In this document: positions 1 to 64,000 of the stretch, piece by piece | Position numbering within the stretch: the first letter of the stretch is position 1 | Layout: the number at the start of each line of letters is the position of its first letter | DNA from: an uncultured Bdellovibrionales bacterium | Lineage (GTDB): Bacteria; Bdellovibrionota_C; UBA2361; SZUA-149; CALKYB01 | Direction of reading: 5' to 3' | Assembly (NCBI GenBank): GCA_964510575.1 | Contig: CAZECN010000005.1 | Coordinates: 18,518 to 82,517, forward strand | DNA: 64,000 nt | Program-made: the position numbers and the translations under genes | The notes under the pieces: generated by a model | Told to the model about the DNA's origin: nothing | The model's input: only the letters and a program-made list of their open reading frames with translations | Database searches by the model: none

Positions 1-935
1 ACTCCAGTCCTTTAGATTTACTTCAAGAGTTAGTTGCCCTTTATTCCGAGTTTAGAAGAGAGGGAAGAATAAGAGAAGGTCGGGTAATATGTGTTACTCA
101 TGCCAAAGGTGGTACTGGAGCTACTAGCCTGTGTGCCGCACTTGCCGAAGTTTGTAGCGTGCATCAAAGGCGAACCATGCTTTGGGACATGGATGTTGAA
201 ACTAGAGACCTATGCCGCTCTCTTACCGTTAATGGGGCAGAAGCTAAGGTAGTTAGTAGCTGGGTCAACGGTACACGAGATATTTCAAGAGATAGTATTT
301 GTGATGCATTAATCCCGGTAAGTCAGGATGTTTCAGTACTAATGCCTCCTGATAGTATGGCGGAGTCTATGGATTTTGTTTGCCACACTGATGGGATGGC
401 AATTTGTCAAAGACTGCTCGACCTCGCTAGAGCCATGCATGATGTTATCATAATTGATACTGGTGGTAGAATAGGACCTGCCACAGGAGCTCTGATGAGA
501 GTTGCCGATGAGGTTTTAATAGTTATTGATGATACAGTATTAGGTCTAACTGCTTTGGATCTATTCTTAAGTTATGCGAAAGCCTTGGTGGTAGGACCAG
601 ATAGAATTAGTTTTGTGGTTAATGGTTATAGCGGCTCTTTACTAGCAGTTCCTCAGATTGAAGCTGAATTAGAGCCAGTGCATCAGCTTGGTCCTAGACC
701 TTGGAGATTGCCTCCAGTGCCAGTTGATCCTAAAGCATCTCTTTGGCCAGGAAGTGGAAGGACTCTATATAGTATGGGCTCGAAAGGTACTCGAGCCGCT
801 CTTGAGGAAGTTGCCGCAGAGTTAGGGCTGATTTCAAGCGAAGGGTATGAAGTTTCTGGGGACAAAAAGAACTCCAGCTGGTGGGAGAGACTTATTCCTC
901 AAAAAGAGTCCGACGAAATGGGAGTCGAAGACTAG
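1..935 (+). CDS. tadZ: Flp pilus assembly ATPase-like protein TadZ/CpaE (ParA/MinD fold), 5'-partial; reading frame is open from the window edge
   Basis: Translation from nt 3 gives ...GRVICVTHAKGGTGATSLCAALAE..., an atypical Walker-A (KGGxGxT without the GK[ST] lysine) as described for TadZ/CpaE; later IIIDTGG.. and VLIVIDDTVLGL resemble the MinD/ParA core. It sits immediately upstream of flp-cpaB-cpaF-tadBC. Confidence 0.7.
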   Translation, partial: SSPLDLLQELVALYSEFRREGRIREGRVICVTHAKGGTGATSLCAALAEVCSVHQRRTMLWDMDVETRDLCRSLTVNGAEAKVVSSWVNGTRDISRDSICDALIPVSQDVSVLMPPDSMAESMDFVCHTDGMAICQRLLDLARAMHDVIIIDTGGRIGPATGALMRVADEVLIVIDDTVLGLTALDLFLSYAKALVVGPDRISFVVNGYSGSLLAVPQIEAELEPVHQLGPRPWRLPPVPVDPKASLWPGSGRTLYSMGSKGTRAALEEVAAELGLISSEGYEVSGDKKNSSWWERLIPQKESDEMGVED

Positions 936-1072
936 AACTGCGTTTAGGGCTCTTGAATCCGATGTCTTATTGCCTAAAATTCTTAAAATCGCTGAAAGAT
1001 GAAAAAACTACATGATTTTAGTAGCGAAAGGTGTTTTTTAGGGTACATGTTACTGGTTTTAGAAAAGCCAAG

Positions 1073-1089
1073 TTGGCCCGGATTATGCA
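1073..1089 (+). promoter_or_regulatory. Candidate sigma-54 (-24/-12) promoter upstream of flp pilin gene
   Basis: TTGGCCCGGATTATGCAT: GG and GC elements spaced exactly as in the TGGCAC-N5-TTGCA consensus, about 160 nt upstream of the flp start codon. No other support. Confidence 0.25.
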
Positions 1090-1247
1090 TAGTAGTAAGT
1101 AGTTACTATTCCACTGGATTTTAACTGCTCCTCCAAGGAAGCTTGTAGATAGGTTTAAATTTTGGGGGTTTAACAACAATTTAGTTGTATGTATGTTTAA
1201 CAAGACCCTGAGAATAAAGGGTTTATTTTAGGAACGGGAGTTATAAA

Positions 1248-1433
1248 ATGGAAAAAGAAATGAATAACGTAGAAATTCAAAGAGAAGAAAATGAGAAAGG
1301 CGCTTCTATGCTTGAGTATTGCCTTCTTGCTGCATTGATTTCAGTTGTAGCTATTACTGCCATGACTTTTCTTGGTCAGGAAGTTTCGGAAACTTTTAGT
1401 AATGTCGCCAGTACTATCGACACTACAAACTAA
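1248..1433 (+). CDS. flp: Flp/Fap family type IVb prepilin (Tad pilus major subunit)
   Basis: 61 aa. Leader followed by G|ASMLEYCLLAALISVVAITA matches the Flp motif (G-x4-EY plus hydrophobic stretch) for TadV cleavage. AGGA-like RBS lies upstream and a strong terminator downstream. Confidence 0.85.
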   Translation: MEKEMNNVEIQREENEKGASMLEYCLLAALISVVAITAMTFLGQEVSETFSNVASTIDTTN

Positions 1434-1462
1434 TTATTTTTTAAATAATTTTGGAAAAATAG

Positions 1463-1490
1463 AAAAGGGAGATCTTATCTCCCTTTTTTT
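1463..1490 (+). terminator. Rho-independent terminator/attenuator after flp
   Basis: Perfect 7-bp stem GGGAGAT/ATCTCCC with a CTT loop, followed by T7 (aaaagggagatcttatctcccttttttt). Confidence 0.6.
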
Positions 1491-1806
1491 ACGCCCTCAA
1501 CCCTATCCAACTCAAAATAAAAACATGCCTATATCTAGGGCAGTTTTATTAGTGATTTGCCTTACGTCTAAAATTCCTAATTTATCTCAATATTTTTTGA
1601 AGATTTGTCGACCCTTATCCTTGCATTGGCATCATAATGCTAGTGGATTATAAATTGTCATGGGCTTAATTTTAGTGATTGATAGCTCTTAACAGTTTTT
1701 AGTTCGCATGCTCAGCCCAGATTTTTACAGATTGGATCGAATGGATCCAGTTTGGTGCTGAGGATGTTTTTTAAGATTAACTTCTATCCCAGGGAGCTTA
1801 GGATAA

Positions 1807-2739
1807 ATGGCAACGCGATTTGGAGCATCTAGTCCGGCGCAAACATACGCTACCAAAGTAAGGTGGCTTGTTGGTTTTTTGATTGCGGTGATCACACTTT
1901 TATTTTTGACGTTATTTTACGTGGTGCAAGGTGGGGGCGGAGAGCAAACTGCATCCACTGAGCCAGGTGGTGAAGCTATTCAAGCTGCGAGTGGTGAGTT
2001 AAGTCCGACTACGAAAATCCTTTATGCAAACCAAAGAATTGAAGAGGGTGTGCAAATGACAGAAGCAATGTTCTCTGCTTGGGATGTGCCTTCCGATCGT
2101 ATTCCGGAGGGGGCGATGAAGGAAACTCAAAAAGCTGAAGTAGTAGGTAAATTTTCACAAGCTATAATCAGTGCGAATGTTCCTATTTTACGTGATAGCT
2201 TAGGCGAAGCTAAGAAAGGTGGGGTTATAAACATACCTGCCGGATACAGAGCGGTGACAATAAATATTAGTGCCCGAAGTGGTGTTTCTGGTTGGGCTAA
2301 GCCTAATTCAAGAGTTGATGTTCTTTGGGCTTACACAGACAAAAATAGTAGAGAGAAGAAAGTTTCTACTATTGTGAGATTCGCAAAGGTTCTGTCTGTA
2401 GGTGGAAATAACCAGTCAGGGGATAAAGCAGCGGTCAATCAACAAGGGACTACTGCAACTCTTTTGGTTACTAAACGCGAAGCCAAAAAGATTGAACTTG
2501 CTAGAACATTGGGAAGTCTAACTCTTTCACTAGTTGGACAACAGGAAGAAGTTGTCGGTGACGATGCTTCAAATGATGTGGTTGATATCTCTGACCTAAC
2601 GGGAATAGATGATTCGCAAGTTGGTGAGGCTGAAGAAGAGCCTAATGACGGTGTGATGTATTCAACGGATCCTCGTACTGGTAAAAAGACTCGCTACATT
2701 CTTAAGAATAACAGATGGGTTCCTGACAAGAGTTACTAG
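1807..2739 (+). CDS. cpaB: Flp pilus assembly protein CpaB/RcpC (N-terminal TM, SAF plus beta-clip domains)
   Basis: N-terminal TM segment (WLVGFLIAVITLLFLTLFYVV). The central region (ISANVPILRDSLGEAKKGGVINIPAGYRAVTINISARSGVSGW...RVDVLWAY...ATLLVTKREAKKIELARTLGSLTLSLVG) is typical of CpaB. Position between flp and cpaF fits. Confidence 0.8.
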   Translation: MATRFGASSPAQTYATKVRWLVGFLIAVITLLFLTLFYVVQGGGGEQTASTEPGGEAIQAASGELSPTTKILYANQRIEEGVQMTEAMFSAWDVPSDRIPEGAMKETQKAEVVGKFSQAIISANVPILRDSLGEAKKGGVINIPAGYRAVTINISARSGVSGWAKPNSRVDVLWAYTDKNSREKKVSTIVRFAKVLSVGGNNQSGDKAAVNQQGTTATLLVTKREAKKIELARTLGSLTLSLVGQQEEVVGDDASNDVVDISDLTGIDDSQVGEAEEEPNDGVMYSTDPRTGKKTRYILKNNRWVPDKSY

Positions 2740-2756
2740 GCTTTTCAGGAGAGCTG

Positions 2757-2775
2757 CCGGGTTCGCCCGGTTTTT
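2757..2775 (+). terminator. Possible weak terminator/attenuator after cpaB
   Basis: CCGGG-TTCG-CCCGG hairpin followed by TTTTT. Confidence 0.4.
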
Positions 2776-2821
2776 AAATTTTGGTTTTGTTTATTGGATT
2801 TGATTAAAAGGGACTTTTAAA

Positions 2822-4351
2822 ATGTCAAAAAAAGGCGGCGGAAAGGATCAAGACACTTTAATCGACTTATTTTCCACTAGGTCTAGAGATGGCCAGGAAG
2901 AGGCTCCAGGTATCCCTGAGCAAACTTCCGACTCTAAGGCTAATATGTCACCTGAAGTGGTTGAGAAAGCGAATACTCCTCTTACGACGAAAGCTCCATC
3001 CAAGCGAGCTTCAGGTGGAAGTACTGAGGCTAAAAGTAAAGAGGCGCGGAAGGAAAACAAAAAGGTCAACCTTTCTCCTGTTGCGACAAAGGTGCTGAAA
3101 GAAACCCGTAGAGAACTCGGGAACTCTGGTGAAATTGATGTTGGAGAAGATATCTCTGAGACTCAGATTGCCGCAGCAGTTGATAAGGTTTGCGCTGACC
3201 AAGGGCTTGTCATTGATGATATTGTAAGAGCCGATATCATTGTTCACTTAAAGAGAGACTTGATGGGTTGGGGGGTTTTACAATCCCTGGTGGATAATCC
3301 GGAAGTTACAGATATCCATGTTTATGATTACCAAACAGTAGTTCTTCAACGTGGTAAGAAGAGTGAGACAACTGGTCTTCACTGGCCTTCGCATGAATCC
3401 TACACCACTTTTATTGACCGAGTATTGTTTCGCTTGGGAAAAAGTCTTTCAACTCAGCAGCATACGGTTGACGCGGCTTTTTCTGATGGGAAAAGACTTT
3501 GCGTAATTCATGAATCCGTCTGTGGATCTCGCGGACCATTCATGACAATGCGTGTTCCAAGAGTTCAAGATGCTACTTTGGAAAGTCTAGTTTCCTTTCA
3601 AGTGATGCCTCCTCTGATGGTTAACTACTTGGCAGCGATGGTCAGAAGTTGTGAGCATACTTTCATGGTCGCTGGTGAAACTGGAACTGGTAAGACTACT
3701 TTGATGAGATGTCTGGGGACCCAGTTCGGTCCTGATGAAAGTATCGTTGGGGTAGAGGATACACCTGAACTAAACTACCAGCACCCTTATTATAGAAGCC
3801 TAGTTTCCAGGACTGCCAACAACGAGGGAGTAGGTGAGGTTACTCTTCAGGAGCATATTAAGGCTACTCTTCGTATGTGTCCTACTAGAGTAATTCTGGG
3901 AGAGATGAGAACTCCAGAAGCAGCCGAGTCTTTTTTAGAGGCTGCTCAGACAGGTCACTCAGGAATGTCTACTGTACATGCTAGAAACGCTAGGGAAACT
4001 CTTACCAGACTAGAGAGTTTGCTGGGTCGTGCTCAGAGAGGTGTTTCGATGGATATTATTCGACAGCAGATTGCCTTGGCAGTTGATGTTTGTATTTGGA
4101 ATGTCAGGGAGAAGGTTTCGGGGCGAGTAAGGTGTGGTGAGATTATTGAAGTTGGTCATTTTGTAGAGGGTAGTATTCAGATCAGACCGATGTTTAAGCT
4201 TGTTCAGGAAGGAGAAAATCCAGTTTGGGAGGTTCAATCCTGGTCAAGTAACTACGAAGAAGTTTTAGAGAAAAATGGCATTGTTCTTGGTGATGCGCCA
4301 CAGTTCCTTTCTTTCGGAAATATGGGCGGTGAAGCATCCGGCCGAGGATAG
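2822..4351 (+). CDS. cpaF: Tad pilus secretion ATPase CpaF/TadA (type II/IV secretion NTPase family)
   Basis: Walker A VAGETGTGKTT; conserved VILGEMRTPEAAESFLEAAQTGHSGMSTVHARNARETLTRLESL block typical of TadA/CpaF/VirB11 ATPases. The first ~120 aa are low-complexity and lysine-rich, so the true start may be internal. Confidence 0.9.
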   Translation: MSKKGGGKDQDTLIDLFSTRSRDGQEEAPGIPEQTSDSKANMSPEVVEKANTPLTTKAPSKRASGGSTEAKSKEARKENKKVNLSPVATKVLKETRRELGNSGEIDVGEDISETQIAAAVDKVCADQGLVIDDIVRADIIVHLKRDLMGWGVLQSLVDNPEVTDIHVYDYQTVVLQRGKKSETTGLHWPSHESYTTFIDRVLFRLGKSLSTQQHTVDAAFSDGKRLCVIHESVCGSRGPFMTMRVPRVQDATLESLVSFQVMPPLMVNYLAAMVRSCEHTFMVAGETGTGKTTLMRCLGTQFGPDESIVGVEDTPELNYQHPYYRSLVSRTANNEGVGEVTLQEHIKATLRMCPTRVILGEMRTPEAAESFLEAAQTGHSGMSTVHARNARETLTRLESLLGRAQRGVSMDIIRQQIALAVDVCIWNVREKVSGRVRCGEIIEVGHFVEGSIQIRPMFKLVQEGENPVWEVQSWSSNYEEVLEKNGIVLGDAPQFLSFGNMGGEASGRG

Positions 4352-4379
4352 AGACTGTTTTTAACACAAGGTTGATCGC

Positions 4380-5399
4380 ATGAGTATTGAAACTATCATT
4401 ATTGCCCTGCTGGTTTTACTTTTAATCATAGTAGCTGTGGTAGTTGTAATTTATACCTCCCGTCAGAGAGGTTCAGCTAGTGCTGTCAGTCACGCTAAAG
4501 TTAGCTCTAACCTTAGAGCCTTGGTTACTGCACAAAGGGCGGAAGCGACTAACTTTGGTCAGGGCGTCCCTAGTGGAGGTTCCACTAAAGATAGCCTTGC
4601 TTTAGCAGCAGCTGAAGAAGCGGAAGGGGATGAAAATCAACGAAAAGCTTCCGATAAGGAAAGCTTAGAGAAACGGTTAGTTTATGCTAACTGGCCAATT
4701 ACTCCATTTCAATTTAGAGCTATTCAAGTGGTAGCGACAATTTTGTTGTTTATTGCGGCACGTGCAATTTTTGGTTTTTGGATCCAAGCTCTAGCTATAT
4801 TGCTAACCCCTCTCATTGTTGGAGCAGTGTTAGACTACTTTGTGAAGAAGCGTTTTAAGGCTTTTGATGAAGATTATCCGGTAATGCTTCTTTCCTACGT
4901 TGGTCTTCTTAAAACTGGTATGAGCACAATCGTAGGCCTGGAGGCAGCAGGAAAGGGACTAGAGGAAGGTTCTTTGGTACGTGGTGAGATTGAGCTTTTG
5001 ATTGAACGACTAAGAGTTGGGATGACTGAGGATCAGGCGATTAACGCGTTCGGAGAAGATATTCCTCATCCAGAGTTAGAGCTTTTCGTACAAAGTCTTA
5101 TTTTGAGTAGAAGGGTTGGTGGAACACTTAGCGAAACTCTTGAAAGGTTGGCAAAGCAAGTTAGAAAAAGGCAGCAGTTCCGTTCCCAAGCTGTTGCTGC
5201 GGTTGGTATGGAGCGTTCCTCGCTTTGGGCAATTGCAGGTATCATGTCATTGTTGCTTGGTTATTTGATGTTGTCATCTCCAGAGTTAATTACTCCAGCA
5301 TTTAAGGACGATTTTGGTCGATCTATATTTGAAGCAGGTTTGTTCCTGATTATCGTTGGCATGTATTGGTCACGCCGGGTTACTGACATAAAGGTTTAG
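4380..5399 (+). CDS. tadB: Tad pilus inner-membrane platform protein TadB (T2SS-F domain)
   Basis: N-terminal TM; cytoplasmic T2SSF-like helical domain (VGLLKTGMSTIVGLEAAGKG...RLRVGMTEDQAINAF); C-terminal TMs. Synteny cpaF-tadB-tadC. Confidence 0.75.
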   Translation: MSIETIIIALLVLLLIIVAVVVVIYTSRQRGSASAVSHAKVSSNLRALVTAQRAEATNFGQGVPSGGSTKDSLALAAAEEAEGDENQRKASDKESLEKRLVYANWPITPFQFRAIQVVATILLFIAARAIFGFWIQALAILLTPLIVGAVLDYFVKKRFKAFDEDYPVMLLSYVGLLKTGMSTIVGLEAAGKGLEEGSLVRGEIELLIERLRVGMTEDQAINAFGEDIPHPELELFVQSLILSRRVGGTLSETLERLAKQVRKRQQFRSQAVAAVGMERSSLWAIAGIMSLLLGYLMLSSPELITPAFKDDFGRSIFEAGLFLIIVGMYWSRRVTDIKV

Positions 5400-5400
5400 A

Positions 5401-6324
5401 ATGGACGCTAATCTAATAATATTTCTCGTCATAGGTATTTCAGTTATTGGAGTAGGTGTTTTTGCCTTCGTTTTTATTGGAGGTGATACCAATGCTCAGA
5501 AGGCTGGAATAAGAGATTTGATGGGAGGTATCGATCCAGATGCACTTTCTGCGGTTGGTGAAGATGCTGTTGATCCTTTCGATTTAGAGAGAATAAAGCA
5601 GAATACTGGTAGAGCAAAATCGGTAAAAAAGAAGGAAGACCTGCAGGCTAAGATGTTTAAGGCAGGGATTTTTTCTGCGAAAGAGCGGAAGAGGTTTAAT
5701 ACCATGCGAATGGTATGCCTGGTTCTATTTCCTATTGTAATTCCGCTTCTAATTTGGCTTGTTGTTCCTAAGCTGCAGCTAGTTATTATGGGTCTAGTTA
5801 TGGGTGTATTTGCCGGTCTGGTATACCCAACAGTGAAACTTGATAAGAAAATTGAAGCGAGGCAGGAAGATACTCTTTATTACTTGCCACTAGTAATTGA
5901 GCAAGTGTCGATCGGTGTTAGTAGTGCTCTGGATATTGGACCATGTATCGCTAACATTGTTAGCATGGCTAACGAAAGAGACTCTCACAATGCTGTCACT
6001 GAGATGCTGATCCATGTAGAAAAACTAATGCGTTCTGGACTTAATCTTGAGGATGCGCTTGTTGAAGTTGGAGAAGCCAGTGGTATGGGAGAAGTTAAGC
6101 ATGCCTTTATGTTTCTTGCCCAGTGCGCGAAGCATGGTGGAGAGATATCAAGACAGCTGCAAGAACTTGCTGATTCAGTGATGGTTCAGAGGCAGACCCA
6201 GGTTGAAGCTAAAATTACTGCTTTGCCAGTAAAAGCGACTGGACCTCTAGCGATGGTATTTGCTGGTTTCTTTGCGCTTCTTTTTGCAGGCCTTTTCGTC
6301 CGTCTGATGGGAGCTTTTGGCTAG
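5401..6324 (+). CDS. tadC: Tad pilus inner-membrane platform protein TadC (T2SS-F domain)
   Basis: Polytopic membrane protein with T2SSF-like region (LPLVIEQVSIGVSSALDIGPCIANIV...). Start lies 2 nt after the tadB stop. Confidence 0.75.
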   Translation: MDANLIIFLVIGISVIGVGVFAFVFIGGDTNAQKAGIRDLMGGIDPDALSAVGEDAVDPFDLERIKQNTGRAKSVKKKEDLQAKMFKAGIFSAKERKRFNTMRMVCLVLFPIVIPLLIWLVVPKLQLVIMGLVMGVFAGLVYPTVKLDKKIEARQEDTLYYLPLVIEQVSIGVSSALDIGPCIANIVSMANERDSHNAVTEMLIHVEKLMRSGLNLEDALVEVGEASGMGEVKHAFMFLAQCAKHGGEISRQLQELADSVMVQRQTQVEAKITALPVKATGPLAMVFAGFFALLFAGLFVRLMGAFG

Positions 6325-6475
6325 GAGTAATTAACGCAGTAGGGTAGTTTTATAGAAATTTATCTATCTAATTGTCACGTAGAGCCCTATACTGCTTGGA
6401 GAGTCTTGTTACTAAAGTAATAGGTTGAACTGGGTGCGTAATATATCACCGCTATAAGATTGATTGGATAAATAG

Positions 6476-8680
6476 ATGGGCGGTTTGTCAAAAATATTTT
6501 CACCAGTATTAGCAACCTTTGACAGGCTAGGGCGTTCGGGATTTTTTGTTTCACTGCTTCTTCTTGTAGTAATTTCACTTTTTTTAGTTCCACTTCCACC
6601 AATCCTTCTTGACTTACTCCTAGTTCTCAATATCGTGGTTGCCCTAGTTTTGTTGTTGCGTAGTCTCTATATGAGTGAGCCCTCTGCCCTCTACGCTTTT
6701 CCCACCATACTTTTGATGACAACTCTTTTTAGACTGGCTCTTAATGTCAGTTCTACAAGGCTTATTCTGTTGGGAGGCAAGGACAGTCTTGGAGCCGCAG
6801 GTAGCGTAATTGAATCATTCGGTACTTTTGTTGTTAAGGGAAATTTCGGAGTTGGTGCGATTATCTTTGCCGTGATTGCGGTTGTGAATTTTGTAGTAAT
6901 TGCAAAAGGTTCCGCAAGGGTCGCTGAGGTGTCAGCAAGATTTGCCTTGGATTCATTGCCTGGACGTCAATTAGCAATAGACTCTGATTTAAGAGCTGAG
7001 ACAATTACTCGAGAACAGGCAGAGTTTCGACGAGAAGAACTGCGCAGAGAGTCTCAGTTTTTCGGATCTATGGATGGTGCGATGAAGTTTGTGCAAGGTG
7101 ATGCCATTGCAGGCTTTGTCATAACTTTTATCAACTTGATTGGTGGTGTTGCTATAGGAATTAGTGCCGGAATGGAGTTTCCCGAAGCCATTAATACCTT
7201 TGGTTTGCTGACTATTGGGGATGGTTTAGTTGGCATTATTCCTTCTCTACTAATATCGGTTTGTGCCGGAATCATAGTAACCCATGTGGGAGGATCTGAT
7301 AACCAATCGAGCGGGAGTCAGGTTTTTCAGCAGTTGTTAGGAGACCCGGGAGCCTTAGTAATGGCAGGTTTGGTGCTAATACTACTAGGTATTATTCCAG
7401 GATTTCCTTTTATTCCGTTTTTCGGGGTGGGCTTGTCAGTGCTTCTTTTAGGTTCAATGGCTTGGGGATTTTTAGGAGGAGGTTCTCGCAACTCTCCAGT
7501 GAAAGTTAGATTAAATAATCTTCAAACTCCTACTGCGCAGCTGGGTAGTGGTTTTGGAACTGGATTGCCTGCGATGCCAAGTCAAAGTATGGCCCCTTCG
7601 TTGGAATACTTTAGGCTTAAGCCTCTCGTTGTTGAAATGTCTTCGAATAACTTGAGTGGGGCGGGTAAGTTTTTAGAGGAAGATTTTACTAGGTATTTTA
7701 ACCTGCTTCGTGACCGAGTTTATAAAACTAAAGGACTTCTTGTGCCTGAGGTTTCTTTTTTGGAAGGTTCAACTCTTGGCGAGGGTGATTTTTCTCTTGT
7801 CGTGAGGGAAAGGAATATAAAAAATATTACCTTGAACGAAAACCATCATTTCGTTTCACTCAGTCCCGGACAGTTAGGAACTTTGGGAATTCCGGCTACC
7901 AATCATCAAACTCATCCTTTAACTTGTTCTGGAAGTTCATGGATTGAATCGAGTGATGTTACCGAGGCTACTCTACAGAGATTGGGGGTGGAACTTATCA
8001 ACCCATCTCAGTACCTGGCCTTAGAAGTTATTGGGGCCGCCATTTCTAATATCGATTCTATATTTGGTTTATCTGAAGTGTCTCGACTTGTAGAAATTAG
8101 TAAAGCTACCGATGCGAGATTAGTAGCTGAGGTATTCGATGGAGAGGTCGTGTCTGTAGCTGAATTCTCTGACTTACTTCGAAAACTTGCCCGAGAAAAT
8201 TTGTCGGTGAGAGATATTAAGCAAATTATGGAAGGAGTCTTGGAGTATCACTCCAGAACTCCGGAGACTGAGGATAGACAGGATTGGCTTTCTGGGCTTC
8301 ATGAGCACCTTCGCTTGATCTTGGTAGGCTCTTTGGTTGGTGAGATGAACGGAGAAAGTGACTTTTTTGCTTTTGGTTTATCTGCTGAAGTTGAAGATGA
8401 GTTTCGCTCTGCTGTATCTATGTGGGATTCTCCTCGTTCAAGGTTGCCTTTAGATCCAGATATTTCTAGGGGGATTAAGCGATCTTCCAGTCTACTTTTT
8501 GCTCCAGTTTTAGAGAGAGGGGCTTCGCCAGTGGTAGTACTTTGCCCTGGAGAAATTAGACTTGCCGTTCAAGAATATTTTGTTTCTCAGTATGATTCTT
8601 CAGTTTGGTTTAGAACCGTAGCACATGAAGAACTTGATGAAAGATTTAACGCTCAACTAGTAGGAGTAATTAATGCCTGA
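6476..8680 (+). CDS. sctV: Type III secretion export-gate protein SctV (FlhA/YscV/LcrD, FHIPEP family)
   Basis: 734 aa with 8 N-terminal TMs. Family-signature blocks are present: KDSLGAAGSVIESFGTFVVKGNFGVGAIIFAVIAVVNFVVIAKGSARVAEVSARFALDSLPGRQLAIDSDL and SMDGAMKFVQGDAIAGFVITFINLIGG. A large C-terminal cytoplasmic domain follows. Confidence 0.85.
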   Translation: MGGLSKIFSPVLATFDRLGRSGFFVSLLLLVVISLFLVPLPPILLDLLLVLNIVVALVLLLRSLYMSEPSALYAFPTILLMTTLFRLALNVSSTRLILLGGKDSLGAAGSVIESFGTFVVKGNFGVGAIIFAVIAVVNFVVIAKGSARVAEVSARFALDSLPGRQLAIDSDLRAETITREQAEFRREELRRESQFFGSMDGAMKFVQGDAIAGFVITFINLIGGVAIGISAGMEFPEAINTFGLLTIGDGLVGIIPSLLISVCAGIIVTHVGGSDNQSSGSQVFQQLLGDPGALVMAGLVLILLGIIPGFPFIPFFGVGLSVLLLGSMAWGFLGGGSRNSPVKVRLNNLQTPTAQLGSGFGTGLPAMPSQSMAPSLEYFRLKPLVVEMSSNNLSGAGKFLEEDFTRYFNLLRDRVYKTKGLLVPEVSFLEGSTLGEGDFSLVVRERNIKNITLNENHHFVSLSPGQLGTLGIPATNHQTHPLTCSGSSWIESSDVTEATLQRLGVELINPSQYLALEVIGAAISNIDSIFGLSEVSRLVEISKATDARLVAEVFDGEVVSVAEFSDLLRKLARENLSVRDIKQIMEGVLEYHSRTPETEDRQDWLSGLHEHLRLILVGSLVGEMNGESDFFAFGLSAEVEDEFRSAVSMWDSPRSRLPLDPDISRGIKRSSSLLFAPVLERGASPVVVLCPGEIRLAVQEYFVSQYDSSVWFRTVAHEELDERFNAQLVGVINA

Positions 8681-8734
8681 TTTTAGGGTGTTTTTTTAAA
8701 ATTTAAAAACAAATGAAATGGTAAAATTTCTGAA

Positions 8735-11380
8735 ATGAACATTAGTAAAGGTAAAAAACTCTTTCAAACCCGAGATAATGAGGGTTTTGAGGCTGTGCTT
8801 CCTGAGGGAGCACAAGATTCAGCTATTTTGTGGTCTCAGCGTCAAGCTTTGTCTCCTGATGCCGTGCCAGGTTTTGAAAAAAGAATCTCTTCTTTAGCTA
8901 ACTCTCGCCTACCTATCGCGAAGGTTATTGGTTTTGGGGTTGATAGTAAGAGTGAAGGTTGGGCCTTGACCGAAAAAATTAGCGGCGATGACCTTTTTGG
9001 CTTGAAGGGAAGTGAAAGGGAACGAGCTTTCGTAAGAGCTATACAAATTATTGCCGCTTTACATGAACAGGGTGTCTTGCTCGGTGATATTTGTGATGAT
9101 TCTTTTGTTGTGAATGAGTCGGGAGAGGTTTTTCTTCAAAGCTATTTCGGTGGATTTGATTGTACTCAAGAAAAAACGGCAATGATTCCTCCAAAGGAAA
9201 CATTGTACTACTTAGCACCGGAGCAGCGTACAGGAGGAACACCTTCTTATAGTAATGATGTCTTTTCCTTAGGTGTTCTTGGCTATAAAATGTTTACTGG
9301 TAGCTATCCAGGAAAAGCAAATGGAGTGGAGGGTGCTGATAGCATCACTGCCAAAAGTGTAGCACCATCCAGTGTCGATCCTTCGATTCCTGAGTGGGTT
9401 GATGATGTCATTAGCGATTGTCTGATTTCTGGACAGGCTGGACGGTTCCGTGATGCCTCTAAATGTGTTGAAATTGTAAAGAGGGCTTTGCAGTCGGGTG
9501 AACGTCCTGGAAGTAAAGGGAAGTGGGCTCAGGTTTTGTCTGACAAGATTGCAGATGCTGAGCCCCAGATTGGTGAACCTGACTCCCAGGCTAATCAGGC
9601 GGTTCTTGTGGATCCCCCAAGTGCGGGAGCTGAAAATATATCAGAGAGATCTTCTACAACAACTACTGGCCCTAATAGTTCAGCAATCGCTCTTGGAAAT
9701 GGCCCTGACGAACTTCCTGAAGAAAGATCATTGGTTAAAATGACTGATCCTGAGTTCGCTTTGAAAAGTCGTCGAGTGGATAATGACTTGGTTAGAAAGT
9801 CTAAATCTGAAGTTGGTAGTCGACAGAAGCAAAAAGCAAAAGCTGAAAAAGATTTTTATGAAGACGAGATGCAAGGAAGACAGTCTTCTTTTAGTTTTTT
9901 TGACATTTGGCGCATAGTTTCAACCTTAATATGTCTTTCTATTGTAGCGGCATTGGGATTGTTTACTTATAGGTTTATTTACGGAGATCTCAGTACAACT
10001 AAACTAGGCCAGGGGCTGGAAATTGATGTTGAAGCTGCGCCTCCGGCATTAAAGCCGTCCATTAACGATCTAAAGTCAGCAGCGGTCTCTGTTGAGGTTA
10101 AAAAAGATGCTTTGAAAAGAATTGCCGACTTTGACGATCCAGTATCGCATAACGTTTTAGTTTCTGTAATTTTGGAATCTGAGGATCCAGAATTGAAGAA
10201 ATTGTCTCGCGAGTTAGTTATTGATCGTCTCTCCAGGGGAGGCTTAAGTCGTTCAGCTAATTTGTTGGAGAATTGGTTTGTCAATATGAACAAGAGCAAG
10301 CGAAATGTTGATCAACATTTGGTGAATGTCTTGCGTGTTTTTGATCAAACTATTCCATTAGAAGCAAGGCAGTCTCGCTTGAGAGGTCTTTATGAAGAAA
10401 TGCCAGAGTTTGGCCTTCAATTCGCGGCTGCGCTTGGATTAGATACTGGTGGAGATGAGTCTTTTACTCCTTTACTTAGAGCTTTTGTTAAAGAAAAGTT
10501 TGGTTATTCTGATCTTGAAGATAAGAGTGTTTATGCCATTATTCTGTCCGAAGAATCTCTATTGAATCAGTTTGAAGGGGATCTTAAGAGCTTTCTGAAA
10601 GAGCTATCCGCCAACGATTTGGCTTGGGGAATGCTTTACTTAGCGAGGCAGAATAGCCTCACCCTTAAAGACGTGGCCAAGGAAGTTGGAATTAGAGAGG
10701 TAGTACCAAGATTTCAATCTGAATTTGTGGAGATGCTTTCGAAGTTGGATCATTTTCCTTTAGAGAAAAATGTAAAACTAGCGCTGGTTCGAGGTGCTCG
10801 TGGCGAAACTAAGCTAGATGACGTGAATGTTATTGGTCGATGGTATGATCAAAATGCGGAGCGTGCTCTGTTAGTGATCTGTGCTATTTCGAAAGATAAG
10901 AGGGTCAAAGAGCATGCATTTTCTACTTTAGCTGGACGGACTTTGAGTGCCGAGCCTGCTCGAACTTTAGTTGGTTGGGTTAAGAGCAAATATTGGGCTA
11001 GAAGGTCGCGTTTGGCTACACCAGTAGCTATTTTGTCTCTTCAAGACGTTTCTACTGAGCAAGATTTGCAAACTGCGTTTGATCAGTTGGCCCCGTATTT
11101 TTCTGGAAATACAATTTTTGATACTTTTGATAAGATCGGCGACTCCGCTCTAACTTTACTAGCACTAAGGAGAGTAGGTGCATCATTGCCAAGCCCGGTT
11201 TTAATTGAGCTACTTTCTAACAAGAAAAAAGAGGTTCGAATGGAAGCTGTAAAATCCCTTAGTGGCAGAAACGATTTAGCTGTTCTTCACGCGATCACAA
11301 AAGCGCACAGGAAAGAGAAGGATCCAGATGTTTTAGCCGCTTTTGAGGAACATCACTGGAATACTAGGGATCGATCTTAG
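8735..11380 (+). CDS. Transmembrane Hanks-type Ser/Thr protein kinase-like protein with degenerate catalytic motifs (probable pseudokinase) and C-terminal HEAT/PBS-lyase-like repeats
   Basis: The N-terminal ~260 aa carry the kinase C-lobe signatures LAPEQ (APE motif) and DVFSLGVLGYKMFTG (subdomain IX). The catalytic loop reads LLGDICDDSF instead of HRDLKPxN, and the DFG position reads YFG. A single TM follows (IWRIVSTLICLSIVAALGLFTYRFIY), then ~470 aa with HEAT-like repeats (e.g. KKEVRMEAVKSLSGRNDLAVLHAI). Confidence 0.6.
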   Translation: MNISKGKKLFQTRDNEGFEAVLPEGAQDSAILWSQRQALSPDAVPGFEKRISSLANSRLPIAKVIGFGVDSKSEGWALTEKISGDDLFGLKGSERERAFVRAIQIIAALHEQGVLLGDICDDSFVVNESGEVFLQSYFGGFDCTQEKTAMIPPKETLYYLAPEQRTGGTPSYSNDVFSLGVLGYKMFTGSYPGKANGVEGADSITAKSVAPSSVDPSIPEWVDDVISDCLISGQAGRFRDASKCVEIVKRALQSGERPGSKGKWAQVLSDKIADAEPQIGEPDSQANQAVLVDPPSAGAENISERSSTTTTGPNSSAIALGNGPDELPEERSLVKMTDPEFALKSRRVDNDLVRKSKSEVGSRQKQKAKAEKDFYEDEMQGRQSSFSFFDIWRIVSTLICLSIVAALGLFTYRFIYGDLSTTKLGQGLEIDVEAAPPALKPSINDLKSAAVSVEVKKDALKRIADFDDPVSHNVLVSVILESEDPELKKLSRELVIDRLSRGGLSRSANLLENWFVNMNKSKRNVDQHLVNVLRVFDQTIPLEARQSRLRGLYEEMPEFGLQFAAALGLDTGGDESFTPLLRAFVKEKFGYSDLEDKSVYAIILSEESLLNQFEGDLKSFLKELSANDLAWGMLYLARQNSLTLKDVAKEVGIREVVPRFQSEFVEMLSKLDHFPLEKNVKLALVRGARGETKLDDVNVIGRWYDQNAERALLVICAISKDKRVKEHAFSTLAGRTLSAEPARTLVGWVKSKYWARRSRLATPVAILSLQDVSTEQDLQTAFDQLAPYFSGNTIFDTFDKIGDSALTLLALRRVGASLPSPVLIELLSNKKKEVRMEAVKSLSGRNDLAVLHAITKAHRKEKDPDVLAAFEEHHWNTRDRS

Positions 11381-11401
11381 TTAGCGATTGGAATATTCTT
11401 A

Positions 11402-12793
11402 ATGTTTGCTTTAGAAATTGATTTTCATGATGGCGTTAGTAGTCCGGAAGTTCTGCTAATTAGAAGGCCAATTGCCTTGGTTGGCACTAGTGAGTTTGCC
11501 CATGTTGTAATCGATGGTGCTGCGGCTAATCTCGCTGAACTAAGAATTTTTCGAGAGATAGAGGGAGGATTTTCTTGCCAAGTGAATTCTCGAGATCGGG
11601 GAGCTGAAAATTCTAGAAAAGATGAAAGTTTTGATAAGTTTGCTAGGTTGGAACTTGGCGAAGTGACGACTTCAGTCACTTCCCTAGACTATGATCTTGC
11701 TGTCAGGCCGGAGGAGTCACCGGATAGTGCCGCGCTGAGAATTGCTCAAGAGGCTCTAACCAGCAGAGCACCTAAGCTTCCAGCATTGGCTTTGCTGGGA
11801 GCAAAAACTGTCTTTGTTTCCATTCTGGCGAATACAGGGGTGGTATTGGGCCGTTCAAGGAAGAGTTTAATTCGTTTAGATGCGCCTGATGTCAGTGGTG
11901 AACATGCCAGGATGGGTTATGACAATAATAGCTTTTGGATTGAGGATCTAGGGAGTACCAATGGTACTTTTGTCGAAGGAGAAAGAATTTCTGGTAGAGT
12001 TAATTTTATCCCTGGGCAGAGAGTGAGGCTAGGGGGTGAAACTGTAATTGGAGGAGTCGAGAAAGCGCAGGATGTGGAGCTTTATCGGAATATTGAAGGT
12101 GAGGCCAAGCAGGATGACCCTCGAGGCAAGTATCCTTGTGTTGTATCAAATTCCGAACTTATTAAACCGGCTCGTATACCTCTGGTTTTAGGTAGAACTA
12201 TTTCGATGGGAAGAGATCCTTCTAATGATATCTGGGTTGGAGCATCGCACATTTCAAGGAACCATTGTTATGTAACTTTCGAGGACAGTGGAACAGTTAG
12301 TGTCAAGGACGAAAGTTCCAACGGAACGTTTTTAGGTGAATCCAAACTCAACAAGGGAGAGGCTACTGACATTGTCTCAGATAATTCCATCATCCATTTA
12401 GGCTCAGAACTTTGTATTAAAGTTTGTTTTGATAAAGCTAGTGAAGAAACTTTTCTTGAAGAGCACAAGCAAATTGAGCCAGAGTTTGTTAAGGAATCAG
12501 ATATTAATGCGATGGAATTAACATCACTATCTGCTAAAGCAGTCAGCCCTGCCACAGACGATCCTGAAAACAGGATTGAAGGCGATGGGGTTTTTGCAAA
12601 GTTAGCAAGGAAACGTTCTAGTGAGTCTAATCTTTTGAACCCTGTTTTAGATCCTAACCGAATGCAGTCAAAGCTTAGCACTCAATCTATTCAGAGAAAA
12701 AACTCTTCTCGCCTTATTACTTCCCTAGCTCTTGTCTTTTGCATATTAATATTGTTGGGCTGGATTGCTTATAATCTTTACAGAATAATATAG
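11402..12793 (+). CDS. Multi-FHA-domain protein with C-terminal membrane anchor (SctD/YscD/CdsD-like cytoplasmic part, no periplasmic domain)
   Basis: At least two FHA domains (VVLGRSRKSLIRLD...GEHARMGYDNNSFWIEDLGSTNGTFVEGERI and LVLGRTISMGRDPSNDIWVGASHISRNHCYVTFEDSGTVSVKDESSNGTFLG), plus a degenerate N-terminal FHA-like segment. One TM sits at the extreme C-terminus (LITSLALVFCILILLGWIAYNLY). Confidence 0.7.
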   Translation: MFALEIDFHDGVSSPEVLLIRRPIALVGTSEFAHVVIDGAAANLAELRIFREIEGGFSCQVNSRDRGAENSRKDESFDKFARLELGEVTTSVTSLDYDLAVRPEESPDSAALRIAQEALTSRAPKLPALALLGAKTVFVSILANTGVVLGRSRKSLIRLDAPDVSGEHARMGYDNNSFWIEDLGSTNGTFVEGERISGRVNFIPGQRVRLGGETVIGGVEKAQDVELYRNIEGEAKQDDPRGKYPCVVSNSELIKPARIPLVLGRTISMGRDPSNDIWVGASHISRNHCYVTFEDSGTVSVKDESSNGTFLGESKLNKGEATDIVSDNSIIHLGSELCIKVCFDKASEETFLEEHKQIEPEFVKESDINAMELTSLSAKAVSPATDDPENRIEGDGVFAKLARKRSSESNLLNPVLDPNRMQSKLSTQSIQRKNSSRLITSLALVFCILILLGWIAYNLYRII

Positions 12794-13020
12794 AGCAAGG
12801 CTGCCTTCTTTAAGTTAGATAAAGTGATTTTTAGGCTTTAAACAGCTAAATTTAGCTAGAATTTCCCTGATTCCTAAAGTTTTTTTAATAGAATTTATTT
12901 GATAACTCTTCACTCCCGATGCATCTAAAAGTAGGGGAAAGTTTACTAGCCGGATCGCCTTTAATCCTTTTTGTCTTTTTCGACAATGTAGCGTGATGAT
13001 TTAACCACTTTGGTGTTTTT

Positions 13021-14142
13021 ATGAGTAATGAAGATACAGAGCTGACATTTGTTCGTTGTCCTAGTTGTAGGAGCTTAATACCTGCGATCGCAAAGCGATG
13101 TCGAATGTGTGGTCATGCATTTTCAGAAGGTGAGACTACTCCGACTGAGGAATCGTCAGAAGATTCCTCTAAGTCTAGAATAAGACAGCGTTCTTCAACT
13201 AATTTTATTGGCATAAAGGCACCCGCAGATGAAGCGGAAGTTGAGAAAAAAGAAAATCATCCAATCGAGGATGATAATGAGGGTTTGGATACAAATAACC
13301 CCGCCAGTGTAGAAGTAGATAACGAATGGTCTAGGCCCAATACCTCGAATCAATTTCTTAAGAGTTTTAATAGTTCTGAGAAAGTTCAATCACCGGAGCC
13401 TGTAGAAAAGCAGGAGAGAGCAGAGCAGGTTTCTGCTTCGGCGTCTCCAAATATGGAGAACCAGGAGGATTCCGAGCCCAAGAGAAAGAGAAAGAGAAGA
13501 CGAAGAAAAAGAAAGAAACCTGAGACAGAAACTGTTGAGGTTAAGTCTGAAGTCGAAAGCTCGACCGATGTTCAAGAAACGGAGGTAGAAATGGAAGAAC
13601 CGAGAAATTCAAGAAGGTTTTCTGAGGAGACCTCAGAAAGAGACTATCATAGTGAAGAAAATGACGCGGAGTTACCTGAACAAAATGCGGAACCTGCCTC
13701 AAGACCTCAACGAAGAACCAAAAGAGAGAGAGCGCCAATGAATAGTAATTCTTCTGACCTAGTTGGCTGGTTAGTCAACTTTGAAACGCCCACTGGTCAG
13801 GGAACTGAGCTGCGAGCCGGTAGATTTTTCGTTAGTTCAGAGCAAGTTAAGCCTGATGACCTAGTGCTTAATGATTCAAGTATCTCAGTTCCTCATTGTA
13901 TTTTTAAAGCCACCAAGGAAGATGGATTTAAAGTTCAAGATTTGATGAGTGAAAATGGAACTTGGATAAAGAAGGCCGGAGAAAGTGACTATAAAGAGTT
14001 GGTTGAAGCTCAGCCTGTTGAGCATGGAGACCATCTTAGATTAGGTGATTTCGAGGTATTGGTTTGCTTGATTCCTAAAGATAAAAAGAAACGCTCATCC
14101 AAAGCTTCAACAAGCAAGACAGTAGACAAGGAAGACAAATAA
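13021..14142 (+). CDS. Zinc-ribbon / acidic-basic low-complexity / C-terminal FHA-domain protein
   Basis: N-terminal CPSC...CRMC zinc-ribbon; highly charged disordered middle (KRKRKRRRRKRKK, E-rich); C-terminal FHA-like domain (ELRAGRFFVSSEQV...CIFKATKEDGFKVQDLMSENGTWIK...GDHLRLGDFEV). Confidence 0.6.
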   Translation: MSNEDTELTFVRCPSCRSLIPAIAKRCRMCGHAFSEGETTPTEESSEDSSKSRIRQRSSTNFIGIKAPADEAEVEKKENHPIEDDNEGLDTNNPASVEVDNEWSRPNTSNQFLKSFNSSEKVQSPEPVEKQERAEQVSASASPNMENQEDSEPKRKRKRRRRKRKKPETETVEVKSEVESSTDVQETEVEMEEPRNSRRFSEETSERDYHSEENDAELPEQNAEPASRPQRRTKRERAPMNSNSSDLVGWLVNFETPTGQGTELRAGRFFVSSEQVKPDDLVLNDSSISVPHCIFKATKEDGFKVQDLMSENGTWIKKAGESDYKELVEAQPVEHGDHLRLGDFEVLVCLIPKDKKKRSSKASTSKTVDKEDK

Positions 14143-14414
14143 TAGAGCCGAATAGGCGCTTTATCTAAATTAATTTGTCTAACTTAATTCGCCAAGATCG
14201 GCATATAGCAGCAGTTTGAGCTTAATTATAGTTGGTTGCACCGTTGGTGGTGCTATTGTAGCCTTTCTCTCAAGACTTAGCACATTCGCGCTATTGCTCT
14301 TGTCTTTTTGCATACAATTTCAAGAGAATTACTTGTTTATAGCGCAAGGCAATGGCCAAGAACATGACTTGGTCAACTAGATTTCTAGAGTTGAATATTT
14401 TAGCAAAACCCACC

Positions 14415-15275
14415 ATGAAAGTTTACCTGTTACTTTTTCTAATATTGGCAGCAAGCTCAGGTTGTAAACAGAACACTGAGTTGTTGAGCAGCTTATCTTC
14501 TAGAGAGTCTATCGAGGTACTCGTTCGCTTAGGCGAGATAGGAATTGAAGTTGAAAGAGTTAAAACTGGTGGAGCTAATAGCTCTTATAAAATTCAGGTG
14601 GCCCAAAGTCAGCATGCTCAAGCTTTAAAAGCACTTCATCAACTGGGCTTACCTCGAGCAATAAAAGATAGTTTAGATTCAATTACTAAACCTGCAGGGC
14701 TTATTCCCAATCCAGCTAAGATCTCTTCTTTGAGACTAGATCATGCTCTAGGGTTGGAGGTTGAAAGGTTGCTTGTTGCTTTACCGGGAGTGACAGAAGC
14801 TAAGGTGGTTGTCCGCTCAAACTTGGGTAGCAGAGACCTTGGTGATAAAACAGGAGGATCCTCTGCTTCAGTTGTCCTTCGTTACCTTTCCCGGACGGGG
14901 AAGTTTTCCTTGTCAGATGAAAGAGTAAAAAAGCTGGTAGCTAAAGGTGTACCAGATTTGAATGAAGAGTCGGTTTTGGTTGAAACTAGCCAGGTTTTTT
15001 TGTCTTCTGGAGCAACAGGTATTGGGGTAAGCGGAGGAGGTGAGGCTAAGGCCTTAAAGTCAATTTGGCCCTTCGGTATTGAAATTGCTGATGATGAGTA
15101 TACCAAGGCTGTGTATATGCTAGCTGGCTCAGGTCTTCTTTTCATCTTTTTAGGTTTGATTCTTGGTTATTTGCTATCTTCTACCTCTGGTAGACTGTTG
15201 TCAGGGGGAAATAGTAGAGCGTTGAGTAATGACAGAAAGAACCTTGAAAGAGGTACAGGGAATTTTTTAAGATAG
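14415..15275 (+). CDS. sctJ: T3SS inner-membrane ring lipoprotein SctJ (YscJ/PrgK/EscJ family)
   Basis: Lipoprotein-type signal MKVYLLLFLILAASSGC like YscJ; ring-building motif region (IEVLVRLGEIGIEVERVK...LEVERLLVALPGVTEAKVVVRSN); C-terminal TM (YMLAGSGLLFIFLGLILGYLL). Its ~290 aa size fits SctJ rather than flagellar FliF. The six-frame ORF begins at 14352; start chosen at the M preceding the signal peptide. Confidence 0.7.
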   Translation: MKVYLLLFLILAASSGCKQNTELLSSLSSRESIEVLVRLGEIGIEVERVKTGGANSSYKIQVAQSQHAQALKALHQLGLPRAIKDSLDSITKPAGLIPNPAKISSLRLDHALGLEVERLLVALPGVTEAKVVVRSNLGSRDLGDKTGGSSASVVLRYLSRTGKFSLSDERVKKLVAKGVPDLNEESVLVETSQVFLSSGATGIGVSGGGEAKALKSIWPFGIEIADDEYTKAVYMLAGSGLLFIFLGLILGYLLSSTSGRLLSGGNSRALSNDRKNLERGTGNFLR

Positions 15276-15318
15276 CTAGGCTTAATAGCTATGAGAATTA
15301 TCAAATAGGTTAAAAAAT

Positions 15319-15546
15319 ATGCCAAACTTAAGTAAGTTTAGAGCCTTAACTAACCGTGAGCAGGCGGTGGTTGCGTTGGCTGTTTTGCTAGATGGCCACG
15401 ATTCTGTGGAGATGCTTGTAAGCGATAGGGATCGAGGAGTTGCTCTTTCTAGGGCGGCTGAGGATCTAGTTGTGCTATCGCCAGACTTGAGAATGCCCTT
15501 GATGGGAACTCTTCTGAGAAGGGCACTTGAAGAAATTGACACGTGA
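15319..15546 (+). CDS. Small helical hypothetical protein in T3SS gene string (function unknown)
   Basis: 75-aa ORF on the operon strand with protein-like composition. An antisense ORF (15282-15542) overlaps, so coding status is uncertain. Confidence 0.3.
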   Translation: MPNLSKFRALTNREQAVVALAVLLDGHDSVEMLVSDRDRGVALSRAAEDLVVLSPDLRMPLMGTLLRRALEEIDT

Positions 15547-15664
15547 TCCCTCGCATTGAATATGGTTTGTTTTTCTTTGGTGGCAGCATCTTACCTATAG
15601 GGCAGTTTTCAGTTTGTAGGGTAGGTTTTCTGGAGGTGAACTTTTCAAAGAGGTTTAAAGTATC

Positions 15665-16141
15665 TTGAGATCTAAGCAGAAATTAGAAGTAATACTTCGC
15701 TCTCTTGAGGTTGAAGAGAGAGGCGCTCTGGAAGAAAAACTTAGAATTGAAGAGATTGCAGATGCTCGGGTGAAGGGGTTGTCGGGCTTGGTCGAAGAAA
15801 GAACAGTTTTATATTCTAAGCTCGACGACCTTTCGCAGTCCCAGAAGCGGGCTTTGGTCGGGGGGAGTAAGGCTGTTAGTCCAGCTGAGATACAGGCTTT
15901 TAAGGGTAGAATAAACAAACAAATTGAAGAGTTGAAGGTTAAAATCGACAAAGCCGATGAGCAGTATAAATTAGCCCGAGAACGTCTGGAACTGGCTGAG
16001 AACGAGTTGTTAGAGGCTCGTATAGGCCGGAAAAAGGTCGAGAAACTTTTGGATTCCAAGAAAGCCCGAGAACAGGTAAAACAGGAGATGGTGGAGGAAC
16101 GGCTACTAGAAGAATATAGTAGCGGAAAAGTGCGCAATTAA
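15665..16141 (+). CDS. Coiled-coil T3SS accessory protein, SctO(FliJ)- or SctL(FliH)-like candidate
   Basis: 158 aa, almost entirely charged heptad-like coiled coil (EELKVKIDKADEQYKLARERLELAENELLEARIGRKKVEKLL). Position between sctJ and sctQ mirrors the sctL/sctO positions in injectisome operons. Apparent TTG start preceded by AAAGAGG. Confidence 0.4.
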   Translation: MRSKQKLEVILRSLEVEERGALEEKLRIEEIADARVKGLSGLVEERTVLYSKLDDLSQSQKRALVGGSKAVSPAEIQAFKGRINKQIEELKVKIDKADEQYKLARERLELAENELLEARIGRKKVEKLLDSKKAREQVKQEMVEERLLEEYSSGKVRN

Positions 16142-16155
16142 TCTTAGCTTTTATA

Positions 16156-17214
16156 ATGTCTACAGTCGGAAAATTAGTCGGAAAAGATGCGAGTCCAATA
16201 CCCTGGTCCCCCAAGGATTTGTTGCCGACTCTATCCTCTAATCAAATTCGATTTAGCAGGGGGTTTTTGCGGAGTGATGTTAGTGTATGGCTTGCGGACT
16301 TTGTAAAGTCTTGGCAATTGCTTCTACATTCTCTTGGCTTAAAAGTTGAACTAAGTTCAGTCAATAATCAATTTAATTTTCCTGAATCTCTGAGTCGAGT
16401 GATACCCATTGAATTGGATGACGAGACTGCAGTCATTGGAATGGATGATGAAAGTCAGGAGATAGTTTCATCTGTAGTGGCGAAAGGATCTGAGTCAACC
16501 GCTGTTGATGTTATTGTCGAATACTTTGAACGTCGAATGCTTAGTTGTGTTAGTCAGCATTGGTCTGGTCCGATGCCTCTTAAAGCTAGGTATCTAGCAG
16601 ATAGTGAATCTACAGCGGTGGATGTTGTTGGTACCATTTGCTTTGTTTTTACCGCAGGAGGTAAAGACTTTAAACTGTGGCTTGGTTTAGGGCCAAGGGC
16701 TGTTGAGAGAATAGACGGCCTATGGAGAAAACAACTTTTTGAAGAAAAAAGTAATTTGCCCGGTCCGAAACTGCCTCAATTATCTACTGTGGATATAGAC
16801 TTAGTTGAGTTGCTTGTTCCCCCTGCTCTTTTAATTGACTACATGAGGAGTGGTACCGTGGTGGAGTTAGACCTTCCGACAAGCAATAAGGTTAGAGTGA
16901 ACCTGAACGGAAATTTCTGGGCTTATGGGCAGCTGGGACAGTTTGAAGGTAATTTCGCGGTTACGCTTGAGGACTTTGAGGCTAAAGAAAAGTCAGAAAA
17001 CGATAGCTCTAGCACAACCAAAGTTAGTGTTCAGCTTGCGGTTGAAGAAATAGATCGTGAGGCTGTTTTAGAGTTCGGCCAGGAGCAGTCTATTCTTTCT
17101 ACTCAAGTTGCAGTTAACGATAGAGCCAGTCTCATTATTAGTGGAGAAAGAGTTGCCTCTGCTATAATTGGCGAGTTGGATGGTAAGTTTGCTTTGACTG
17201 TGTTGCCGAAATGA
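16156..17214 (+). CDS. sctQ: T3SS cytoplasmic sorting platform/C-ring protein SctQ (FliN/YscQ SpoA domain)
   Basis: C-terminal SpoA domain: GTVVELDLPTSNKVRVNLNGNFWAYGQLGQFEGNFAVTLEDF, and a second SpoA-like segment DRASLIISGERVASAIIGELDGKFALTV. 352 aa. Stop overlaps the sctR start (ATGA). Confidence 0.7.
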   Translation: MSTVGKLVGKDASPIPWSPKDLLPTLSSNQIRFSRGFLRSDVSVWLADFVKSWQLLLHSLGLKVELSSVNNQFNFPESLSRVIPIELDDETAVIGMDDESQEIVSSVVAKGSESTAVDVIVEYFERRMLSCVSQHWSGPMPLKARYLADSESTAVDVVGTICFVFTAGGKDFKLWLGLGPRAVERIDGLWRKQLFEEKSNLPGPKLPQLSTVDIDLVELLVPPALLIDYMRSGTVVELDLPTSNKVRVNLNGNFWAYGQLGQFEGNFAVTLEDFEAKEKSENDSSSTTKVSVQLAVEEIDREAVLEFGQEQSILSTQVAVNDRASLIISGERVASAIIGELDGKFALTVLPK

Positions 17215-17888
17215 CAGTGTCTGAAATAATTGTTGGACTAGGGTATGATTTTCTTCCCTTAGTAAGCATAGGTTTCTTTGTTATTCTATTTAGCAGTTAC
17301 GTCAAAATATCTACAGTTCTATCTATTTTAAGATCAGGACTAGGGGCTTTTAGTATACCGTCTGCCATGGTTACTGGTTCTCTCGCTTTGGTCTTGAGCT
17401 TTTTTGTTATGTATCCGTACATTAATGAGGCTGCTTCTTCTATAGACAGGGTGGTAAGTTCCTCTGGATCGGTTAATTCTAGTGTTAGGGTTAAGGCTCT
17501 AGGAGAAGCTGGTAAGTCTTGGAAGAAGTTTTTGTTGAAGCATAGTGATCCGGAAGTGATTAGTGAACTTGCTACAATCGCCAATAAGATTGACGAATCG
17601 GCTGAGACTAAAGTAGCCGATAGCCTTGATACTAAGGAGCTTAGAGATTGGAGAATTTTGGCGCCTGCCTTTTATCTCTCTGAGTTAAGAGAGGCTTTCG
17701 CAATCGGATTGAGTCTCTTTTTGCCTTTTTTAGTTGTAGATCTATGCGTAGCTCATATTTTGGTGGCTTTAGGAGTGAATAAGGTTGATCCTTCTATGGT
17801 CTCTTTGCCCCTAAAACTCTTGCTTTTTGTTATGTTAGACGGATGGGCGTTGATCGCAGGAAATCTTCTATCGAGTTATGGAGGTTGA
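17211..17888 (+). CDS. sctR: T3SS export apparatus protein SctR (FliP family)
   Basis: FliP/SctR-like TM topology and conserved blocks (SIPSAMVTGSLALVLSFFVMYPY...AFAIGLSLFLPFLVVDLCVAHILVALGV...LPLKLLLFVMLDGWALIAGNLLSSY). Confidence 0.85.
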   Translation: MTVSEIIVGLGYDFLPLVSIGFFVILFSSYVKISTVLSILRSGLGAFSIPSAMVTGSLALVLSFFVMYPYINEAASSIDRVVSSSGSVNSSVRVKALGEAGKSWKKFLLKHSDPEVISELATIANKIDESAETKVADSLDTKELRDWRILAPAFYLSELREAFAIGLSLFLPFLVVDLCVAHILVALGVNKVDPSMVSLPLKLLLFVMLDGWALIAGNLLSSYGG

Positions 17889-18158
17889 ATGGACTTAAGC
17901 CTTGTAGTTGGAGCTTTGTCTGTTGTGGTCAATTTGACCATATGGGTATTCGCTGCTGCCCTGGCTGGAGGAGTTGTTTCTGGGATTATTAGAGTAGTTA
18001 CAGGAATGGAGGAGGAGATACTTAGTATTTTTTTTCGAGCCCTAGCTGTTTTTTTTCTTCTTTATATTTTTTCAGGTCCTGGATGGGAGGTCGTCTTGGA
18101 ATATACGGAGAGAATTTGGGGAGAGAAGAGTACCTATTCTTTCTCGACGGGTAACTGA
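17889..18158 (+). CDS. sctS: T3SS export apparatus protein SctS (FliQ family)
   Basis: 89-aa two-TM protein (LVVGALSVVVNLTIWVFAAALAGGVVSGIIRVVTGMEEEILSIFFRALAVFFLLYIF) typical of FliQ/SctS. Starts 1 nt after sctR. Confidence 0.8.
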   Translation: MDLSLVVGALSVVVNLTIWVFAAALAGGVVSGIIRVVTGMEEEILSIFFRALAVFFLLYIFSGPGWEVVLEYTERIWGEKSTYSFSTGN

Positions 18159-18167
18159 GTCTACAAA

Positions 18168-18887
18168 GTGAATAGCTTAATAGTCGCTGAAATACTTACA
18201 TTTTCTATCACAGCTTTTTCCTTGGGTTTTGGTTTTATGCCTAAATTCTCAAGGGCATCGTTTTTTGTAATTCTCTGTTGGCTGACTTTCCCTGCTGTTA
18301 TGGCCTCCTCATTGGCCTTGATTAGTGAACCTAAAAGCTTGGTTTTTTCAGGTAATTTTTCTGGATTGAGTAAGGGTTTTTTCTCCGGAGCATTGGCTGG
18401 CTTTATGGTTAGTGCTAGCGCTTGGGCTTCAATTATTTTTGCGGGTTGGGTCAACGCTGTTGTTTTCCCGAAAGATATCAAGGAGACAATTCTCTTGAGA
18501 GGAGATGATTGTCGAACAAGTTTATTCACCTTTTTGGGACTTCTTTTCTGCTTTTCTTTTTTTCAAAGTGACGCAGGTACTTCTATTGTTGTGGCTATGT
18601 TTGATTTATTGGAGAGCTCTAAAGGACAAGATCATCAGTTGTTCTTTAACCAAGGAATGTCGGTCATATTCTACCTATCTATATTGCTTTCTTTTCCTAT
18701 ATTTTTAGCTAGCTTGGTTGTGGATATCCTAATTTTTTTTCTTGAAAGGTTAGCTGGATTAGCGGTGGGTGAGGGCATATTCGGCGCGTTTCGCCTTCCA
18801 GTCATTTTGCTGTGTTTGGCTGTTTTTGTTCAATTAGCCCTTCAGGGTTTTGTCTCTGATGGATTTCATATTCTCGATTTTACATAG
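18168..18887 (+). CDS. sctT: T3SS export apparatus protein SctT (FliR family)
   Basis: 239-aa polytopic membrane protein of FliR/SctT size and hydropathy, in the canonical R-S-T-U position; GTG start. Confidence 0.7.
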   Translation: MNSLIVAEILTFSITAFSLGFGFMPKFSRASFFVILCWLTFPAVMASSLALISEPKSLVFSGNFSGLSKGFFSGALAGFMVSASAWASIIFAGWVNAVVFPKDIKETILLRGDDCRTSLFTFLGLLFCFSFFQSDAGTSIVVAMFDLLESSKGQDHQLFFNQGMSVIFYLSILLSFPIFLASLVVDILIFFLERLAGLAVGEGIFGAFRLPVILLCLAVFVQLALQGFVSDGFHILDFT

Positions 18888-18900
18888 GAGCTCCCGGTAA

Positions 18901-19647
18901 GTGTCTGAAAAACGTTATCCAATTTCCGATTTAAAAAGAGAGAAGCTTCGTAAGGCAGGAGTTATTGCCTTGGGTAGAGAGCTAAGTGCTTTCGGGAGTG
19001 TTGTTTCCTTGGGATTGGTTTGTGGAGTTTTGTTGAGTAGTGGTTTGGTAGAGAGTGTTATAGAAATTTGGTCTGCGCTTGACCATGATGGTGTCTCGGT
19101 AGCTGTCGTTCTGCAAAAAAGCTTTTTATCAGCGACCAAAGTACTTTTCACATGCTTAACCATAGCTAGTTTTATTTATATTCTTGGGCACTTATTACAA
19201 AGCGGCTTTCTCTTCCAGCCAAGACTTCTGTTCTCAGGAGTCGCTGAGCGCCTTGGGTTTGGACGTCTTTTTAGCTTTAGCTTTACTGAAGGCCTATTTC
19301 TTTTGATTGCCTCTATCGTTTGGGCTGGAGTTAGCTATTTGACGGTAAATTTATTGCTGTATGAACTGAGTGAAATCAAACCAGATAGTTATTTTCAATT
19401 GGATCCCGTGGTATCCAAAGAAGTTTTAGCCGAACGTTTCGATTCTTTGATTGGACAGATTTTCCCGCTTGTATTTGGTGTTGTGGTTCTCGCGAGCTTT
19501 TTGTTTGGTGTCATTATTTTTTTGGTGAGGAAGATTGCTTTTGATGCCAAGCACATGATGACCAGGCAGGAGGTCGAGCAGGAGGCTAAGGAGTATGAAG
19601 TGGATCAAAACATGAAAAGAGCCCAGTATGAGCGGCGCAATTCATGA
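18901..19647 (+). CDS. sctU: T3SS export switch protein SctU (FlhB/YscU family), membrane domain only; C-terminal autocleaving NPTH cytoplasmic domain absent
   Basis: N-terminus (EKRYPISDLKREKLRKAGVIALGRELSAFG) matches FlhB/SctU; 4 TMs; ends ...MMTRQEVEQEAKEYEVDQNMKRAQYERRNS, equivalent to the FlhB linker MSKQEVKDE...KGRIRQ, then a stop. Only 248 aa versus the usual ~350. No NPTH-containing ORF in any frame downstream. Confidence 0.75.
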   Translation: MSEKRYPISDLKREKLRKAGVIALGRELSAFGSVVSLGLVCGVLLSSGLVESVIEIWSALDHDGVSVAVVLQKSFLSATKVLFTCLTIASFIYILGHLLQSGFLFQPRLLFSGVAERLGFGRLFSFSFTEGLFLLIASIVWAGVSYLTVNLLLYELSEIKPDSYFQLDPVVSKEVLAERFDSLIGQIFPLVFGVVVLASFLFGVIIFLVRKIAFDAKHMMTRQEVEQEAKEYEVDQNMKRAQYERRNS

Positions 19648-19758
19648 ACTAGATGGTATTGAAGAAAAGGCCACTTTTTACTGGACTATTATAGTGTTAG
19701 GTTATGGCCTTGAGGATAGCTCAATTTTTGGCAATTTAGACTTAATTAAATAGGTCTT

Positions 19759-20265
19759 ATGGTGGATGGTAAAGATAAAATTGAATCTAAGCAGACCTTG
19801 CTAACGGGACGTAAGCGATCTGTAAAAGTTTCTAATAAGAGTGAAACCCATCGACCTGAATCATTGGTCAAATCAGCTCCCTCGGAAGAATCTCAAGTCG
19901 ATAATAATGAGTTAGCTCGGTCTGAATCTCGTGAGGTGGTTGAGAAAGCCCCTCAATCTGCTCCACCTGCTGAAAGTAAAGCTTCGGCGGAGCCTGATCT
20001 AGCGGTTCCGAGTGCAGAAACTAGTTTCAAACCATTAGAGTTTTCAAAGGGTCAACAAGTTCGGGAGTATTCTTCGGCTAGCCCTCTTTCCATCTTATTG
20101 CCAAGAATTGGAGATTTGCGGGCACTTTCTCAGAATGAGGCTTTTTTAAATAATGCAAGGGAGAGTTTGAAGGATAGTTCAGCTAGTCGGGATAGAAATC
20201 CAATTACGGAAAGGTCGATGATTCAACAAGTCTTAGATTGGCTATCTATGGGGGAGCGCCAGTAG
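19759..20265 (+). CDS. Hypothetical Ser/Ala/Glu-rich, probably disordered protein (possible T3SS-associated substrate or regulator)
   Basis: 168-aa ORF on the operon strand between sctU and the TPR chaperone-like gene; low complexity, no recognisable domain. Confidence 0.4.
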   Translation: MVDGKDKIESKQTLLTGRKRSVKVSNKSETHRPESLVKSAPSEESQVDNNELARSESREVVEKAPQSAPPAESKASAEPDLAVPSAETSFKPLEFSKGQQVREYSSASPLSILLPRIGDLRALSQNEAFLNNARESLKDSSASRDRNPITERSMIQQVLDWLSMGERQ

Positions 20266-20277
20266 CTACTGTATCAA

Positions 20278-20673
20278 ATGAATGTTTACCCTCCAGAACT
20301 TTTAAAATCGATGTACGAACTAGGTCGAATGTATTTTGAAATGGGGTATTTTGCTCCTGCTGAAAAAATATTTCAAGGACTAGTCGCTGTAGATAAAGGG
20401 GAGACTCCAGCTCGGGTAGGCTTAGGTCTGGTTAAGATTGAGAGAGGTTTTTATCAAGAAGCAGCGATGAATTTTAGAAGTGCGATTCAAAAAGGACAAT
20501 ACCAGGTGCAGGCTAAAATAGGGATGGCCTTTTCTTTTATTGCCCAGAATGAGTTGTCTAGAGCCAGATCGATGCTATCTCAGATTGAAAATGACCATGG
20601 CGATAAGATCATGGAGGATCAAGGTATTCGAATTCTTTTTGAAGCTGCCTATATCCGATGCGAAAAGGACTAG
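20278..20673 (+). CDS. Small TPR-like protein, resembling class II T3SS chaperones (SycD/LcrH/CesD type)
   Basis: 131 aa, three TPR-like helical repeats (MYELGRMYFEMGYFAPAEKIFQGLVAVD...ARVGLGLVKIERGFYQEAAMNFRSAIQ...). Size and position at the end of the T3SS gene string fit a translocator chaperone. Confidence 0.4.
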   Translation: MNVYPPELLKSMYELGRMYFEMGYFAPAEKIFQGLVAVDKGETPARVGLGLVKIERGFYQEAAMNFRSAIQKGQYQVQAKIGMAFSFIAQNELSRARSMLSQIENDHGDKIMEDQGIRILFEAAYIRCEKD

Positions 20674-20674
20674 A

Positions 20675-20733
20675 TATATACTGCGCCTCATTGAAATTTC
20701 GGTTTTGCTGGATTAAGCATAGGCGCAGTATAA
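20675..20733. repeat. Hairpin repeat with TATAC termini (TATACTGCGCCT - 31 nt - AGGCGCAGTATA), immediately after the stop of the TPR gene
   Basis: Perfect 12-bp inverted arms. The left-arm motif TA(T/C)TGCGCCT recurs just after stop codons at 35476 and 50385. Confidence 0.6.
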
Positions 20734-20927
20734 GCCGAGCGCATGCGAGGCCAAAGAACCATATACTCAACCTCAAAAAATGCTTTTCAAGACCTTTAGG
20801 TCTTGTCTAAATTAATTATTAATCCGGAAAATCGAGGTATTTGGAGACTCTAGAGGCAAAACGCTGGTCGCGTTTTACAGATTCCCCGGCGCAGTATCTG
20901 TCCTCTGGCCATGCTAACGCATGGCGG

Positions 20928-21130
20928 ATATACTCAACCCGACATGATCAAAAAAGGCCGAAATTTAAAGTAGGTTGAGTATATACCCCGTCTATTTTAA
21001 ATTCTGGCTTTTTCTGTGCCTGTAGTAAAGGGGTATAAACAGTGCGTAGCACTGCCAGACAACAGGTATACTGAAACCTCATTTAAGCTATAGCCAAACA
21101 CGATATTTAAGGTGGTTTCAGTATCTATTT
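20928..21130. repeat. Composite intergenic hairpin-repeat element (units with ATATACTCAACC/GGTTGAGTATAT, TATACCCC/GGGGTATA and GTATACTGAAACC/GGTTTCAGTAT arms); copy A
   Basis: 20975-21130 aligns almost base-for-base with the reverse complement of 40073-40380, apart from a 165-bp indel in the other copy. Multiple nested inverted repeats visible in the sequence. Confidence 0.7.
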
Positions 21131-21461
21131 AGTCTTTGTTCTCTTCATCCGACTCGTCTAGTAGAGAGGAATCTACAGCCATTTTTACTGCGGACTCTAC
21201 GGTTTTTCGTTGTTCTTCTGGTAAACCGTCTGGACCAAACATTTTTTCTGCTTCTTCATTGATTAAGGTGTGGAGCGTGTCGCGGTCCGCCGTGGTCATT
21301 TTTCGGCCGGCCTTACTTCCACCAGAAGTTTTAGCTTTTTTAGCTGTTTTTTCCACCTGCTGAGAGGAGCCAACCTTGCTGGTTTTGACCTCTTTGCTTC
21401 CTTCAACAGCTCCAGTACCTGAACCAATCTTGGGTCCTTTACCACCAATTTTCTTTACCAT
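21129..21461 (-). CDS. Lys/Gly-rich small hypothetical protein co-transcribed downstream of a sigma factor (anti-sigma factor candidate, unproven)
   Basis: 110 aa, overlaps the upstream sigma-factor stop by 7 nt on the minus strand. Disordered N-terminus, helical acidic C-terminus. Confidence 0.4.
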   Translation of the reverse strand: MVKKIGGKGPKIGSGTGAVEGSKEVKTSKVGSSQQVEKTAKKAKTSGGSKAGRKMTTADRDTLHTLINEEAEKMFGPDGLPEEQRKTVESAVKMAVDSSLLDESDEENKD

Positions 21462-22333
21462 GTTGCACCTAGCTGTTCGTAGTTAGAAAGGGAAATTAAT
21501 AGAAAAATAAAACCAGTTAATACAGCTGACGATCCACTTTGTTGTGAAGCAAATTTATTGAAAGGAGGTTCCGATTTGGATTTTTTCATTTTCATCGCAA
21601 TAGGTCTGAGCCCAGGTCGAATTTTTAACTTCTTTCTAGGCGCCTTGCCTTCGGAGACCATATAAAAAACATAAGAAAGAATTTCTTTGTGTTCTCGAAC
21701 TATAACTAACTCATCTAAGGACCATTCTTCCGCTAATTTTCTCATTGAAAGGTCTTTCCAATAGATAGCATATAGGATTTCTTGATGTACTGGTTCAAGG
21801 GCTGATAGTCGCTCGAGCATTTCGTTATACTCAAGAGCTATCGCAGGATTCTCTCGTCCACTTTGTTCAAATGCAGCGATGACGCTGGCACTCGAGAGCA
21901 TTTGTCTGATGGTGTTTCTAAGAGATGCACCTTCAGTATCTTCTTCATTTTTGACAAAACCAGACCGAAGTTCTGGAAAAACTTGCATTAACCTAGCAGA
22001 GACCTCTCTAGCAGTTTGTTCTTCTGGAGTTGCTGATCCAACCCCTTTTTGCCAACTTTTAGATTTTCTTGCTTCCTCAGTCGAGGCTTCGTGGATTCTT
22101 CTTCTAGCATATCCGCGAAAGGGAACTCCCATTCCAGGGTCGTAACGCTGTGCGCAAAATAGTAGACCTTCGTAAGCTCCGCCATCTAAGCCGTCTAATT
22201 GATAGTCCAGATTCCAGGCTCTTGCGACTGACTTTGCTATTGAAGTAGCCCAACCAAGATGGTCGTCCACTAGGAGCTGTATAAGATCCGAGCTACCGGC
22301 TGGAAAATTTTTGTATTCTTCTACTTTGTTCAT
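21455..22333 (-). CDS. Sigma-70 family RNA polymerase sigma factor (group 3, FliA/WhiG-like)
   Basis: Region 2 (YEGLLFCAQRYDPGMGVPFRGYARRRIHEA) and region 4 HTH (EILYAIYWKDLSMRKLAEEWSLDELVIVREHKE) recognisable; 292 aa. Confidence 0.65.
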   Translation of the reverse strand: MNKVEEYKNFPAGSSDLIQLLVDDHLGWATSIAKSVARAWNLDYQLDGLDGGAYEGLLFCAQRYDPGMGVPFRGYARRRIHEASTEEARKSKSWQKGVGSATPEEQTAREVSARLMQVFPELRSGFVKNEEDTEGASLRNTIRQMLSSASVIAAFEQSGRENPAIALEYNEMLERLSALEPVHQEILYAIYWKDLSMRKLAEEWSLDELVIVREHKEILSYVFYMVSEGKAPRKKLKIRPGLRPIAMKMKKSKSEPPFNKFASQQSGSSAVLTGFIFLLISLSNYEQLGATW

Positions 22334-22744
22334 TTAATCAAAAGCCTTAGCCTAAGTAATGATATTATTTTTGGTCAGTCTAAGGTTTAGATGTCTCTAC
22401 TAATATAGTCGATCCTTAAAAACAGCCTATTAGTTGTAGGGTAAGGTTAGAAGCACAGTTTCTCTTCAAATTCTCCCTATGATCAGCTTATCTATAAGTT
22501 ACTGTAATTACTATTTTAAATAAGAAGCGCCCTAGTATAGAAACGATCTATATCATACAGATTTAATCAGGTATAGGCAGTTTCTACTAGGAAAAGCTTA
22601 ATTATATCAGAGGATTATAAACTAATTAGAAGTGATTTTGGCTCAGAGCTGATTAGTGATTGTTAGTCGGACAATCAGGCAGTTTTGCCGGTTTGTTTAG
22701 CAGTAGAGAATTTAAATTAGTCGGTTTTTAGGGGTATCAATCAA

Positions 22745-23524
22745 ATGTCTACTAAGTTGAAAACAGTTTCCACGACCAGAAAGAAACCATCAGTGAAAAA
22801 GCAGAAGTATATTGATGAGTTGGTCATTAACCATAGAGAAAACGGTCGAAAGCTTGCCAGAAGTTTCTTAAGAAGGTGGCGAGTCAGAATGCCTCTTGAA
22901 GAAGTAGATAGCATTGTCGACCTTACGCTTTGCGAGGCAGCCGGACGCTACGATAAGACAAAAGGTGCTTCATTTATGACCTTTTTCTATTACCATTTAA
23001 GAGGTCAAATGGTCAGGGCTGTCGAAGGAGCTGCACAGCAAAGCTCGATGATGGTTAATTTTTCCCAAACTTCAGATCTTGATGTCACAGAATGGGCTCA
23101 ACAGGATTACGCCTTGAATTCTATGGTGATTTCCGAATCGATTTGCCCTGAAGGTTCTGGGGCTAGCACGCCTGAGCACGCAGCAATTAGAAAACAAAGT
23201 ATTGAAAAGTGTGTAAGAGCTTGTGACCAACTTGATGATTTAGAAAAAGAAATTATTTCCCGTTCTTATTCTAAAGACGAAGCCTTAGTAGATATTGCTA
23301 AGTCGCTTGGTTACAGCAGATGTCACATCTCTAGAGTAAAGAAAAGAGCCATGGTTCGGCTCAGAGAGATTCTGGAAGTCCAGGGTCTTGAAGGGACAGG
23401 AGCTCCACTTACTCTTTCTGAGACAGTGTCTGCTGAGAGGACGCCTAGGAAACGAAGAAGTCGAGTCCGCTCTAATAGAGTTTCAAAAACAAAAAAACCA
23501 GCAGCTATCAAAAGAGTTGCTTAA
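22745..23524 (+). CDS. Sigma-70 family RNA polymerase sigma factor (group 3/FliA-like), divergent from the previous one
   Basis: Region 2 (DLTLCEAAGRYDKTKGASFMTFFYYHLRGQM) and region 4 (EALVDIAKSLGYSRCHISRVKKRAMVRLRE); 259 aa. Confidence 0.65.
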   Translation: MSTKLKTVSTTRKKPSVKKQKYIDELVINHRENGRKLARSFLRRWRVRMPLEEVDSIVDLTLCEAAGRYDKTKGASFMTFFYYHLRGQMVRAVEGAAQQSSMMVNFSQTSDLDVTEWAQQDYALNSMVISESICPEGSGASTPEHAAIRKQSIEKCVRACDQLDDLEKEIISRSYSKDEALVDIAKSLGYSRCHISRVKKRAMVRLREILEVQGLEGTGAPLTLSETVSAERTPRKRRSRVRSNRVSKTKKPAAIKRVA

Positions 23525-23558
23525 AGAAAAAGATTCATAACACCTGCAACACCCTTTG

Positions 23559-23595
23559 GGCCTGTTTAGTCAACTTGGCAAACAGGCCTTTTTTT
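23559..23595 (+). terminator. Rho-independent terminator after sigma factor gene
   Basis: Perfect 9-bp stem GGCCTGTTT/AAACAGGCC with a 12-nt loop, followed by T7. Confidence 0.65.
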
Positions 23596-23860
23596 ATTGA
23601 CGAGGGCTGTTATCAATTCTTTTAACTAAAGAACCTATTTATTAGTACTTAGAACGGGTATTTCTCCTTGTCAGATTAAACACCCTTGCTTTACAATGTA
23701 AAAGTTGAAGAACTGATTAGGTTAGTTTTGTACTTGTTCGAGGGGAGATAGCGGTGAGTTATTTTGAGTTGGTCTCTTTCTTTTGTGTTGGGGTGATGGT
23801 TCTTTCCATTGTATTTGGAGATTGGACTTCCTAGGATAGGAGAATTCTTTTAGAAGTTTT

Positions 23861-25546
23861 GTGAAAGAATACTTTGTTTGCTCGGCGTTAGCCGTTTTTT
23901 GTTTCTATACACTTGTTCCGCTGTGCTATTTTCCTGATGTGTTTCAAGTTTCTGAAGCACGAGAGGGAGTCGTAGTTCAGGAAATTGTTCGTACCGGAAA
24001 TCACTTACTTCCTCTTCGTCACGGAACTATTGTTCCTTCAAAACCTCCTCTTTTTCACTGGTTAGGTAGTCTTGGCTCAGGCCTTGCGGACTTATCTCCT
24101 GAGTTATTTCTTCGCCTTCCTTCACTATTGGCAGCTTGCTGCCTGGTATTCCTTTTAACTCTCTTTTGCTTCCGACTGGCTGGTTTAAATTCTGCTCTGC
24201 TAGCCGCTGGGCTAATGCTCGGGTCTTGGTCATTTATTAGGCTGGCCACGGATGGGAGGGTGGATATGTTGTTTGTATTTTTACTTAGTGTTTCTGTACT
24301 TAGTTGGAGCAGGGTTCAGTCCAACAAGGCATCTTTTGTAATGTTGGTGGTTTCAGGGTTTTCCGCTGGACTAGCCACGCTAGCGAAAGGTCCTTTGGGT
24401 TTAGTATTGCCTGGCTTGATTTTTTTTGTAGCGAACTGTTTTTCCGGTGATCGTTTAAATTTGCAATGGTTTCGTAGTGCATTTATTTGGCTTGTTTTGG
24501 CTTTGTTGGCTTGTTTACCCTGGTATTTTCAAGCATGGTTGATTGGAGGCCAACCTTTTTTAGATAGAGTCTTTTTTGAAAATGCCACTAGGTTATCAGG
24601 TGGAGAAGGTATTTCATCTAAACCCTCTTACTATTACTTAAAACATCTTTTTATTCAGCTTGGCCTAGTTTCTATTCCTGCTCTGGCTCTGATTTCGGTA
24701 TGGTTAAAAAATTGCCTTGGCCAACAAGCGGTATCTACCAAAGTTAATAAAGTAGATAAAAACACAATTACTCTAATGATTAGCTGGATAGTTATGCCTC
24801 TGATCGTCTTTAGCTTGGCCTCTGGAAAGAGAAGAGGCTACTTGCTCACACTACTGCCTCCGGTTGTTGTTTTAACCTCTGTCTTTTTGCCTACGTATCT
24901 CAAAGAATTAAAAAAGTCGAAGATGGCGAAACTGTCTTCCCAGTCAGCTTATGGGCTTTGGTGCTTGATATTTATTTTTTTATTGATCACAATTAGTAGC
25001 TCCTACCTACCCTTTAAGGGTGAAGTAGCCCTCTATTTGACGGCACTCGAACAGGCTTTCCTTGAAAACAGTTTGTTTTTTAAACTAGCGTTGTTTTTTT
25101 CAACTACCCTTTTAATTCTGACCTGCTTTTTTCAGCTGTCGGAAAAGATTAAAATATTTTCAGCCTTAATACCCCTTTGGATTGTCTTGGTTTTTATTTT
25201 GCCCTTTGCGATGAGCGCTAAATCCTACACTCACAGCTATAAAGATTTTGCTAGAGAGATTAAGAGCCTGAAGTTAGGAGAAGAGGCTTTGTTTTTTATG
25301 AAAGAGCCTTGGGTGGAGTCTTATGAAAGCCTCTTTTTTTACTTTCCGCAGAGGGTTCAACTAGCTGACCCCAATCAAACTCCTGATGCCCCTGGATACT
25401 ATTTAATAGGGCTGATCGACTACCAGAAGCTTTTCAGTGAAGAAAACTTGAAATCGAAAATTATAGCTAAGGGTGGACGTCTAACCGATCAACCAAATGA
25501 AGCGTTGGTTCTTTTGGATAACACTAGTTCTTTGCTGAAACCCTGA
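23861..25546 (+). CDS. Polytopic membrane glycosyltransferase, GT39/GT83-like (ArnT/PMT dolichyl-phosphate-mannose protein mannosyltransferase fold)
   Basis: 561 aa, ~12 TMs. The N-terminal loop (EAREGVVVQEIVRTGNHLLPLRHGTIVPSKPPLFHWL) resembles the ArnT/PMT family periplasmic loop 1. Confidence 0.55.
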   Translation: MKEYFVCSALAVFCFYTLVPLCYFPDVFQVSEAREGVVVQEIVRTGNHLLPLRHGTIVPSKPPLFHWLGSLGSGLADLSPELFLRLPSLLAACCLVFLLTLFCFRLAGLNSALLAAGLMLGSWSFIRLATDGRVDMLFVFLLSVSVLSWSRVQSNKASFVMLVVSGFSAGLATLAKGPLGLVLPGLIFFVANCFSGDRLNLQWFRSAFIWLVLALLACLPWYFQAWLIGGQPFLDRVFFENATRLSGGEGISSKPSYYYLKHLFIQLGLVSIPALALISVWLKNCLGQQAVSTKVNKVDKNTITLMISWIVMPLIVFSLASGKRRGYLLTLLPPVVVLTSVFLPTYLKELKKSKMAKLSSQSAYGLWCLIFIFLLITISSSYLPFKGEVALYLTALEQAFLENSLFFKLALFFSTTLLILTCFFQLSEKIKIFSALIPLWIVLVFILPFAMSAKSYTHSYKDFAREIKSLKLGEEALFFMKEPWVESYESLFFYFPQRVQLADPNQTPDAPGYYLIGLIDYQKLFSEENLKSKIIAKGGRLTDQPNEALVLLDNTSSLLKP

Positions 25547-26306
25547 TCGTCAACCTACTTAATTGCGAAGAGGCTATCGGTAAGTCATTTCTACTCAGCT
25601 CAAATAGCCCAATTGTTTGGTTTGGTACTGATGAAGGACCTTCGGTGTGGTAACTTCTAGTCCCAGTACTTAAAGTCACTTCAATGCCGTCTATCGATTG
25701 GCCTGAATCGTTAAAAATCATAAAGGAGCCCGAGACTAAGGCTCCTTCTTGGTCGAGCTGCAAATCTTGATCTTCCAAAAGGAGGTTATGAGAGGTGTTA
25801 TTCTGAAGTTTGGCTTCTGGGTTCAGTATAACAATCGGATTTGGATTGACCCTTGGTCTTTCGACCTCAGGTTTTAGTCTACTTCTTTTTTTTGATTGTT
25901 CTGCCTCTGTGTTGGCAGCACTCTGTTTAGGTTGTTCCGATCTATTATCTACTTGGTCTTTGGTTTTTTCAGTTGAGTTTGGCTCAGTTAATTCTGGCCC
26001 AGCGGGCTTTGGAACTTCAATGTCAATTTCCTTAGTAGTCACGGGGAGGGAGTCAGTTTTAGGCGTTTGAACCTTAGAGGGAGCATCGGGGTTGATTCCG
26101 TAACCTTTCAAAAGTTTTTTAGATGAGTATGTGGAGTATGTTTTAGGAGCTAGAGCTTTTTTTCTTATCGAACCTTTTGGAGGTTTTGTGCCGTAATGAA
26201 CTCTACCATCTCTATCTTCCCAAGAATAAACCTCGGCACTGGCAGAAGTTAGTGGGAGAACGAGGAGTAGAACCAAGATAGGCGAAAAATAGTTTCTTAT
26301 CTTCAT
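25524..26306 (-). CDS. Secreted DUF4124-domain protein with low-complexity Pro/Glu/Lys-rich tail
   Basis: Signal peptide, then EVYSWEDRDGRVHYGTKPP (DUF4124 signature). Confidence 0.55.
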   Translation of the reverse strand: MKIRNYFSPILVLLLVLPLTSASAEVYSWEDRDGRVHYGTKPPKGSIRKKALAPKTYSTYSSKKLLKGYGINPDAPSKVQTPKTDSLPVTTKEIDIEVPKPAGPELTEPNSTEKTKDQVDNRSEQPKQSAANTEAEQSKKRSRLKPEVERPRVNPNPIVILNPEAKLQNNTSHNLLLEDQDLQLDQEGALVSGSFMIFNDSGQSIDGIEVTLSTGTRSYHTEGPSSVPNQTIGLFELSRNDLPIASSQLSRLTIRVSAKN

Positions 26307-26507
26307 TAGACTGGTCTGTGAAAAAGATAGTATTTACGAAGTTTTTTCGGTCAACTATAGGCTTTTTGCCACTACAAATCTATTTTTCTAAAAACTAAAT
26401 TTTAGTGATGAGTTCTTAATGCTACAGGTATTGACAACTCTAGGGAATCTTAAGACTTTTATTTTTAAGTTTTCCACAGTTTGAAAATCGAAGAAGAGGG
26501 AAGGGCA

Positions 26508-27227
26508 ATGGGAAGAGTTGACGGAAGAGAACAAGACCAGCTTAGAACTGTTTCAATTAGAACAGGAGTGAACCCCTATGCTGAGGGGTCGGCTGAAATT
26601 CGCTGTGGTAACACTGTTGTTCTGACTACTGTGTCAGTTGAGGATGATGTTCCGCGCTGGATGGAGGATGCTTCTCAGGGGTGGATTACCGCGGAGTATG
26701 GAATGCTTCCTAGATCCACTCACAGCCGAATGAGAAGAGAAGCCTCTGGTGGAAAGCAATCAGGTCGAACAGTAGAGATTCAAAGGTTGATCGGACGTTC
26801 CCTCAGGCAAGCGGTGAGTTTGTCGGATATTCCTGGACTTTCCTTCAGAGTTGACTGTGACGTGTTAGCTGCTGATGGAGGTACTCGATGTGCTTCTATT
26901 ACGGGTGCTTGGGTTGCACTGGTTTCCGCTATCGATTGGTGCGTTCAACAGGGGCGATTAAAATCACGCCCTGCTATAAATCAAGTCGCTGCCCTCTCTC
27001 TTGGTGGCAAAGATGGCAAGCTTTTGCTTGACCTTTGTTATGAAGAGGACTCTTCAACGGACTTTGACTTGAACCTAGTTTTTTGTGGTTCAGATGCCTT
27101 GGTTGAAGTTCAAGGCACTGGTGAAAAAAGAGCAGTGGGGCTTAATGAATTCCCTGAGCTTTTTGATTTAGGAAAAAAGGGTATTTTGGAGCTTTTTAAA
27201 GCTCAAAGCCAGGCGTTAGAATCCTAA
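26508..27227 (+). CDS. rph: Ribonuclease PH
   Basis: MGRVDGREQDQLRTV...GWITAEYGMLPRSTHSRMRREASGGKQSGRTVEIQRLIGRSLR...DCDVLAADGGTRCASITGAWVAL is closely RNase PH-like. Start set at the internal M of the longer six-frame ORF. Confidence 0.9.
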   Translation: MGRVDGREQDQLRTVSIRTGVNPYAEGSAEIRCGNTVVLTTVSVEDDVPRWMEDASQGWITAEYGMLPRSTHSRMRREASGGKQSGRTVEIQRLIGRSLRQAVSLSDIPGLSFRVDCDVLAADGGTRCASITGAWVALVSAIDWCVQQGRLKSRPAINQVAALSLGGKDGKLLLDLCYEEDSSTDFDLNLVFCGSDALVEVQGTGEKRAVGLNEFPELFDLGKKGILELFKAQSQALES

Positions 27228-27853
27228 TGTCAGCTAAGATCTTTTTTGCGACTAGCAATGATGGGAAGTTAAAAGAATTAGCTTCTATTGCTGAAGAGTT
27301 TGGACTTTCCTACCTAACGCCTAAATCGCCGGAGTTTGAGAATCGTGGACCTTGGCCAGAAGTTGAAGAAAAATACAGTACTTTTTTTGAGAATGCTCGG
27401 GAGAAGGCAGAGGCCTGGTGTAGGTGGTCAGGCTTGCCCACCGTTGCTGATGATTCTGGATTAGAAGTCTTAGCCTTGGATGGTTTCCCCGGCGTCCGCT
27501 CAGCAAGATGGGCGGGGTCTGGTGTGGGTGACTTAGAGCGCTGCCAACTTTTGCTGGAAAAAATGAAAGAGGAAGGACTCGCGGAAGATAAGGCTGATCG
27601 CCGGGCGCAGTTTAGATGCTCGCTGGTTTGTGTCTATCCAGAGTCCGAAGGACGTGACACCCTAAGTTCAGAGGGAATTTTAAAGGGCACTATTCTTAAA
27701 GAACCAAAGGGCAGCGGGGGCTTTGGTTATGATCCAATTGTGTTTATCGATAGGCTAGAACGAACCCTTGCCGAGATAGATTTTACTGAGACCCTCCAGG
27801 TAGGCTTTAGGGCCAAAGCAGCCCGAGAGCTATTTTCCCAAATGGTTGATTAA
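27227..27853 (+). CDS. rdgB: Non-canonical purine NTP pyrophosphatase (RdgB/Ham1 family)
   Basis: KIFFATSNDGKLKEL...VADDSGLEVLALDGFPGVRSARWAG...GGFGYDPIFF-like motif (GGFGYDPIVFI). Confidence 0.85.
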   Translation: MSAKIFFATSNDGKLKELASIAEEFGLSYLTPKSPEFENRGPWPEVEEKYSTFFENAREKAEAWCRWSGLPTVADDSGLEVLALDGFPGVRSARWAGSGVGDLERCQLLLEKMKEEGLAEDKADRRAQFRCSLVCVYPESEGRDTLSSEGILKGTILKEPKGSGGFGYDPIVFIDRLERTLAEIDFTETLQVGFRAKAARELFSQMVD

Positions 27854-27947
27854 ACCTGACAAGAAAAGTGCAGAAAATCTTTCAGTTGCTTTTATTGAAT
27901 AGCGCGGTTAGTTTGCCCACCGGTCAGGGAGAGCTCTTCTCCCTTCA

Positions 27948-28024
<77 letters not shown>

Positions 28025-28089
28025 TTTTCTCCCTTGTTTCTCATATTGGCTTGGAAGCTACATTCTGGCCTTTGTTATTGATATTTTTG

Positions 28090-28599
28090 ATGCAGGAACC
28101 TCGGCCTCATGGTACTTGTTTTGCCATGTACAACCCTTGGTCCCATTCATTACTAGCAGTGTTATCACTGCTTTACTTTCTTTCTCCAGTGGATCTGGTT
28201 CCTGATAGTAGCTTGGTATTTGGTTGGATCGATGATTTGGCTATTTTGGCCATAGCCTATTATCACTGGCGGTCTGTAAATAGTGGTTATTTCTTTGCTG
28301 ATGCCTCAGAGAGTAGCAGTAAAGCCCGCAGCTATTATAGCGAGAGTGATTATAGTGAACCTAAGGAAGACAGCAATAATAAGAGGGCTTCGAAGATCAG
28401 GGTGAGCTTGCCCGGTGACCCATATTTGGTTCTAGGGCTTCAGGCTCCTGCTTCTCAATCTGAGATAAAGAGGGCTTTCAAAAGACTGGCTATTGAGAAT
28501 CATCCTGACAAGTTCACTTGCACTAACTCTAAGTCCAAAGCGCACGAGCGAATGGTTAATATTTCTAAAGCTTACTCTCGGCTTAAGAAAGTCGGTTGA
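28090..28599 (+). CDS. Membrane DUF1232 (YkvA-like) protein with C-terminal DnaJ (J) domain
   Basis: LAVLSLLYFLSPVDLVPDSSLVFGWIDDLAILAIAYYHW (DUF1232); J-domain DPYLVLGLQAPASQSEIKRAFKRLAIENHPDKF. The six-frame ORF start at 27991 overlaps the tRNA, so the start was moved to an internal Met (28090 or 28126). Confidence 0.5.
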   Translation: MQEPRPHGTCFAMYNPWSHSLLAVLSLLYFLSPVDLVPDSSLVFGWIDDLAILAIAYYHWRSVNSGYFFADASESSSKARSYYSESDYSEPKEDSNNKRASKIRVSLPGDPYLVLGLQAPASQSEIKRAFKRLAIENHPDKFTCTNSKSKAHERMVNISKAYSRLKKVG

Positions 28600-28661
28600 T
28601 TTTTCGCGTTGAAAGCCTCATAACTGCCACTTTTTTCTAACCTTACTTTATAAAGATTCCA

Positions 28662-30470
28662 GTGAATACCAACTCTCAAATCAGAAATATCGCAATCATC
28701 GCTCACGTTGACCACGGGAAAACAACGTTGGTCGACCAAATGCTAAAACAAAGCGGAACCTTCGGTCGTGGAGAAGGAGACCAAGACCGGGTAATGGACA
28801 GCGGTGAGTTGGAACGAGAAAGAGGGATTACTATATCTGCTAAAAACTGTTCAGTAGATGTTGATGGCGTAAAGGTTAACATTATCGATACTCCGGGCCA
28901 TGCCGACTTTGGTGGAGAGGTTGAGCGAGGCTTGATGATGGTTGATGGGGTGGTGCTACTAGTAGATGCCTCGGAAGGACCTTTGCCGCAGACGCGCTTT
29001 GTTCTTGAGAAAGCTCTGAAAGCTGGACTAAAAATAATAGTTCTTCTTAATAAGATCGACAGAAAAGACGCAAGGCCTTCAGAGGTGCTTGATGAAGTTT
29101 ACGATCTTTTTATTGATTTAGGAGCAAACGATCAGCAAATCGAATTTCCGGTTCTTTATGCCATTGGTAAAGACGGAATTGCTCAAAAAACTCTTGAAGA
29201 GCCAAACGATAACTTGAAGCCTCTTTTTGAGATAATTCTTAAAGAGGTTCCACCTCCCTCCGGTGATGCAGATGCGCCTCTTCAAATATTAGTTTCTAAT
29301 CTAGGTTACTCTGACTACTTGGGCAGACTTGCAATTGGTAAAGTTATAAATGGTCGAGTTAAAGTTAAAGAAACAGTTCACTGCTTAAAAGCAGGCGAAG
29401 AAGTAGTTAAAGTAAAAGTTTCTGGTGTTCAGAAATATGGTGGACTTGGTCTAGCAGACGCTGAAGTTGTTGAGGCAGGGGATATCGCCATCATTGCTGG
29501 ATCAGAAAAGGTCGATATAGGTGATACCATTGCTTCTGTTGATATTACAGAGCCTCTACCTCGAATCGAAATTGATGAACCTACGATTTCAATGTTTTTT
29601 GGAACTAACACCTCTCCTTTTGCTGGAATGGAGGGAGAGTTTGTTCAGGCCAGAAAAATAGAAGAAAGATTGCTCAAGGAAACCAGAAACAACGTAGCCT
29701 TATCTCTGGAGAAAAACGGCGAAGCTTTCACTGTAAAAGGCCGAGGTGAGTTTCAAATGGCAATTCTCGCTGAGCAAATGAGACGCGAAGGTTTTGAATT
29801 CACCATTGGCCGTCCTCAGATTATTTTCAAAGAAGAGAATGGCCAGAAGCTTGAGCCGGTAGAGAGCGTGGTGATTGATGTTGATGAGGAATACACCGGG
29901 ATTATTACTGAAAAGCTTGCTGCCAGAAAGGGTAGTGTTACAAACATAGTAAATAATGGAACTGGTAGGGTTCGATTAGAATTTAAAGTTCCTTCAAGAG
30001 GTTTAGTCGGTTACCGGGGAGAATTTCTTACAGACACTAGAGGAACCGGGCTTTTGAACGCCAGTTTAGAATCCTTTGAGCCTTATATGGGTGACATTAG
30101 TTCAAGAAGAACAGGGGGGATTATTTCTGATAGGCAAGGTGAAGCCGTTGCCTACGGACTTTTTTACCTAGAGCCGAGAGGAAAGCTTTTTGTTAGACCT
30201 GGAGATCGGGTTTATCAGGGGATGATTGTTGGAGAGCATGCCAAGGATACAGAGCTGTTTGTAAATCCAACAAAAGAGAAAAAGCTTTCTAATATGAGAG
30301 CCTCAGGTAAGGATCAAAACATTACTCTTACTCCTGTAATTCCAATGACTATTGAGAAGGCCATTGAATTCATCGAGGATGATGAAATGGTTGAGGTTAC
30401 TCCTGAGAATATTCGTCTTAGAAAAGTTGACCTCAGTGCTAAGCAGGAGCGAAAGAATAAAAAAGCTTGA
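28662..30470 (+). CDS. typA: Ribosome-associated translational GTPase TypA/BipA
   Basis: IRNIAIIAHVDHGKTTLVDQMLKQSG...DTPGHADFGGEVER...NKIDR; 602 aa, full-length BipA-like. Confidence 0.92.
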   Translation: MNTNSQIRNIAIIAHVDHGKTTLVDQMLKQSGTFGRGEGDQDRVMDSGELERERGITISAKNCSVDVDGVKVNIIDTPGHADFGGEVERGLMMVDGVVLLVDASEGPLPQTRFVLEKALKAGLKIIVLLNKIDRKDARPSEVLDEVYDLFIDLGANDQQIEFPVLYAIGKDGIAQKTLEEPNDNLKPLFEIILKEVPPPSGDADAPLQILVSNLGYSDYLGRLAIGKVINGRVKVKETVHCLKAGEEVVKVKVSGVQKYGGLGLADAEVVEAGDIAIIAGSEKVDIGDTIASVDITEPLPRIEIDEPTISMFFGTNTSPFAGMEGEFVQARKIEERLLKETRNNVALSLEKNGEAFTVKGRGEFQMAILAEQMRREGFEFTIGRPQIIFKEENGQKLEPVESVVIDVDEEYTGIITEKLAARKGSVTNIVNNGTGRVRLEFKVPSRGLVGYRGEFLTDTRGTGLLNASLESFEPYMGDISSRRTGGIISDRQGEAVAYGLFYLEPRGKLFVRPGDRVYQGMIVGEHAKDTELFVNPTKEKKLSNMRASGKDQNITLTPVIPMTIEKAIEFIEDDEMVEVTPENIRLRKVDLSAKQERKNKKA

Positions 30471-30610
30471 GCTACTAATTTACAGAAGTTTTATTAGTGG
30501 GGGGGGGTAGATCCAGTAAGCGCCGGGTTGTTTTTTGCCTAAGTTCTTTAAAAGGAGGGGGATACTTAGTTGTATCACTTTTTTACCTTCATTGCCCTCC
30601 AGTGTCTCTT

Positions 30611-30904
30611 CTAGATCGTGTTCCAGGCTAGGTAAGCTACTAAAACTGAACCGACTGCCGCTAGGGTCAAAACACCGTATATTTCGGTCGATTTTAATGC
30701 TTCTCCGGGTCCCAGATCATTTTGGATAGTTGGTTGCCAGACTAGTCCAGAAACTAGATGTATTGCAAGGGTCACTGAACTCATCTTCAGTGACTCCAGA
30801 GCTTTTTCTGTCTCTAGAGTTAAGCCATGCAACGCGACTACTGCCGTCACAATTGCTGAAGCTATCGTTAGAAGTGTCAAAAATCCGCGGTTTCGGTCGG
30901 ACAT
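30611..30904 (-). CDS. Small hypothetical membrane protein
   Basis: 97-aa ORF with two hydrophobic helices; no known domain recognised. Confidence 0.35.
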   Translation of the reverse strand: MSDRNRGFLTLLTIASAIVTAVVALHGLTLETEKALESLKMSSVTLAIHLVSGLVWQPTIQNDLGPGEALKSTEIYGVLTLAAVGSVLVAYLAWNTI

Positions 30905-31114
30905 GTCAAATTACTCTATGTGAATGGTCACTATCAAAAACACTGATCATTCACACAAAAACCTATAAAGAGAACTCAAGTGTTCCCCCTCTTTGGTGGA
31001 GTTTAGCTAATTTTTAAGTCTTTACAAGTTTACTGGTAATCGGGCGTAATTTTTATATAATTTATTTTTAAACTGTCAGCCTGGTTAGAAAAAGTAGAAT
31101 TCAGTTCCTTAAGC

Positions 31115-32032
31115 TTAGATAAGGGTACTGCCGAGAGCTGACTCTATTAGGGATACAGCCAAATCAGCTGTTATGTTCTCTCTATCTAATTCTGGGTTCA
31201 ACTCCACTAATTCAAAACTTTTCATGAGATTTGATTCGTAAAGTAATTCCACAATTAAGTGAGCTTCTCTGAAGTTTAGGCCACCCCGTATAGGTGTTTG
31301 AGTCCCTGGAACGATCCTAGGGTCGCAGACGTCTAAGTCAAAAGATACTACAAAACCATCAGTGCCTTTCGACGCTGTTTCAATTGCTTGCTCAACGGTC
31401 TTTTGGATTCCGTTTAGATCAATGTCTTTAATAGTATGAGCAGAAATTTTATTTTCCTTGATAATTTTACGCTCACCTGGGTCAACATCTCTTAGCCCAA
31501 TGAAAGCTATGTTCTCAAGAGGGATGGGTGCTACAGGTTTAAAAGTTCCTTCTATTAGACCAGCAAGGAAAGCAACTGACATGCCAAATGCTCTTTTACT
31601 AGGGCTCGTAGCAGGAAAGTTAATATCACTATGGGTGTCGATCCAGATTAGCCCAGTTTTTTTGCCTTCCTGTTCACGTTTCTCAGAAACTGCAGCAACG
31701 CTTCCGATTGAAACCGAATGGTCACCCCCAATAATCAGAGGAAATTTCTCTTCGGTCAAAATATTAGAGACAAGAGATTTTATATTCTGGGTGGCTTGGA
31801 GTACTTCAGCTACGTCCTTAATCCCACTTTCTTCAGTGGTAAAACTATTTTTAGCTACTATCTCAGCAGCAGTCGAATTTGCATTACCGAAATCTGTTAC
31901 ATCCAGGTTTAAGCGGCTAAGCCTATCTAGGAGGTTTCTGCCTCTAACTGTGTCAGGGCCGGCAGCGCTTCCTGTAATGATTCCGCCCTTATCAAAGCTA
32001 TAGCCAGCTAGGCCAATCTTTTTAATATCCAT
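31115..32032 (-). CDS. Arginase/agmatinase/formiminoglutamase family ureohydrolase
   Basis: Metal-binding motifs GGDHSVSIG, IWIDTHSDIN, SFDLDVCDP characteristic of the arginase fold. Confidence 0.75.
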   Translation of the reverse strand: MDIKKIGLAGYSFDKGGIITGSAAGPDTVRGRNLLDRLSRLNLDVTDFGNANSTAAEIVAKNSFTTEESGIKDVAEVLQATQNIKSLVSNILTEEKFPLIIGGDHSVSIGSVAAVSEKREQEGKKTGLIWIDTHSDINFPATSPSKRAFGMSVAFLAGLIEGTFKPVAPIPLENIAFIGLRDVDPGERKIIKENKISAHTIKDIDLNGIQKTVEQAIETASKGTDGFVVSFDLDVCDPRIVPGTQTPIRGGLNFREAHLIVELLYESNLMKSFELVELNPELDRENITADLAVSLIESALGSTLI

Positions 32033-32153
32033 ATCTTATAAGTAAATTTTTCAACTTTCCGATTCTGTTATTTTAATGTCTCTTTTGCTATTCTAGCCAG
32101 CACAATCTCGACCCATTTGAGAGTAGTTTGGAAACTTTAAAATAGGAAATTTC

Positions 32154-32441
32154 ATGTCAGATAGAACGGTTAACTGTAAGAAATTGGGTAAGGAACTTCC
32201 AGGCCTTGCAGAAGCTCCTTTTGAAGGGGAGCTGGGACAGGAGATATTGGATAATGTTTCGCAGGAGGCATGGACTCTCTGGAATGATGATATGATGATT
32301 AAGGTCATCAATGAATATCGGCTTAACCTCGCTGACCAAGAGCATCATGATGTGCTTATTAAGCAAATGAGAGCATTTCTCGGTTTGGATGAAGGTGGAG
32401 AAGGGCTGCTCCAAGTCGAAAATCCTGAACGAGGCCAGTAG
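32154..32441 (+). CDS. yggX: Fe(II)-trafficking / oxidative-damage protection protein YggX family
   Basis: MSDRTVNCKKLGKELPGL...FEGELGQEILDNVSQEAWTLWNDDMMIKVINEYRLNL parallels E. coli YggX; ~90 aa. Confidence 0.7.
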   Translation: MSDRTVNCKKLGKELPGLAEAPFEGELGQEILDNVSQEAWTLWNDDMMIKVINEYRLNLADQEHHDVLIKQMRAFLGLDEGGEGLLQVENPERGQ

Positions 32442-32452
32442 TTGCCTCTGCC

Positions 32453-34417
32453 TTGATGGCAACTGACTTTTTTCAAAAACAGGAAGCAGCAAAGGTAAAT
32501 ACCTTTTGGCTTGTCTCATGCCTGTTGCTGGGGCTCTTAGTTCTAAACCTAGCGATCTACTTGGCTGTTGTTGTCATTTTTACTCTTTTTAGATCTGGAC
32601 CAGTAAGGGTCGATAGGTCTGGCGAGCTAGCTAGCTCTTTGTTTCAGCCTGATATTCTAGTTATTACGGTTCCTTTTATAACAGGGTTGATTGTTCTTTG
32701 CAGCCTTTACCGAATGTTCACATTGCGAGGTGGTGGTCAAAAAGTTGCTGAAGGACTTGGGGGAGTTCTTATTCACCCTGATACAACTGATGTTGAAGAG
32801 AAACGTCTTATCAATGTTGTCGAAGAGATGGCTATTGCCTCAGGTATGCCAGTTCCTCCGGTTTATTACTTGCCTCGTGAAAGAGGTATAAACGCTTTTG
32901 CTGCAGGTTTTACCACGAGGGATGCTGTTATAGGTGTCAATCGCGGAACTTTAAAGCATCTTACAAGGGATGAACTTCAAGGTGTGATTGCCCATGAATT
33001 TAGCCACATACTGAACGGAGATATGAGGCTTAATTTGAGGTTGATGGGAGTTCTATTCGGACTTATTGCCCTAGGTATTTTCGGGAGACTTTTGGTTAGA
33101 GTTAGTCAGCGCAGAAGTTGGGATGACAGAGACAATGGAACACCACATCTCTTAGTATTAGGGTTGGTGGTTTCAGTCCTTGGATATTTAGGCCACTTAG
33201 TTAGTTCTGTTATTAAAGCTGCAATTTCAAGACAAAGAGAATACCTAGCAGATGCCTCTGCAGTTCAGTTTACTCGTAGTCCCGATGGTATCGCTGGGGC
33301 GCTAAAAAAAATTGGAGGTTATGTTGAAAGCTCCAAGGTAGATAATCCTTCCGTTGAGGAAGCAAGTCACATGTTTTTTGCGCTTCCTGTTGTTCCGAGG
33401 TTTCAAAGATTATTTTCTACCCATCCACCTTTAGTTTCCCGAATTCAGGCCATTGACCCATTATTTGATGGTGAGTTTCCTGCCTTAGATGGTAAATCCT
33501 ATTCATCGCAAAAATCTTTGGCTAGCAGTTTTTCTGGGGCTGAGTCTGCCAAGTTAGAGCCTGAACCATTGCTAGAACGAGTGGGTACTTTGGGTTGGGA
33601 ACAAACTCTTCTTTCTAAGCAAATTATTGAATCAATTCCAATTGGCTTGAAGAGAGCTGCAGGAGAACCTCATGGGGCGTGTTCTTTAGTTTTTGCCTTA
33701 TTGCTTGATGAGCAAGATCCTGAAGTTATGAGAAAGCAACTTTCTGTCATAGATCAGAGGTTACCTTTTGGAATGTCTAGAGAGATTTCTGGTTTGATTG
33801 GGGATGCCCGGCAACTTAAGCCGGCTTTGAAACTTCCAGTTGTAGAGCTTGCTTTGTCTAGTTTAAGGCAATTGAGTCAATCTCAATATCTTGGTTTCAG
33901 TCAAATAGTTCGAGAGCTTGCTAGTTTAGATAAAAATATTTCAGTCTTTGACTATGTGCTGCAGGTGATTTTGCTAAGAAGCTTGGAGCCAGTTTATAAA
34001 GGCCGAATATCAAAGAGGGTTAGGTATCGTTCGCTTTTCTCCCTAAAAAGGCAGGCAGCAACAGTTCTATCTGTTCTTTCAGCTGCGGCCACCAAACAAA
34101 TAAATAATTCATCAGCCAGTGAACAGAGTACACAGGCTTTAAAACGAAAAACTTTCCTTGCTGCGATTAGCCAGTTAGAAGAATTGGGTAAAAGTGATTT
34201 TCAAGATTTAGGCCTTTGTCTAAAGTCTCTAGATCAGGCTTTAGCGGCTTTAGCTCTGGCCTCACCAAGTATTAAGAAACGGGTGGTTGCTGCAGCGATC
34301 GCTTCTATTAACTTGGATCAACAGGTGACTGTGATAGAGCTAGAATTGTTGCGAGCAGTTTGCGAGAGTTTGGACTGTCCGATACCACCTTTTATCCGAA
34401 ATTTTAGAGATAGCTAA
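32453..34417 (+). CDS. Membrane-anchored M48-family zinc metalloprotease (HtpX-like) with long C-terminal extension
   Basis: N-terminal TMs; HEFSHILNGD (HExxH) and downstream Glu ligand region; 654 aa. Confidence 0.65.
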   Translation: MMATDFFQKQEAAKVNTFWLVSCLLLGLLVLNLAIYLAVVVIFTLFRSGPVRVDRSGELASSLFQPDILVITVPFITGLIVLCSLYRMFTLRGGGQKVAEGLGGVLIHPDTTDVEEKRLINVVEEMAIASGMPVPPVYYLPRERGINAFAAGFTTRDAVIGVNRGTLKHLTRDELQGVIAHEFSHILNGDMRLNLRLMGVLFGLIALGIFGRLLVRVSQRRSWDDRDNGTPHLLVLGLVVSVLGYLGHLVSSVIKAAISRQREYLADASAVQFTRSPDGIAGALKKIGGYVESSKVDNPSVEEASHMFFALPVVPRFQRLFSTHPPLVSRIQAIDPLFDGEFPALDGKSYSSQKSLASSFSGAESAKLEPEPLLERVGTLGWEQTLLSKQIIESIPIGLKRAAGEPHGACSLVFALLLDEQDPEVMRKQLSVIDQRLPFGMSREISGLIGDARQLKPALKLPVVELALSSLRQLSQSQYLGFSQIVRELASLDKNISVFDYVLQVILLRSLEPVYKGRISKRVRYRSLFSLKRQAATVLSVLSAAATKQINNSSASEQSTQALKRKTFLAAISQLEELGKSDFQDLGLCLKSLDQALAALALASPSIKKRVVAAAIASINLDQQVTVIELELLRAVCESLDCPIPPFIRNFRDS

Positions 34418-34423
34418 CGAAAT

Positions 34424-35443
34424 ATGTCTATAGAAAAAGCAGATACTTTAGAATTTCAGGTTGAAGGTTATCAAGACCTAGAAGTGTCCACTCAAATAAT
34501 TATCAAAGAAGCACTTGAGCGAGGACATTCTGTAGAAGTTCTAGATAGAGCCAATAATTTTATAAGAATTAAAAATGATGAGAAGTCAGAATTAATTCAG
34601 CAAGCCACCAAGACTCGACTCGATTCTTATATGACCTACTTGGTTATGGAGAACAAAGTCATTACCAAACTGGTGCTTGGAGAGGCAGGGGTTAGGGTTC
34701 CAGCAGGAGGTCATTATGAGAGTTTTGAAGAAGCGTCTAAAAGTTTCGATAATTTCGATGGCCAAGACATAGTTATTAAGCCTGTTACAACTAATTTTGG
34801 CATTGGGGTTAATTTACTAAGTGCTCCTTTCTCCAAGGCTAAATTTGAAACTACTCTTAAATCCGCTTTTGAGCATGATAGCTCGGTTATAATTGAGAGC
34901 TTGGTGGAAGGAAAAGAATATCGTTTTCTAGTGATTGGTGGAAAAGTTCTAGCTGTATGTCATCGAGTTCCAGCTAATGTTGTTGGTGATGGTAAGCATA
35001 CTCTCAAAGAACTGGTTGAAATAAAGAATCAGGACCCTCGGCGTGGCAAGGGGCACAAAAAACCTCTTGAGTTAATTGATACCGGAGAGGTTGAAACTGC
35101 CTGCCTTAAAGACCAAGGTCATGACTGGAGTCACGTCCCCGAAGAGTCAGAGCAGGTATTTCTACGTGCGAACTCAAATATAAGCACTGGCGGAGACTCA
35201 ATTGATTTCACTGATAAAGTGAATCAGGCCTATTTTGAAATTGCTGAAAAGGCCGCTACAGCTGTTGGAAGCGAGATCACTGGTATTGATATGATGATCA
35301 AGGATCCTTCCGAGAAGCCTCATTTCTCAAACCATGCTGTGATCGAGGCTAACTTCAACCCTGTGCTCTTTATTCATCAATACCCCTATCAGGGAGAAAA
35401 TCGAGATGTTGGTGCAGCCGTCTTAGATCTTCTAGGTCTTTAA
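34424..35443 (+). CDS. ATP-grasp domain protein (RimK/GshB/cyanophycin-synthetase-like ligase)
   Basis: Central ATP-grasp-like region (DIVIKPVTTNFGIGVNLL...EYRFLVIGGKVLAVCHR...); exact substrate not inferable. Confidence 0.5.
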   Translation: MSIEKADTLEFQVEGYQDLEVSTQIIIKEALERGHSVEVLDRANNFIRIKNDEKSELIQQATKTRLDSYMTYLVMENKVITKLVLGEAGVRVPAGGHYESFEEASKSFDNFDGQDIVIKPVTTNFGIGVNLLSAPFSKAKFETTLKSAFEHDSSVIIESLVEGKEYRFLVIGGKVLAVCHRVPANVVGDGKHTLKELVEIKNQDPRRGKGHKKPLELIDTGEVETACLKDQGHDWSHVPEESEQVFLRANSNISTGGDSIDFTDKVNQAYFEIAEKAATAVGSEITGIDMMIKDPSEKPHFSNHAVIEANFNPVLFIHQYPYQGENRDVGAAVLDLLGL

Positions 35444-35672
35444 GGTGGAGAGCTCGATTAGAGCTATCGCTATACTGCGCCTAAATATTAAATATTATCA
35501 GTTAATTTTGGCCATGAGCACGATAAAGACCACAGCTGCCAAATTGTCCTAAAAAGTTGCAAAAAAATAGGTAGAGAGCTAAGTAGGGCGCGTAAATTAG
35601 TAGGAGATATTCTTATTAGTTCACAGCCCCGATTAGAAATAATTTGTTAATCCAGAACTGTTTATTATTTAC

Positions 35673-36902
35673 ATGTCCAATCCAGAAGCTTTTCCAGCTA
35701 GCAGTATTAAAGTCTTAGTTTTAGAGAAAATTAACCAGAGTGCGGTAAACGTTTTCAAGGAAGCGGGCTACTCGGTTAGTGAAGTTCCTAAGTCCCTCGG
35801 TGAAGAAGAGTTGATGGAGCATATCGAGGATGTTCATATTCTTTGTATCCGTTCTAAAACGAAAGTAACTGAGGCTCATATCGAGAAAGCTGGGAAGCTA
35901 TTAGCGATTGGATGTTTCGGGGTCGGAACCAACCAAGTTGCGAAAGATGCAGCTCTTGCAGCCGGTGTCCCAGTTTTTAATGCTCCTTTTGCTAGCACTA
36001 GAAGTGTAGCTGAGCTCGCTGTGGCTGGGGTGATGAACCTAGCCAGAAGACTGGGTGACTGTAATACCAACCTTCATAGCGGGCGCTGGGAAAAGTCGGC
36101 AGTTGGCTCTTTTGAAGTTCGTGACAAGGTGCTTGGAATAGTTGGTTACGGTCATATTGGTCAGCAGGTGGGTCTTTTAGCTGAGGCCCTAGGTTTAAGA
36201 GTAATCTTCAGTGATATGATGGCTCGTTTGCCTCTTGGGAACTCTAGGCAAGTTGAGTCGATGGATGCTGTTCTAAAAGAGGCTGACTTTGTTTCTCTTC
36301 ATGTACCTGCGCAGCCAGGCGGAAAAAGCCTGATTGGCAAAGAAGAGTTGGCTAAGATGAAGAAAGGGAGCTACGTGCTAAACCTTAGTCGTGGAAGTCT
36401 TGTCGACGTTGCGGCTTTGAAGGAGTCTATTGAGTCCGGCCATACGGCAGGTGCTATGCTCGATGTCTATCCGACTGAGCCGAGAACTGGTAGCGAAGAC
36501 TTTTCGCCTGAGCTTAAAGGTGTAAAGAATGCTTTTCTTACACCTCATGTTGGGGGTAGCACTGAAGAAGCTCAGAAGAATATCGGTATTGAAGTTGCTT
36601 CAACGCTGAGCAAGTATGTTAACACCGGACAGTCTCATGGTTCAGTTAACTTTCCGCAAGTTCTCTTGCCGGCTTATCCAGATTCAAGCAGAATTCTAAA
36701 TATTCACCAGAATGTTCCTGGTGTCTTGGGAGAAATCACTAAGCTCTGTAGCGAACTTTCAGTTAACATTGATAGCCAATATCTTAACACCAGAGGTGAT
36801 ATTGGTTACTTGGTAATGGATGTTGCTCCGGATAAGTCCAAGGATCTTTCTGAGAAGATAAAGGCTCTTCCAATGTCAATTAAGACTCGAGCCCTCTACT
36901 AA
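35673..36902 (+). CDS. serA: D-3-phosphoglycerate dehydrogenase with C-terminal ACT domain
   Basis: NAD-binding GIVGYGHIGQQVG; catalytic domain and C-terminal ACT-like segment; 409 aa typical of SerA. Confidence 0.85.
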   Translation: MSNPEAFPASSIKVLVLEKINQSAVNVFKEAGYSVSEVPKSLGEEELMEHIEDVHILCIRSKTKVTEAHIEKAGKLLAIGCFGVGTNQVAKDAALAAGVPVFNAPFASTRSVAELAVAGVMNLARRLGDCNTNLHSGRWEKSAVGSFEVRDKVLGIVGYGHIGQQVGLLAEALGLRVIFSDMMARLPLGNSRQVESMDAVLKEADFVSLHVPAQPGGKSLIGKEELAKMKKGSYVLNLSRGSLVDVAALKESIESGHTAGAMLDVYPTEPRTGSEDFSPELKGVKNAFLTPHVGGSTEEAQKNIGIEVASTLSKYVNTGQSHGSVNFPQVLLPAYPDSSRILNIHQNVPGVLGEITKLCSELSVNIDSQYLNTRGDIGYLVMDVAPDKSKDLSEKIKALPMSIKTRALY

Positions 36903-36955
36903 GCTTGGTTCTTTTAGCCTCTGGGTAGTAATCTATCCAGAGGCTAAGTTTTCTT

Positions 36956-37717
36956 TTAAGATAGAGAGTGGTTTTTTAAGTAAAGAGAGAAAGCTTCAAG
37001 CTCTCTTACTTCAAAGCCTAGCTCCAAAGCTTGTTCAGCGTCGGCTGGACCAGTAAAACCCCAGTTAGCGAGTATCCCATTAAATTTGATATCCAAGTTC
37101 TCTTTGGCAAATTTGCTAAGTTCAGTTAGGTTTTTGATAGAGTCGTCTATAAACTCTATCTGGCTAACTGGAAACCTACCCACGATTTTAACTAGATTTT
37201 CTTGTTTAGTGACCCCACCGTCTCCTGAGTAAATATTACTAGGGTTAAGAAAAAGACCAGAGTGCTTGCATGCGCGTAGGACAGAGTCACTGTTCTTGTT
37301 GGTTAACAGTAAGATTTCAGAGGCTTTCTTAACTGCTTCTTTCCAGAGAGGTTGATAAACAGAATTTAGTGCTAGCCAAAGTGACTCGTCCTTTTCAATC
37401 AAACGCTGACGCGCTTCGAAAAAATCTTTCGTTCTGCTCTTTAAGCTCGCCTTCTGTCCTTCGACAATTGACAAGTATTCTTCTTTTGAGAAAAGGCTGC
37501 CATTTGAAGGTTTTGTTCCACCGAGTAAGGCATTGGCTAAAAGTATAAAATCTCCAGCCGGTTGGCAGTGAAAACGATTTAGTCGAAGTAGTTCTACGTA
37601 GTATTTTGGGAGTTCACCTAAGCTCTCAATGGTTTCACCGGTTGCGGCGTTGTAGCCGGTGAGAACCACGTCATCGAGGGAGTTTAGGAGAACTCCATCA
37701 AAATCAAGAACTAACAT
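36956..37717 (-). CDS. HAD-superfamily hydrolase (possible non-canonical phosphoserine phosphatase, by context)
   Basis: Motif I MLVLDFDGVLL; located immediately downstream of serC on the same strand. Confidence 0.5.
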   Translation of the reverse strand: MLVLDFDGVLLNSLDDVVLTGYNAATGETIESLGELPKYYVELLRLNRFHCQPAGDFILLANALLGGTKPSNGSLFSKEEYLSIVEGQKASLKSRTKDFFEARQRLIEKDESLWLALNSVYQPLWKEAVKKASEILLLTNKNSDSVLRACKHSGLFLNPSNIYSGDGGVTKQENLVKIVGRFPVSQIEFIDDSIKNLTELSKFAKENLDIKFNGILANWGFTGPADAEQALELGFEVRELEAFSLYLKNHSLS

Positions 37718-37738
37718 GGCTGCTGATTCTCAGACAGA

Positions 37739-38824
37739 CTAGCTGTGAGCTTCGGCGAACTGCCCCATGAATTTTACAAGCTCTTCAACTCCCTCTTTCG
37801 GGAAGGCATTGTAAATGCTGGCTCGAACACCACCGACACTTCTATGACCTTTAAGGCCATTAAAGCCAGATTCTCCGGCAACTTTAATGAACTCTGCTTC
37901 TAAGTTTTCGTCTTTCAACCTGAAGCAAACATTCATAACAGAGCGTGATTCTTTTTCAGCTGTGCCAGCATAGAAATCATTGCCATCTATATAGTCATAT
38001 AAAATAGCAGCTTTTTCTCTATTCCTAGCTTCCATTTTATCTAGACCACCTTGGTCCTTAAGCCATTTTAGAACCTCTCCCACCACATAGATTGGGAAAG
38101 CCGGTGGAGTATTGGAGAGAGAGGCTCCTTCCACGAAAGTTCTGTAGTCCAACATTTTAGGTAAGCTCTCGGGAGCTCTCTCCAGTAAATCTTTTCTAAT
38201 GATTGCAATGGTGACTCCAGCAGGCCCAAGGTTCTTTTGAGCACCTGCGTATATTAGGCCGTATTTACTAACGTCTAGTTTTTTATGGAGAAAATCAGAA
38301 GAGGCATCGCAAACTAGAACATTACCTGCAGCATCAGGTTCGTTTTGATACTGAGTTCCAAAAATTGTGTTGTTGCTAGTAAAATGAAGATAGGAAGCAT
38401 TTTGTGGAACATCTAGGTTCTTCGGTAAGTAGCTGAAGTTTTTGTCTTCAGAAGATCCAGCAACCTGAGTTTCAGTGAATCGTTTGGCTTCTGCCAATGC
38501 TTTCTTAGACCAGCTTCCAGTAACCACATAACTGGCCGCTCCGCCATCAGCTTTAGCTAGGTTCATTGGAACCATTGAAAATTGATTAGTAGCTCCTCCG
38601 GTAGTGAAGACCACGGCATAGTCACTGCCAATTCCAAGAAGCTCTCTGAGATTAGCTTCACAGTCCTCAATGATTTGCTTAAATTGAGGTCCTCGGTGAG
38701 AGAGTTCCATTACGCCCATTCCACAACCATCGAAATTTAAGAGATTATCTCTAACTTTTTCGACTACTTTAACTGGAAGGACAGCAGGTCCCGCACTGAA
38801 GTTATAGATTCTTTTGTGGTCCAT
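37739..38824 (-). CDS. serC: Phosphoserine aminotransferase
   Basis: IYNFSAGPAVLPVKVVEKV...MELSHRGPQFKQII N-terminal block and PLP-fold length (361 aa) typical of SerC. Confidence 0.88.
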   Translation of the reverse strand: MDHKRIYNFSAGPAVLPVKVVEKVRDNLLNFDGCGMGVMELSHRGPQFKQIIEDCEANLRELLGIGSDYAVVFTTGGATNQFSMVPMNLAKADGGAASYVVTGSWSKKALAEAKRFTETQVAGSSEDKNFSYLPKNLDVPQNASYLHFTSNNTIFGTQYQNEPDAAGNVLVCDASSDFLHKKLDVSKYGLIYAGAQKNLGPAGVTIAIIRKDLLERAPESLPKMLDYRTFVEGASLSNTPPAFPIYVVGEVLKWLKDQGGLDKMEARNREKAAILYDYIDGNDFYAGTAEKESRSVMNVCFRLKDENLEAEFIKVAGESGFNGLKGHRSVGGVRASIYNAFPKEGVEELVKFMGQFAEAHS

Positions 38825-38941
38825 AGTATTGGTATATTTCCTAGGTTAGATCATCTACTGGGCTCAGGAACCGCATACTACCTAATCACCCGAAAAGGTA
38901 AATGCTAAATATTAAATAGCTAGCTGTTGAAAGGCTTAGGC

Positions 38942-39394
38942 CTAGTTTTTTTGTGGGAATTGAACAAATTCTAGAAGGACTTCTGTACCTATTGGGAATT
39001 CCTCATTACCCCTTGGGTGGGTAAAGAATACAGCGTGTCCCGCAGCACCTTTTCTTATTCCCCCGGGAGCCATTCGAACTCCCTGCTCTTGCAGCCATTT
39101 GTAAGCTGACTCAAGGTCGTCGACCCAAAAGCCTATGTGATTAAGAGCTGGCTGGTCAGGACGAGGTTTCTTGTTAGGATCGATTGGCTCCATTAAATCG
39201 ATTTCAACGGTGGCTAGTCCTTCGCCTACAGAGCAAATAGTTTCGTCTACATTCTCTTTTTCGGAACGATAGCTGCCATCTACTTTTAGACCGAGAATAT
39301 CGCAAAAAATATTCTCAAGAGATGCTTTGGACTTAGAGCCTATGGCAATCTGTTGAATACCAAGAATTTTGAATGGTCGCTTTTCGTCTGACAT
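38942..39394 (-). CDS. VOC/glyoxalase-family protein (methylmalonyl-CoA epimerase or lactoylglutathione lyase-like)
   Basis: Two beta-alpha-beta-beta-beta modules ([14 protein letters not shown]..., [26 protein letters not shown]). Confidence 0.55.
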
Positions 39395-39457
39395 GTTAGG
39401 AAGGTTAGCGAGGATCTCCAGTTTAATCTAGCTAAAGAATCACAGAAGGATTGTCTG

Positions 39458-40072
39458 ATGAAAAATTTTCTCTTACTTAGCTCAATTATTTTCTTTTTTT
39501 GCATTGAAGAAGATGTTCATGCTCAGTGCAAGAACTCTGAGTTTTCGATTGAAATAGAGAAAAAAGATGCTGAGGCAGGGGCCTTGGGGAATTTCTGGGG
39601 CAGTAAGAACTCGCTAAATGCTATAGTGATGCAAGTCGTGGATAAGTCTTTTAAGGGTTTTTCCTCTGCAAAGCCTGAGGGCTGCGGAGAAAAATGTTCT
39701 AGTTCTGAAGCTCAAAAGAGAATCAGAGTGACACCTACCTCGAGATTGTCTGACTATGCAGAAAAGGAAGCCTGTCAAAAATACTTAGATCAAACAACTA
39801 GCTCCCCTATACATTTTGTCTCACCAGATTTTTCCAACAAAGATGAGTTTGGAGAATGGTTTGCTGATTTATCTCAAGGTAAAGGCCAGGCTGGAAAAAA
39901 GCTCTACCGGCTTTGTCCAGGTAAATGCAGTCCATCTTATTCAGTGGTTCTTGAGGATAAGGAAGCTAATAACTACCTAGCCAAAGTTTCAGCAGTTTGT
40001 GGGCATGCTAGAAACAAGTCTGATAACAAGTATCAGGTCATTTCAGAATACTTTTGGCAATGTAAGGAATAG
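39458..40072 (+). CDS. Secreted cysteine-rich hypothetical protein (signal peptide, 8 Cys)
   Basis: MKNFLLLSSIIFFFC...HAQ signal; no recognised domain; flanked on its 3' side by the composite repeat. Confidence 0.5.
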   Translation: MKNFLLLSSIIFFFCIEEDVHAQCKNSEFSIEIEKKDAEAGALGNFWGSKNSLNAIVMQVVDKSFKGFSSAKPEGCGEKCSSSEAQKRIRVTPTSRLSDYAEKEACQKYLDQTTSSPIHFVSPDFSNKDEFGEWFADLSQGKGQAGKKLYRLCPGKCSPSYSVVLEDKEANNYLAKVSAVCGHARNKSDNKYQVISEYFWQCKE

Positions 40073-40380
40073 TTATACTGAAACCATTTTAAATTTCGTG
40101 TTTGGCTAAAGCTTACATGAGGTTTCAGTATACGCTTTGCGTAAGCAAAGCCACTAGACTCATATATCTCGTCTAAAAATATGCTGAGAAGCGCAGCTTC
40201 GCAAGAAAATCATAAGATCCAGTGAAAATTCTAAGATTACAACTTTTTTTGTCAAGAGCTTCGCTCTTGTAGGTATATTTCAGGTTTCAGTATATTTGTT
40301 GTCTGGCAGTGCTATGCACTGCTTATACCCCATTACGACAGGTACGGAAAAAGCCGTAATTTAAAGTAGACGGGGTATAT
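40073..40380. repeat. Composite intergenic hairpin-repeat element, copy B (inverted relative to copy A at 20928-21130), with an internal 12-bp direct duplication TATACTGAAACC/GGTTTCAGTATA flanking an extra ~153 bp
   Basis: The reverse complement of 40073-40143 plus 40285-40380 matches 20975-21130 nearly perfectly. The extra segment 40144-40284 carries further small hairpins. Confidence 0.7.
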
Positions 40381-42306
40381 CTATTCTCTATCTTGATGGT
40401 ATTTAAGAAACTTAGCCGCCTCGAATTCGCCTAAGTACTTATTTAATAGTCTTCTGTCGGCTTTGCTGAAGTCTACGACGATCAATCCATCAAGCGCTCC
40501 GTTGAAATCATGGTCTACGTTGAAGCCAATAATTTTCCCGCCCAGTTTGGTGTATTCTTTTAAAAGAACTGGAACGCCCATTTCCTTTAGCTCTATGTCT
40601 TGTATTAATTCTGATACCTCAGAAATATCTTTAACTGTTTTGGAGAAGAACTCTTGATCGATTCCTAGAACTCGTTCCGGCTCTGATGAGGTTCGAGGTC
40701 GGACATGTTGAGCCAATAGAGGCTGGAAATTATTTTCTCTTAGAAATAGTTCTAAAAGATGTCTTGATACGCCAGTGAAGGAGCCGCTAACGCTGACGGG
40801 CCCAAACATAGTCTTGTAATCTGGATTAAGCGCTACAAAATTGGAAAGACCTTTAAGTAGTAGCATTAGAGGCCAGAGGGTGCGTTGATACTCTTGAGCA
40901 ACAAAAGACCTGCCAACCTCGAGGCTTGGCCCCAGCTCTTTTAGGAGGTCTTTGTTGTAGTGAAAAAGAGTGTTGGTATAAAGTCCTTTTAGACCATAGG
41001 AGGCAACAGCTTCGTCAGTCTTGACTACACGGTATGCTCCAACAACCTTCTTTGCTTTTCTGTCCCAGCAAATTAGATGTTTGTAATAACTGTCAAAAAA
41101 ATCGAGATCGCATTCGGTTCCTGTTCCTTCACCAACATCTCTGAAGGTAATTTCTCTGAGTCTTCCCACCTCTTGTAGAAGGTTGGGTGATTCTGCCATT
41201 GTGGTTATTGCAACTGCTAGATCGTTTCTTTCTATTAGTATTTTTTCATCAGATATTGCAGAAAAATCTTGTTCTAGAAGATTAGAGGCGACCGGATCAA
41301 TGATCTCAGAAGTGAACTCGGAAATAGGGCTTTTAGTTCTCTTGTTAACTTCATGGACTTTTATTGGGCTATTTTTTTGAAGATAACAGCGCATTCTCAG
41401 ATAATCTGTTAGCTCTCGGTTACTTTCGAAACGCTTTAGTTTTTCAGCAACAATAGGCTTCCCAATTTGTATAGCGATAGTCTTATTCTTTTTATTCAGT
41501 AGTTGCCTTGGCAACAGCATGGTTCTTAGTATCGGGTGGATCAGACCAGCGAGTTGAAATACGAGACTGTTTCTTCCATGAATGAAGCAAGGAACAACTG
41601 TGGCACCAGTTTTTTTGACAAGTCTTGCGATATTGGTATTCCAGATCGGATCTTGAACTTCTCTTGAGCTGGTATGAAAATGAGAGACTGTTCCAGAGGG
41701 AAAAGTAATTAGGGCATGGTCATTCTTAAGCCAAGAAAGAGCCTCTCTCATTGGATTGACATTGTCTTTTTTAGATTTCTCTCGCTCGAAAGGATCAACT
41801 AGTATGAATAGATCTTTCGCAGGCTTAAGTCTGCCCAACATAAAGTTTGCGAGAAACTTTAAATCAGGTCGTTCTTTGCGAATGACCTCATACATGACAA
41901 GAGCCTCTAAGGCTCCAAAAGGGTGGTTTGATACAATAATTAGCGGGCGGTCCTTGGGTAGCTTTATGCTGGCCGTTGGAAACAGTTCATAATTTACCCC
42001 AAGATGTTCCAAGGTCGTCTTGAAGAATTCAGTTGGGCCATTCCAGGGAGGCATTTCATCGTAGCCTTTCTCCAGTTGTGAAAGGCACAACATTCTTTTG
42101 ACTGCTGGAAAAATGAAACGAAAGGTAGGCCTTAACTTTTCCGGTATTGGAAGTTTATCGGGGTCTACACTAAAAGGGTTAGGAAAGTCTTCGGGATGGC
42201 AAAGTTCTATCCTAGACTCAGCTTTCTCAGACCCACCCTTTTCAAATTCGGTTTCGTTATTGGTTTTTACAAGCTTCGTAACTTCTTTTTGTTTCTTCGA
42301 ATCCAA
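40381..42306 (-). CDS. Bifunctional acyltransferase, OlsF-like (N-terminal PlsC-type O-acyltransferase plus C-terminal GNAT/OlsB-like N-acyltransferase); candidate ornithine/amino-lipid synthase
   Basis: N-terminal PLIIVSNHPFGALEALVM (PlsC motif-I-like). The C-terminal half has the OlsB/hemolysin-like GNAT core (ICWDRKAKKVVGAYRV...). The 641-aa size and domain order match OlsF. Confidence 0.5.
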   Translation of the reverse strand: MDSKKQKEVTKLVKTNNETEFEKGGSEKAESRIELCHPEDFPNPFSVDPDKLPIPEKLRPTFRFIFPAVKRMLCLSQLEKGYDEMPPWNGPTEFFKTTLEHLGVNYELFPTASIKLPKDRPLIIVSNHPFGALEALVMYEVIRKERPDLKFLANFMLGRLKPAKDLFILVDPFEREKSKKDNVNPMREALSWLKNDHALITFPSGTVSHFHTSSREVQDPIWNTNIARLVKKTGATVVPCFIHGRNSLVFQLAGLIHPILRTMLLPRQLLNKKNKTIAIQIGKPIVAEKLKRFESNRELTDYLRMRCYLQKNSPIKVHEVNKRTKSPISEFTSEIIDPVASNLLEQDFSAISDEKILIERNDLAVAITTMAESPNLLQEVGRLREITFRDVGEGTGTECDLDFFDSYYKHLICWDRKAKKVVGAYRVVKTDEAVASYGLKGLYTNTLFHYNKDLLKELGPSLEVGRSFVAQEYQRTLWPLMLLLKGLSNFVALNPDYKTMFGPVSVSGSFTGVSRHLLELFLRENNFQPLLAQHVRPRTSSEPERVLGIDQEFFSKTVKDISEVSELIQDIELKEMGVPVLLKEYTKLGGKIIGFNVDHDFNGALDGLIVVDFSKADRRLLNKYLGEFEAAKFLKYHQDRE

Positions 42307-43327
42307 GATCTATCAATGCCGCAATATATGGTTTGTGCAGAACGGTGTAGGATATTGTTTCTAGGGCACATTCTTCGCCCATTCTGTTATTGAGGAATCG
42401 ATAAACCGGCCAAATCGGTCCAAGTGCCCTCATGAAGTCCTTCGTCGAGGAGCCTATACTATTTTTGAGTATTTTACCAAAGGAATTGGGACTTACTATT
42501 TCCATGAAGTCGTTAGGTAAAGCACAGCTACTACCTGGAGTTGGATCAATAGCCCAAGATTCAGCTGTGTAGTAGGGGCGGCCATGAAAGTCATGCCACC
42601 ATTTCTTTCCCGAGGTATCGATTAGAATCACTCTTTTAGCCCCAAACCTAACTGCCGGATCTACTGGAAGATTGTTGGCGATACCCCCGTCAACCAAAAC
42701 TATATTTTTCTCATCAGTGTCGAGTTTAACCGGAGGCAGAACAAAAGGTAATGCAGCAGAGGCTAAGAGATGAGCAGCTGAAAGATGGTTAACTCTATGG
42801 ATATTGAATCTGCTGCCATCTAGGTTGACCTCAGAGTCTGGCAATGTGGAGTTAACGATCAGGACGCTTTTTCTTGTGAAGCCTTCTTCTGTGGCCATTA
42901 CCCCCAACGAAGCAAGGCCTGTTGGATGGCTATCTACGCTGGCCCCACCAAAGTCATAAAGTAGCTCGTCAATTCTTCTAGATAGGGGACTTGGGTCGAA
43001 TATGGCTGTGGAAGTAGGTCCTGGTCCCGGGCGAAGGTATTGTAAAAACCCAACCCGTAGAGACCGAACAAAAGCCATTGAGAATGTGCCTGCGAAAGAA
43101 TTAGAAAAAGTTCTCTCCCTCCACAGTTCTTCAATAGAAGCAATAGCCTCCTCTGGACTTTTTCGAAGTCCGGCCGCGATTAAAGCTCCATTGACGGCTC
43201 CAATCGAGCTGCCAAAAATTAGTTTGAAATCCTTTTCTTCGTCAGGAAGTAATTGGAAAAGCGCTTTTAAAGCACCGATCTGATAAGCCGCTCTTGCCCC
43301 ACCCCCTGAAAGTACTAGCCCATTCAT
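42257..43327 (-). CDS. Patatin-like phospholipase
   Basis: GGGARAAYQIGALKAL oxyanion motif, GSSIG (GxSxG) and DGG catalytic Asp motif (VDGGIANNLPV). Confidence 0.8.
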   Translation of the reverse strand: MNGLVLSGGGARAAYQIGALKALFQLLPDEEKDFKLIFGSSIGAVNGALIAAGLRKSPEEAIASIEELWRERTFSNSFAGTFSMAFVRSLRVGFLQYLRPGPGPTSTAIFDPSPLSRRIDELLYDFGGASVDSHPTGLASLGVMATEEGFTRKSVLIVNSTLPDSEVNLDGSRFNIHRVNHLSAAHLLASAALPFVLPPVKLDTDEKNIVLVDGGIANNLPVDPAVRFGAKRVILIDTSGKKWWHDFHGRPYYTAESWAIDPTPGSSCALPNDFMEIVSPNSFGKILKNSIGSSTKDFMRALGPIWPVYRFLNNRMGEECALETISYTVLHKPYIAALIDLGFEETKRSYEACKNQ

Positions 43328-43497
43328 ATCTAATAAAGAAAAGTCCTATGGTTAATTTATTGATTTTGCTTGGGGTATCATACAAAACCAAGTTTATGCT
43401 AGATTCTCCCCCAGTTCTCTTACTCTAGTCCCTTCGCTAGAGGCAAGGGGCAGTTGTAGGGATTGATTATCGCTTTGGATGAGGATTTTAAGCCCAG

Positions 43498-44562
43498 ATG
43501 AAAGTCTTGTGTGTTGTTTCAGACAACGATTTGCCTGAAAGTAGGCTGATACTTTCTCTTTTTAAAAGAGGCGTAGATCTAAGAGTGGTTATCGACCCCA
43601 GCAGTCGTTACGTCGAGGAATATCGTTCTGCCGGAATTACTGTCGACACTCTGAAGTTCAAATCGAGAATAGATTTCAAAGCCGTTTCAATTATCAGAGA
43701 CATAATGCGTTCTGATAAAATTGACATAGTGCATTGTTTCTCCAAGGTGGCATTGTCTAATTCTCTCATTGCCGGCACTGGCTTGGGTGTAAAGAGCATT
43801 GGCTATAGGGGAATCGTTGGCAATCTTAGCCTATTTGATCCTGGAAGCTGGATAACTTTTCTAAACCCTAGTTTGAATAAAGCTGTGTGCGTCTGTCATG
43901 CAATAGAGGTTTATTTAACCAAATTTCGAGTTTTAAGAGGAAAGACTAGAACTATTCACAAAGGTCATAAAGTTGCTTGGTATGATCCCAGCAAAGTTGT
44001 TTCTAAAAGTGAATTAGGAATTCCGGAAGATAGTTTTTTATTGAGCTGTGTTTGTAATATTCGACCTAGGAAGGGAATTTCTGACCTTGTCCGAGCTTTG
44101 GAATTTTTACCAGATCAAGTTCACCTTCTTCTGGTTGGGAGTATCAAAGACAAAGCCTTGGAAAGACTTCTTGAAAATAGTCCCGTTTCTTCAAGAATTC
44201 ATTGTGTAGGGTTTAAAGTTGACGCTTGGCGTTATGGAGCCGCTGGGGATGTTTTTGTTATGCCATCTACTAAGAGGGAAGGCTTGCCTAAGGGTGTAAT
44301 AGAGGCCATGGCTCAGGGAATGCCAGCTATCGTTACTCGAATTGGCGGGATGCCGGAGATTGTTGAAAATGGCCGTTCAGGCTTTGTAATTGATCCTGGA
44401 AACCCTGAAATCATAGCTGAGATGGTGAAGAAATATATAGACGATGAGCAGCTTTTGCTGGCCCATGGTACTCAAGCAAAGAGCCGAATAGAGAAAAACT
44501 TCAATATTTCAGAAACAGTAGCTGCGTACGGTGAGCTCTATGAGGAGCTGATGGCGGCCTGA
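43498..44562 (+). CDS. Glycosyltransferase family 4 (GT-B, RfaG-like)
   Basis: C-terminal GT4 signature (PSTKREGLPKGVIEAMAQGMPAIVTRIGGMPEIVENGRSGFVI). Confidence 0.75.
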   Translation: MKVLCVVSDNDLPESRLILSLFKRGVDLRVVIDPSSRYVEEYRSAGITVDTLKFKSRIDFKAVSIIRDIMRSDKIDIVHCFSKVALSNSLIAGTGLGVKSIGYRGIVGNLSLFDPGSWITFLNPSLNKAVCVCHAIEVYLTKFRVLRGKTRTIHKGHKVAWYDPSKVVSKSELGIPEDSFLLSCVCNIRPRKGISDLVRALEFLPDQVHLLLVGSIKDKALERLLENSPVSSRIHCVGFKVDAWRYGAAGDVFVMPSTKREGLPKGVIEAMAQGMPAIVTRIGGMPEIVENGRSGFVIDPGNPEIIAEMVKKYIDDEQLLLAHGTQAKSRIEKNFNISETVAAYGELYEELMAA

Positions 44563-44745
44563 GGGGTTTCCTATTATTTCTCTGAATTAAGGCTTTTCTC
44601 GGCCTGAATAGTTGACAAAATTACCATTGAATACTACCCTCGCTCCAGTTTGGATGTGACTCGCTTTACAGGGTCGCTTTTCAATTTGTTTGTTTTTATA
44701 TGCCGCAAGCTTGTAGTTAGTGTTGTGGCCTTGGAGTACGAAAAG

Positions 44746-45774
44746 ATGTCTTCCTTTAAATCCGAAGTTGTTCTGAAGTTTTCATTCATCCTCTTTGTCC
44801 TATTAACTTTTAATGCTTGCGCATTGGTCAATCGTATCGAGTCTGGTTTTCGTTCAGATGATACTGAACAAGAGCTTCAAGTCGCTCAAGAAACAAGCAC
44901 TATCTTATCTAGGACTGCTGAGGCGACTAGGCAGAGTCGAAGAGACTTAGCTGGTGATCCAGACCTTGATGAAATTGCAAAAGAGCTAGAAAAAATAGAA
45001 GAGCAAAGAAAGTCCATTGGTGCTGCGACAGCAACGAACGGCGAAGTTAAGCATTCTTCTAACAAAATGGCCGCTAAGGTTAAAGAGACTCAGACTGCAG
45101 CTGCTCAAAGTGCACGAGCAGAGCAAAGCCAGATTGGTTCTTTCGATCGAAAGCCTGCTTTAACAAAAGCCAAGGAAATGGCATCTGAAACTATGGACGC
45201 GGGAAAAAACACTGCATCCTCAGCTCTTTCAAAAGTTAAAAGCCTCTTAGGAGTCGGAGCTGATGACGAAGGTTCTGAGTCTGAAGCTACTGATTCGGAA
45301 GAAGCTGAAACTGAAATGGCTAAAGCTGAAGAGGTAGAAGAAGCTGAAACTGAGATCGCCGATGAAAAGAAAGAGTCTGAAGCGAAACTAGCAGAGGCTG
45401 GTGAGGAAGCTAGTGATGAGGCTGACGATAAATTAGCCAAGGCTCTTGAAGAAGCGGAAGATTCTATTTCTGAAGCTGAAAAAGCTCTTGAAGAGAAAAG
45501 TAATGAAGTTGCCTCTGTGGAGGAGGAGCTCGCGAAAACTTTGGCTGAAGAAAAGAAGGCAGCTGAGAGGGTCGATGCTCGTGCCTCACTGGCTTCAATG
45601 GATGACGGACAATCGGAGACAGTTGAGTCTGTAGTCAGTGAAGCCACGGAAACAGCTGAAGAAGGGAAAGCTGTTGCAACGCAAACTAAAATACCTGTTT
45701 GGGTTTTCCTTCTAATGGCGGCGGCTCTATCAATTGCTGGCTTTGGTCTTCTTTGGGTTTCTAGAAACACCTAG
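44746..45774 (+). CDS. Lipoprotein with long acidic coiled-coil/low-complexity region and C-terminal TM
   Basis: Lipoprotein-like signal (FSFILFVLLTFNAC); E/A/K-rich repeats (EEAETEMAKAEEVEEAETE...); C-terminal TM. Start chosen at the internal Met of the 44650 ORF. Confidence 0.45.
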   Translation: MSSFKSEVVLKFSFILFVLLTFNACALVNRIESGFRSDDTEQELQVAQETSTILSRTAEATRQSRRDLAGDPDLDEIAKELEKIEEQRKSIGAATATNGEVKHSSNKMAAKVKETQTAAAQSARAEQSQIGSFDRKPALTKAKEMASETMDAGKNTASSALSKVKSLLGVGADDEGSESEATDSEEAETEMAKAEEVEEAETEIADEKKESEAKLAEAGEEASDEADDKLAKALEEAEDSISEAEKALEEKSNEVASVEEELAKTLAEEKKAAERVDARASLASMDDGQSETVESVVSEATETAEEGKAVATQTKIPVWVFLLMAAALSIAGFGLLWVSRNT

Positions 45775-45994
45775 TAGCCTAGACCTGCACTAGCTTAAAG
45801 GGCTCCCACGCCCTTTAAGCTATGATTATTAAGTTATCAACAAGCACCTTTACTGGTGCTTTTTTGTTTTTTGCTTTAGGGTTCGGCAGGATTTTACGTC
45901 AGCTAGGATTGTCTTATTCTATTCATTTTTATGGACCAAAGCCTAAAGGTTATGCTGACGAGTTTAACTTTATATAGAAAAAAATTAGGAAGCT

Positions 45995-46654
45995 ATGAAA
46001 TTTTCCAGAGCCTCTTTGAACATTCTTTTTTTGCTTATTGTTATTTCGATTTCTGGCTGTCGGAGCGCTTACTATGGTGCACTGGAAAAAGCGGGTTATC
46101 ATAAGCGAGATATTCTCGTAACTAGGGTGGAGAAAGCCCAGGAATCTCAAACTGAGGCCAAGGAGCAATTTGCTTCTGCTTTGGAGCAGTTTAGCTCCGT
46201 AGTGAACTTTGATGGTGGAAGCCTTGAGGATCGTTACAATGCTCTCAACTCAGAGTTTGAGAAGAGTGAAGCTAGAGCTGAAGATGTTAGCAAGAGAATC
46301 GACTCTGTGCAGTCCGTTGCTGAAGCTCTTTTTGACGAATGGGAAGATGAGCTTGATGCTTACTCTAGTCAGAACTTGAGGCGACAAAGTGAAAGACAGC
46401 TTAAAAACACCAACAGAAAGTATGAGGGATTGATCTCTGCGATGAGAAAAGCGGAGGAAAGAATTGATCCAGTGCTAGATGCTTTTAGAGACAATGTTCT
46501 CTACCTGAAACATAACCTCAACGCCCGAGCAGTATCGGCTCTAAAAGGGGAGCTCGTTACTGTTGAGCAAGATGTAGCTGGTCTGATACTTGAAATGGAA
46601 AAGTCTATTTCGGAGGCTGATGAGTTTATCAAAACTCTTGGTCAGCAGGCTTAG
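45995..46654 (+). CDS. DUF2959-like lipoprotein
   Basis: Lipobox LIVISISGC, then conserved YYGALEKAGYHKRDILVTRVEKAQESQ... characteristic of DUF2959 lipoproteins. Confidence 0.5.
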   Translation: MKFSRASLNILFLLIVISISGCRSAYYGALEKAGYHKRDILVTRVEKAQESQTEAKEQFASALEQFSSVVNFDGGSLEDRYNALNSEFEKSEARAEDVSKRIDSVQSVAEALFDEWEDELDAYSSQNLRRQSERQLKNTNRKYEGLISAMRKAEERIDPVLDAFRDNVLYLKHNLNARAVSALKGELVTVEQDVAGLILEMEKSISEADEFIKTLGQQA

Positions 46655-46694
46655 GAAGTTTTAACTTAATACTATATTCATAAAACACTCTCTC

Positions 46695-49600
46695 ATGTCT
46701 AAGCGAGACTCTTTAACGCTCGTAAAACAGCTATTGCAAGAAAAAATCCTGGTCCTTGATGGTGCCATGGGTACTATGATCCAAGGCTATAGTCTTGGTG
46801 AGAAGGATTTCAGGGGGGAGCGCTTTCAGTCTTGGGAAGGAGACTTGCAAGGAAACAACGATTTACTTTCGTTGACTCAACCCCAAATTATTGAAGAAAT
46901 TCACCGAAAGTATTTGGCAGCTGGGGCTGACGTAATATTCACCAATACTTTTAATTCTACCTCAGTCTCTCAAGCGGACTACGGAATGGAGAGTTTGGTA
47001 ACTGAGTTAAACTTGGCCTCTGCTAAGCTTGCAGTTGCCGCTGCCAAAGATTTTACAAGTCAAAGCCCGGATAAACCCAGGTTTGTTGCTGGATCTTTGG
47101 GGCCGACTAGTAAAACAACTTCAATGTCGCCTGATGTTAACGACCCTGGCTTTCGCGCTATTTCTTTTGACCAGTTGGTTGACTCATACTTTGAGCAGGC
47201 TTCGGCGTTGGTTGAAGGTGGAGTGGATATTGTTTTGATTGAAACCGTTTTCGATACGCTGAACGCCAAGGCGGCGCACATTGCTGTTCTTAAATGTTTC
47301 AGGGAGAAAGGAGTTGAACTTCCGGTAATGGTTTCAGGAACGATCACTGACGCTAGTGGTAGGACTTTGTCGGGTCAAACCCCTGAAGCTTTCTGGCGAT
47401 CAGTTTCTCACTTCCATAACATGGTTTCCGTGGGCTTCAACTGCGCATTGGGTGCCGAGCAACTTCGACCCTTTCTTAAAGAACTCTCTGATGTTGCTAC
47501 TGTCCCAGTAGCGGCTTACCCTAACGCTGGCCTGCCTAATGAATTTGGTGAGTATGACGAGACTCCGACTACCTTCGCAAAGTATATCGAAGATTTTGTT
47601 GAGTCAGGTTTCTTGAATGTAGTTGGAGGATGTTGCGGGACAACACCTGATCATATTCAGGCAGTGACTGATCTAGTTGATGGCAGAAAACCTCGTGAAA
47701 TCCCAAGTCAGCCGCCTGGCCTTTATTTATCAGGGTTGGAACCTCTTTCAATTACTTCAGAGACGAACTTTGTAAATATTGGTGAGAGAACTAATGTTTC
47801 TGGTTCCAGAAAATTTGCCCGCTTAATTCGAGAAGAGAACTATGACGAAGCTGTTTCAATAGCAGCAAGTCAGGTCGAGGGTGGGGCTCAGATAATAGAT
47901 ATAAACTTAGACGAGGGAATGCTTGACGGAGAGCAGGCCATGAATAGGTTTGTTAATTTATTAGCTGCGGAGCCAGAAATTGCTCGTGTTCCCTTTATGA
48001 TTGATTCTTCCAAATGGTCAGTGATTGAAGCTGGACTGAAATGCCTACAAGGAAAAGGAATAGTTAATTCAATCAGCCTTAAAGAAGGTGAAGAGGAATT
48101 TAAAAAACTCGCACAGCTCATACTCGACTATGGAGCGGCAGTGGTGGTGATGGCTTTTGATGAAAAGGGTCAAGCCGATAATACTGAGAGAAGAAAAGAA
48201 ATTTGTTCTAGGGCCTGGAAGATTTTAACTGAAGAAGTTGGTTTTAATCCAGAGGATATTATTTTCGATCCTAACATTCTTACTGTGGCCACAGGGATGG
48301 AAGAGCATAATGATTATGCTAAATCTTTTATAGAGTCCTGTAGATGGATCAAAGATAATCTTCTAGGAGCCAAAGTTAGCGGCGGAGTAAGTAATATTTC
48401 ATTTTCTTTTCGTGGCAATAACTTGGTTCGAGAAGCCATGCATTCGGCATTTCTATTCGAAGCAATTAAGGCTGGCTTGGATATGGGGATTGTAAATGCC
48501 GGGCAGCTAGCAATTTACGAAGATATTGAGCCTGAATTGAAACTGTTGGTTGAGGACGTGCTGCTCAACCGCCATCCTGAAGCGACTGAAAAGCTTATTG
48601 GCTATGCTGAGACGGTGAAGGGTAAAGGCAAGTCTTCGACTTCCAAAGCCGACTTGTCTTGGCGAGAGAAGCCAGTTGAGGAGCGCTTGGCTCATGCCCT
48701 CGTCAAGGGCATGGCGGAATATGTAGATGAAGACACCGAAGAGGCAAGACAAAAATACGGAAGTGCTTTGAAAGTTATCGAAGGACCACTAATGGATGGT
48801 ATGAACATCGTTGGTGATTTGTTTGGCTCTGGCAAAATGTTTTTACCCCAAGTGGTAAAGAGTGCTCGAGTGATGAAGAAGTCAGTGGCTTGGCTCACCC
48901 CTTACATGGAAGAGGAAAAGAAAAATCGGGAAGGTTCTTCTTCAACAGGTAAGGTCTTGCTCGCTACTGTAAAAGGGGATGTTCACGACATTGGCAAGAA
49001 TATTGTTGGAGTGGTTTTAGCTTGCAACAACTATGAGGTAGTCGATCTCGGGGTAATGGTTTCTTTTAATGAGATCAAAGAAAAAGCAATAGAGCACGAT
49101 GTCGACATTATCGGGCTTAGTGGGCTGATTACTCCGTCTCTGGATGAGATGATCAAGAATGCCGACGAGATGGAACGTTTGGAAATGAAAGTGCCCTTAC
49201 TTATTGGGGGAGCTACTACTTCTAGAAAGCACACTGCGGTAAAAATTGCGCCTCGTTATTCGGGACCAGTTATTCACGTCTCTGATGCGTCCCGAAGTGT
49301 CCCCGTAGTTTCTTCTTTGATTTCTCCGGAAGAAAGAGTGAAGCTTATTGAGGAGACTAGGGAAAAATACAAACTTATTGAAGAAGAGTTTCATAATCGA
49401 GCTCCTTCAGTTGCGTATTGGGACTTAGGCAAAGCCAGGGGAAATTCTCCAGAATTGCCTTGGCAGGATTATCAGCCGCCAGTTCCCAAAAAGGTGGGAG
49501 TTACGGTTGTCGACGACTGCTCTATAGAGGAAGTTGTTCCATTTATTGACTGGACACCTTTTTTCCAAACTTGGGAATTGAAAGGTGCTTACCCTGATAT

Positions 49601-50381
49601 TCTTTCCTCCCAACGCTATGGAAAAGAAGCGACCAAGGTCTTCAATGATGCTCAGGCGATGTTGGCTGAGATTATAAAAGAGAAGAAGATAAAACTACGG
49701 GGTGTGGTAGGTTTATTCCCGGCTCGAAAGAAGGGGGCCGATGATATTGAGGTGTTGTCTACTTCTGGAAAAGATTCTTTGGCAGTCCTCCATACCTTGA
49801 GACAGCAAGCTGAAAAAAGAGAAGATCAGTCTTCCTGGGCGTTGGCTGATTTCATATCTCCTCAAGATGATTTTGTTGGAATGTTCGCAGTTAATGCAGG
49901 CGATGGTGTTGATCAGCTTGCTAAGCAGTATGAAGAGGATTTGGACGACTATTCTAGCATTATGCTTAAAGCAGTTGCAGATCGCTTAGCCGAAGGCTTT
50001 GCGGAATATCTTCACTGGAGAGTTAGGAAGGATTACTGGGGTTACGCTCCTGATGAGAATCTTTCAGAGAAAGAAATTGTCAGAGAAAAATACCAAGGTA
50101 TAAGACCTGCTGCTGGATACCCAGCTTGTCCCGATCACACTGAAAAGCAGACTATTTGGGATTGCTTGCAGGTAGAGTCTAATATTGGTCTTAAGTTAAC
50201 TGAGAGCTTTGCGATGAGCCCAGGGTCTTCAGTTTCTGGACTTTACTTTTCTCACCCTAAGTCTCGCTACTTCGGGCTAGGTAAAATTTCTAAAGATCAA
50301 GTTCTAGACTATGCTCAAAGAAAGGGCTGGAGTGTGGACCAGACAGAAAAATGGTTAGGCCCGAACTTAAACTATCAGTAA
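46695..50381 (+). CDS. metH: Cobalamin-dependent methionine synthase
   Basis: 1228 aa with Hcy-binding, pterin-binding, B12-binding ([28 protein letters not shown]) and AdoMet-reactivation domains. Confidence 0.93.
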
Positions 50382-50563
50382 TTTACTGCGCCTATTTTCC
50401 TTTTAGATTGGTTTTTATGGCTAATAGTCAGGTTTATCACTCATATTTGCGCAGATTTTTCTGCTTACTTTAAATTCCTTGAAGTAACTGCCGTCTATAC
50501 GTATACTTAAACCGTCGAGGATGCGGCGGTTTAGTTATAGCGTTTTTTTAGGAGGGCCATTTA

Positions 50564-51601
50564 ATGGACAAGCAGAGAAACAAGAAGCCAGCAGTTCTAA
50601 TATCTAGGCAAGATGTTGAGCAAAGCGAAAAAAGTGCTCCGGCTTTGCCTTCAGGAAAACTAGTCCGAAGAACCATGCTTCGGGCAGGACGAAAAGACCT
50701 AGCTAATATTAAATTCGATACTTCGTCACCCCTAGTTAGACAGAGTTGGCATAGTGATTCAAAACATGTGCTTTGCCTTAATGCCTACCCAAATGGCATT
50801 ACCGTCTCGCAGCACGAATGTTCCGAGGATTCCAAGTTTATTCTTGAAAGTTTTCAGCTGAGACTCCGGGATACGAGAGAGTTTAGACTTCCTAAAGGAA
50901 AGTATTATCTTTACCGAGATGCTGTGAGGACAGCCCTCGAAAAACATCTCTCAGCTCTTCATAAATCTGGTGTGCTTGCCAGGACGACGATTTATTTTGG
51001 AACAGTGACTGATCCTTTTCTATCTTTTCGCAAAAAATTCGATGTGACAATGGCTTGCCTGGAAGTTATCGAAAAGTTTAAGCCAGGGCGATTAGTAATA
51101 CAGACCCGGTCACCGATGGTTATTTCTGCTCTGCCGGCTCTGAAGGAACTTGCTGAACGCTCGGTAGTTTCAATTCCAGTGGAAACAATTTTGGAAGACT
51201 CTGTGTCTAGCTATACCCCAGGCCTTCCAGCTATTTCGGAACGGTTTGTTGCTGCAAGTGGACTTCGGCGACAAGGAGTTACTGTGAACTTACAAGTTGC
51301 ACCAGCTCTTCCTTATGGTGATTTTTACAAAGATGCTTGGAAGTTTGCAGAGCTGCTGGAATCTTACGGTGATTACATAACCTTTGGAAGCTTGGCCCTT
51401 GGTCGCAAAGAGGAAGAGCGACAATTGAAGCAATTTGCGATTTGTCAAAAACTAGCAGCCGATAAAAGGTACCATTTCTTGAGACCTTATAGTTACCGGA
51501 ATATCTTTAAGGCTTTGCAGGAAATTGCCCCTGAGAAGTTAGAGTTGCCGGTTAGAGAGGATGGAAGTAAGTCTAAGCAACTAAACCTCTTCGCAGCCTA
51601 G
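50564..51601 (+). CDS. Hypothetical protein (no confident domain assignment)
   Basis: 345-aa ORF with good coding character; no CxxxCxxC or other signature recognised. Confidence 0.4.
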   Translation: MDKQRNKKPAVLISRQDVEQSEKSAPALPSGKLVRRTMLRAGRKDLANIKFDTSSPLVRQSWHSDSKHVLCLNAYPNGITVSQHECSEDSKFILESFQLRLRDTREFRLPKGKYYLYRDAVRTALEKHLSALHKSGVLARTTIYFGTVTDPFLSFRKKFDVTMACLEVIEKFKPGRLVIQTRSPMVISALPALKELAERSVVSIPVETILEDSVSSYTPGLPAISERFVAASGLRRQGVTVNLQVAPALPYGDFYKDAWKFAELLESYGDYITFGSLALGRKEEERQLKQFAICQKLAADKRYHFLRPYSYRNIFKALQEIAPEKLELPVREDGSKSKQLNLFAA

Positions 51602-51659
51602 TCTATACAAAGAGAGATTTCACTAACACGCGAATCTTATGAGGGTTAGCTTCTTAATT

Positions 51660-54600
51660 CTAGTTACAGGATTGAGTAAAGCCGCAACCCAAGTAGTATT
51701 TGAGGAGTCCAGTACCTTGCTGAGAAATATAGAGCCGGCCATCCTTTGACACATCAAGCCCAGTAGGTGATGAAACGGAGTTTCTAAAATTTTCCGGAGT
51801 TACTTTAATAAAAGAGGTGTCATTCTTGGGATCTTCCATCATATATAGCTCTGCAGCTCTCGAGCTTTGAGCATCTGGTTGCTCAACTAGCCATAGATTT
51901 CCATTTAGTCCAAACCGAATCGGTCCAGGCCGTAGAATCCTTTCGTTACCTGAGTGCTGTGTAAGATCAGTTATACCAGCGCTTCCGGGTTCTCCATAGA
52001 TTCTAGTTTTTGCTGATGTTAGCCTGTATACTTTAAACCTTGTTCCTATTGGTGATGAGTTACGGCCTTGGATAGATAGGTATACTATAGAAGCATTCTT
52101 ATCGTCTGCTGTTAAGTAGCCAGTCTTATAAAAATCATTATTGTTGAATTCCATGCTGGGCCAAATATTTTCCCAGTTTTGCCCACCATCGTTAGAACGA
52201 TAGAAACCACTTGATAAGTCCAATAGGTAAACGGTTCCAGAGTTACGAGAATTGGGCCAAATCATATTCGTTCGGTCAGTTGCTCCAATTGAAACTCCAT
52301 TGGCTTTTCTCCACCTATTGTTATGATACCTAAATACACCTTCTCCTTCTACTGCCGCCAAAATGGTTTGAGAAGTTGAAGAGCTACCGTCGTGGTGACC
52401 ATAAGCCACAGCTCTAACTCTGCCATCTGTTGAATTGGTAGCCGCACTCAGGTTTAAGTTTTTCCACCCAGAGCCGAGGTTAGAGCCAACTTGAGCAGAG
52501 GGTTTGGTAAATACTTCACCACCTCGATTGAGATCTCTGTCTCCAACACCTACTATTAGTTCGTTGGCGACAGTATCGAAAAGGACTTGATATGCCCTAG
52601 ATTCTGAACCGTCTGGTTTATCTCGGACGATATCTTCGTTTTCAAACCTACTTCTAGTATGAAGAACCACATAGTCTGTATTGGCTAAAACGACTTGGCT
52701 AGGGTTATTTGGATTGACTGCTACTCCGTTGTTTGCCGTGGCTTGCATGTTATAGACAGCCGGAATCCATTCTGAGCCACCGTTTTCGGACTTCCAAATT
52801 CCACCTCTTCCAGATAAATAAATTATGTCATCCGTTACAAACTCTTCGAAACGACCGAGGGCAATATCTATAGAGCTGACAACATTATTGGATCGACCTA
52901 GACCTGCTTCTGGGAAGGCGTCAGTTCGGTACCACCAATCGTATGATTGCCCATAAATTTGATCATTGACGTTACTATTGGCATCAACCAAAGGAGTCCA
53001 GCTATTTCCACCATTGACTGTTCTCCAAACGCTAGAGTAGTTGCTGTTTGCTAAGCGTCCACCAAAGTTAGATACGGCAGCGTAAACTATGTCTTGATTT
53101 CCTTTTACGTATCCGGTTACCGCAGACCACTGTCTATTTGAGTTTCCTCTTGATAATCCTTCTGACTTGATAGCCCAAGAGCTACCGTTAAACTTGACGA
53201 TTCCTTTATCGCCAATTGCCGCATAGACATTGCCGTTACTTAAGACAGTTAGTCCCTCAGGTCTAAGAGTGGAGTAAGAAAGAGAGGATCTTGGAGAGAA
53301 CGCGTTACTGTAGTCAATTTTATAGATTCCATTTAAGGAGCTGTTCGCAAATTGAATTGCAGCAAAGACGGTTTTTGGTAAGGAAGGATGATGTGCTACG
53401 GACCGGACAAACCCAGCTGTATTTACAGCTGATGCTTCCCTGTTCCCTCCTTGGGTAAATATCCGAACTCCATTCTTGTACGTGCCTGCGATGATAATAT
53501 CGTCGGTGTGAACCCGGGAATTGGAACCGGGATCTACAACTATCAGATCACCATTTGAGCGAGGATGGCCACTGGGGACAGGATCGCCACTTGCTGAATG
53601 ATTCCCAGCAAATTGGGCTTTGACTCCTTCTCCTGTTATTTCCCAAGTCTCACCTCCATTTAGTGATCTATAAAGACCACCAGAGCCACCTTTATCGCCT
53701 GTGCCAGCGTATAGAATTTGTTGATTGTCTGGAGTGATGGCCAGAGATGCTACTTTTGGACTTCGCAGACCCTGATTTCGGTTTTCATAGCGAAAGCCCC
53801 CATCGGTAGATTTGAAGATTCCTGATACATCAGCAGAAGAATATACAGTAAGTCCATCATCTGAAATTGTGACGTCACTTTGAAATCCCGCGCCATTGGT
53901 ATTGTTCTCAACCATGACCATTGAGAAAGGGTCGCCTCCTCCAGAGGAAGAGCCACTACTGGAGCCGGAACTACTTGAAGAAGTTGAGCTACTAGAGGTT
54001 TGGTTAGTGCCTGAGGATGAAGAACTACCATTAGGACCTGAACTGCTTGAAGAAGATGAACTGATACCGTTCCCTGGACCAGATGAAGAAGAACTAGGAC
54101 TGGGGATAGGCGTAATGTCTCCATCAAACCCTCTAGAGCTTCTTTTCATTGATCCGGGAATTAAGAATATATTTCCGATGCGGCCTTGAGAGTCGGGAAT
54201 AGTACGAAGAACGGAAGCACCTAACCTAGCGCTAGCAGTACCTTCAATTTTAATACTTCCTATTGTATCAGGTCCGAAGGTGAACCCAGCATTTATGTCT
54301 CTGCTCGATGAACTCAGTAACTTGAGTTGCTCTGAGCCTATCATTTCACCAGCAGTGTTGAAGGATTTAAAACGTACATTCGCAGCTCCTTCAGGGCCGT
54401 TCTCTAGTTTTAACCAGTTTAAGGAACCGAGAAAGGTGTTCACCGGTAATGAAAAATAAATTGTATCACCATCAGCTATTTCGTTGGTGGGCAGGGTTTG
54501 TAGGCCGTAGGCCCACGCAACTGAATTTTTATTGTGAGAACCTATTTGAACCGTTTGAGCTATGATTGAGTCAGAACTATTCGAGCATCTCAGATCTATA

Positions 54601-55613
54601 TTTGAAATAGCGCCATTTTTTTCAGAGTCAATTATCGAATCTAGTTGCAAACGGTATTTTTCATTTTCTGCCAGCGAGATTGATAACTCTTCAATTAGTT
54701 CTCCACTTTGGTTTAGGATTTCTGCCTGAATAGAAGATGGTCTGTTCTTTAAATTGGCTATTTCTAACCAAGAACTTCCAAAGCTACTACCCATTGTAGA
54801 TGCTTGAAGACTCAGGGTCGGACAATCAGTCTTTTTTGCAAACGATGGCAAAGCGAAGCTGAGACTATTGCTTGTAGTATCTTTTCCGAATTGAACTAGG
54901 AAAGCTTGGTAAGCTTGGTTGTTGTCGTTTGGCGAGATTAGGTAACTGCCGGGAGAGTTAGGGGTCCTCAAGGATGCTGAAACATCAATTCGGCCTTTAG
55001 GCGGTATTGAATCAATTGTGATGGTGTCAAAAAGAGATCCAGTTTCATCGAAAAATTTGACGCTAGCCCCAAATGGTTTGGCGGAGGGGTTTACTACGGT
55101 GAGCCAGCTATTCGAGATTTCACTGTTACTTCTTCCTTCAACGGCTGAAATTAATCCTCCTCTTTGACCTTGGTTGCCAGAGGAAACAGGAATGGCGTAG
55201 ATAAAGTCACTTCTTTTTCCGGATTGATCGCTAGTAGGTCTGTAAATAACAGTTCTGCAGTTTAAGGATGCTACCTGTTCAGATTGAAGATTAAAGCTTC
55301 CATATGTGTCATTGATTGAAAAAGCTTGATTGACGATTCGATGAACACTTCCATGTCCTGGAATTTGGAAAGAATCGGTTGTCAGCTTTTCACCTTGGTC
55401 GGAATTATAGCTAATTCTAACGTTTTGAGTAGTGGATGAGCTATTTTCGCATTCTATGATATTTGTTTGATTTACGAACCCGTTGTAGACGCCAATGATA
55501 TTCTCTTGTTCTGCCAAGGTAATTGAGGCAGGGGCCACTAAAGCCAAGCTTAGACCGATTGAAGCGATATGGCCTCTAAAGGATCTGTTTTTTTGATTAA
55601 TTTTTGTCGACAT
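51660..55613 (-). CDS. Large secreted BNR/Asp-box repeat protein (sortilin/Ycf48-like beta-propeller) with poly-Ser linker
   Basis: Signal peptide. Multiple Asp-box motifs (YRSLNGGETW, WRTVNGGNSW, WKSENGGSEW, YRSNDGGQNW, FKSTDGGFRY). Ser-rich linker ~aa 500-560. 1317 aa. Confidence 0.65.
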   Translation of the reverse strand: MSTKINQKNRSFRGHIASIGLSLALVAPASITLAEQENIIGVYNGFVNQTNIIECENSSSTTQNVRISYNSDQGEKLTTDSFQIPGHGSVHRIVNQAFSINDTYGSFNLQSEQVASLNCRTVIYRPTSDQSGKRSDFIYAIPVSSGNQGQRGGLISAVEGRSNSEISNSWLTVVNPSAKPFGASVKFFDETGSLFDTITIDSIPPKGRIDVSASLRTPNSPGSYLISPNDNNQAYQAFLVQFGKDTTSNSLSFALPSFAKKTDCPTLSLQASTMGSSFGSSWLEIANLKNRPSSIQAEILNQSGELIEELSISLAENEKYRLQLDSIIDSEKNGAISNIDLRCSNSSDSIIAQTVQIGSHNKNSVAWAYGLQTLPTNEIADGDTIYFSLPVNTFLGSLNWLKLENGPEGAANVRFKSFNTAGEMIGSEQLKLLSSSSRDINAGFTFGPDTIGSIKIEGTASARLGASVLRTIPDSQGRIGNIFLIPGSMKRSSRGFDGDITPIPSPSSSSSGPGNGISSSSSSSSGPNGSSSSSGTNQTSSSSTSSSSSGSSSGSSSGGGDPFSMVMVENNTNGAGFQSDVTISDDGLTVYSSADVSGIFKSTDGGFRYENRNQGLRSPKVASLAITPDNQQILYAGTGDKGGSGGLYRSLNGGETWEITGEGVKAQFAGNHSASGDPVPSGHPRSNGDLIVVDPGSNSRVHTDDIIIAGTYKNGVRIFTQGGNREASAVNTAGFVRSVAHHPSLPKTVFAAIQFANSSLNGIYKIDYSNAFSPRSSLSYSTLRPEGLTVLSNGNVYAAIGDKGIVKFNGSSWAIKSEGLSRGNSNRQWSAVTGYVKGNQDIVYAAVSNFGGRLANSNYSSVWRTVNGGNSWTPLVDANSNVNDQIYGQSYDWWYRTDAFPEAGLGRSNNVVSSIDIALGRFEEFVTDDIIYLSGRGGIWKSENGGSEWIPAVYNMQATANNGVAVNPNNPSQVVLANTDYVVLHTRSRFENEDIVRDKPDGSESRAYQVLFDTVANELIVGVGDRDLNRGGEVFTKPSAQVGSNLGSGWKNLNLSAATNSTDGRVRAVAYGHHDGSSSTSQTILAAVEGEGVFRYHNNRWRKANGVSIGATDRTNMIWPNSRNSGTVYLLDLSSGFYRSNDGGQNWENIWPSMEFNNNDFYKTGYLTADDKNASIVYLSIQGRNSSPIGTRFKVYRLTSAKTRIYGEPGSAGITDLTQHSGNERILRPGPIRFGLNGNLWLVEQPDAQSSRAAELYMMEDPKNDTSFIKVTPENFRNSVSSPTGLDVSKDGRLYISQQGTGLLKYYLGCGFTQSCN

Positions 55614-55862
55614 TGAAGATTTCCATGATAGCTTTTTTGGATGAAATATTTGAGTTAGAATTCAGTTGATCCCATGGTGCCAATGAAAATGTTACACCCT
55701 TAGCTAACTACTCGGCATATTTGGATAAAAGCTTTAGTGTTTGGATGAGTTAAAAGTCATTAAAATCGATTTTGGAATGCTGAATCTATTTACTTGATTT
55801 GCACGTCTAGAGAGCCAAATTACTAGTAAGATAACACTTTTCCATGTTAACTTTTATCGCCT

Positions 55863-56420
55863 ATGGGAACTGTTTTTTTAGATCGAGATGGCACAATAAA
55901 TATTGACACTGGCTATGTGAGTGACGCTAGTGCCTTGGAATTGATTGACGGAGCGGCACGAGCAATCGGTGACCTGAAAAGAGCGGGTTGGGAAATCGTT
56001 ATAGTTAGCAACCAAAGTGGTATTGGCCGAGGTTTGATTCAGCTGGAACAATTGACCGAGGTCAATTGTAAGTTGGATCAGCTATTGCTTGAAGGTGATG
56101 CAGACGCTGTAATTGATTTTAGCTTCTTCTGTCCGCATGCTCCAAAGGAGCAATGTGCTTGTCGAAAGCCCTTCGCTGGAATGCTAGATCCTTATCTCGC
56201 TCAAGGAGATTTTTCGGCGGAAAACAGTTGGATAGTCGGAGACAAACTATCTGATATAGGTCTGGGGGCTTCTTTAGGTATTCCTGGAAAACAGCAAATT
56301 CTAGTAAAAACTGGTAAAGGAGCTGATGAAATTGCTGGGATTAGCTCTTTAGGTTACGAGCCAGTAGTAGTAGACTCTCTGCGGGAAGCGGGCGAGCTGA
56401 TTTTGAGTTCCATTATATAG
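55863..56420 (+). CDS. gmhB: D-glycero-D-manno-heptose 1,7-bisphosphate phosphatase (HAD IIIA)
   Basis: FLDRDGTIN motif I, SNQSGIGRG, Zn-binding CPH..C.CRKP, GDKLSD. Confidence 0.8.
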   Translation: MGTVFLDRDGTINIDTGYVSDASALELIDGAARAIGDLKRAGWEIVIVSNQSGIGRGLIQLEQLTEVNCKLDQLLLEGDADAVIDFSFFCPHAPKEQCACRKPFAGMLDPYLAQGDFSAENSWIVGDKLSDIGLGASLGIPGKQQILVKTGKGADEIAGISSLGYEPVVVDSLREAGELILSSII

Positions 56421-56429
56421 TTTGAAGGG

Positions 56430-57401
56430 GTGAACATGCGCTGTGTTGTGACAGGGGTTGCTGGATTTATTGGCTCTAGCCTGGCTGACAGGATTCTTCA
56501 AGATGGTGGAGAAGTCATCGGTATTGACTGTTTTATCGATTACTATCCCAGAGAGATGAAAGAAAGAAACTTGGAGAAAGCTAGATCTTTCGACAAGTTC
56601 ACTTTTCATGAAGCTGACCTCAATAGCTTAGACTTGGCAGAGATCTGTGCTGGGGTGGACTATATTTTTCACCAAGCAGCTCAAGCTGGTGTTCGAGCTA
56701 GTTGGGGTGAGCAGTTCTCTATCTATACCGATAATAATATTCAAGCTTCTCAACGTCTTTTAGAAGCTTGTCGGAGTGAGCAAGTTAAAAGCTCTTTGAA
56801 AAAATTGGTTTACGCTTCTAGTTCCTCAGTATACGGAAATGCTCAAACTTTACCGACAACCGAAGACTTGCGTCCTCAACCCGTTAGCCCCTATGGAGTG
56901 AGTAAGTTAGCTGCAGAGCACCTGATGGGTCTTTATAGCCAAGAGTTTGGAGTGCCTACAGCTAGTTTAAGGTATTTTACTGTTTACGGACCTAGGCATC
57001 GACCGGACATGGCCTTTCACAGGTTTTTAAAAGCTGGTCTGACCGATACGTCGTTGACGTTGTTTGATGATGGAGAGCAATCTAGAGATTTTACGTTTAT
57101 TGATGACGTGCTTCAGGCCAATCTCGATGCTGCAAAGTATGAAGGCAGTGAGTTAGTTTTCAATATTGGAGGGGGATCTAGAGTTTCCATGAATCAGGTT
57201 ATTGAAAAAATGGAATCAATACTTGGAAAATCTTTAAAAGTGGAGAGAGGACCTCGTCAAAAAGGAGATGTTAAACATACTGGAGCGGACACTTTTAGGG
57301 CTCGCGAAGGTTTTGGTTATTCTCCGAAAGTGTCCTTAGAAGAAGGTCTCAAGGCGGAAGCAGATTGGTTGGAGCAAGTGGTACTTAAGTCTGGCAGCTA
57401 G
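56430..57401 (+). CDS. NAD-dependent sugar-nucleotide epimerase/dehydratase (extended SDR)
   Basis: VTGVAGFIGSSL Rossmann motif, YASSSSVYG, YxxxK (YGVSKLAAE). Confidence 0.75.
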   Translation: MNMRCVVTGVAGFIGSSLADRILQDGGEVIGIDCFIDYYPREMKERNLEKARSFDKFTFHEADLNSLDLAEICAGVDYIFHQAAQAGVRASWGEQFSIYTDNNIQASQRLLEACRSEQVKSSLKKLVYASSSSVYGNAQTLPTTEDLRPQPVSPYGVSKLAAEHLMGLYSQEFGVPTASLRYFTVYGPRHRPDMAFHRFLKAGLTDTSLTLFDDGEQSRDFTFIDDVLQANLDAAKYEGSELVFNIGGGSRVSMNQVIEKMESILGKSLKVERGPRQKGDVKHTGADTFRAREGFGYSPKVSLEEGLKAEADWLEQVVLKSGS

Positions 57402-57406
57402 ATGAA

Positions 57407-58444
57407 ATGAAGAAAATTTTGGTCGTTCAGACCGGCTTTCTTGGAGATGTGATTCTTTCCAGTCCAGTTTATCGTAATCTGAAAGAAATTTTTCCTGGAA
57501 GTTCAACAACAGTTCTTACCACCCCTCTTGCTACCCAGTTGGTCGAGAAGGACCCTGATGTTGATAGAGTTCAAGCCTTTGATAAGAGAGGAGAAGATTC
57601 TGGTTTTTCTGGATTATTGCGCATGGCTAAAAAATTGCGTGTTCAGAAATTCGATATAGTTTTTTCTCTTCATAAGTCTTCGCGCACCTCCCTTTTGCTT
57701 AAACTTGCTGGTATTCCTTTGCGCTACGGCTTTTCAGAAGCAGCTCTTAGTTTTTTATATACTTCCACCTTTCCTAGAAAAGATCTGGAGCATGATGTTC
57801 TCCGTAATTTAGCAATATTCAGAAACGTTGGTATCGAACCCAAGGAACTGAAGCAAGAGATGCGAATTGGCTATTCTCCTGAATGGCTGCAGGAAGCTAA
57901 GGAGGTACTAGATCCGATTTCATCTAAGCCCCTAGTAGGTATTGCTCCCGGAAGTGTCTGGGAAACTAAGAAATGGTCGAGTGAAGGTTTTGCTAAAGTG
58001 GCCTCAGAACTGCAGAAGGAAGGTTTTTCTGTAGTATTAATTGGAGGGCCTGCGGACAAAGATTCTGCTAGTATCATAATGGATGAAAGTGAGGACTCGC
58101 CTCTTGATCTGGTTGGAAAAACATCTATTGGGGTTTCGGCAACAATTGTTTCTAAGCTTAAGCTACTGATTACAAACGATAGCGCGCCTCTGCATATGGC
58201 ATCAGCTGGCAACGTTCCTGTTGTTGCCTTGTTTTGTGCTACAGTTCCTTCGTTCGGCTATGGTCCTTGGAAAGTTCCTCATCTTAACTTGGGGATTGAT
58301 TCTTTGGAATGTCGGCCTTGCGGTAGGCATGGAGGCAACAGCTGTCCAGTAGGAACCTTTGATTGCAGAAATTTGATTACTCCGGAAATGGTTATTGCAG
58401 CCAGTAAAAGAGTTATGGAAGAGGCTAGTGTCAGCGCAGCATAG
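57407..58444 (+). CDS. Glycosyltransferase family 9 (LPS heptosyltransferase, WaaF/WaaC-like)
   Basis: KILVVQTGFLGDVILSSPV N-terminus and GT9 C-terminal region (NDSAPLHMASA). Confidence 0.75.
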   Translation: MKKILVVQTGFLGDVILSSPVYRNLKEIFPGSSTTVLTTPLATQLVEKDPDVDRVQAFDKRGEDSGFSGLLRMAKKLRVQKFDIVFSLHKSSRTSLLLKLAGIPLRYGFSEAALSFLYTSTFPRKDLEHDVLRNLAIFRNVGIEPKELKQEMRIGYSPEWLQEAKEVLDPISSKPLVGIAPGSVWETKKWSSEGFAKVASELQKEGFSVVLIGGPADKDSASIIMDESEDSPLDLVGKTSIGVSATIVSKLKLLITNDSAPLHMASAGNVPVVALFCATVPSFGYGPWKVPHLNLGIDSLECRPCGRHGGNSCPVGTFDCRNLITPEMVIAASKRVMEEASVSAA

Positions 58445-59186
58445 GTCTAGAATATTTGAAAAAGGTGACTGGCAATTTAGAGTTGCTCGACAGTCCGAAG
58501 TGGATTCTACCCAGCTTGATTCTTATTTCAATCTAGTTGTTTCTGGTGAGTTTCATTCTGGTAAATTTGAAACTTCCGAAGAGCAAACGGTAAGATTCTC
58601 AAGAGGAAGCACCTATAGAGTCTCTATAGCTGATCAATCGTTGGTCGTTCGGAAATACTACAGAGGTGGTTTGGTTCGCCATTTTAATAAGGATTTACAT
58701 TTTGGGTTCGGCGTTGAGCCTCGTCCATTTAGAGAGATGGACTTATTGGATAATCTTGTTGAAGAGGGATTTGCGACAACTAAGCCAGTCTTTGCCGCAA
58801 TTCAGAGAGTTTTCGCTGGAAGTTTTTACCAAGGTTATCTTGCGACTAAAGAGCTTGAAAATCACTCCAATTTTCTGTCGATGATAGTCGACTCTGAAAA
58901 GAAAAATGACAAACTGGCTCATGCTGCCGGCTTGGCTGCAGATGAACTTTTGAAGCGTGGTGTGCTGCACCGAGACTTGCACCCAGGTAATGTTTTAGTT
59001 GATAATGAAACAGGCGGTGTTGCTATTATTGATTTTGATGGATTCGGGTTAACTGAGCGTGCCGGAAGCGAATCCGATCGAATTTATTTAGTCGAACGTT
59101 GGGCTAGATCTATTCATAAGCATCAGCTCAACCCTATGTTAATTGAAAATTTTAAGTCTGGGCTCGAGAGCAATGGATGCTCCTGA
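58395..59186 (+). CDS. Lipopolysaccharide/Kdo kinase family protein (KdkA/InaA-like)
   Basis: VLHRDLHPGNVLV catalytic loop and IIDFDG; overlaps the upstream gene by ~50 nt, so the real start may be later. Confidence 0.6.
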   Translation: MQPVKELWKRLVSAQHRSRIFEKGDWQFRVARQSEVDSTQLDSYFNLVVSGEFHSGKFETSEEQTVRFSRGSTYRVSIADQSLVVRKYYRGGLVRHFNKDLHFGFGVEPRPFREMDLLDNLVEEGFATTKPVFAAIQRVFAGSFYQGYLATKELENHSNFLSMIVDSEKKNDKLAHAAGLAADELLKRGVLHRDLHPGNVLVDNETGGVAIIDFDGFGLTERAGSESDRIYLVERWARSIHKHQLNPMLIENFKSGLESNGCS

Positions 59187-60192
59187 TAAATTATTAATTA
59201 TAATGTTTGGAGCAATCGGAGACATTGTAAGAGCCCTGCCTTTAGCCAGTCGCATTAAGGGTAGTTGGCCTAACACTAGAATAGACTGGGCAGTGGAGCC
59301 GCGTTCAAAGGGAGTTCTTGAGAGTTTTCCTAATGTGGATCGATTAGTTGTGTTTGAGAGAGGTGGGGGACTAAAGGCTTACCGTGAGTTTGTTTCTATA
59401 ATTAAGGCTGAAGAGTATCCCCTTGTTCTAGATTTACAAAGACATTTTAAAAGTGGTCTAACCAGTTACCTTACTGGGGCTTCGAAGCGTGTCGGCTATA
59501 ATAAGAAAGGGTCGCGAGAGTTCAATCACTGGTTTAATAACTTTCACATTCCTCCAGTTGAAAAGTTTTCGAGCAAGACTAAGCAACTACAACTTTTCGC
59601 TGACTTGCTAGGTCTGCCCGAGGAGAAGGAGCTTGATTTTGGATTTAAAAATAGAAAACTAGATTCTGATTCTAAGATTCTAGAACTACTTCAATCTGCA
59701 ACTGGCGAAGGTTTTGTCGCGATGTTGACAGGCTCAACCTGGACGAGCCGTTTTTGGCCAAAAGAGTACTACAGTGAGCTTATAGAGAAGTTTTACTCTG
59801 AGAAAAACAAAGTCTCTGTCTTAATTGGAGGGCCTGGGGAGCAGGTTTATAATCAGAGTATTCAGGATTTAGTAAAGACACCAGAGGCCGTAATTAACCT
59901 GACAGGAAAAACTAGCCTTAATGACCTTCCTGGCCTCTTCAAAGAGATGGACTTTGCGGTAGGCTCGGACTCTGGTCCGATGCACATAGCTGCAGCTTCT
60001 GATTTGCCGGTGATATCTCTCTGGGGTGCCACTAGCCCTAAAAGGTCTGCTCCGTGGGGTAGTGAGCATCTTGTCATTGCATCAAACCTAGCCTGCTCCC
60101 CTTGCTACAAGAAGGATTGTCCAGGCCTAGGAACGGCCTGTATGAAAGGTCTTAGACCTGAAAGGGTGTTAAAAGCTGTGGATAATCTTTAG
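59173..60192 (+). CDS. Glycosyltransferase family 9 (LPS heptosyltransferase-like), second copy
   Basis: LIIMFGAIGDIVRALPLA N-terminus; GSDSGPMHIAAA near the C-terminus. Confidence 0.7.
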   Translation: MDAPDKLLIIMFGAIGDIVRALPLASRIKGSWPNTRIDWAVEPRSKGVLESFPNVDRLVVFERGGGLKAYREFVSIIKAEEYPLVLDLQRHFKSGLTSYLTGASKRVGYNKKGSREFNHWFNNFHIPPVEKFSSKTKQLQLFADLLGLPEEKELDFGFKNRKLDSDSKILELLQSATGEGFVAMLTGSTWTSRFWPKEYYSELIEKFYSEKNKVSVLIGGPGEQVYNQSIQDLVKTPEAVINLTGKTSLNDLPGLFKEMDFAVGSDSGPMHIAAASDLPVISLWGATSPKRSAPWGSEHLVIASNLACSPCYKKDCPGLGTACMKGLRPERVLKAVDNL

Positions 60193-60378
60193 ATTCCAGT
60201 CTGTCTGATCTTATCAACAAGATAGGTTGAGGGTTGATCTTCCAAGAGAAGCTGTTGAACCTTTGCGGTGTGAGCAGTATAGTTATACGGCTACAATACA
60301 TGGTGAGCTAATGGCTTTTGGATTAGCTCGGTAATCTAATGCGTTTTTAAATTCCTTTTAATAATACCCCTAAAAACT

Positions 60379-61116
60379 ATGAGCGAACTGAAGAAAAGAA
60401 AAGAACTTAACTGGGATTCAGCACCAGGGGGATTATCTGTAATCGTTCCCATCTACAACGAGGTGAGTACCTTAGAGGAAATCATACAGCGCATGGATAA
60501 CACAGGGGTTGTTAAGCAGATTGTGCTCGTTGATGATGGTTCGACAGATGGGACACGAGATGTTCTCAAGAAGTTAGAAAAAAAGAAAAGAAAAGATCTG
60601 AAAATAGTTTTGCACGAAAAGAACCGAGGTAAAGGTGCTGCTGTAAGAACTGGAATTGAGCAAGCTAGTGGTGATCTAATTTTAGTTCAAGATGCTGATT
60701 TAGAGTACGACCCGGCAGATTATCCTATTTTGCTGGAGCCTGCCCTTAACCGAGGTGCAGATGTGGTCTATGGCTCAAGGTTTTTGGGAGGGCCTCATAG
60801 AGTTTTGTTTTTCTGGCACTACATAGTGAACAGAATGTTAACTTTCCTTTCCAATATGTTAACCAATCTTAACCTTACCGATATGGAGGTAGGGTATAAG
60901 CTTTTCAGAAAAGAAGTATTGAAAGACATATCTATTAAATCTGAGCGGTTTAACTTTGAGCCTGAAATCACTGCGAAAGTTGCAAAGCAAAAGATAAGAA
61001 TATTTGAGGTGCCTATTTCTTATGATGGGCGAACCTATGAGGAAGGTAAGAAAATTGGTTGGCTCGATGGAGTCGAGGCCCTTTGGACGATACTGAAGTA
61101 TCGCTTTACGGACTAG
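60379..61116 (+). CDS. Glycosyltransferase family 2 (polyprenyl-phosphate sugar transferase, DPM1/ArnC-like)
   Basis: LSVIVPIYNE...VLVDDGSTDGT and DAD motif (VQDADLEYDP). Confidence 0.75.
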   Translation: MSELKKRKELNWDSAPGGLSVIVPIYNEVSTLEEIIQRMDNTGVVKQIVLVDDGSTDGTRDVLKKLEKKKRKDLKIVLHEKNRGKGAAVRTGIEQASGDLILVQDADLEYDPADYPILLEPALNRGADVVYGSRFLGGPHRVLFFWHYIVNRMLTFLSNMLTNLNLTDMEVGYKLFRKEVLKDISIKSERFNFEPEITAKVAKQKIRIFEVPISYDGRTYEEGKKIGWLDGVEALWTILKYRFTD

Positions 61117-61132
61117 CCGATTTTAAGAGTTT

Positions 61133-61975
61133 TTGTCTTTGCCTGGAAAATTGACATCAGAAGCATTGAAGGCAGGTGTTGAGCGGAGCCCAGAGCGTGA
61201 CGCAGTTTCAGCCTTTGTCATTACTTTCAATGAAGAGGAGCATATTCGAGACTGTCTCTCTAGCTTGTCATTCTGCGATGAAGTTATTGTTATAGATTCC
61301 TTTTCAAAGGACGATACTGTCAAAATTGCGGAAGAGATGGGAGCGAAGGTTATTCAAAGAGAATGGCCAGGCTATAGAGCTCAAAAAGCATTTGGCTTAG
61401 AACAGTGTAATTGTAAATGGGTTTTGAATCTGGATGCTGACGAGCGTGTCGACTCAACTCTAGCAGGCGAAATACAAACAATCTTGGAAGGCCGTGATAA
61501 GAATATTTCTGGTGATCCTGTTGTAGGCTATGAGTTGAACCGAGTTGTCTTTCACTTAGGTCGATGGTGGAGATCCGGCGGATGGTACCCAGAATATCGG
61601 CTTCGTTTTTTCCTCAAAGAATCTGTAGAGTGGGGTGGGCGAGACCCTCATGAAAAGCCGGTCACTGGTGGTAGAGTGGAGCGTCTTAGAGGAGAGCTTC
61701 ACCATTTTAGTTATACTAATTTGGCAGATCAATTTAAACGGCTTTTGAATTTTGCCGAAGTTTCTGCTGCAGAGTCTTTTAGAATAGGCAAGCGTTCCCA
61801 AGTTCATGACATTTTATGTCGCCCTTTTTTGAGGTCATTCAAGTTTTACTTCTTGAAAAGGGGTTATAAGGAGGGAACCGCCGGTATAGTTGTGGCCATC
61901 GCTGAGGGGGTCTATACTTTTATGAAGTATGCCCTCCTTTGGGAGATGAACCGAAACCGACCTAAAGATGACTAG
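61133..61975 (+). CDS. Glycosyltransferase family 2 (LPS core GT, WaaE/KdtX-like)
   Basis: SAFVITFNEEEHI...VIVIDSFSKDDT, NLDADERV (DxD). Confidence 0.65.
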   Translation: MSLPGKLTSEALKAGVERSPERDAVSAFVITFNEEEHIRDCLSSLSFCDEVIVIDSFSKDDTVKIAEEMGAKVIQREWPGYRAQKAFGLEQCNCKWVLNLDADERVDSTLAGEIQTILEGRDKNISGDPVVGYELNRVVFHLGRWWRSGGWYPEYRLRFFLKESVEWGGRDPHEKPVTGGRVERLRGELHHFSYTNLADQFKRLLNFAEVSAAESFRIGKRSQVHDILCRPFLRSFKFYFLKRGYKEGTAGIVVAIAEGVYTFMKYALLWEMNRNRPKDD

Positions 61976-62975
61976 CTCTCAATTACTCGCAATTTGTGAC
62001 CGTTTTTCAGCGAAAAAAGTCTCGATTATAGGAGATTTGATGCTGGATGAGTATACTTGGGGATCTGTGGACCGCATTTCTCCAGAGGCTCCAGTTGTCG
62101 TGGTGAAAGTTACTGAAGATAGCCATAGGGCAGGTGGAGCTGGAAACGTTGCAGCAAATGTCGCTGAGCTTGGCGGGGTTGCAAGAATAGTCGGTTTTGT
62201 AGGAAACGACCAAGCCGGGGAAAAGCTAACTTCTAAATTGAAAAGTAGAGGAGTTGATACCTCCCTATTGGTTCGTTCAGATCAAAGACCTACGATTACA
62301 AAGACTAGGGTTATTGCCCATGGTCAGCAAGTTGTTCGAGTAGATAGAGAAGAGGGGAAAGCTTTTGACTCCATTTTTAACGATCAATTAGTTGCCAATC
62401 TCAGAGCTGTTTGGGAAGACTCGGACGTTGTTGTGGTTAGTGACTACGGTAAAGGGGTTTGGAACAAACAAGTATTTGAGGCTTTTCAGCAACTTTCAGA
62501 GAACTCTAAGTCTGGAAGAGACATAAAAACAGTTGTCGATCCTAAGCCTAAGCAAATTGGTTTCTATAAAGGGGCTTGGATTATGACTCCCAATAGAAAA
62601 GAAGCGGAAGAGATCAGTGGTATGGTAATTGAAGATCGAGAATCTGCAATTGAAGCTGGCCGAAAAATTATTGAAGACATTGGAGTTGAAAAGGTGCTTG
62701 TTACTTTGGGTGCTAAGGGGATGGTTCTAGTTGACCGAGAGCAGGGGTGTCTTGGTGCTATCGATACGGTTGCCCAAAAAGTCTTTGATGTCTCAGGAGC
62801 AGGAGATACTGTTTGTGCCACACTTGCTTTAGGCATTGCTTGCGAAGAGGATGCACTCTCCGCAGCTCGTCTAGCCAATATCGCTGCTGGAGTAGTGGTT
62901 GGAGAGGTTGGAACTGTTGCAGTAACCTCCGAAAAACTAAGGGCTGCTATTGCTAGCCGACAGTTTTTTGATTGA
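61968..62975 (+). CDS. hldA: D-beta-D-heptose 7-phosphate kinase (RfaE/HldE domain I, PfkB family), stand-alone
   Basis: VSIIGDLMLDEYTWGSVDRISPEAPVVVV...GGAGNVAANVAELGG and C-terminal DVSGAGDT motif; 335 aa with no adenylyltransferase domain attached. Confidence 0.8.
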   Translation: MTSSQLLAICDRFSAKKVSIIGDLMLDEYTWGSVDRISPEAPVVVVKVTEDSHRAGGAGNVAANVAELGGVARIVGFVGNDQAGEKLTSKLKSRGVDTSLLVRSDQRPTITKTRVIAHGQQVVRVDREEGKAFDSIFNDQLVANLRAVWEDSDVVVVSDYGKGVWNKQVFEAFQQLSENSKSGRDIKTVVDPKPKQIGFYKGAWIMTPNRKEAEEISGMVIEDRESAIEAGRKIIEDIGVEKVLVTLGAKGMVLVDREQGCLGAIDTVAQKVFDVSGAGDTVCATLALGIACEEDALSAARLANIAAGVVVGEVGTVAVTSEKLRAAIASRQFFD

Positions 62976-62991
62976 AAGGAGAAAAGTTTCT

Positions 62992-63882
62992 GTGTCCATT
63001 AAAAGTATGACAGGGTTTGGTGAGTCAGAGCGAGTAGCTGGGTCTTCGGTTGTAAGCGTCAGAATCCGTTCAGTTAACAACCGTTTTTTAGATGTTAATA
63101 TTAAAAGTCCATCCAGTTATTCTGCTCTTGATTCTGAAATCACTCGATTAGCTCGAACATTTTGCAAACGAGGCAGAATAGATATTGGTTTGAAAAGAAT
63201 GGAGCAGGGTGGAAAGCAATCATCTGACTCTAGACTTAAGTTTGATCAAGGCCTGTTTGAAGATTATTCCAAAATTTATGGCCAAGCTTTGTCTGGTTCA
63301 ACTCCTGGAAGCTCTGAGTTTCAAATAGGAGTTGAATTACTCAAAAGAAAATCTATTCTTGATGAAGCAGAGCGGGGTGTGGACCTTGAGGTAGAGCGAG
63401 AGGATGTCCTTGTCTGTGTCTCAGAGGCTTTAGAGAGTTTTTCGAAAGTTAGAGAATTTGAAGGCAGTGAGCTAAGTAAATTGCTGACATCCTGCCTAGA
63501 CACTTTTGCTCAGAAGAAAAAAGAAATTGAAAAGGTTCTAGAAGGTCAGCCGGAAGCGCTCAAGAAACGATTCGATGCCAGAATGGCAGCACTGGATGTG
63601 GATTTAGATCCTCAACGTCTGGAGCAGGAAGTTGCCTTGATAATTGACAGACTTGATGTCTCTGAGGAGCTTGGGCGAATAGATTCTCATTTAAAACAGT
63701 TTCATCAAGACTTGAAAGGAAATAGTCCTGTGGGCCGTAAGCTAGAGTTTTTGCTTCAAGAATTGGGACGAGAGGTCAATACTCTCGGATCTAAAAGCCA
63801 GGATGCGGCCGTATCCTCACTTGTAATTGAACTAAAATCTACCTTAGAGAAATTAAGAGAACAGGTTCTGAACGTTGAGTAG
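62992..63882 (+). CDS. yicC: YicC-family stress-induced protein (DUF1732)
   Basis: SIKSMTGFGESERV N-terminus typical of YicC. Probable GTG start at 62992 after GGAG, or ATG at 63007. Confidence 0.7.
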   Translation: MSIKSMTGFGESERVAGSSVVSVRIRSVNNRFLDVNIKSPSSYSALDSEITRLARTFCKRGRIDIGLKRMEQGGKQSSDSRLKFDQGLFEDYSKIYGQALSGSTPGSSEFQIGVELLKRKSILDEAERGVDLEVEREDVLVCVSEALESFSKVREFEGSELSKLLTSCLDTFAQKKKEIEKVLEGQPEALKKRFDARMAALDVDLDPQRLEQEVALIIDRLDVSEELGRIDSHLKQFHQDLKGNSPVGRKLEFLLQELGREVNTLGSKSQDAAVSSLVIELKSTLEKLREQVLNVE

Positions 63883-64000
63883 CTCGCCTAAAGAATTCAA
63901 TGGTCTATTAATTACCTTAACTGGGCCAACAGCCAGCGGAAAATCTAGCATAGCCAAAAGACTTAGTGATCATATAGATAATATTTCTTTGTCAGTTTCG
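63875..64000 (+). CDS. P-loop NTPase, 3'-truncated by window end (MiaA-like Walker A GPTASGKS); identity uncertain
   Basis: Frame reads ...LITLTGPTASGKSSIAKRLS... running off the window; possible TTG start overlapping the yicC stop. Confidence 0.3.
   Translation, partial: MSSSPKEFNGLLITLTGPTASGKSSIAKRLSDHIDNISLSVS

Follow-up and report, generated by a model that had tools for sequence, protein, structure and literature searches.

A short SctU without the NPTH domain is conserved among needle-less type III genes beside Tad genes in an uncultured Bdellovibrionota-labelled lineage

In an uncultured lineage whose genomes are labelled Bdellovibrionota or Bdellovibrionales, the export-gate protein SctU has a conserved short form that lacks the entire NPTH domain, and its gene belongs to a set of needle-less type III secretion genes lying directly beside a Tad gene set. 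In FlhB and SctU proteins, a four-helix transmembrane (TM) domain joins the FliPQR/SctRST core, and the C-terminal domain (FlhB_C or SctU_C) autocleaves at the NPTH motif and, together with the ruler protein FliK or SctP, switches export from early substrates (rod, hook, needle) to late ones (PMC7911332). This C-terminal domain is treated as a universal and essential part of the gate and as the seat of substrate-class switching (PMC7911332). The literature consulted, whose coverage was incomplete, describes neither a natural SctU/FlhB family without this domain nor any type III secretion system (T3SS) from Bdellovibrionota. Table 1 lists the features of the locus in the window, that is, in the whole 64-kb stretch of DNA that was analysed.

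Results

The SctU protein ends with the linker helix

A preliminary description of the window had proposed a SctU/FlhB homolog that is cut after the membrane domain and has no NPTH domain. This was confirmed by the coverage of the Pfam model PF01312 (Bac_export_2; E 2.7e-18, with 66.7 bits where the cut-off is 24.4), with which residues 3-245 of the protein align over positions 2-235 of 335. Thus, the last ~100 positions of the model (236-335), which hold the NPTH domain, are missing from the protein. The NCBIfam FlhB and SctU models were aligned solely over positions ~8-236 of ~345, and the scores lie far below the equivalog cut-offs (43.7 vs 358 bits for TIGR01404 and 43.6 vs 349 bits for TIGR00328). 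The span 18901-19758, which had been given for the feature, consists of the ORF and a 111-nt spacer and is not the ORF alone. The gene is contiguous with sctR-sctS-sctT on the same strand, and an AGGAG sequence can be read 10 nt 5′ of its start codon.

The end point was located by profile alignment to solved structures. The family profile aligned with residues 16-249 of FlhB (6s3l, 8z5s) and 8-236 of SpaS (E 1e-15 to 4e-25), and its last ~30 positions match the opening ~34 residues of the crystallised YscU_C and EscU_C constructs. In the linker, HMMTRQEVEQEAKEYEVDQNMKRAQ of the short SctU is aligned with MTKQEVKDEYKETEGKPEVKGRIR of FlhB and with the start of the YscU_C/EscU_C constructs. Thus, the protein stops at the end of the linker helix, ~20 residues before the NPTH site, and the earlier placement of the ORF end in the FlhB 'MSKQEVKDE...' linker was correct. 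The AlphaFold2 model, made with 51 family members, is all-helical (pLDDT 90, pTM 0.77) and has four long helices followed by two short C-terminal helices (222-232 and 236-247). Foldseek ranked FlhB in the FliPQR-FlhB complex (6s3l_K) first among PDB entries, with a non-significant E-value. The layout is therefore that of a four-TM gate domain with a ~30-residue cytoplasmic linker, without the NPTH/C-terminal domain.

The short SctU shares with canonical SctU/FlhB proteins (YscU, SpaS, EscU, HrcU and flagellar FlhB) the N-terminal motif, the four TM helices, the cytoplasmic loop between TM2 and TM3, the conserved linker H.MTR.EVE.E.RE.E... and the place after sctRST. Unlike them, it lacks the whole C-terminal alpha/beta domain of ~100-130 residues that carries NPTH.

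Table 1. Features of the Tad and type III gene locus in the window (positions are those of the window)
Feature	Position	Strand	Remarks
CpaE-like	up to 935	+	cut by window start
Flp pilin	~1248-1433	+	
CpaB/RcpC	1807-2739	+	
CpaF ATPase	2822-4351	+	
TadB	4380-5399	+	
TadC	5401-6324	+	
SctV/FlhA export-gate protein	6476-8680	+	734 aa; PF00771, E 1e-165; below SctV and FlhA NCBIfam cut-offs
Kinase-like/HEAT protein (pseudokinase)	8735-11380	+	881 aa; one TM segment
Double-FHA (YscD-cytoplasmic-like) protein	11402-12793	+	463 aa; C-terminal TM anchor
Zinc-ribbon plus FHA protein	13021-14142	+	373 aa; without a TM segment
SctJ inner-membrane ring lipoprotein homologue	14352-15275	+	307 aa; PF01514, E 6.3e-10; TIGR02544 (YscJ), E 1.6e-28
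75-aa ORF between SctJ and SctO	15319-15546	+	same place in relatives
SctO/FliJ stalk homologue	15665-16141	+	158 aa; PF02050, E 5.7e-9; YscO weak
SctQ-like with FliN/SpoA C-terminal domain	16156-17214	+	352 aa; PF01052, E 7.9e-12
SctR/FliP	17211-17888	+	225 aa; PF00813, E 5.7e-50; NCBIfam SctR models outscore FliP model
SctS/FliQ	17889-18158	+	89 aa; PF01313, E 1.1e-5
SctT/FliR-like polytopic membrane protein	18168-18887	+	239 aa; between SctS and SctU; TM segments
Short SctU	18901-19647	+	248 aa; GTG start, TGA stop
Spacer	19648-19758	+	111 nt; stops in all three frames
Protein X	19759-20265	+	168 aa; conserved, always directly 3′ of short sctU
TPR protein	20278-20673	+	131 aa; LcrH/SycD- and CdsG/SctY-like T3SS chaperone candidate; position conserved in relatives
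110-aa ORF	21129-21461	-	conserved neighbour
Sigma-like	21455-22333	-	292 aa; conserved neighbour
FliA/ECF-like sigma	22745-23524	+	259 aa; conserved neighbour

No C-terminal domain is encoded at the locus

The stretch after the ORF had been described as stop-rich and free of any NPTH-like motif downstream. Both statements hold: the three-frame translation of 19500-20300 has several stops per frame within the spacer and contains no NP[TSE]H. A simple scan of the spacer revealed no sigma-70-like promoter and no terminator on the + strand. A 13-nt block of the spacer, TTATAGTGTTAGG (19689-19701), recurs unchanged in L001, a relative of 51% identity.

A C-domain HMM was built from 17 full-length FlhB/SctU sequences and used to scan the stop-to-stop ORFs of at least 30 aa in the window and in 48 loci (about ±10 kb per relative). 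It found all five full-length flagellar FlhBs of the control loci (E 1e-37 to 1e-49); for the window and the related loci L001-L012, no match had an E-value below ~1. The suggestion that the C-domain might be encoded elsewhere is thus negated for the 64-kb window and the related loci, the stretches that the scan covered. The rest of the window has housekeeping genes (LPS core synthesis, MetH, SerA, BipA and RNase PH).

The same end point is conserved in a large family

Is the short form shared by other bacteria? I found that SctU ends at the same point as in the window in eight syntenic relatives, which have distinct sequences of 23-51% identity. When a family HMM was applied to six-frame ORFs, the gene end fell ~1-10 residues past the final HMM position that could be aligned (247-250 of 251) in the window and in loci L001/L002 (one sequence), L003, L004, L005, L006, L007, L008 and L010. 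L049 has the same short-SctU arrangement, and the sole locus with an internal frame break in sctU is L009, from a metagenome-assembled genome (MAG). A 51% identical SctU, P0001, is encoded in a fully syntenic cluster on a 277-kb marine metagenome contig, and its C-terminus (...QYERSVG) lies at the same position as that of the window protein (...QYERRNS). The latter end was also found in P0003, an independent 79-aa metagenome fragment of a close strain with one substitution. In GCA_041443065.1, SctU has just 194 aa.

An exhaustive search was needed to see the extent of the family. Word-index protein searches with SctU returned one close relative (P0001) and three short relatives, and a profile search of genome contigs with the SctU alignment confirmed no relative. 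The exhaustive profile search of 1.84e9 representative proteins gave 101 matches, 92 of which are 200-300 aa in length. In these 92, the C-terminus lies a median of 30 residues (range 17-58) after the linker motif M[TS]xx[EDQ]. Six full-length matches (347-369 aa) stand at the bottom of the ranking, and the five of them in which the motif was found have 132-144 residues after it. Thus, a short SctU is the norm for a large family.

The sctU genes are under purifying selection. The pN and pS values were 0.34 and 0.79 for the window and L001, and 0.25 and 0.72 for L003 and L010; in both pairs synonymous sites are saturated and non-synonymous change is limited. The last 45 alignment columns, which correspond to the linker, are the most constrained part of the gene (pN 0.19 and 0.12). 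By these sequence comparisons, the protein is genuinely truncated, and its short form is ancient and maintained by selection.

The type III genes form a needle-less set

The short sctU gene follows a series of T3SS-like genes (Table 1). For SctT, the orthologue in L003 matched PF01311 with an E-value of 4.5e-6 and 26.9 bits, just under the gathering score of 27.8. All core T3SS proteins of the locus score under the NCBIfam equivalog cut-offs, with a slight advantage of the Sct models over the flagellar ones, SctV for example having 511 bits on the Sct model and 482 bits on the FlhA model. Such sub-cut-off scores with a slight preference for Sct suggest that the locus belongs to a deep-branching T3SS family.

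Secretin, SctN, SctL, SctF, SctI and SctP were not recognised by sequence models in the window or in the flanks (±10 kb) of the relatives. Needle, ruler and rod proteins are small and fast-evolving, and may escape such models. Neither an ATP-synt_ab-type protein nor FliH/SctL was found in the window or the relatives. The FHA proteins, which are either tail-anchored or soluble, do not resemble a typical SctD, and the 75-aa ORF had no family match in Pfam or NCBIfam.

Downstream of sctU, protein X varies in size from 95 to 206 aa among the relatives. Its N-terminal part is variable and disordered, and the C-terminal ~70 aa are conserved with the pattern PL[SA]VLLPxLGxL ... E.SML.QVLQWLSxG. No match to protein X was found among PDB sequences or in Pfam, and it may be regarded as a candidate substrate or regulator. 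A diverged SctU C-domain was also considered for protein X and was ruled out by hhalign (probability 0.1%). Beyond the TPR gene, the order of the 110-aa ORF and the two sigma-like genes is unchanged in the relatives.

Tad genes and type III genes are contiguous

The sctV gene starts ~150 nt after TadC on the same strand. A gene for a Ser/Thr kinase and one for a PP2C phosphatase lie upstream of the Tad genes, beyond the window start. The conserved order is kinase, CpaE, Flp, CpaB, CpaF, TadB, TadC, SctV, pseudokinase and FHA proteins, followed by SctJ, SctO, SctQ, SctR, SctS, SctT, short SctU, X and the TPR chaperone-like protein. The contiguity of Tad and sctV was seen in all five lineages examined, namely the window's organism, the BBAY59 contig from a macroalgal surface, GCA_046328905.1 ('Bdellovibrionota bacterium'), GCA_964509425.1 and GCA_041443065.1, with SctV identities down to 39%. 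In one relative, L056, sctRSTU does not follow sctQ. The window forms part of a 164.8-kb contig from a deposited MAG, and the genomes closest to it are MAGs that bear the label Bdellovibrionales, Bdellovibrionota, Oligoflexia or Deltaproteobacteria.

The locus shares Flp pilin, CpaB, a CpaE-like protein, CpaF, TadB and TadC with Tad/Flp pilus systems. It differs from them in that TadC is followed by sctV and in that no CpaC/RcpA secretin and no prepilin peptidase were found in the window or within 10 kb upstream across the five lineages. These two may be encoded elsewhere in the genome.

Discussion

The short SctU is probably a functional subunit of the gate, serving structure and gating in a needle-less, single-mode exporter of T3SS-like type that is linked to the Tad machine. 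It keeps the N-terminal motif, the four TM helices, which in FlhB/SctU wrap the SctR5S4T1 core, and the conserved linker helix. Since these gate parts are kept and the alpha/beta NPTH domain is gone, its likely role within the export gate is a structural and gating one. It may close and regulate the SctRST pore, and the linker probably still touches SctV. What such a protein would miss can be seen from engineered C-terminal truncations and NPTH mutants of FlhB/SctU in Salmonella, Yersinia and Xanthomonas: autocleavage, the docking of early substrates (needle, rod and hook type) and the switching triggered by the ruler (PMC7911332, PMC3040844, PMC3052322). Those proteins are laboratory loss-of-function variants, whereas the short SctU is a natural and conserved architecture.

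I infer that protein export through the gate involves no class switching. Such a single-mode gate would have no hierarchy of substrate classes to manage, and a switch-less SctU matches a locus in which no gene for a needle, rod, ruler, secretin or dedicated ATPase can be recognised. The preliminary description had proposed, as the first of two alternatives, a simplified, non-switching and perhaps needle-less apparatus, and this fits the absence of any recognisable needle, ruler, inner-rod, secretin or SctN gene from the window and from ±10 kb of the relatives. The fixed adjacency to the Tad genes and to the kinase, PP2C and FHA genes suggests that the exporter may be controlled by phosphorylation and may work jointly with the Tad platform. 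By analogy with Kil/T3SS* of Myxococcus, it would cooperate with the Tad machine. One point counts against this reading: FlhB minus the C-domain reportedly does not support export in Salmonella. A gate working without SctU_C would need compensating changes.

Among the alternatives, it is conceivable that the control exerted by SctU_C has been taken over by non-homologous proteins, either by protein X and the TPR protein or by the module of FHA proteins, pseudokinase, kinase and PP2C, so that phosphorylation or a new adaptor, instead of autocleavage, would gate secretion. Protein X, the TPR protein, the two FHA proteins, the membrane pseudokinase/HEAT protein, the Ser/Thr kinase and PP2C do occupy fixed positions across the family, and the FHA proteins carry YscD-cytoplasmic-like domains. 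However, the argument is purely positional and none of these proteins resembles SctU_C. I regard such a replacement as unlikely; it is compatible with the single-mode gate and does not exclude it.

A second alternative is a split gene, in which an orphan FlhB_C-like protein encoded elsewhere in the genome would join the short SctU in trans and keep the switch. The two halves of cleaved FlhB, FlhB_CN and FlhB_CC, remain associated, FlhB fragments expressed separately can complement, and small stand-alone FlhB_C-like proteins of the YlqH type occur in some bacteria. The C-domain search spanned 64 kb of the genome and about ±10 kb per relative, which leaves room for such a gene, or for a C-domain used in common with a flagellar FlhB. 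However, the HMM that recovered every control FlhB matched nothing in the window or the related loci, and the tightly conserved gene order holds no candidate, the adjacent gene X being unrelated to SctU_C. In addition, the break lies ~20 residues upstream of NPTH and not at the cleavage site. A split gene thus seems quite unlikely.

It is distinctly improbable that the T3SS-derived genes are a relic that no longer exports and serves the Tad machine as an inner-membrane scaffold or sensor. This would agree with the lack of SctN/SctL ATPase genes, of a typical SctD and of outer-membrane parts near the locus, and with the displaced sctRSTU of L056. On the other hand, the five gate proteins and SctJ, SctO and SctQ are kept under constraint across roughly 90 sequence clusters. 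Type III export is mainly driven by the proton-motive force, the ATPase facilitating it, and can run without an ATPase (PMC7911332).

Finally, a frameshift from sequencing or assembly, or a recent pseudogene, in a SctU of ~350 aa is excluded by conservation: the frame break of L009 means that assembly errors occur in such data, but the stop position is shared by independent assemblies and by relatives with as little as 23% identity, no frame downstream has coding potential for a C-domain, pN is well below pS and the model has a pLDDT of 90. A sequencing frameshift had been named in the preliminary description as a finding that would refute the truncation.

How does the single-mode exporter proposed here compare with known needle-less systems? 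The needle-less T3SS* of Myxococcus xanthus (MXAN_2434-2464) works with the Tad-like Kil machine in predation, and the two are encoded apart (PMC12075869, PMC10433427). With T3SS* and the 'Myxo' group of NF-T3SS (Abby & Rocha 2012), the present locus has in common the gate and sorting-platform genes and the lack of secretin, needle and translocon, the absences here being judged by sequence models (PMC3459982, PMC10433427, PMC12075869). LcrH-like TPR chaperones, FHA proteins and a Tad-like machine are also common to T3SS* and the present locus, the association with the latter being functional in Myxococcus and one of gene adjacency here. In contrast to T3SS*, the Tad and T3SS genes here make up one contiguous locus. 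SctN, SctL, SctD and SctI are present in the M. xanthus T3SS* cluster (PMC10433427), whereas SctN, SctL, SctI and a typical SctD were not seen here. The host labels also differ, being Bdellovibrionota, Bdellovibrionales or Oligoflexia here and Cystobacterineae for T3SS*; according to a 2025 review, Kil and T3SS* appear to occur together in Cystobacterineae only (PMC12428579). An SctR scan of genomes recovered no Myxococcota locus. In high-GC soil contigs with minimal sctQRSTUV loci, SctU is full-length and NPTH is present, which hints that Myxo-type systems keep the C-domain.

A bolder possibility, which I consider rather doubtful, is that the products of the Tad and T3SS-derived genes make up one composite machine of the envelope across the Bdellovibrionota-labelled lineage. 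In such a machine, a switch-less, needle-less and secretin-less gate (SctV, R, S, T, short SctU, J, Q and O), possibly without an ATPase of its own, would feed one protein class to the Flp/Tad platform, or be gated by it, under Ser/Thr-phosphorylation control. It would be an independent and genetically fused counterpart of the Kil/T3SS* predation apparatus of Myxococcus. If true, the composite machine would demonstrate by a natural case that type III export can do without SctU_C.

A large natural family without SctU_C, whose membrane domain and linker are strongly constrained, separates the structural and gating role of SctU from its switching role, and provides studies of structure and mechanism with a minimal gate. 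The contiguity of the Tad and sct genes makes approachable a question that arose from Myxococcus predation, namely in what way a Tad pilus and a needle-less T3SS work together, and it would extend the co-occurrence of Tad and T3SS-like genes beyond Cystobacterineae.

Genes downstream of the short sctU gene

As listed in the table, the short sctU gene, which lacks the NPTH C-terminal switch domain, is followed by a gene encoding a conserved protein, here called X, and then by the gene of an LcrH/CdsG-like TPR protein. It was found that both are invariably the next genes in this order, in the window and in the relative loci L001, L003-L008, L010, and L049. The N-terminal part of X is variable and disordered, while a C-terminal motif (PL[SA]VLLPxLGxL ... 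SML.QVLQWLSxG) is conserved; X had no match to any family or structure. X and the TPR protein may form a substrate-chaperone pair.

The spacer between sctU and the X gene contains a 13-nt block, TTATAGTGTTAGG, which is identical in L001 (about 10826-10838), with AAAAG.C..CTTTTT standing just before it. The spacers of the two genomes have otherwise diverged, and their SctU proteins are 51% identical. The block may be a promoter for the X and TPR genes or an RNA element.

Within the family, some loci vary. The MAG locus L009 has a frame break within sctU (5441-6285), which is probably a MAG error. The GCA_041443065.1 locus encodes a SctU of only 194 aa, and a 131-aa gene takes the position of SctT. 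L056 has a methyltransferase gene after sctQ in place of sctRSTU. Separately, minimal loci of the order sctQ-R-S-T-U-V, with housekeeping genes on either side, were seen in L054 and L055, two high-GC soil metagenome contigs whose organism is not labelled. In both, SctU is full length with NPTH (333 and 346 aa), and the arrangement is similar to that of the 'short' Myxococcales locus of Abby & Rocha.

Gene neighborhood of the T3SS-like cluster

Ser/Thr kinase and PP2C genes lie upstream of Tad/Flp genes (CpaE-like, Flp, CpaB, CpaF, TadB, and TadC), which lead directly into sctV and the remaining T3SS-like genes. The same layout was found in L050, L052, L053, L056, and the GCA_041443065.1 locus. 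This Tad-to-sctV order is kept in all five lineages examined, with SctV identity as low as 39%, and no secretin was seen in their Tad-T3SS-like loci.

I found that neither the kinase-like/HEAT protein nor either of the two FHA proteins resembles an SctD of the typical kind, with a ring domain in the periplasm. The small ORF between sctJ and sctO is present in all relatives (74-79 aa) and had no family match.

Table. Features of the window
Feature	Position	Strand	Length	Remarks
Tad/Flp and T3SS-like genes	1-20673
Kinase-like/HEAT protein	within 8735-14142			one predicted TM segment
Double-FHA protein	within 8735-14142			tail-anchored, TM at 434-463
Third FHA protein	within 8735-14142			N-terminal zinc ribbon, no TM
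Small ORF	15319-15546		75 aa	between sctJ and sctO
Short sctU	18901-19647	+	248 aa
TTATAGTGTTAGG	19689-19701		13 nt	in spacer
X	19759-20265	+	168 aa
TPR protein	20278-20673			LcrH/CdsG-like
First sigma-factor-like protein	within 21129-23524		292 aa	weak region 2
Second sigma-factor-like protein	within 21129-23524		259 aa	FliA/ECF-like
Further ORF	within 21129-23524		110 aa	overlaps end of 292-aa gene
tRNA gene	27948-28021			sole Rfam match within window
DUF1232/DnaJ protein	27991-28599			ORF as listed

The single tRNA gene overlaps the start of the listed DUF1232/DnaJ ORF; the actual start codon of this ORF probably lies downstream of the listed one. Two sigma-factor-like genes and a 110-aa ORF are conserved beside the T3SS-like cluster, and these could include a sigma/anti-sigma pair coupled to secretion.
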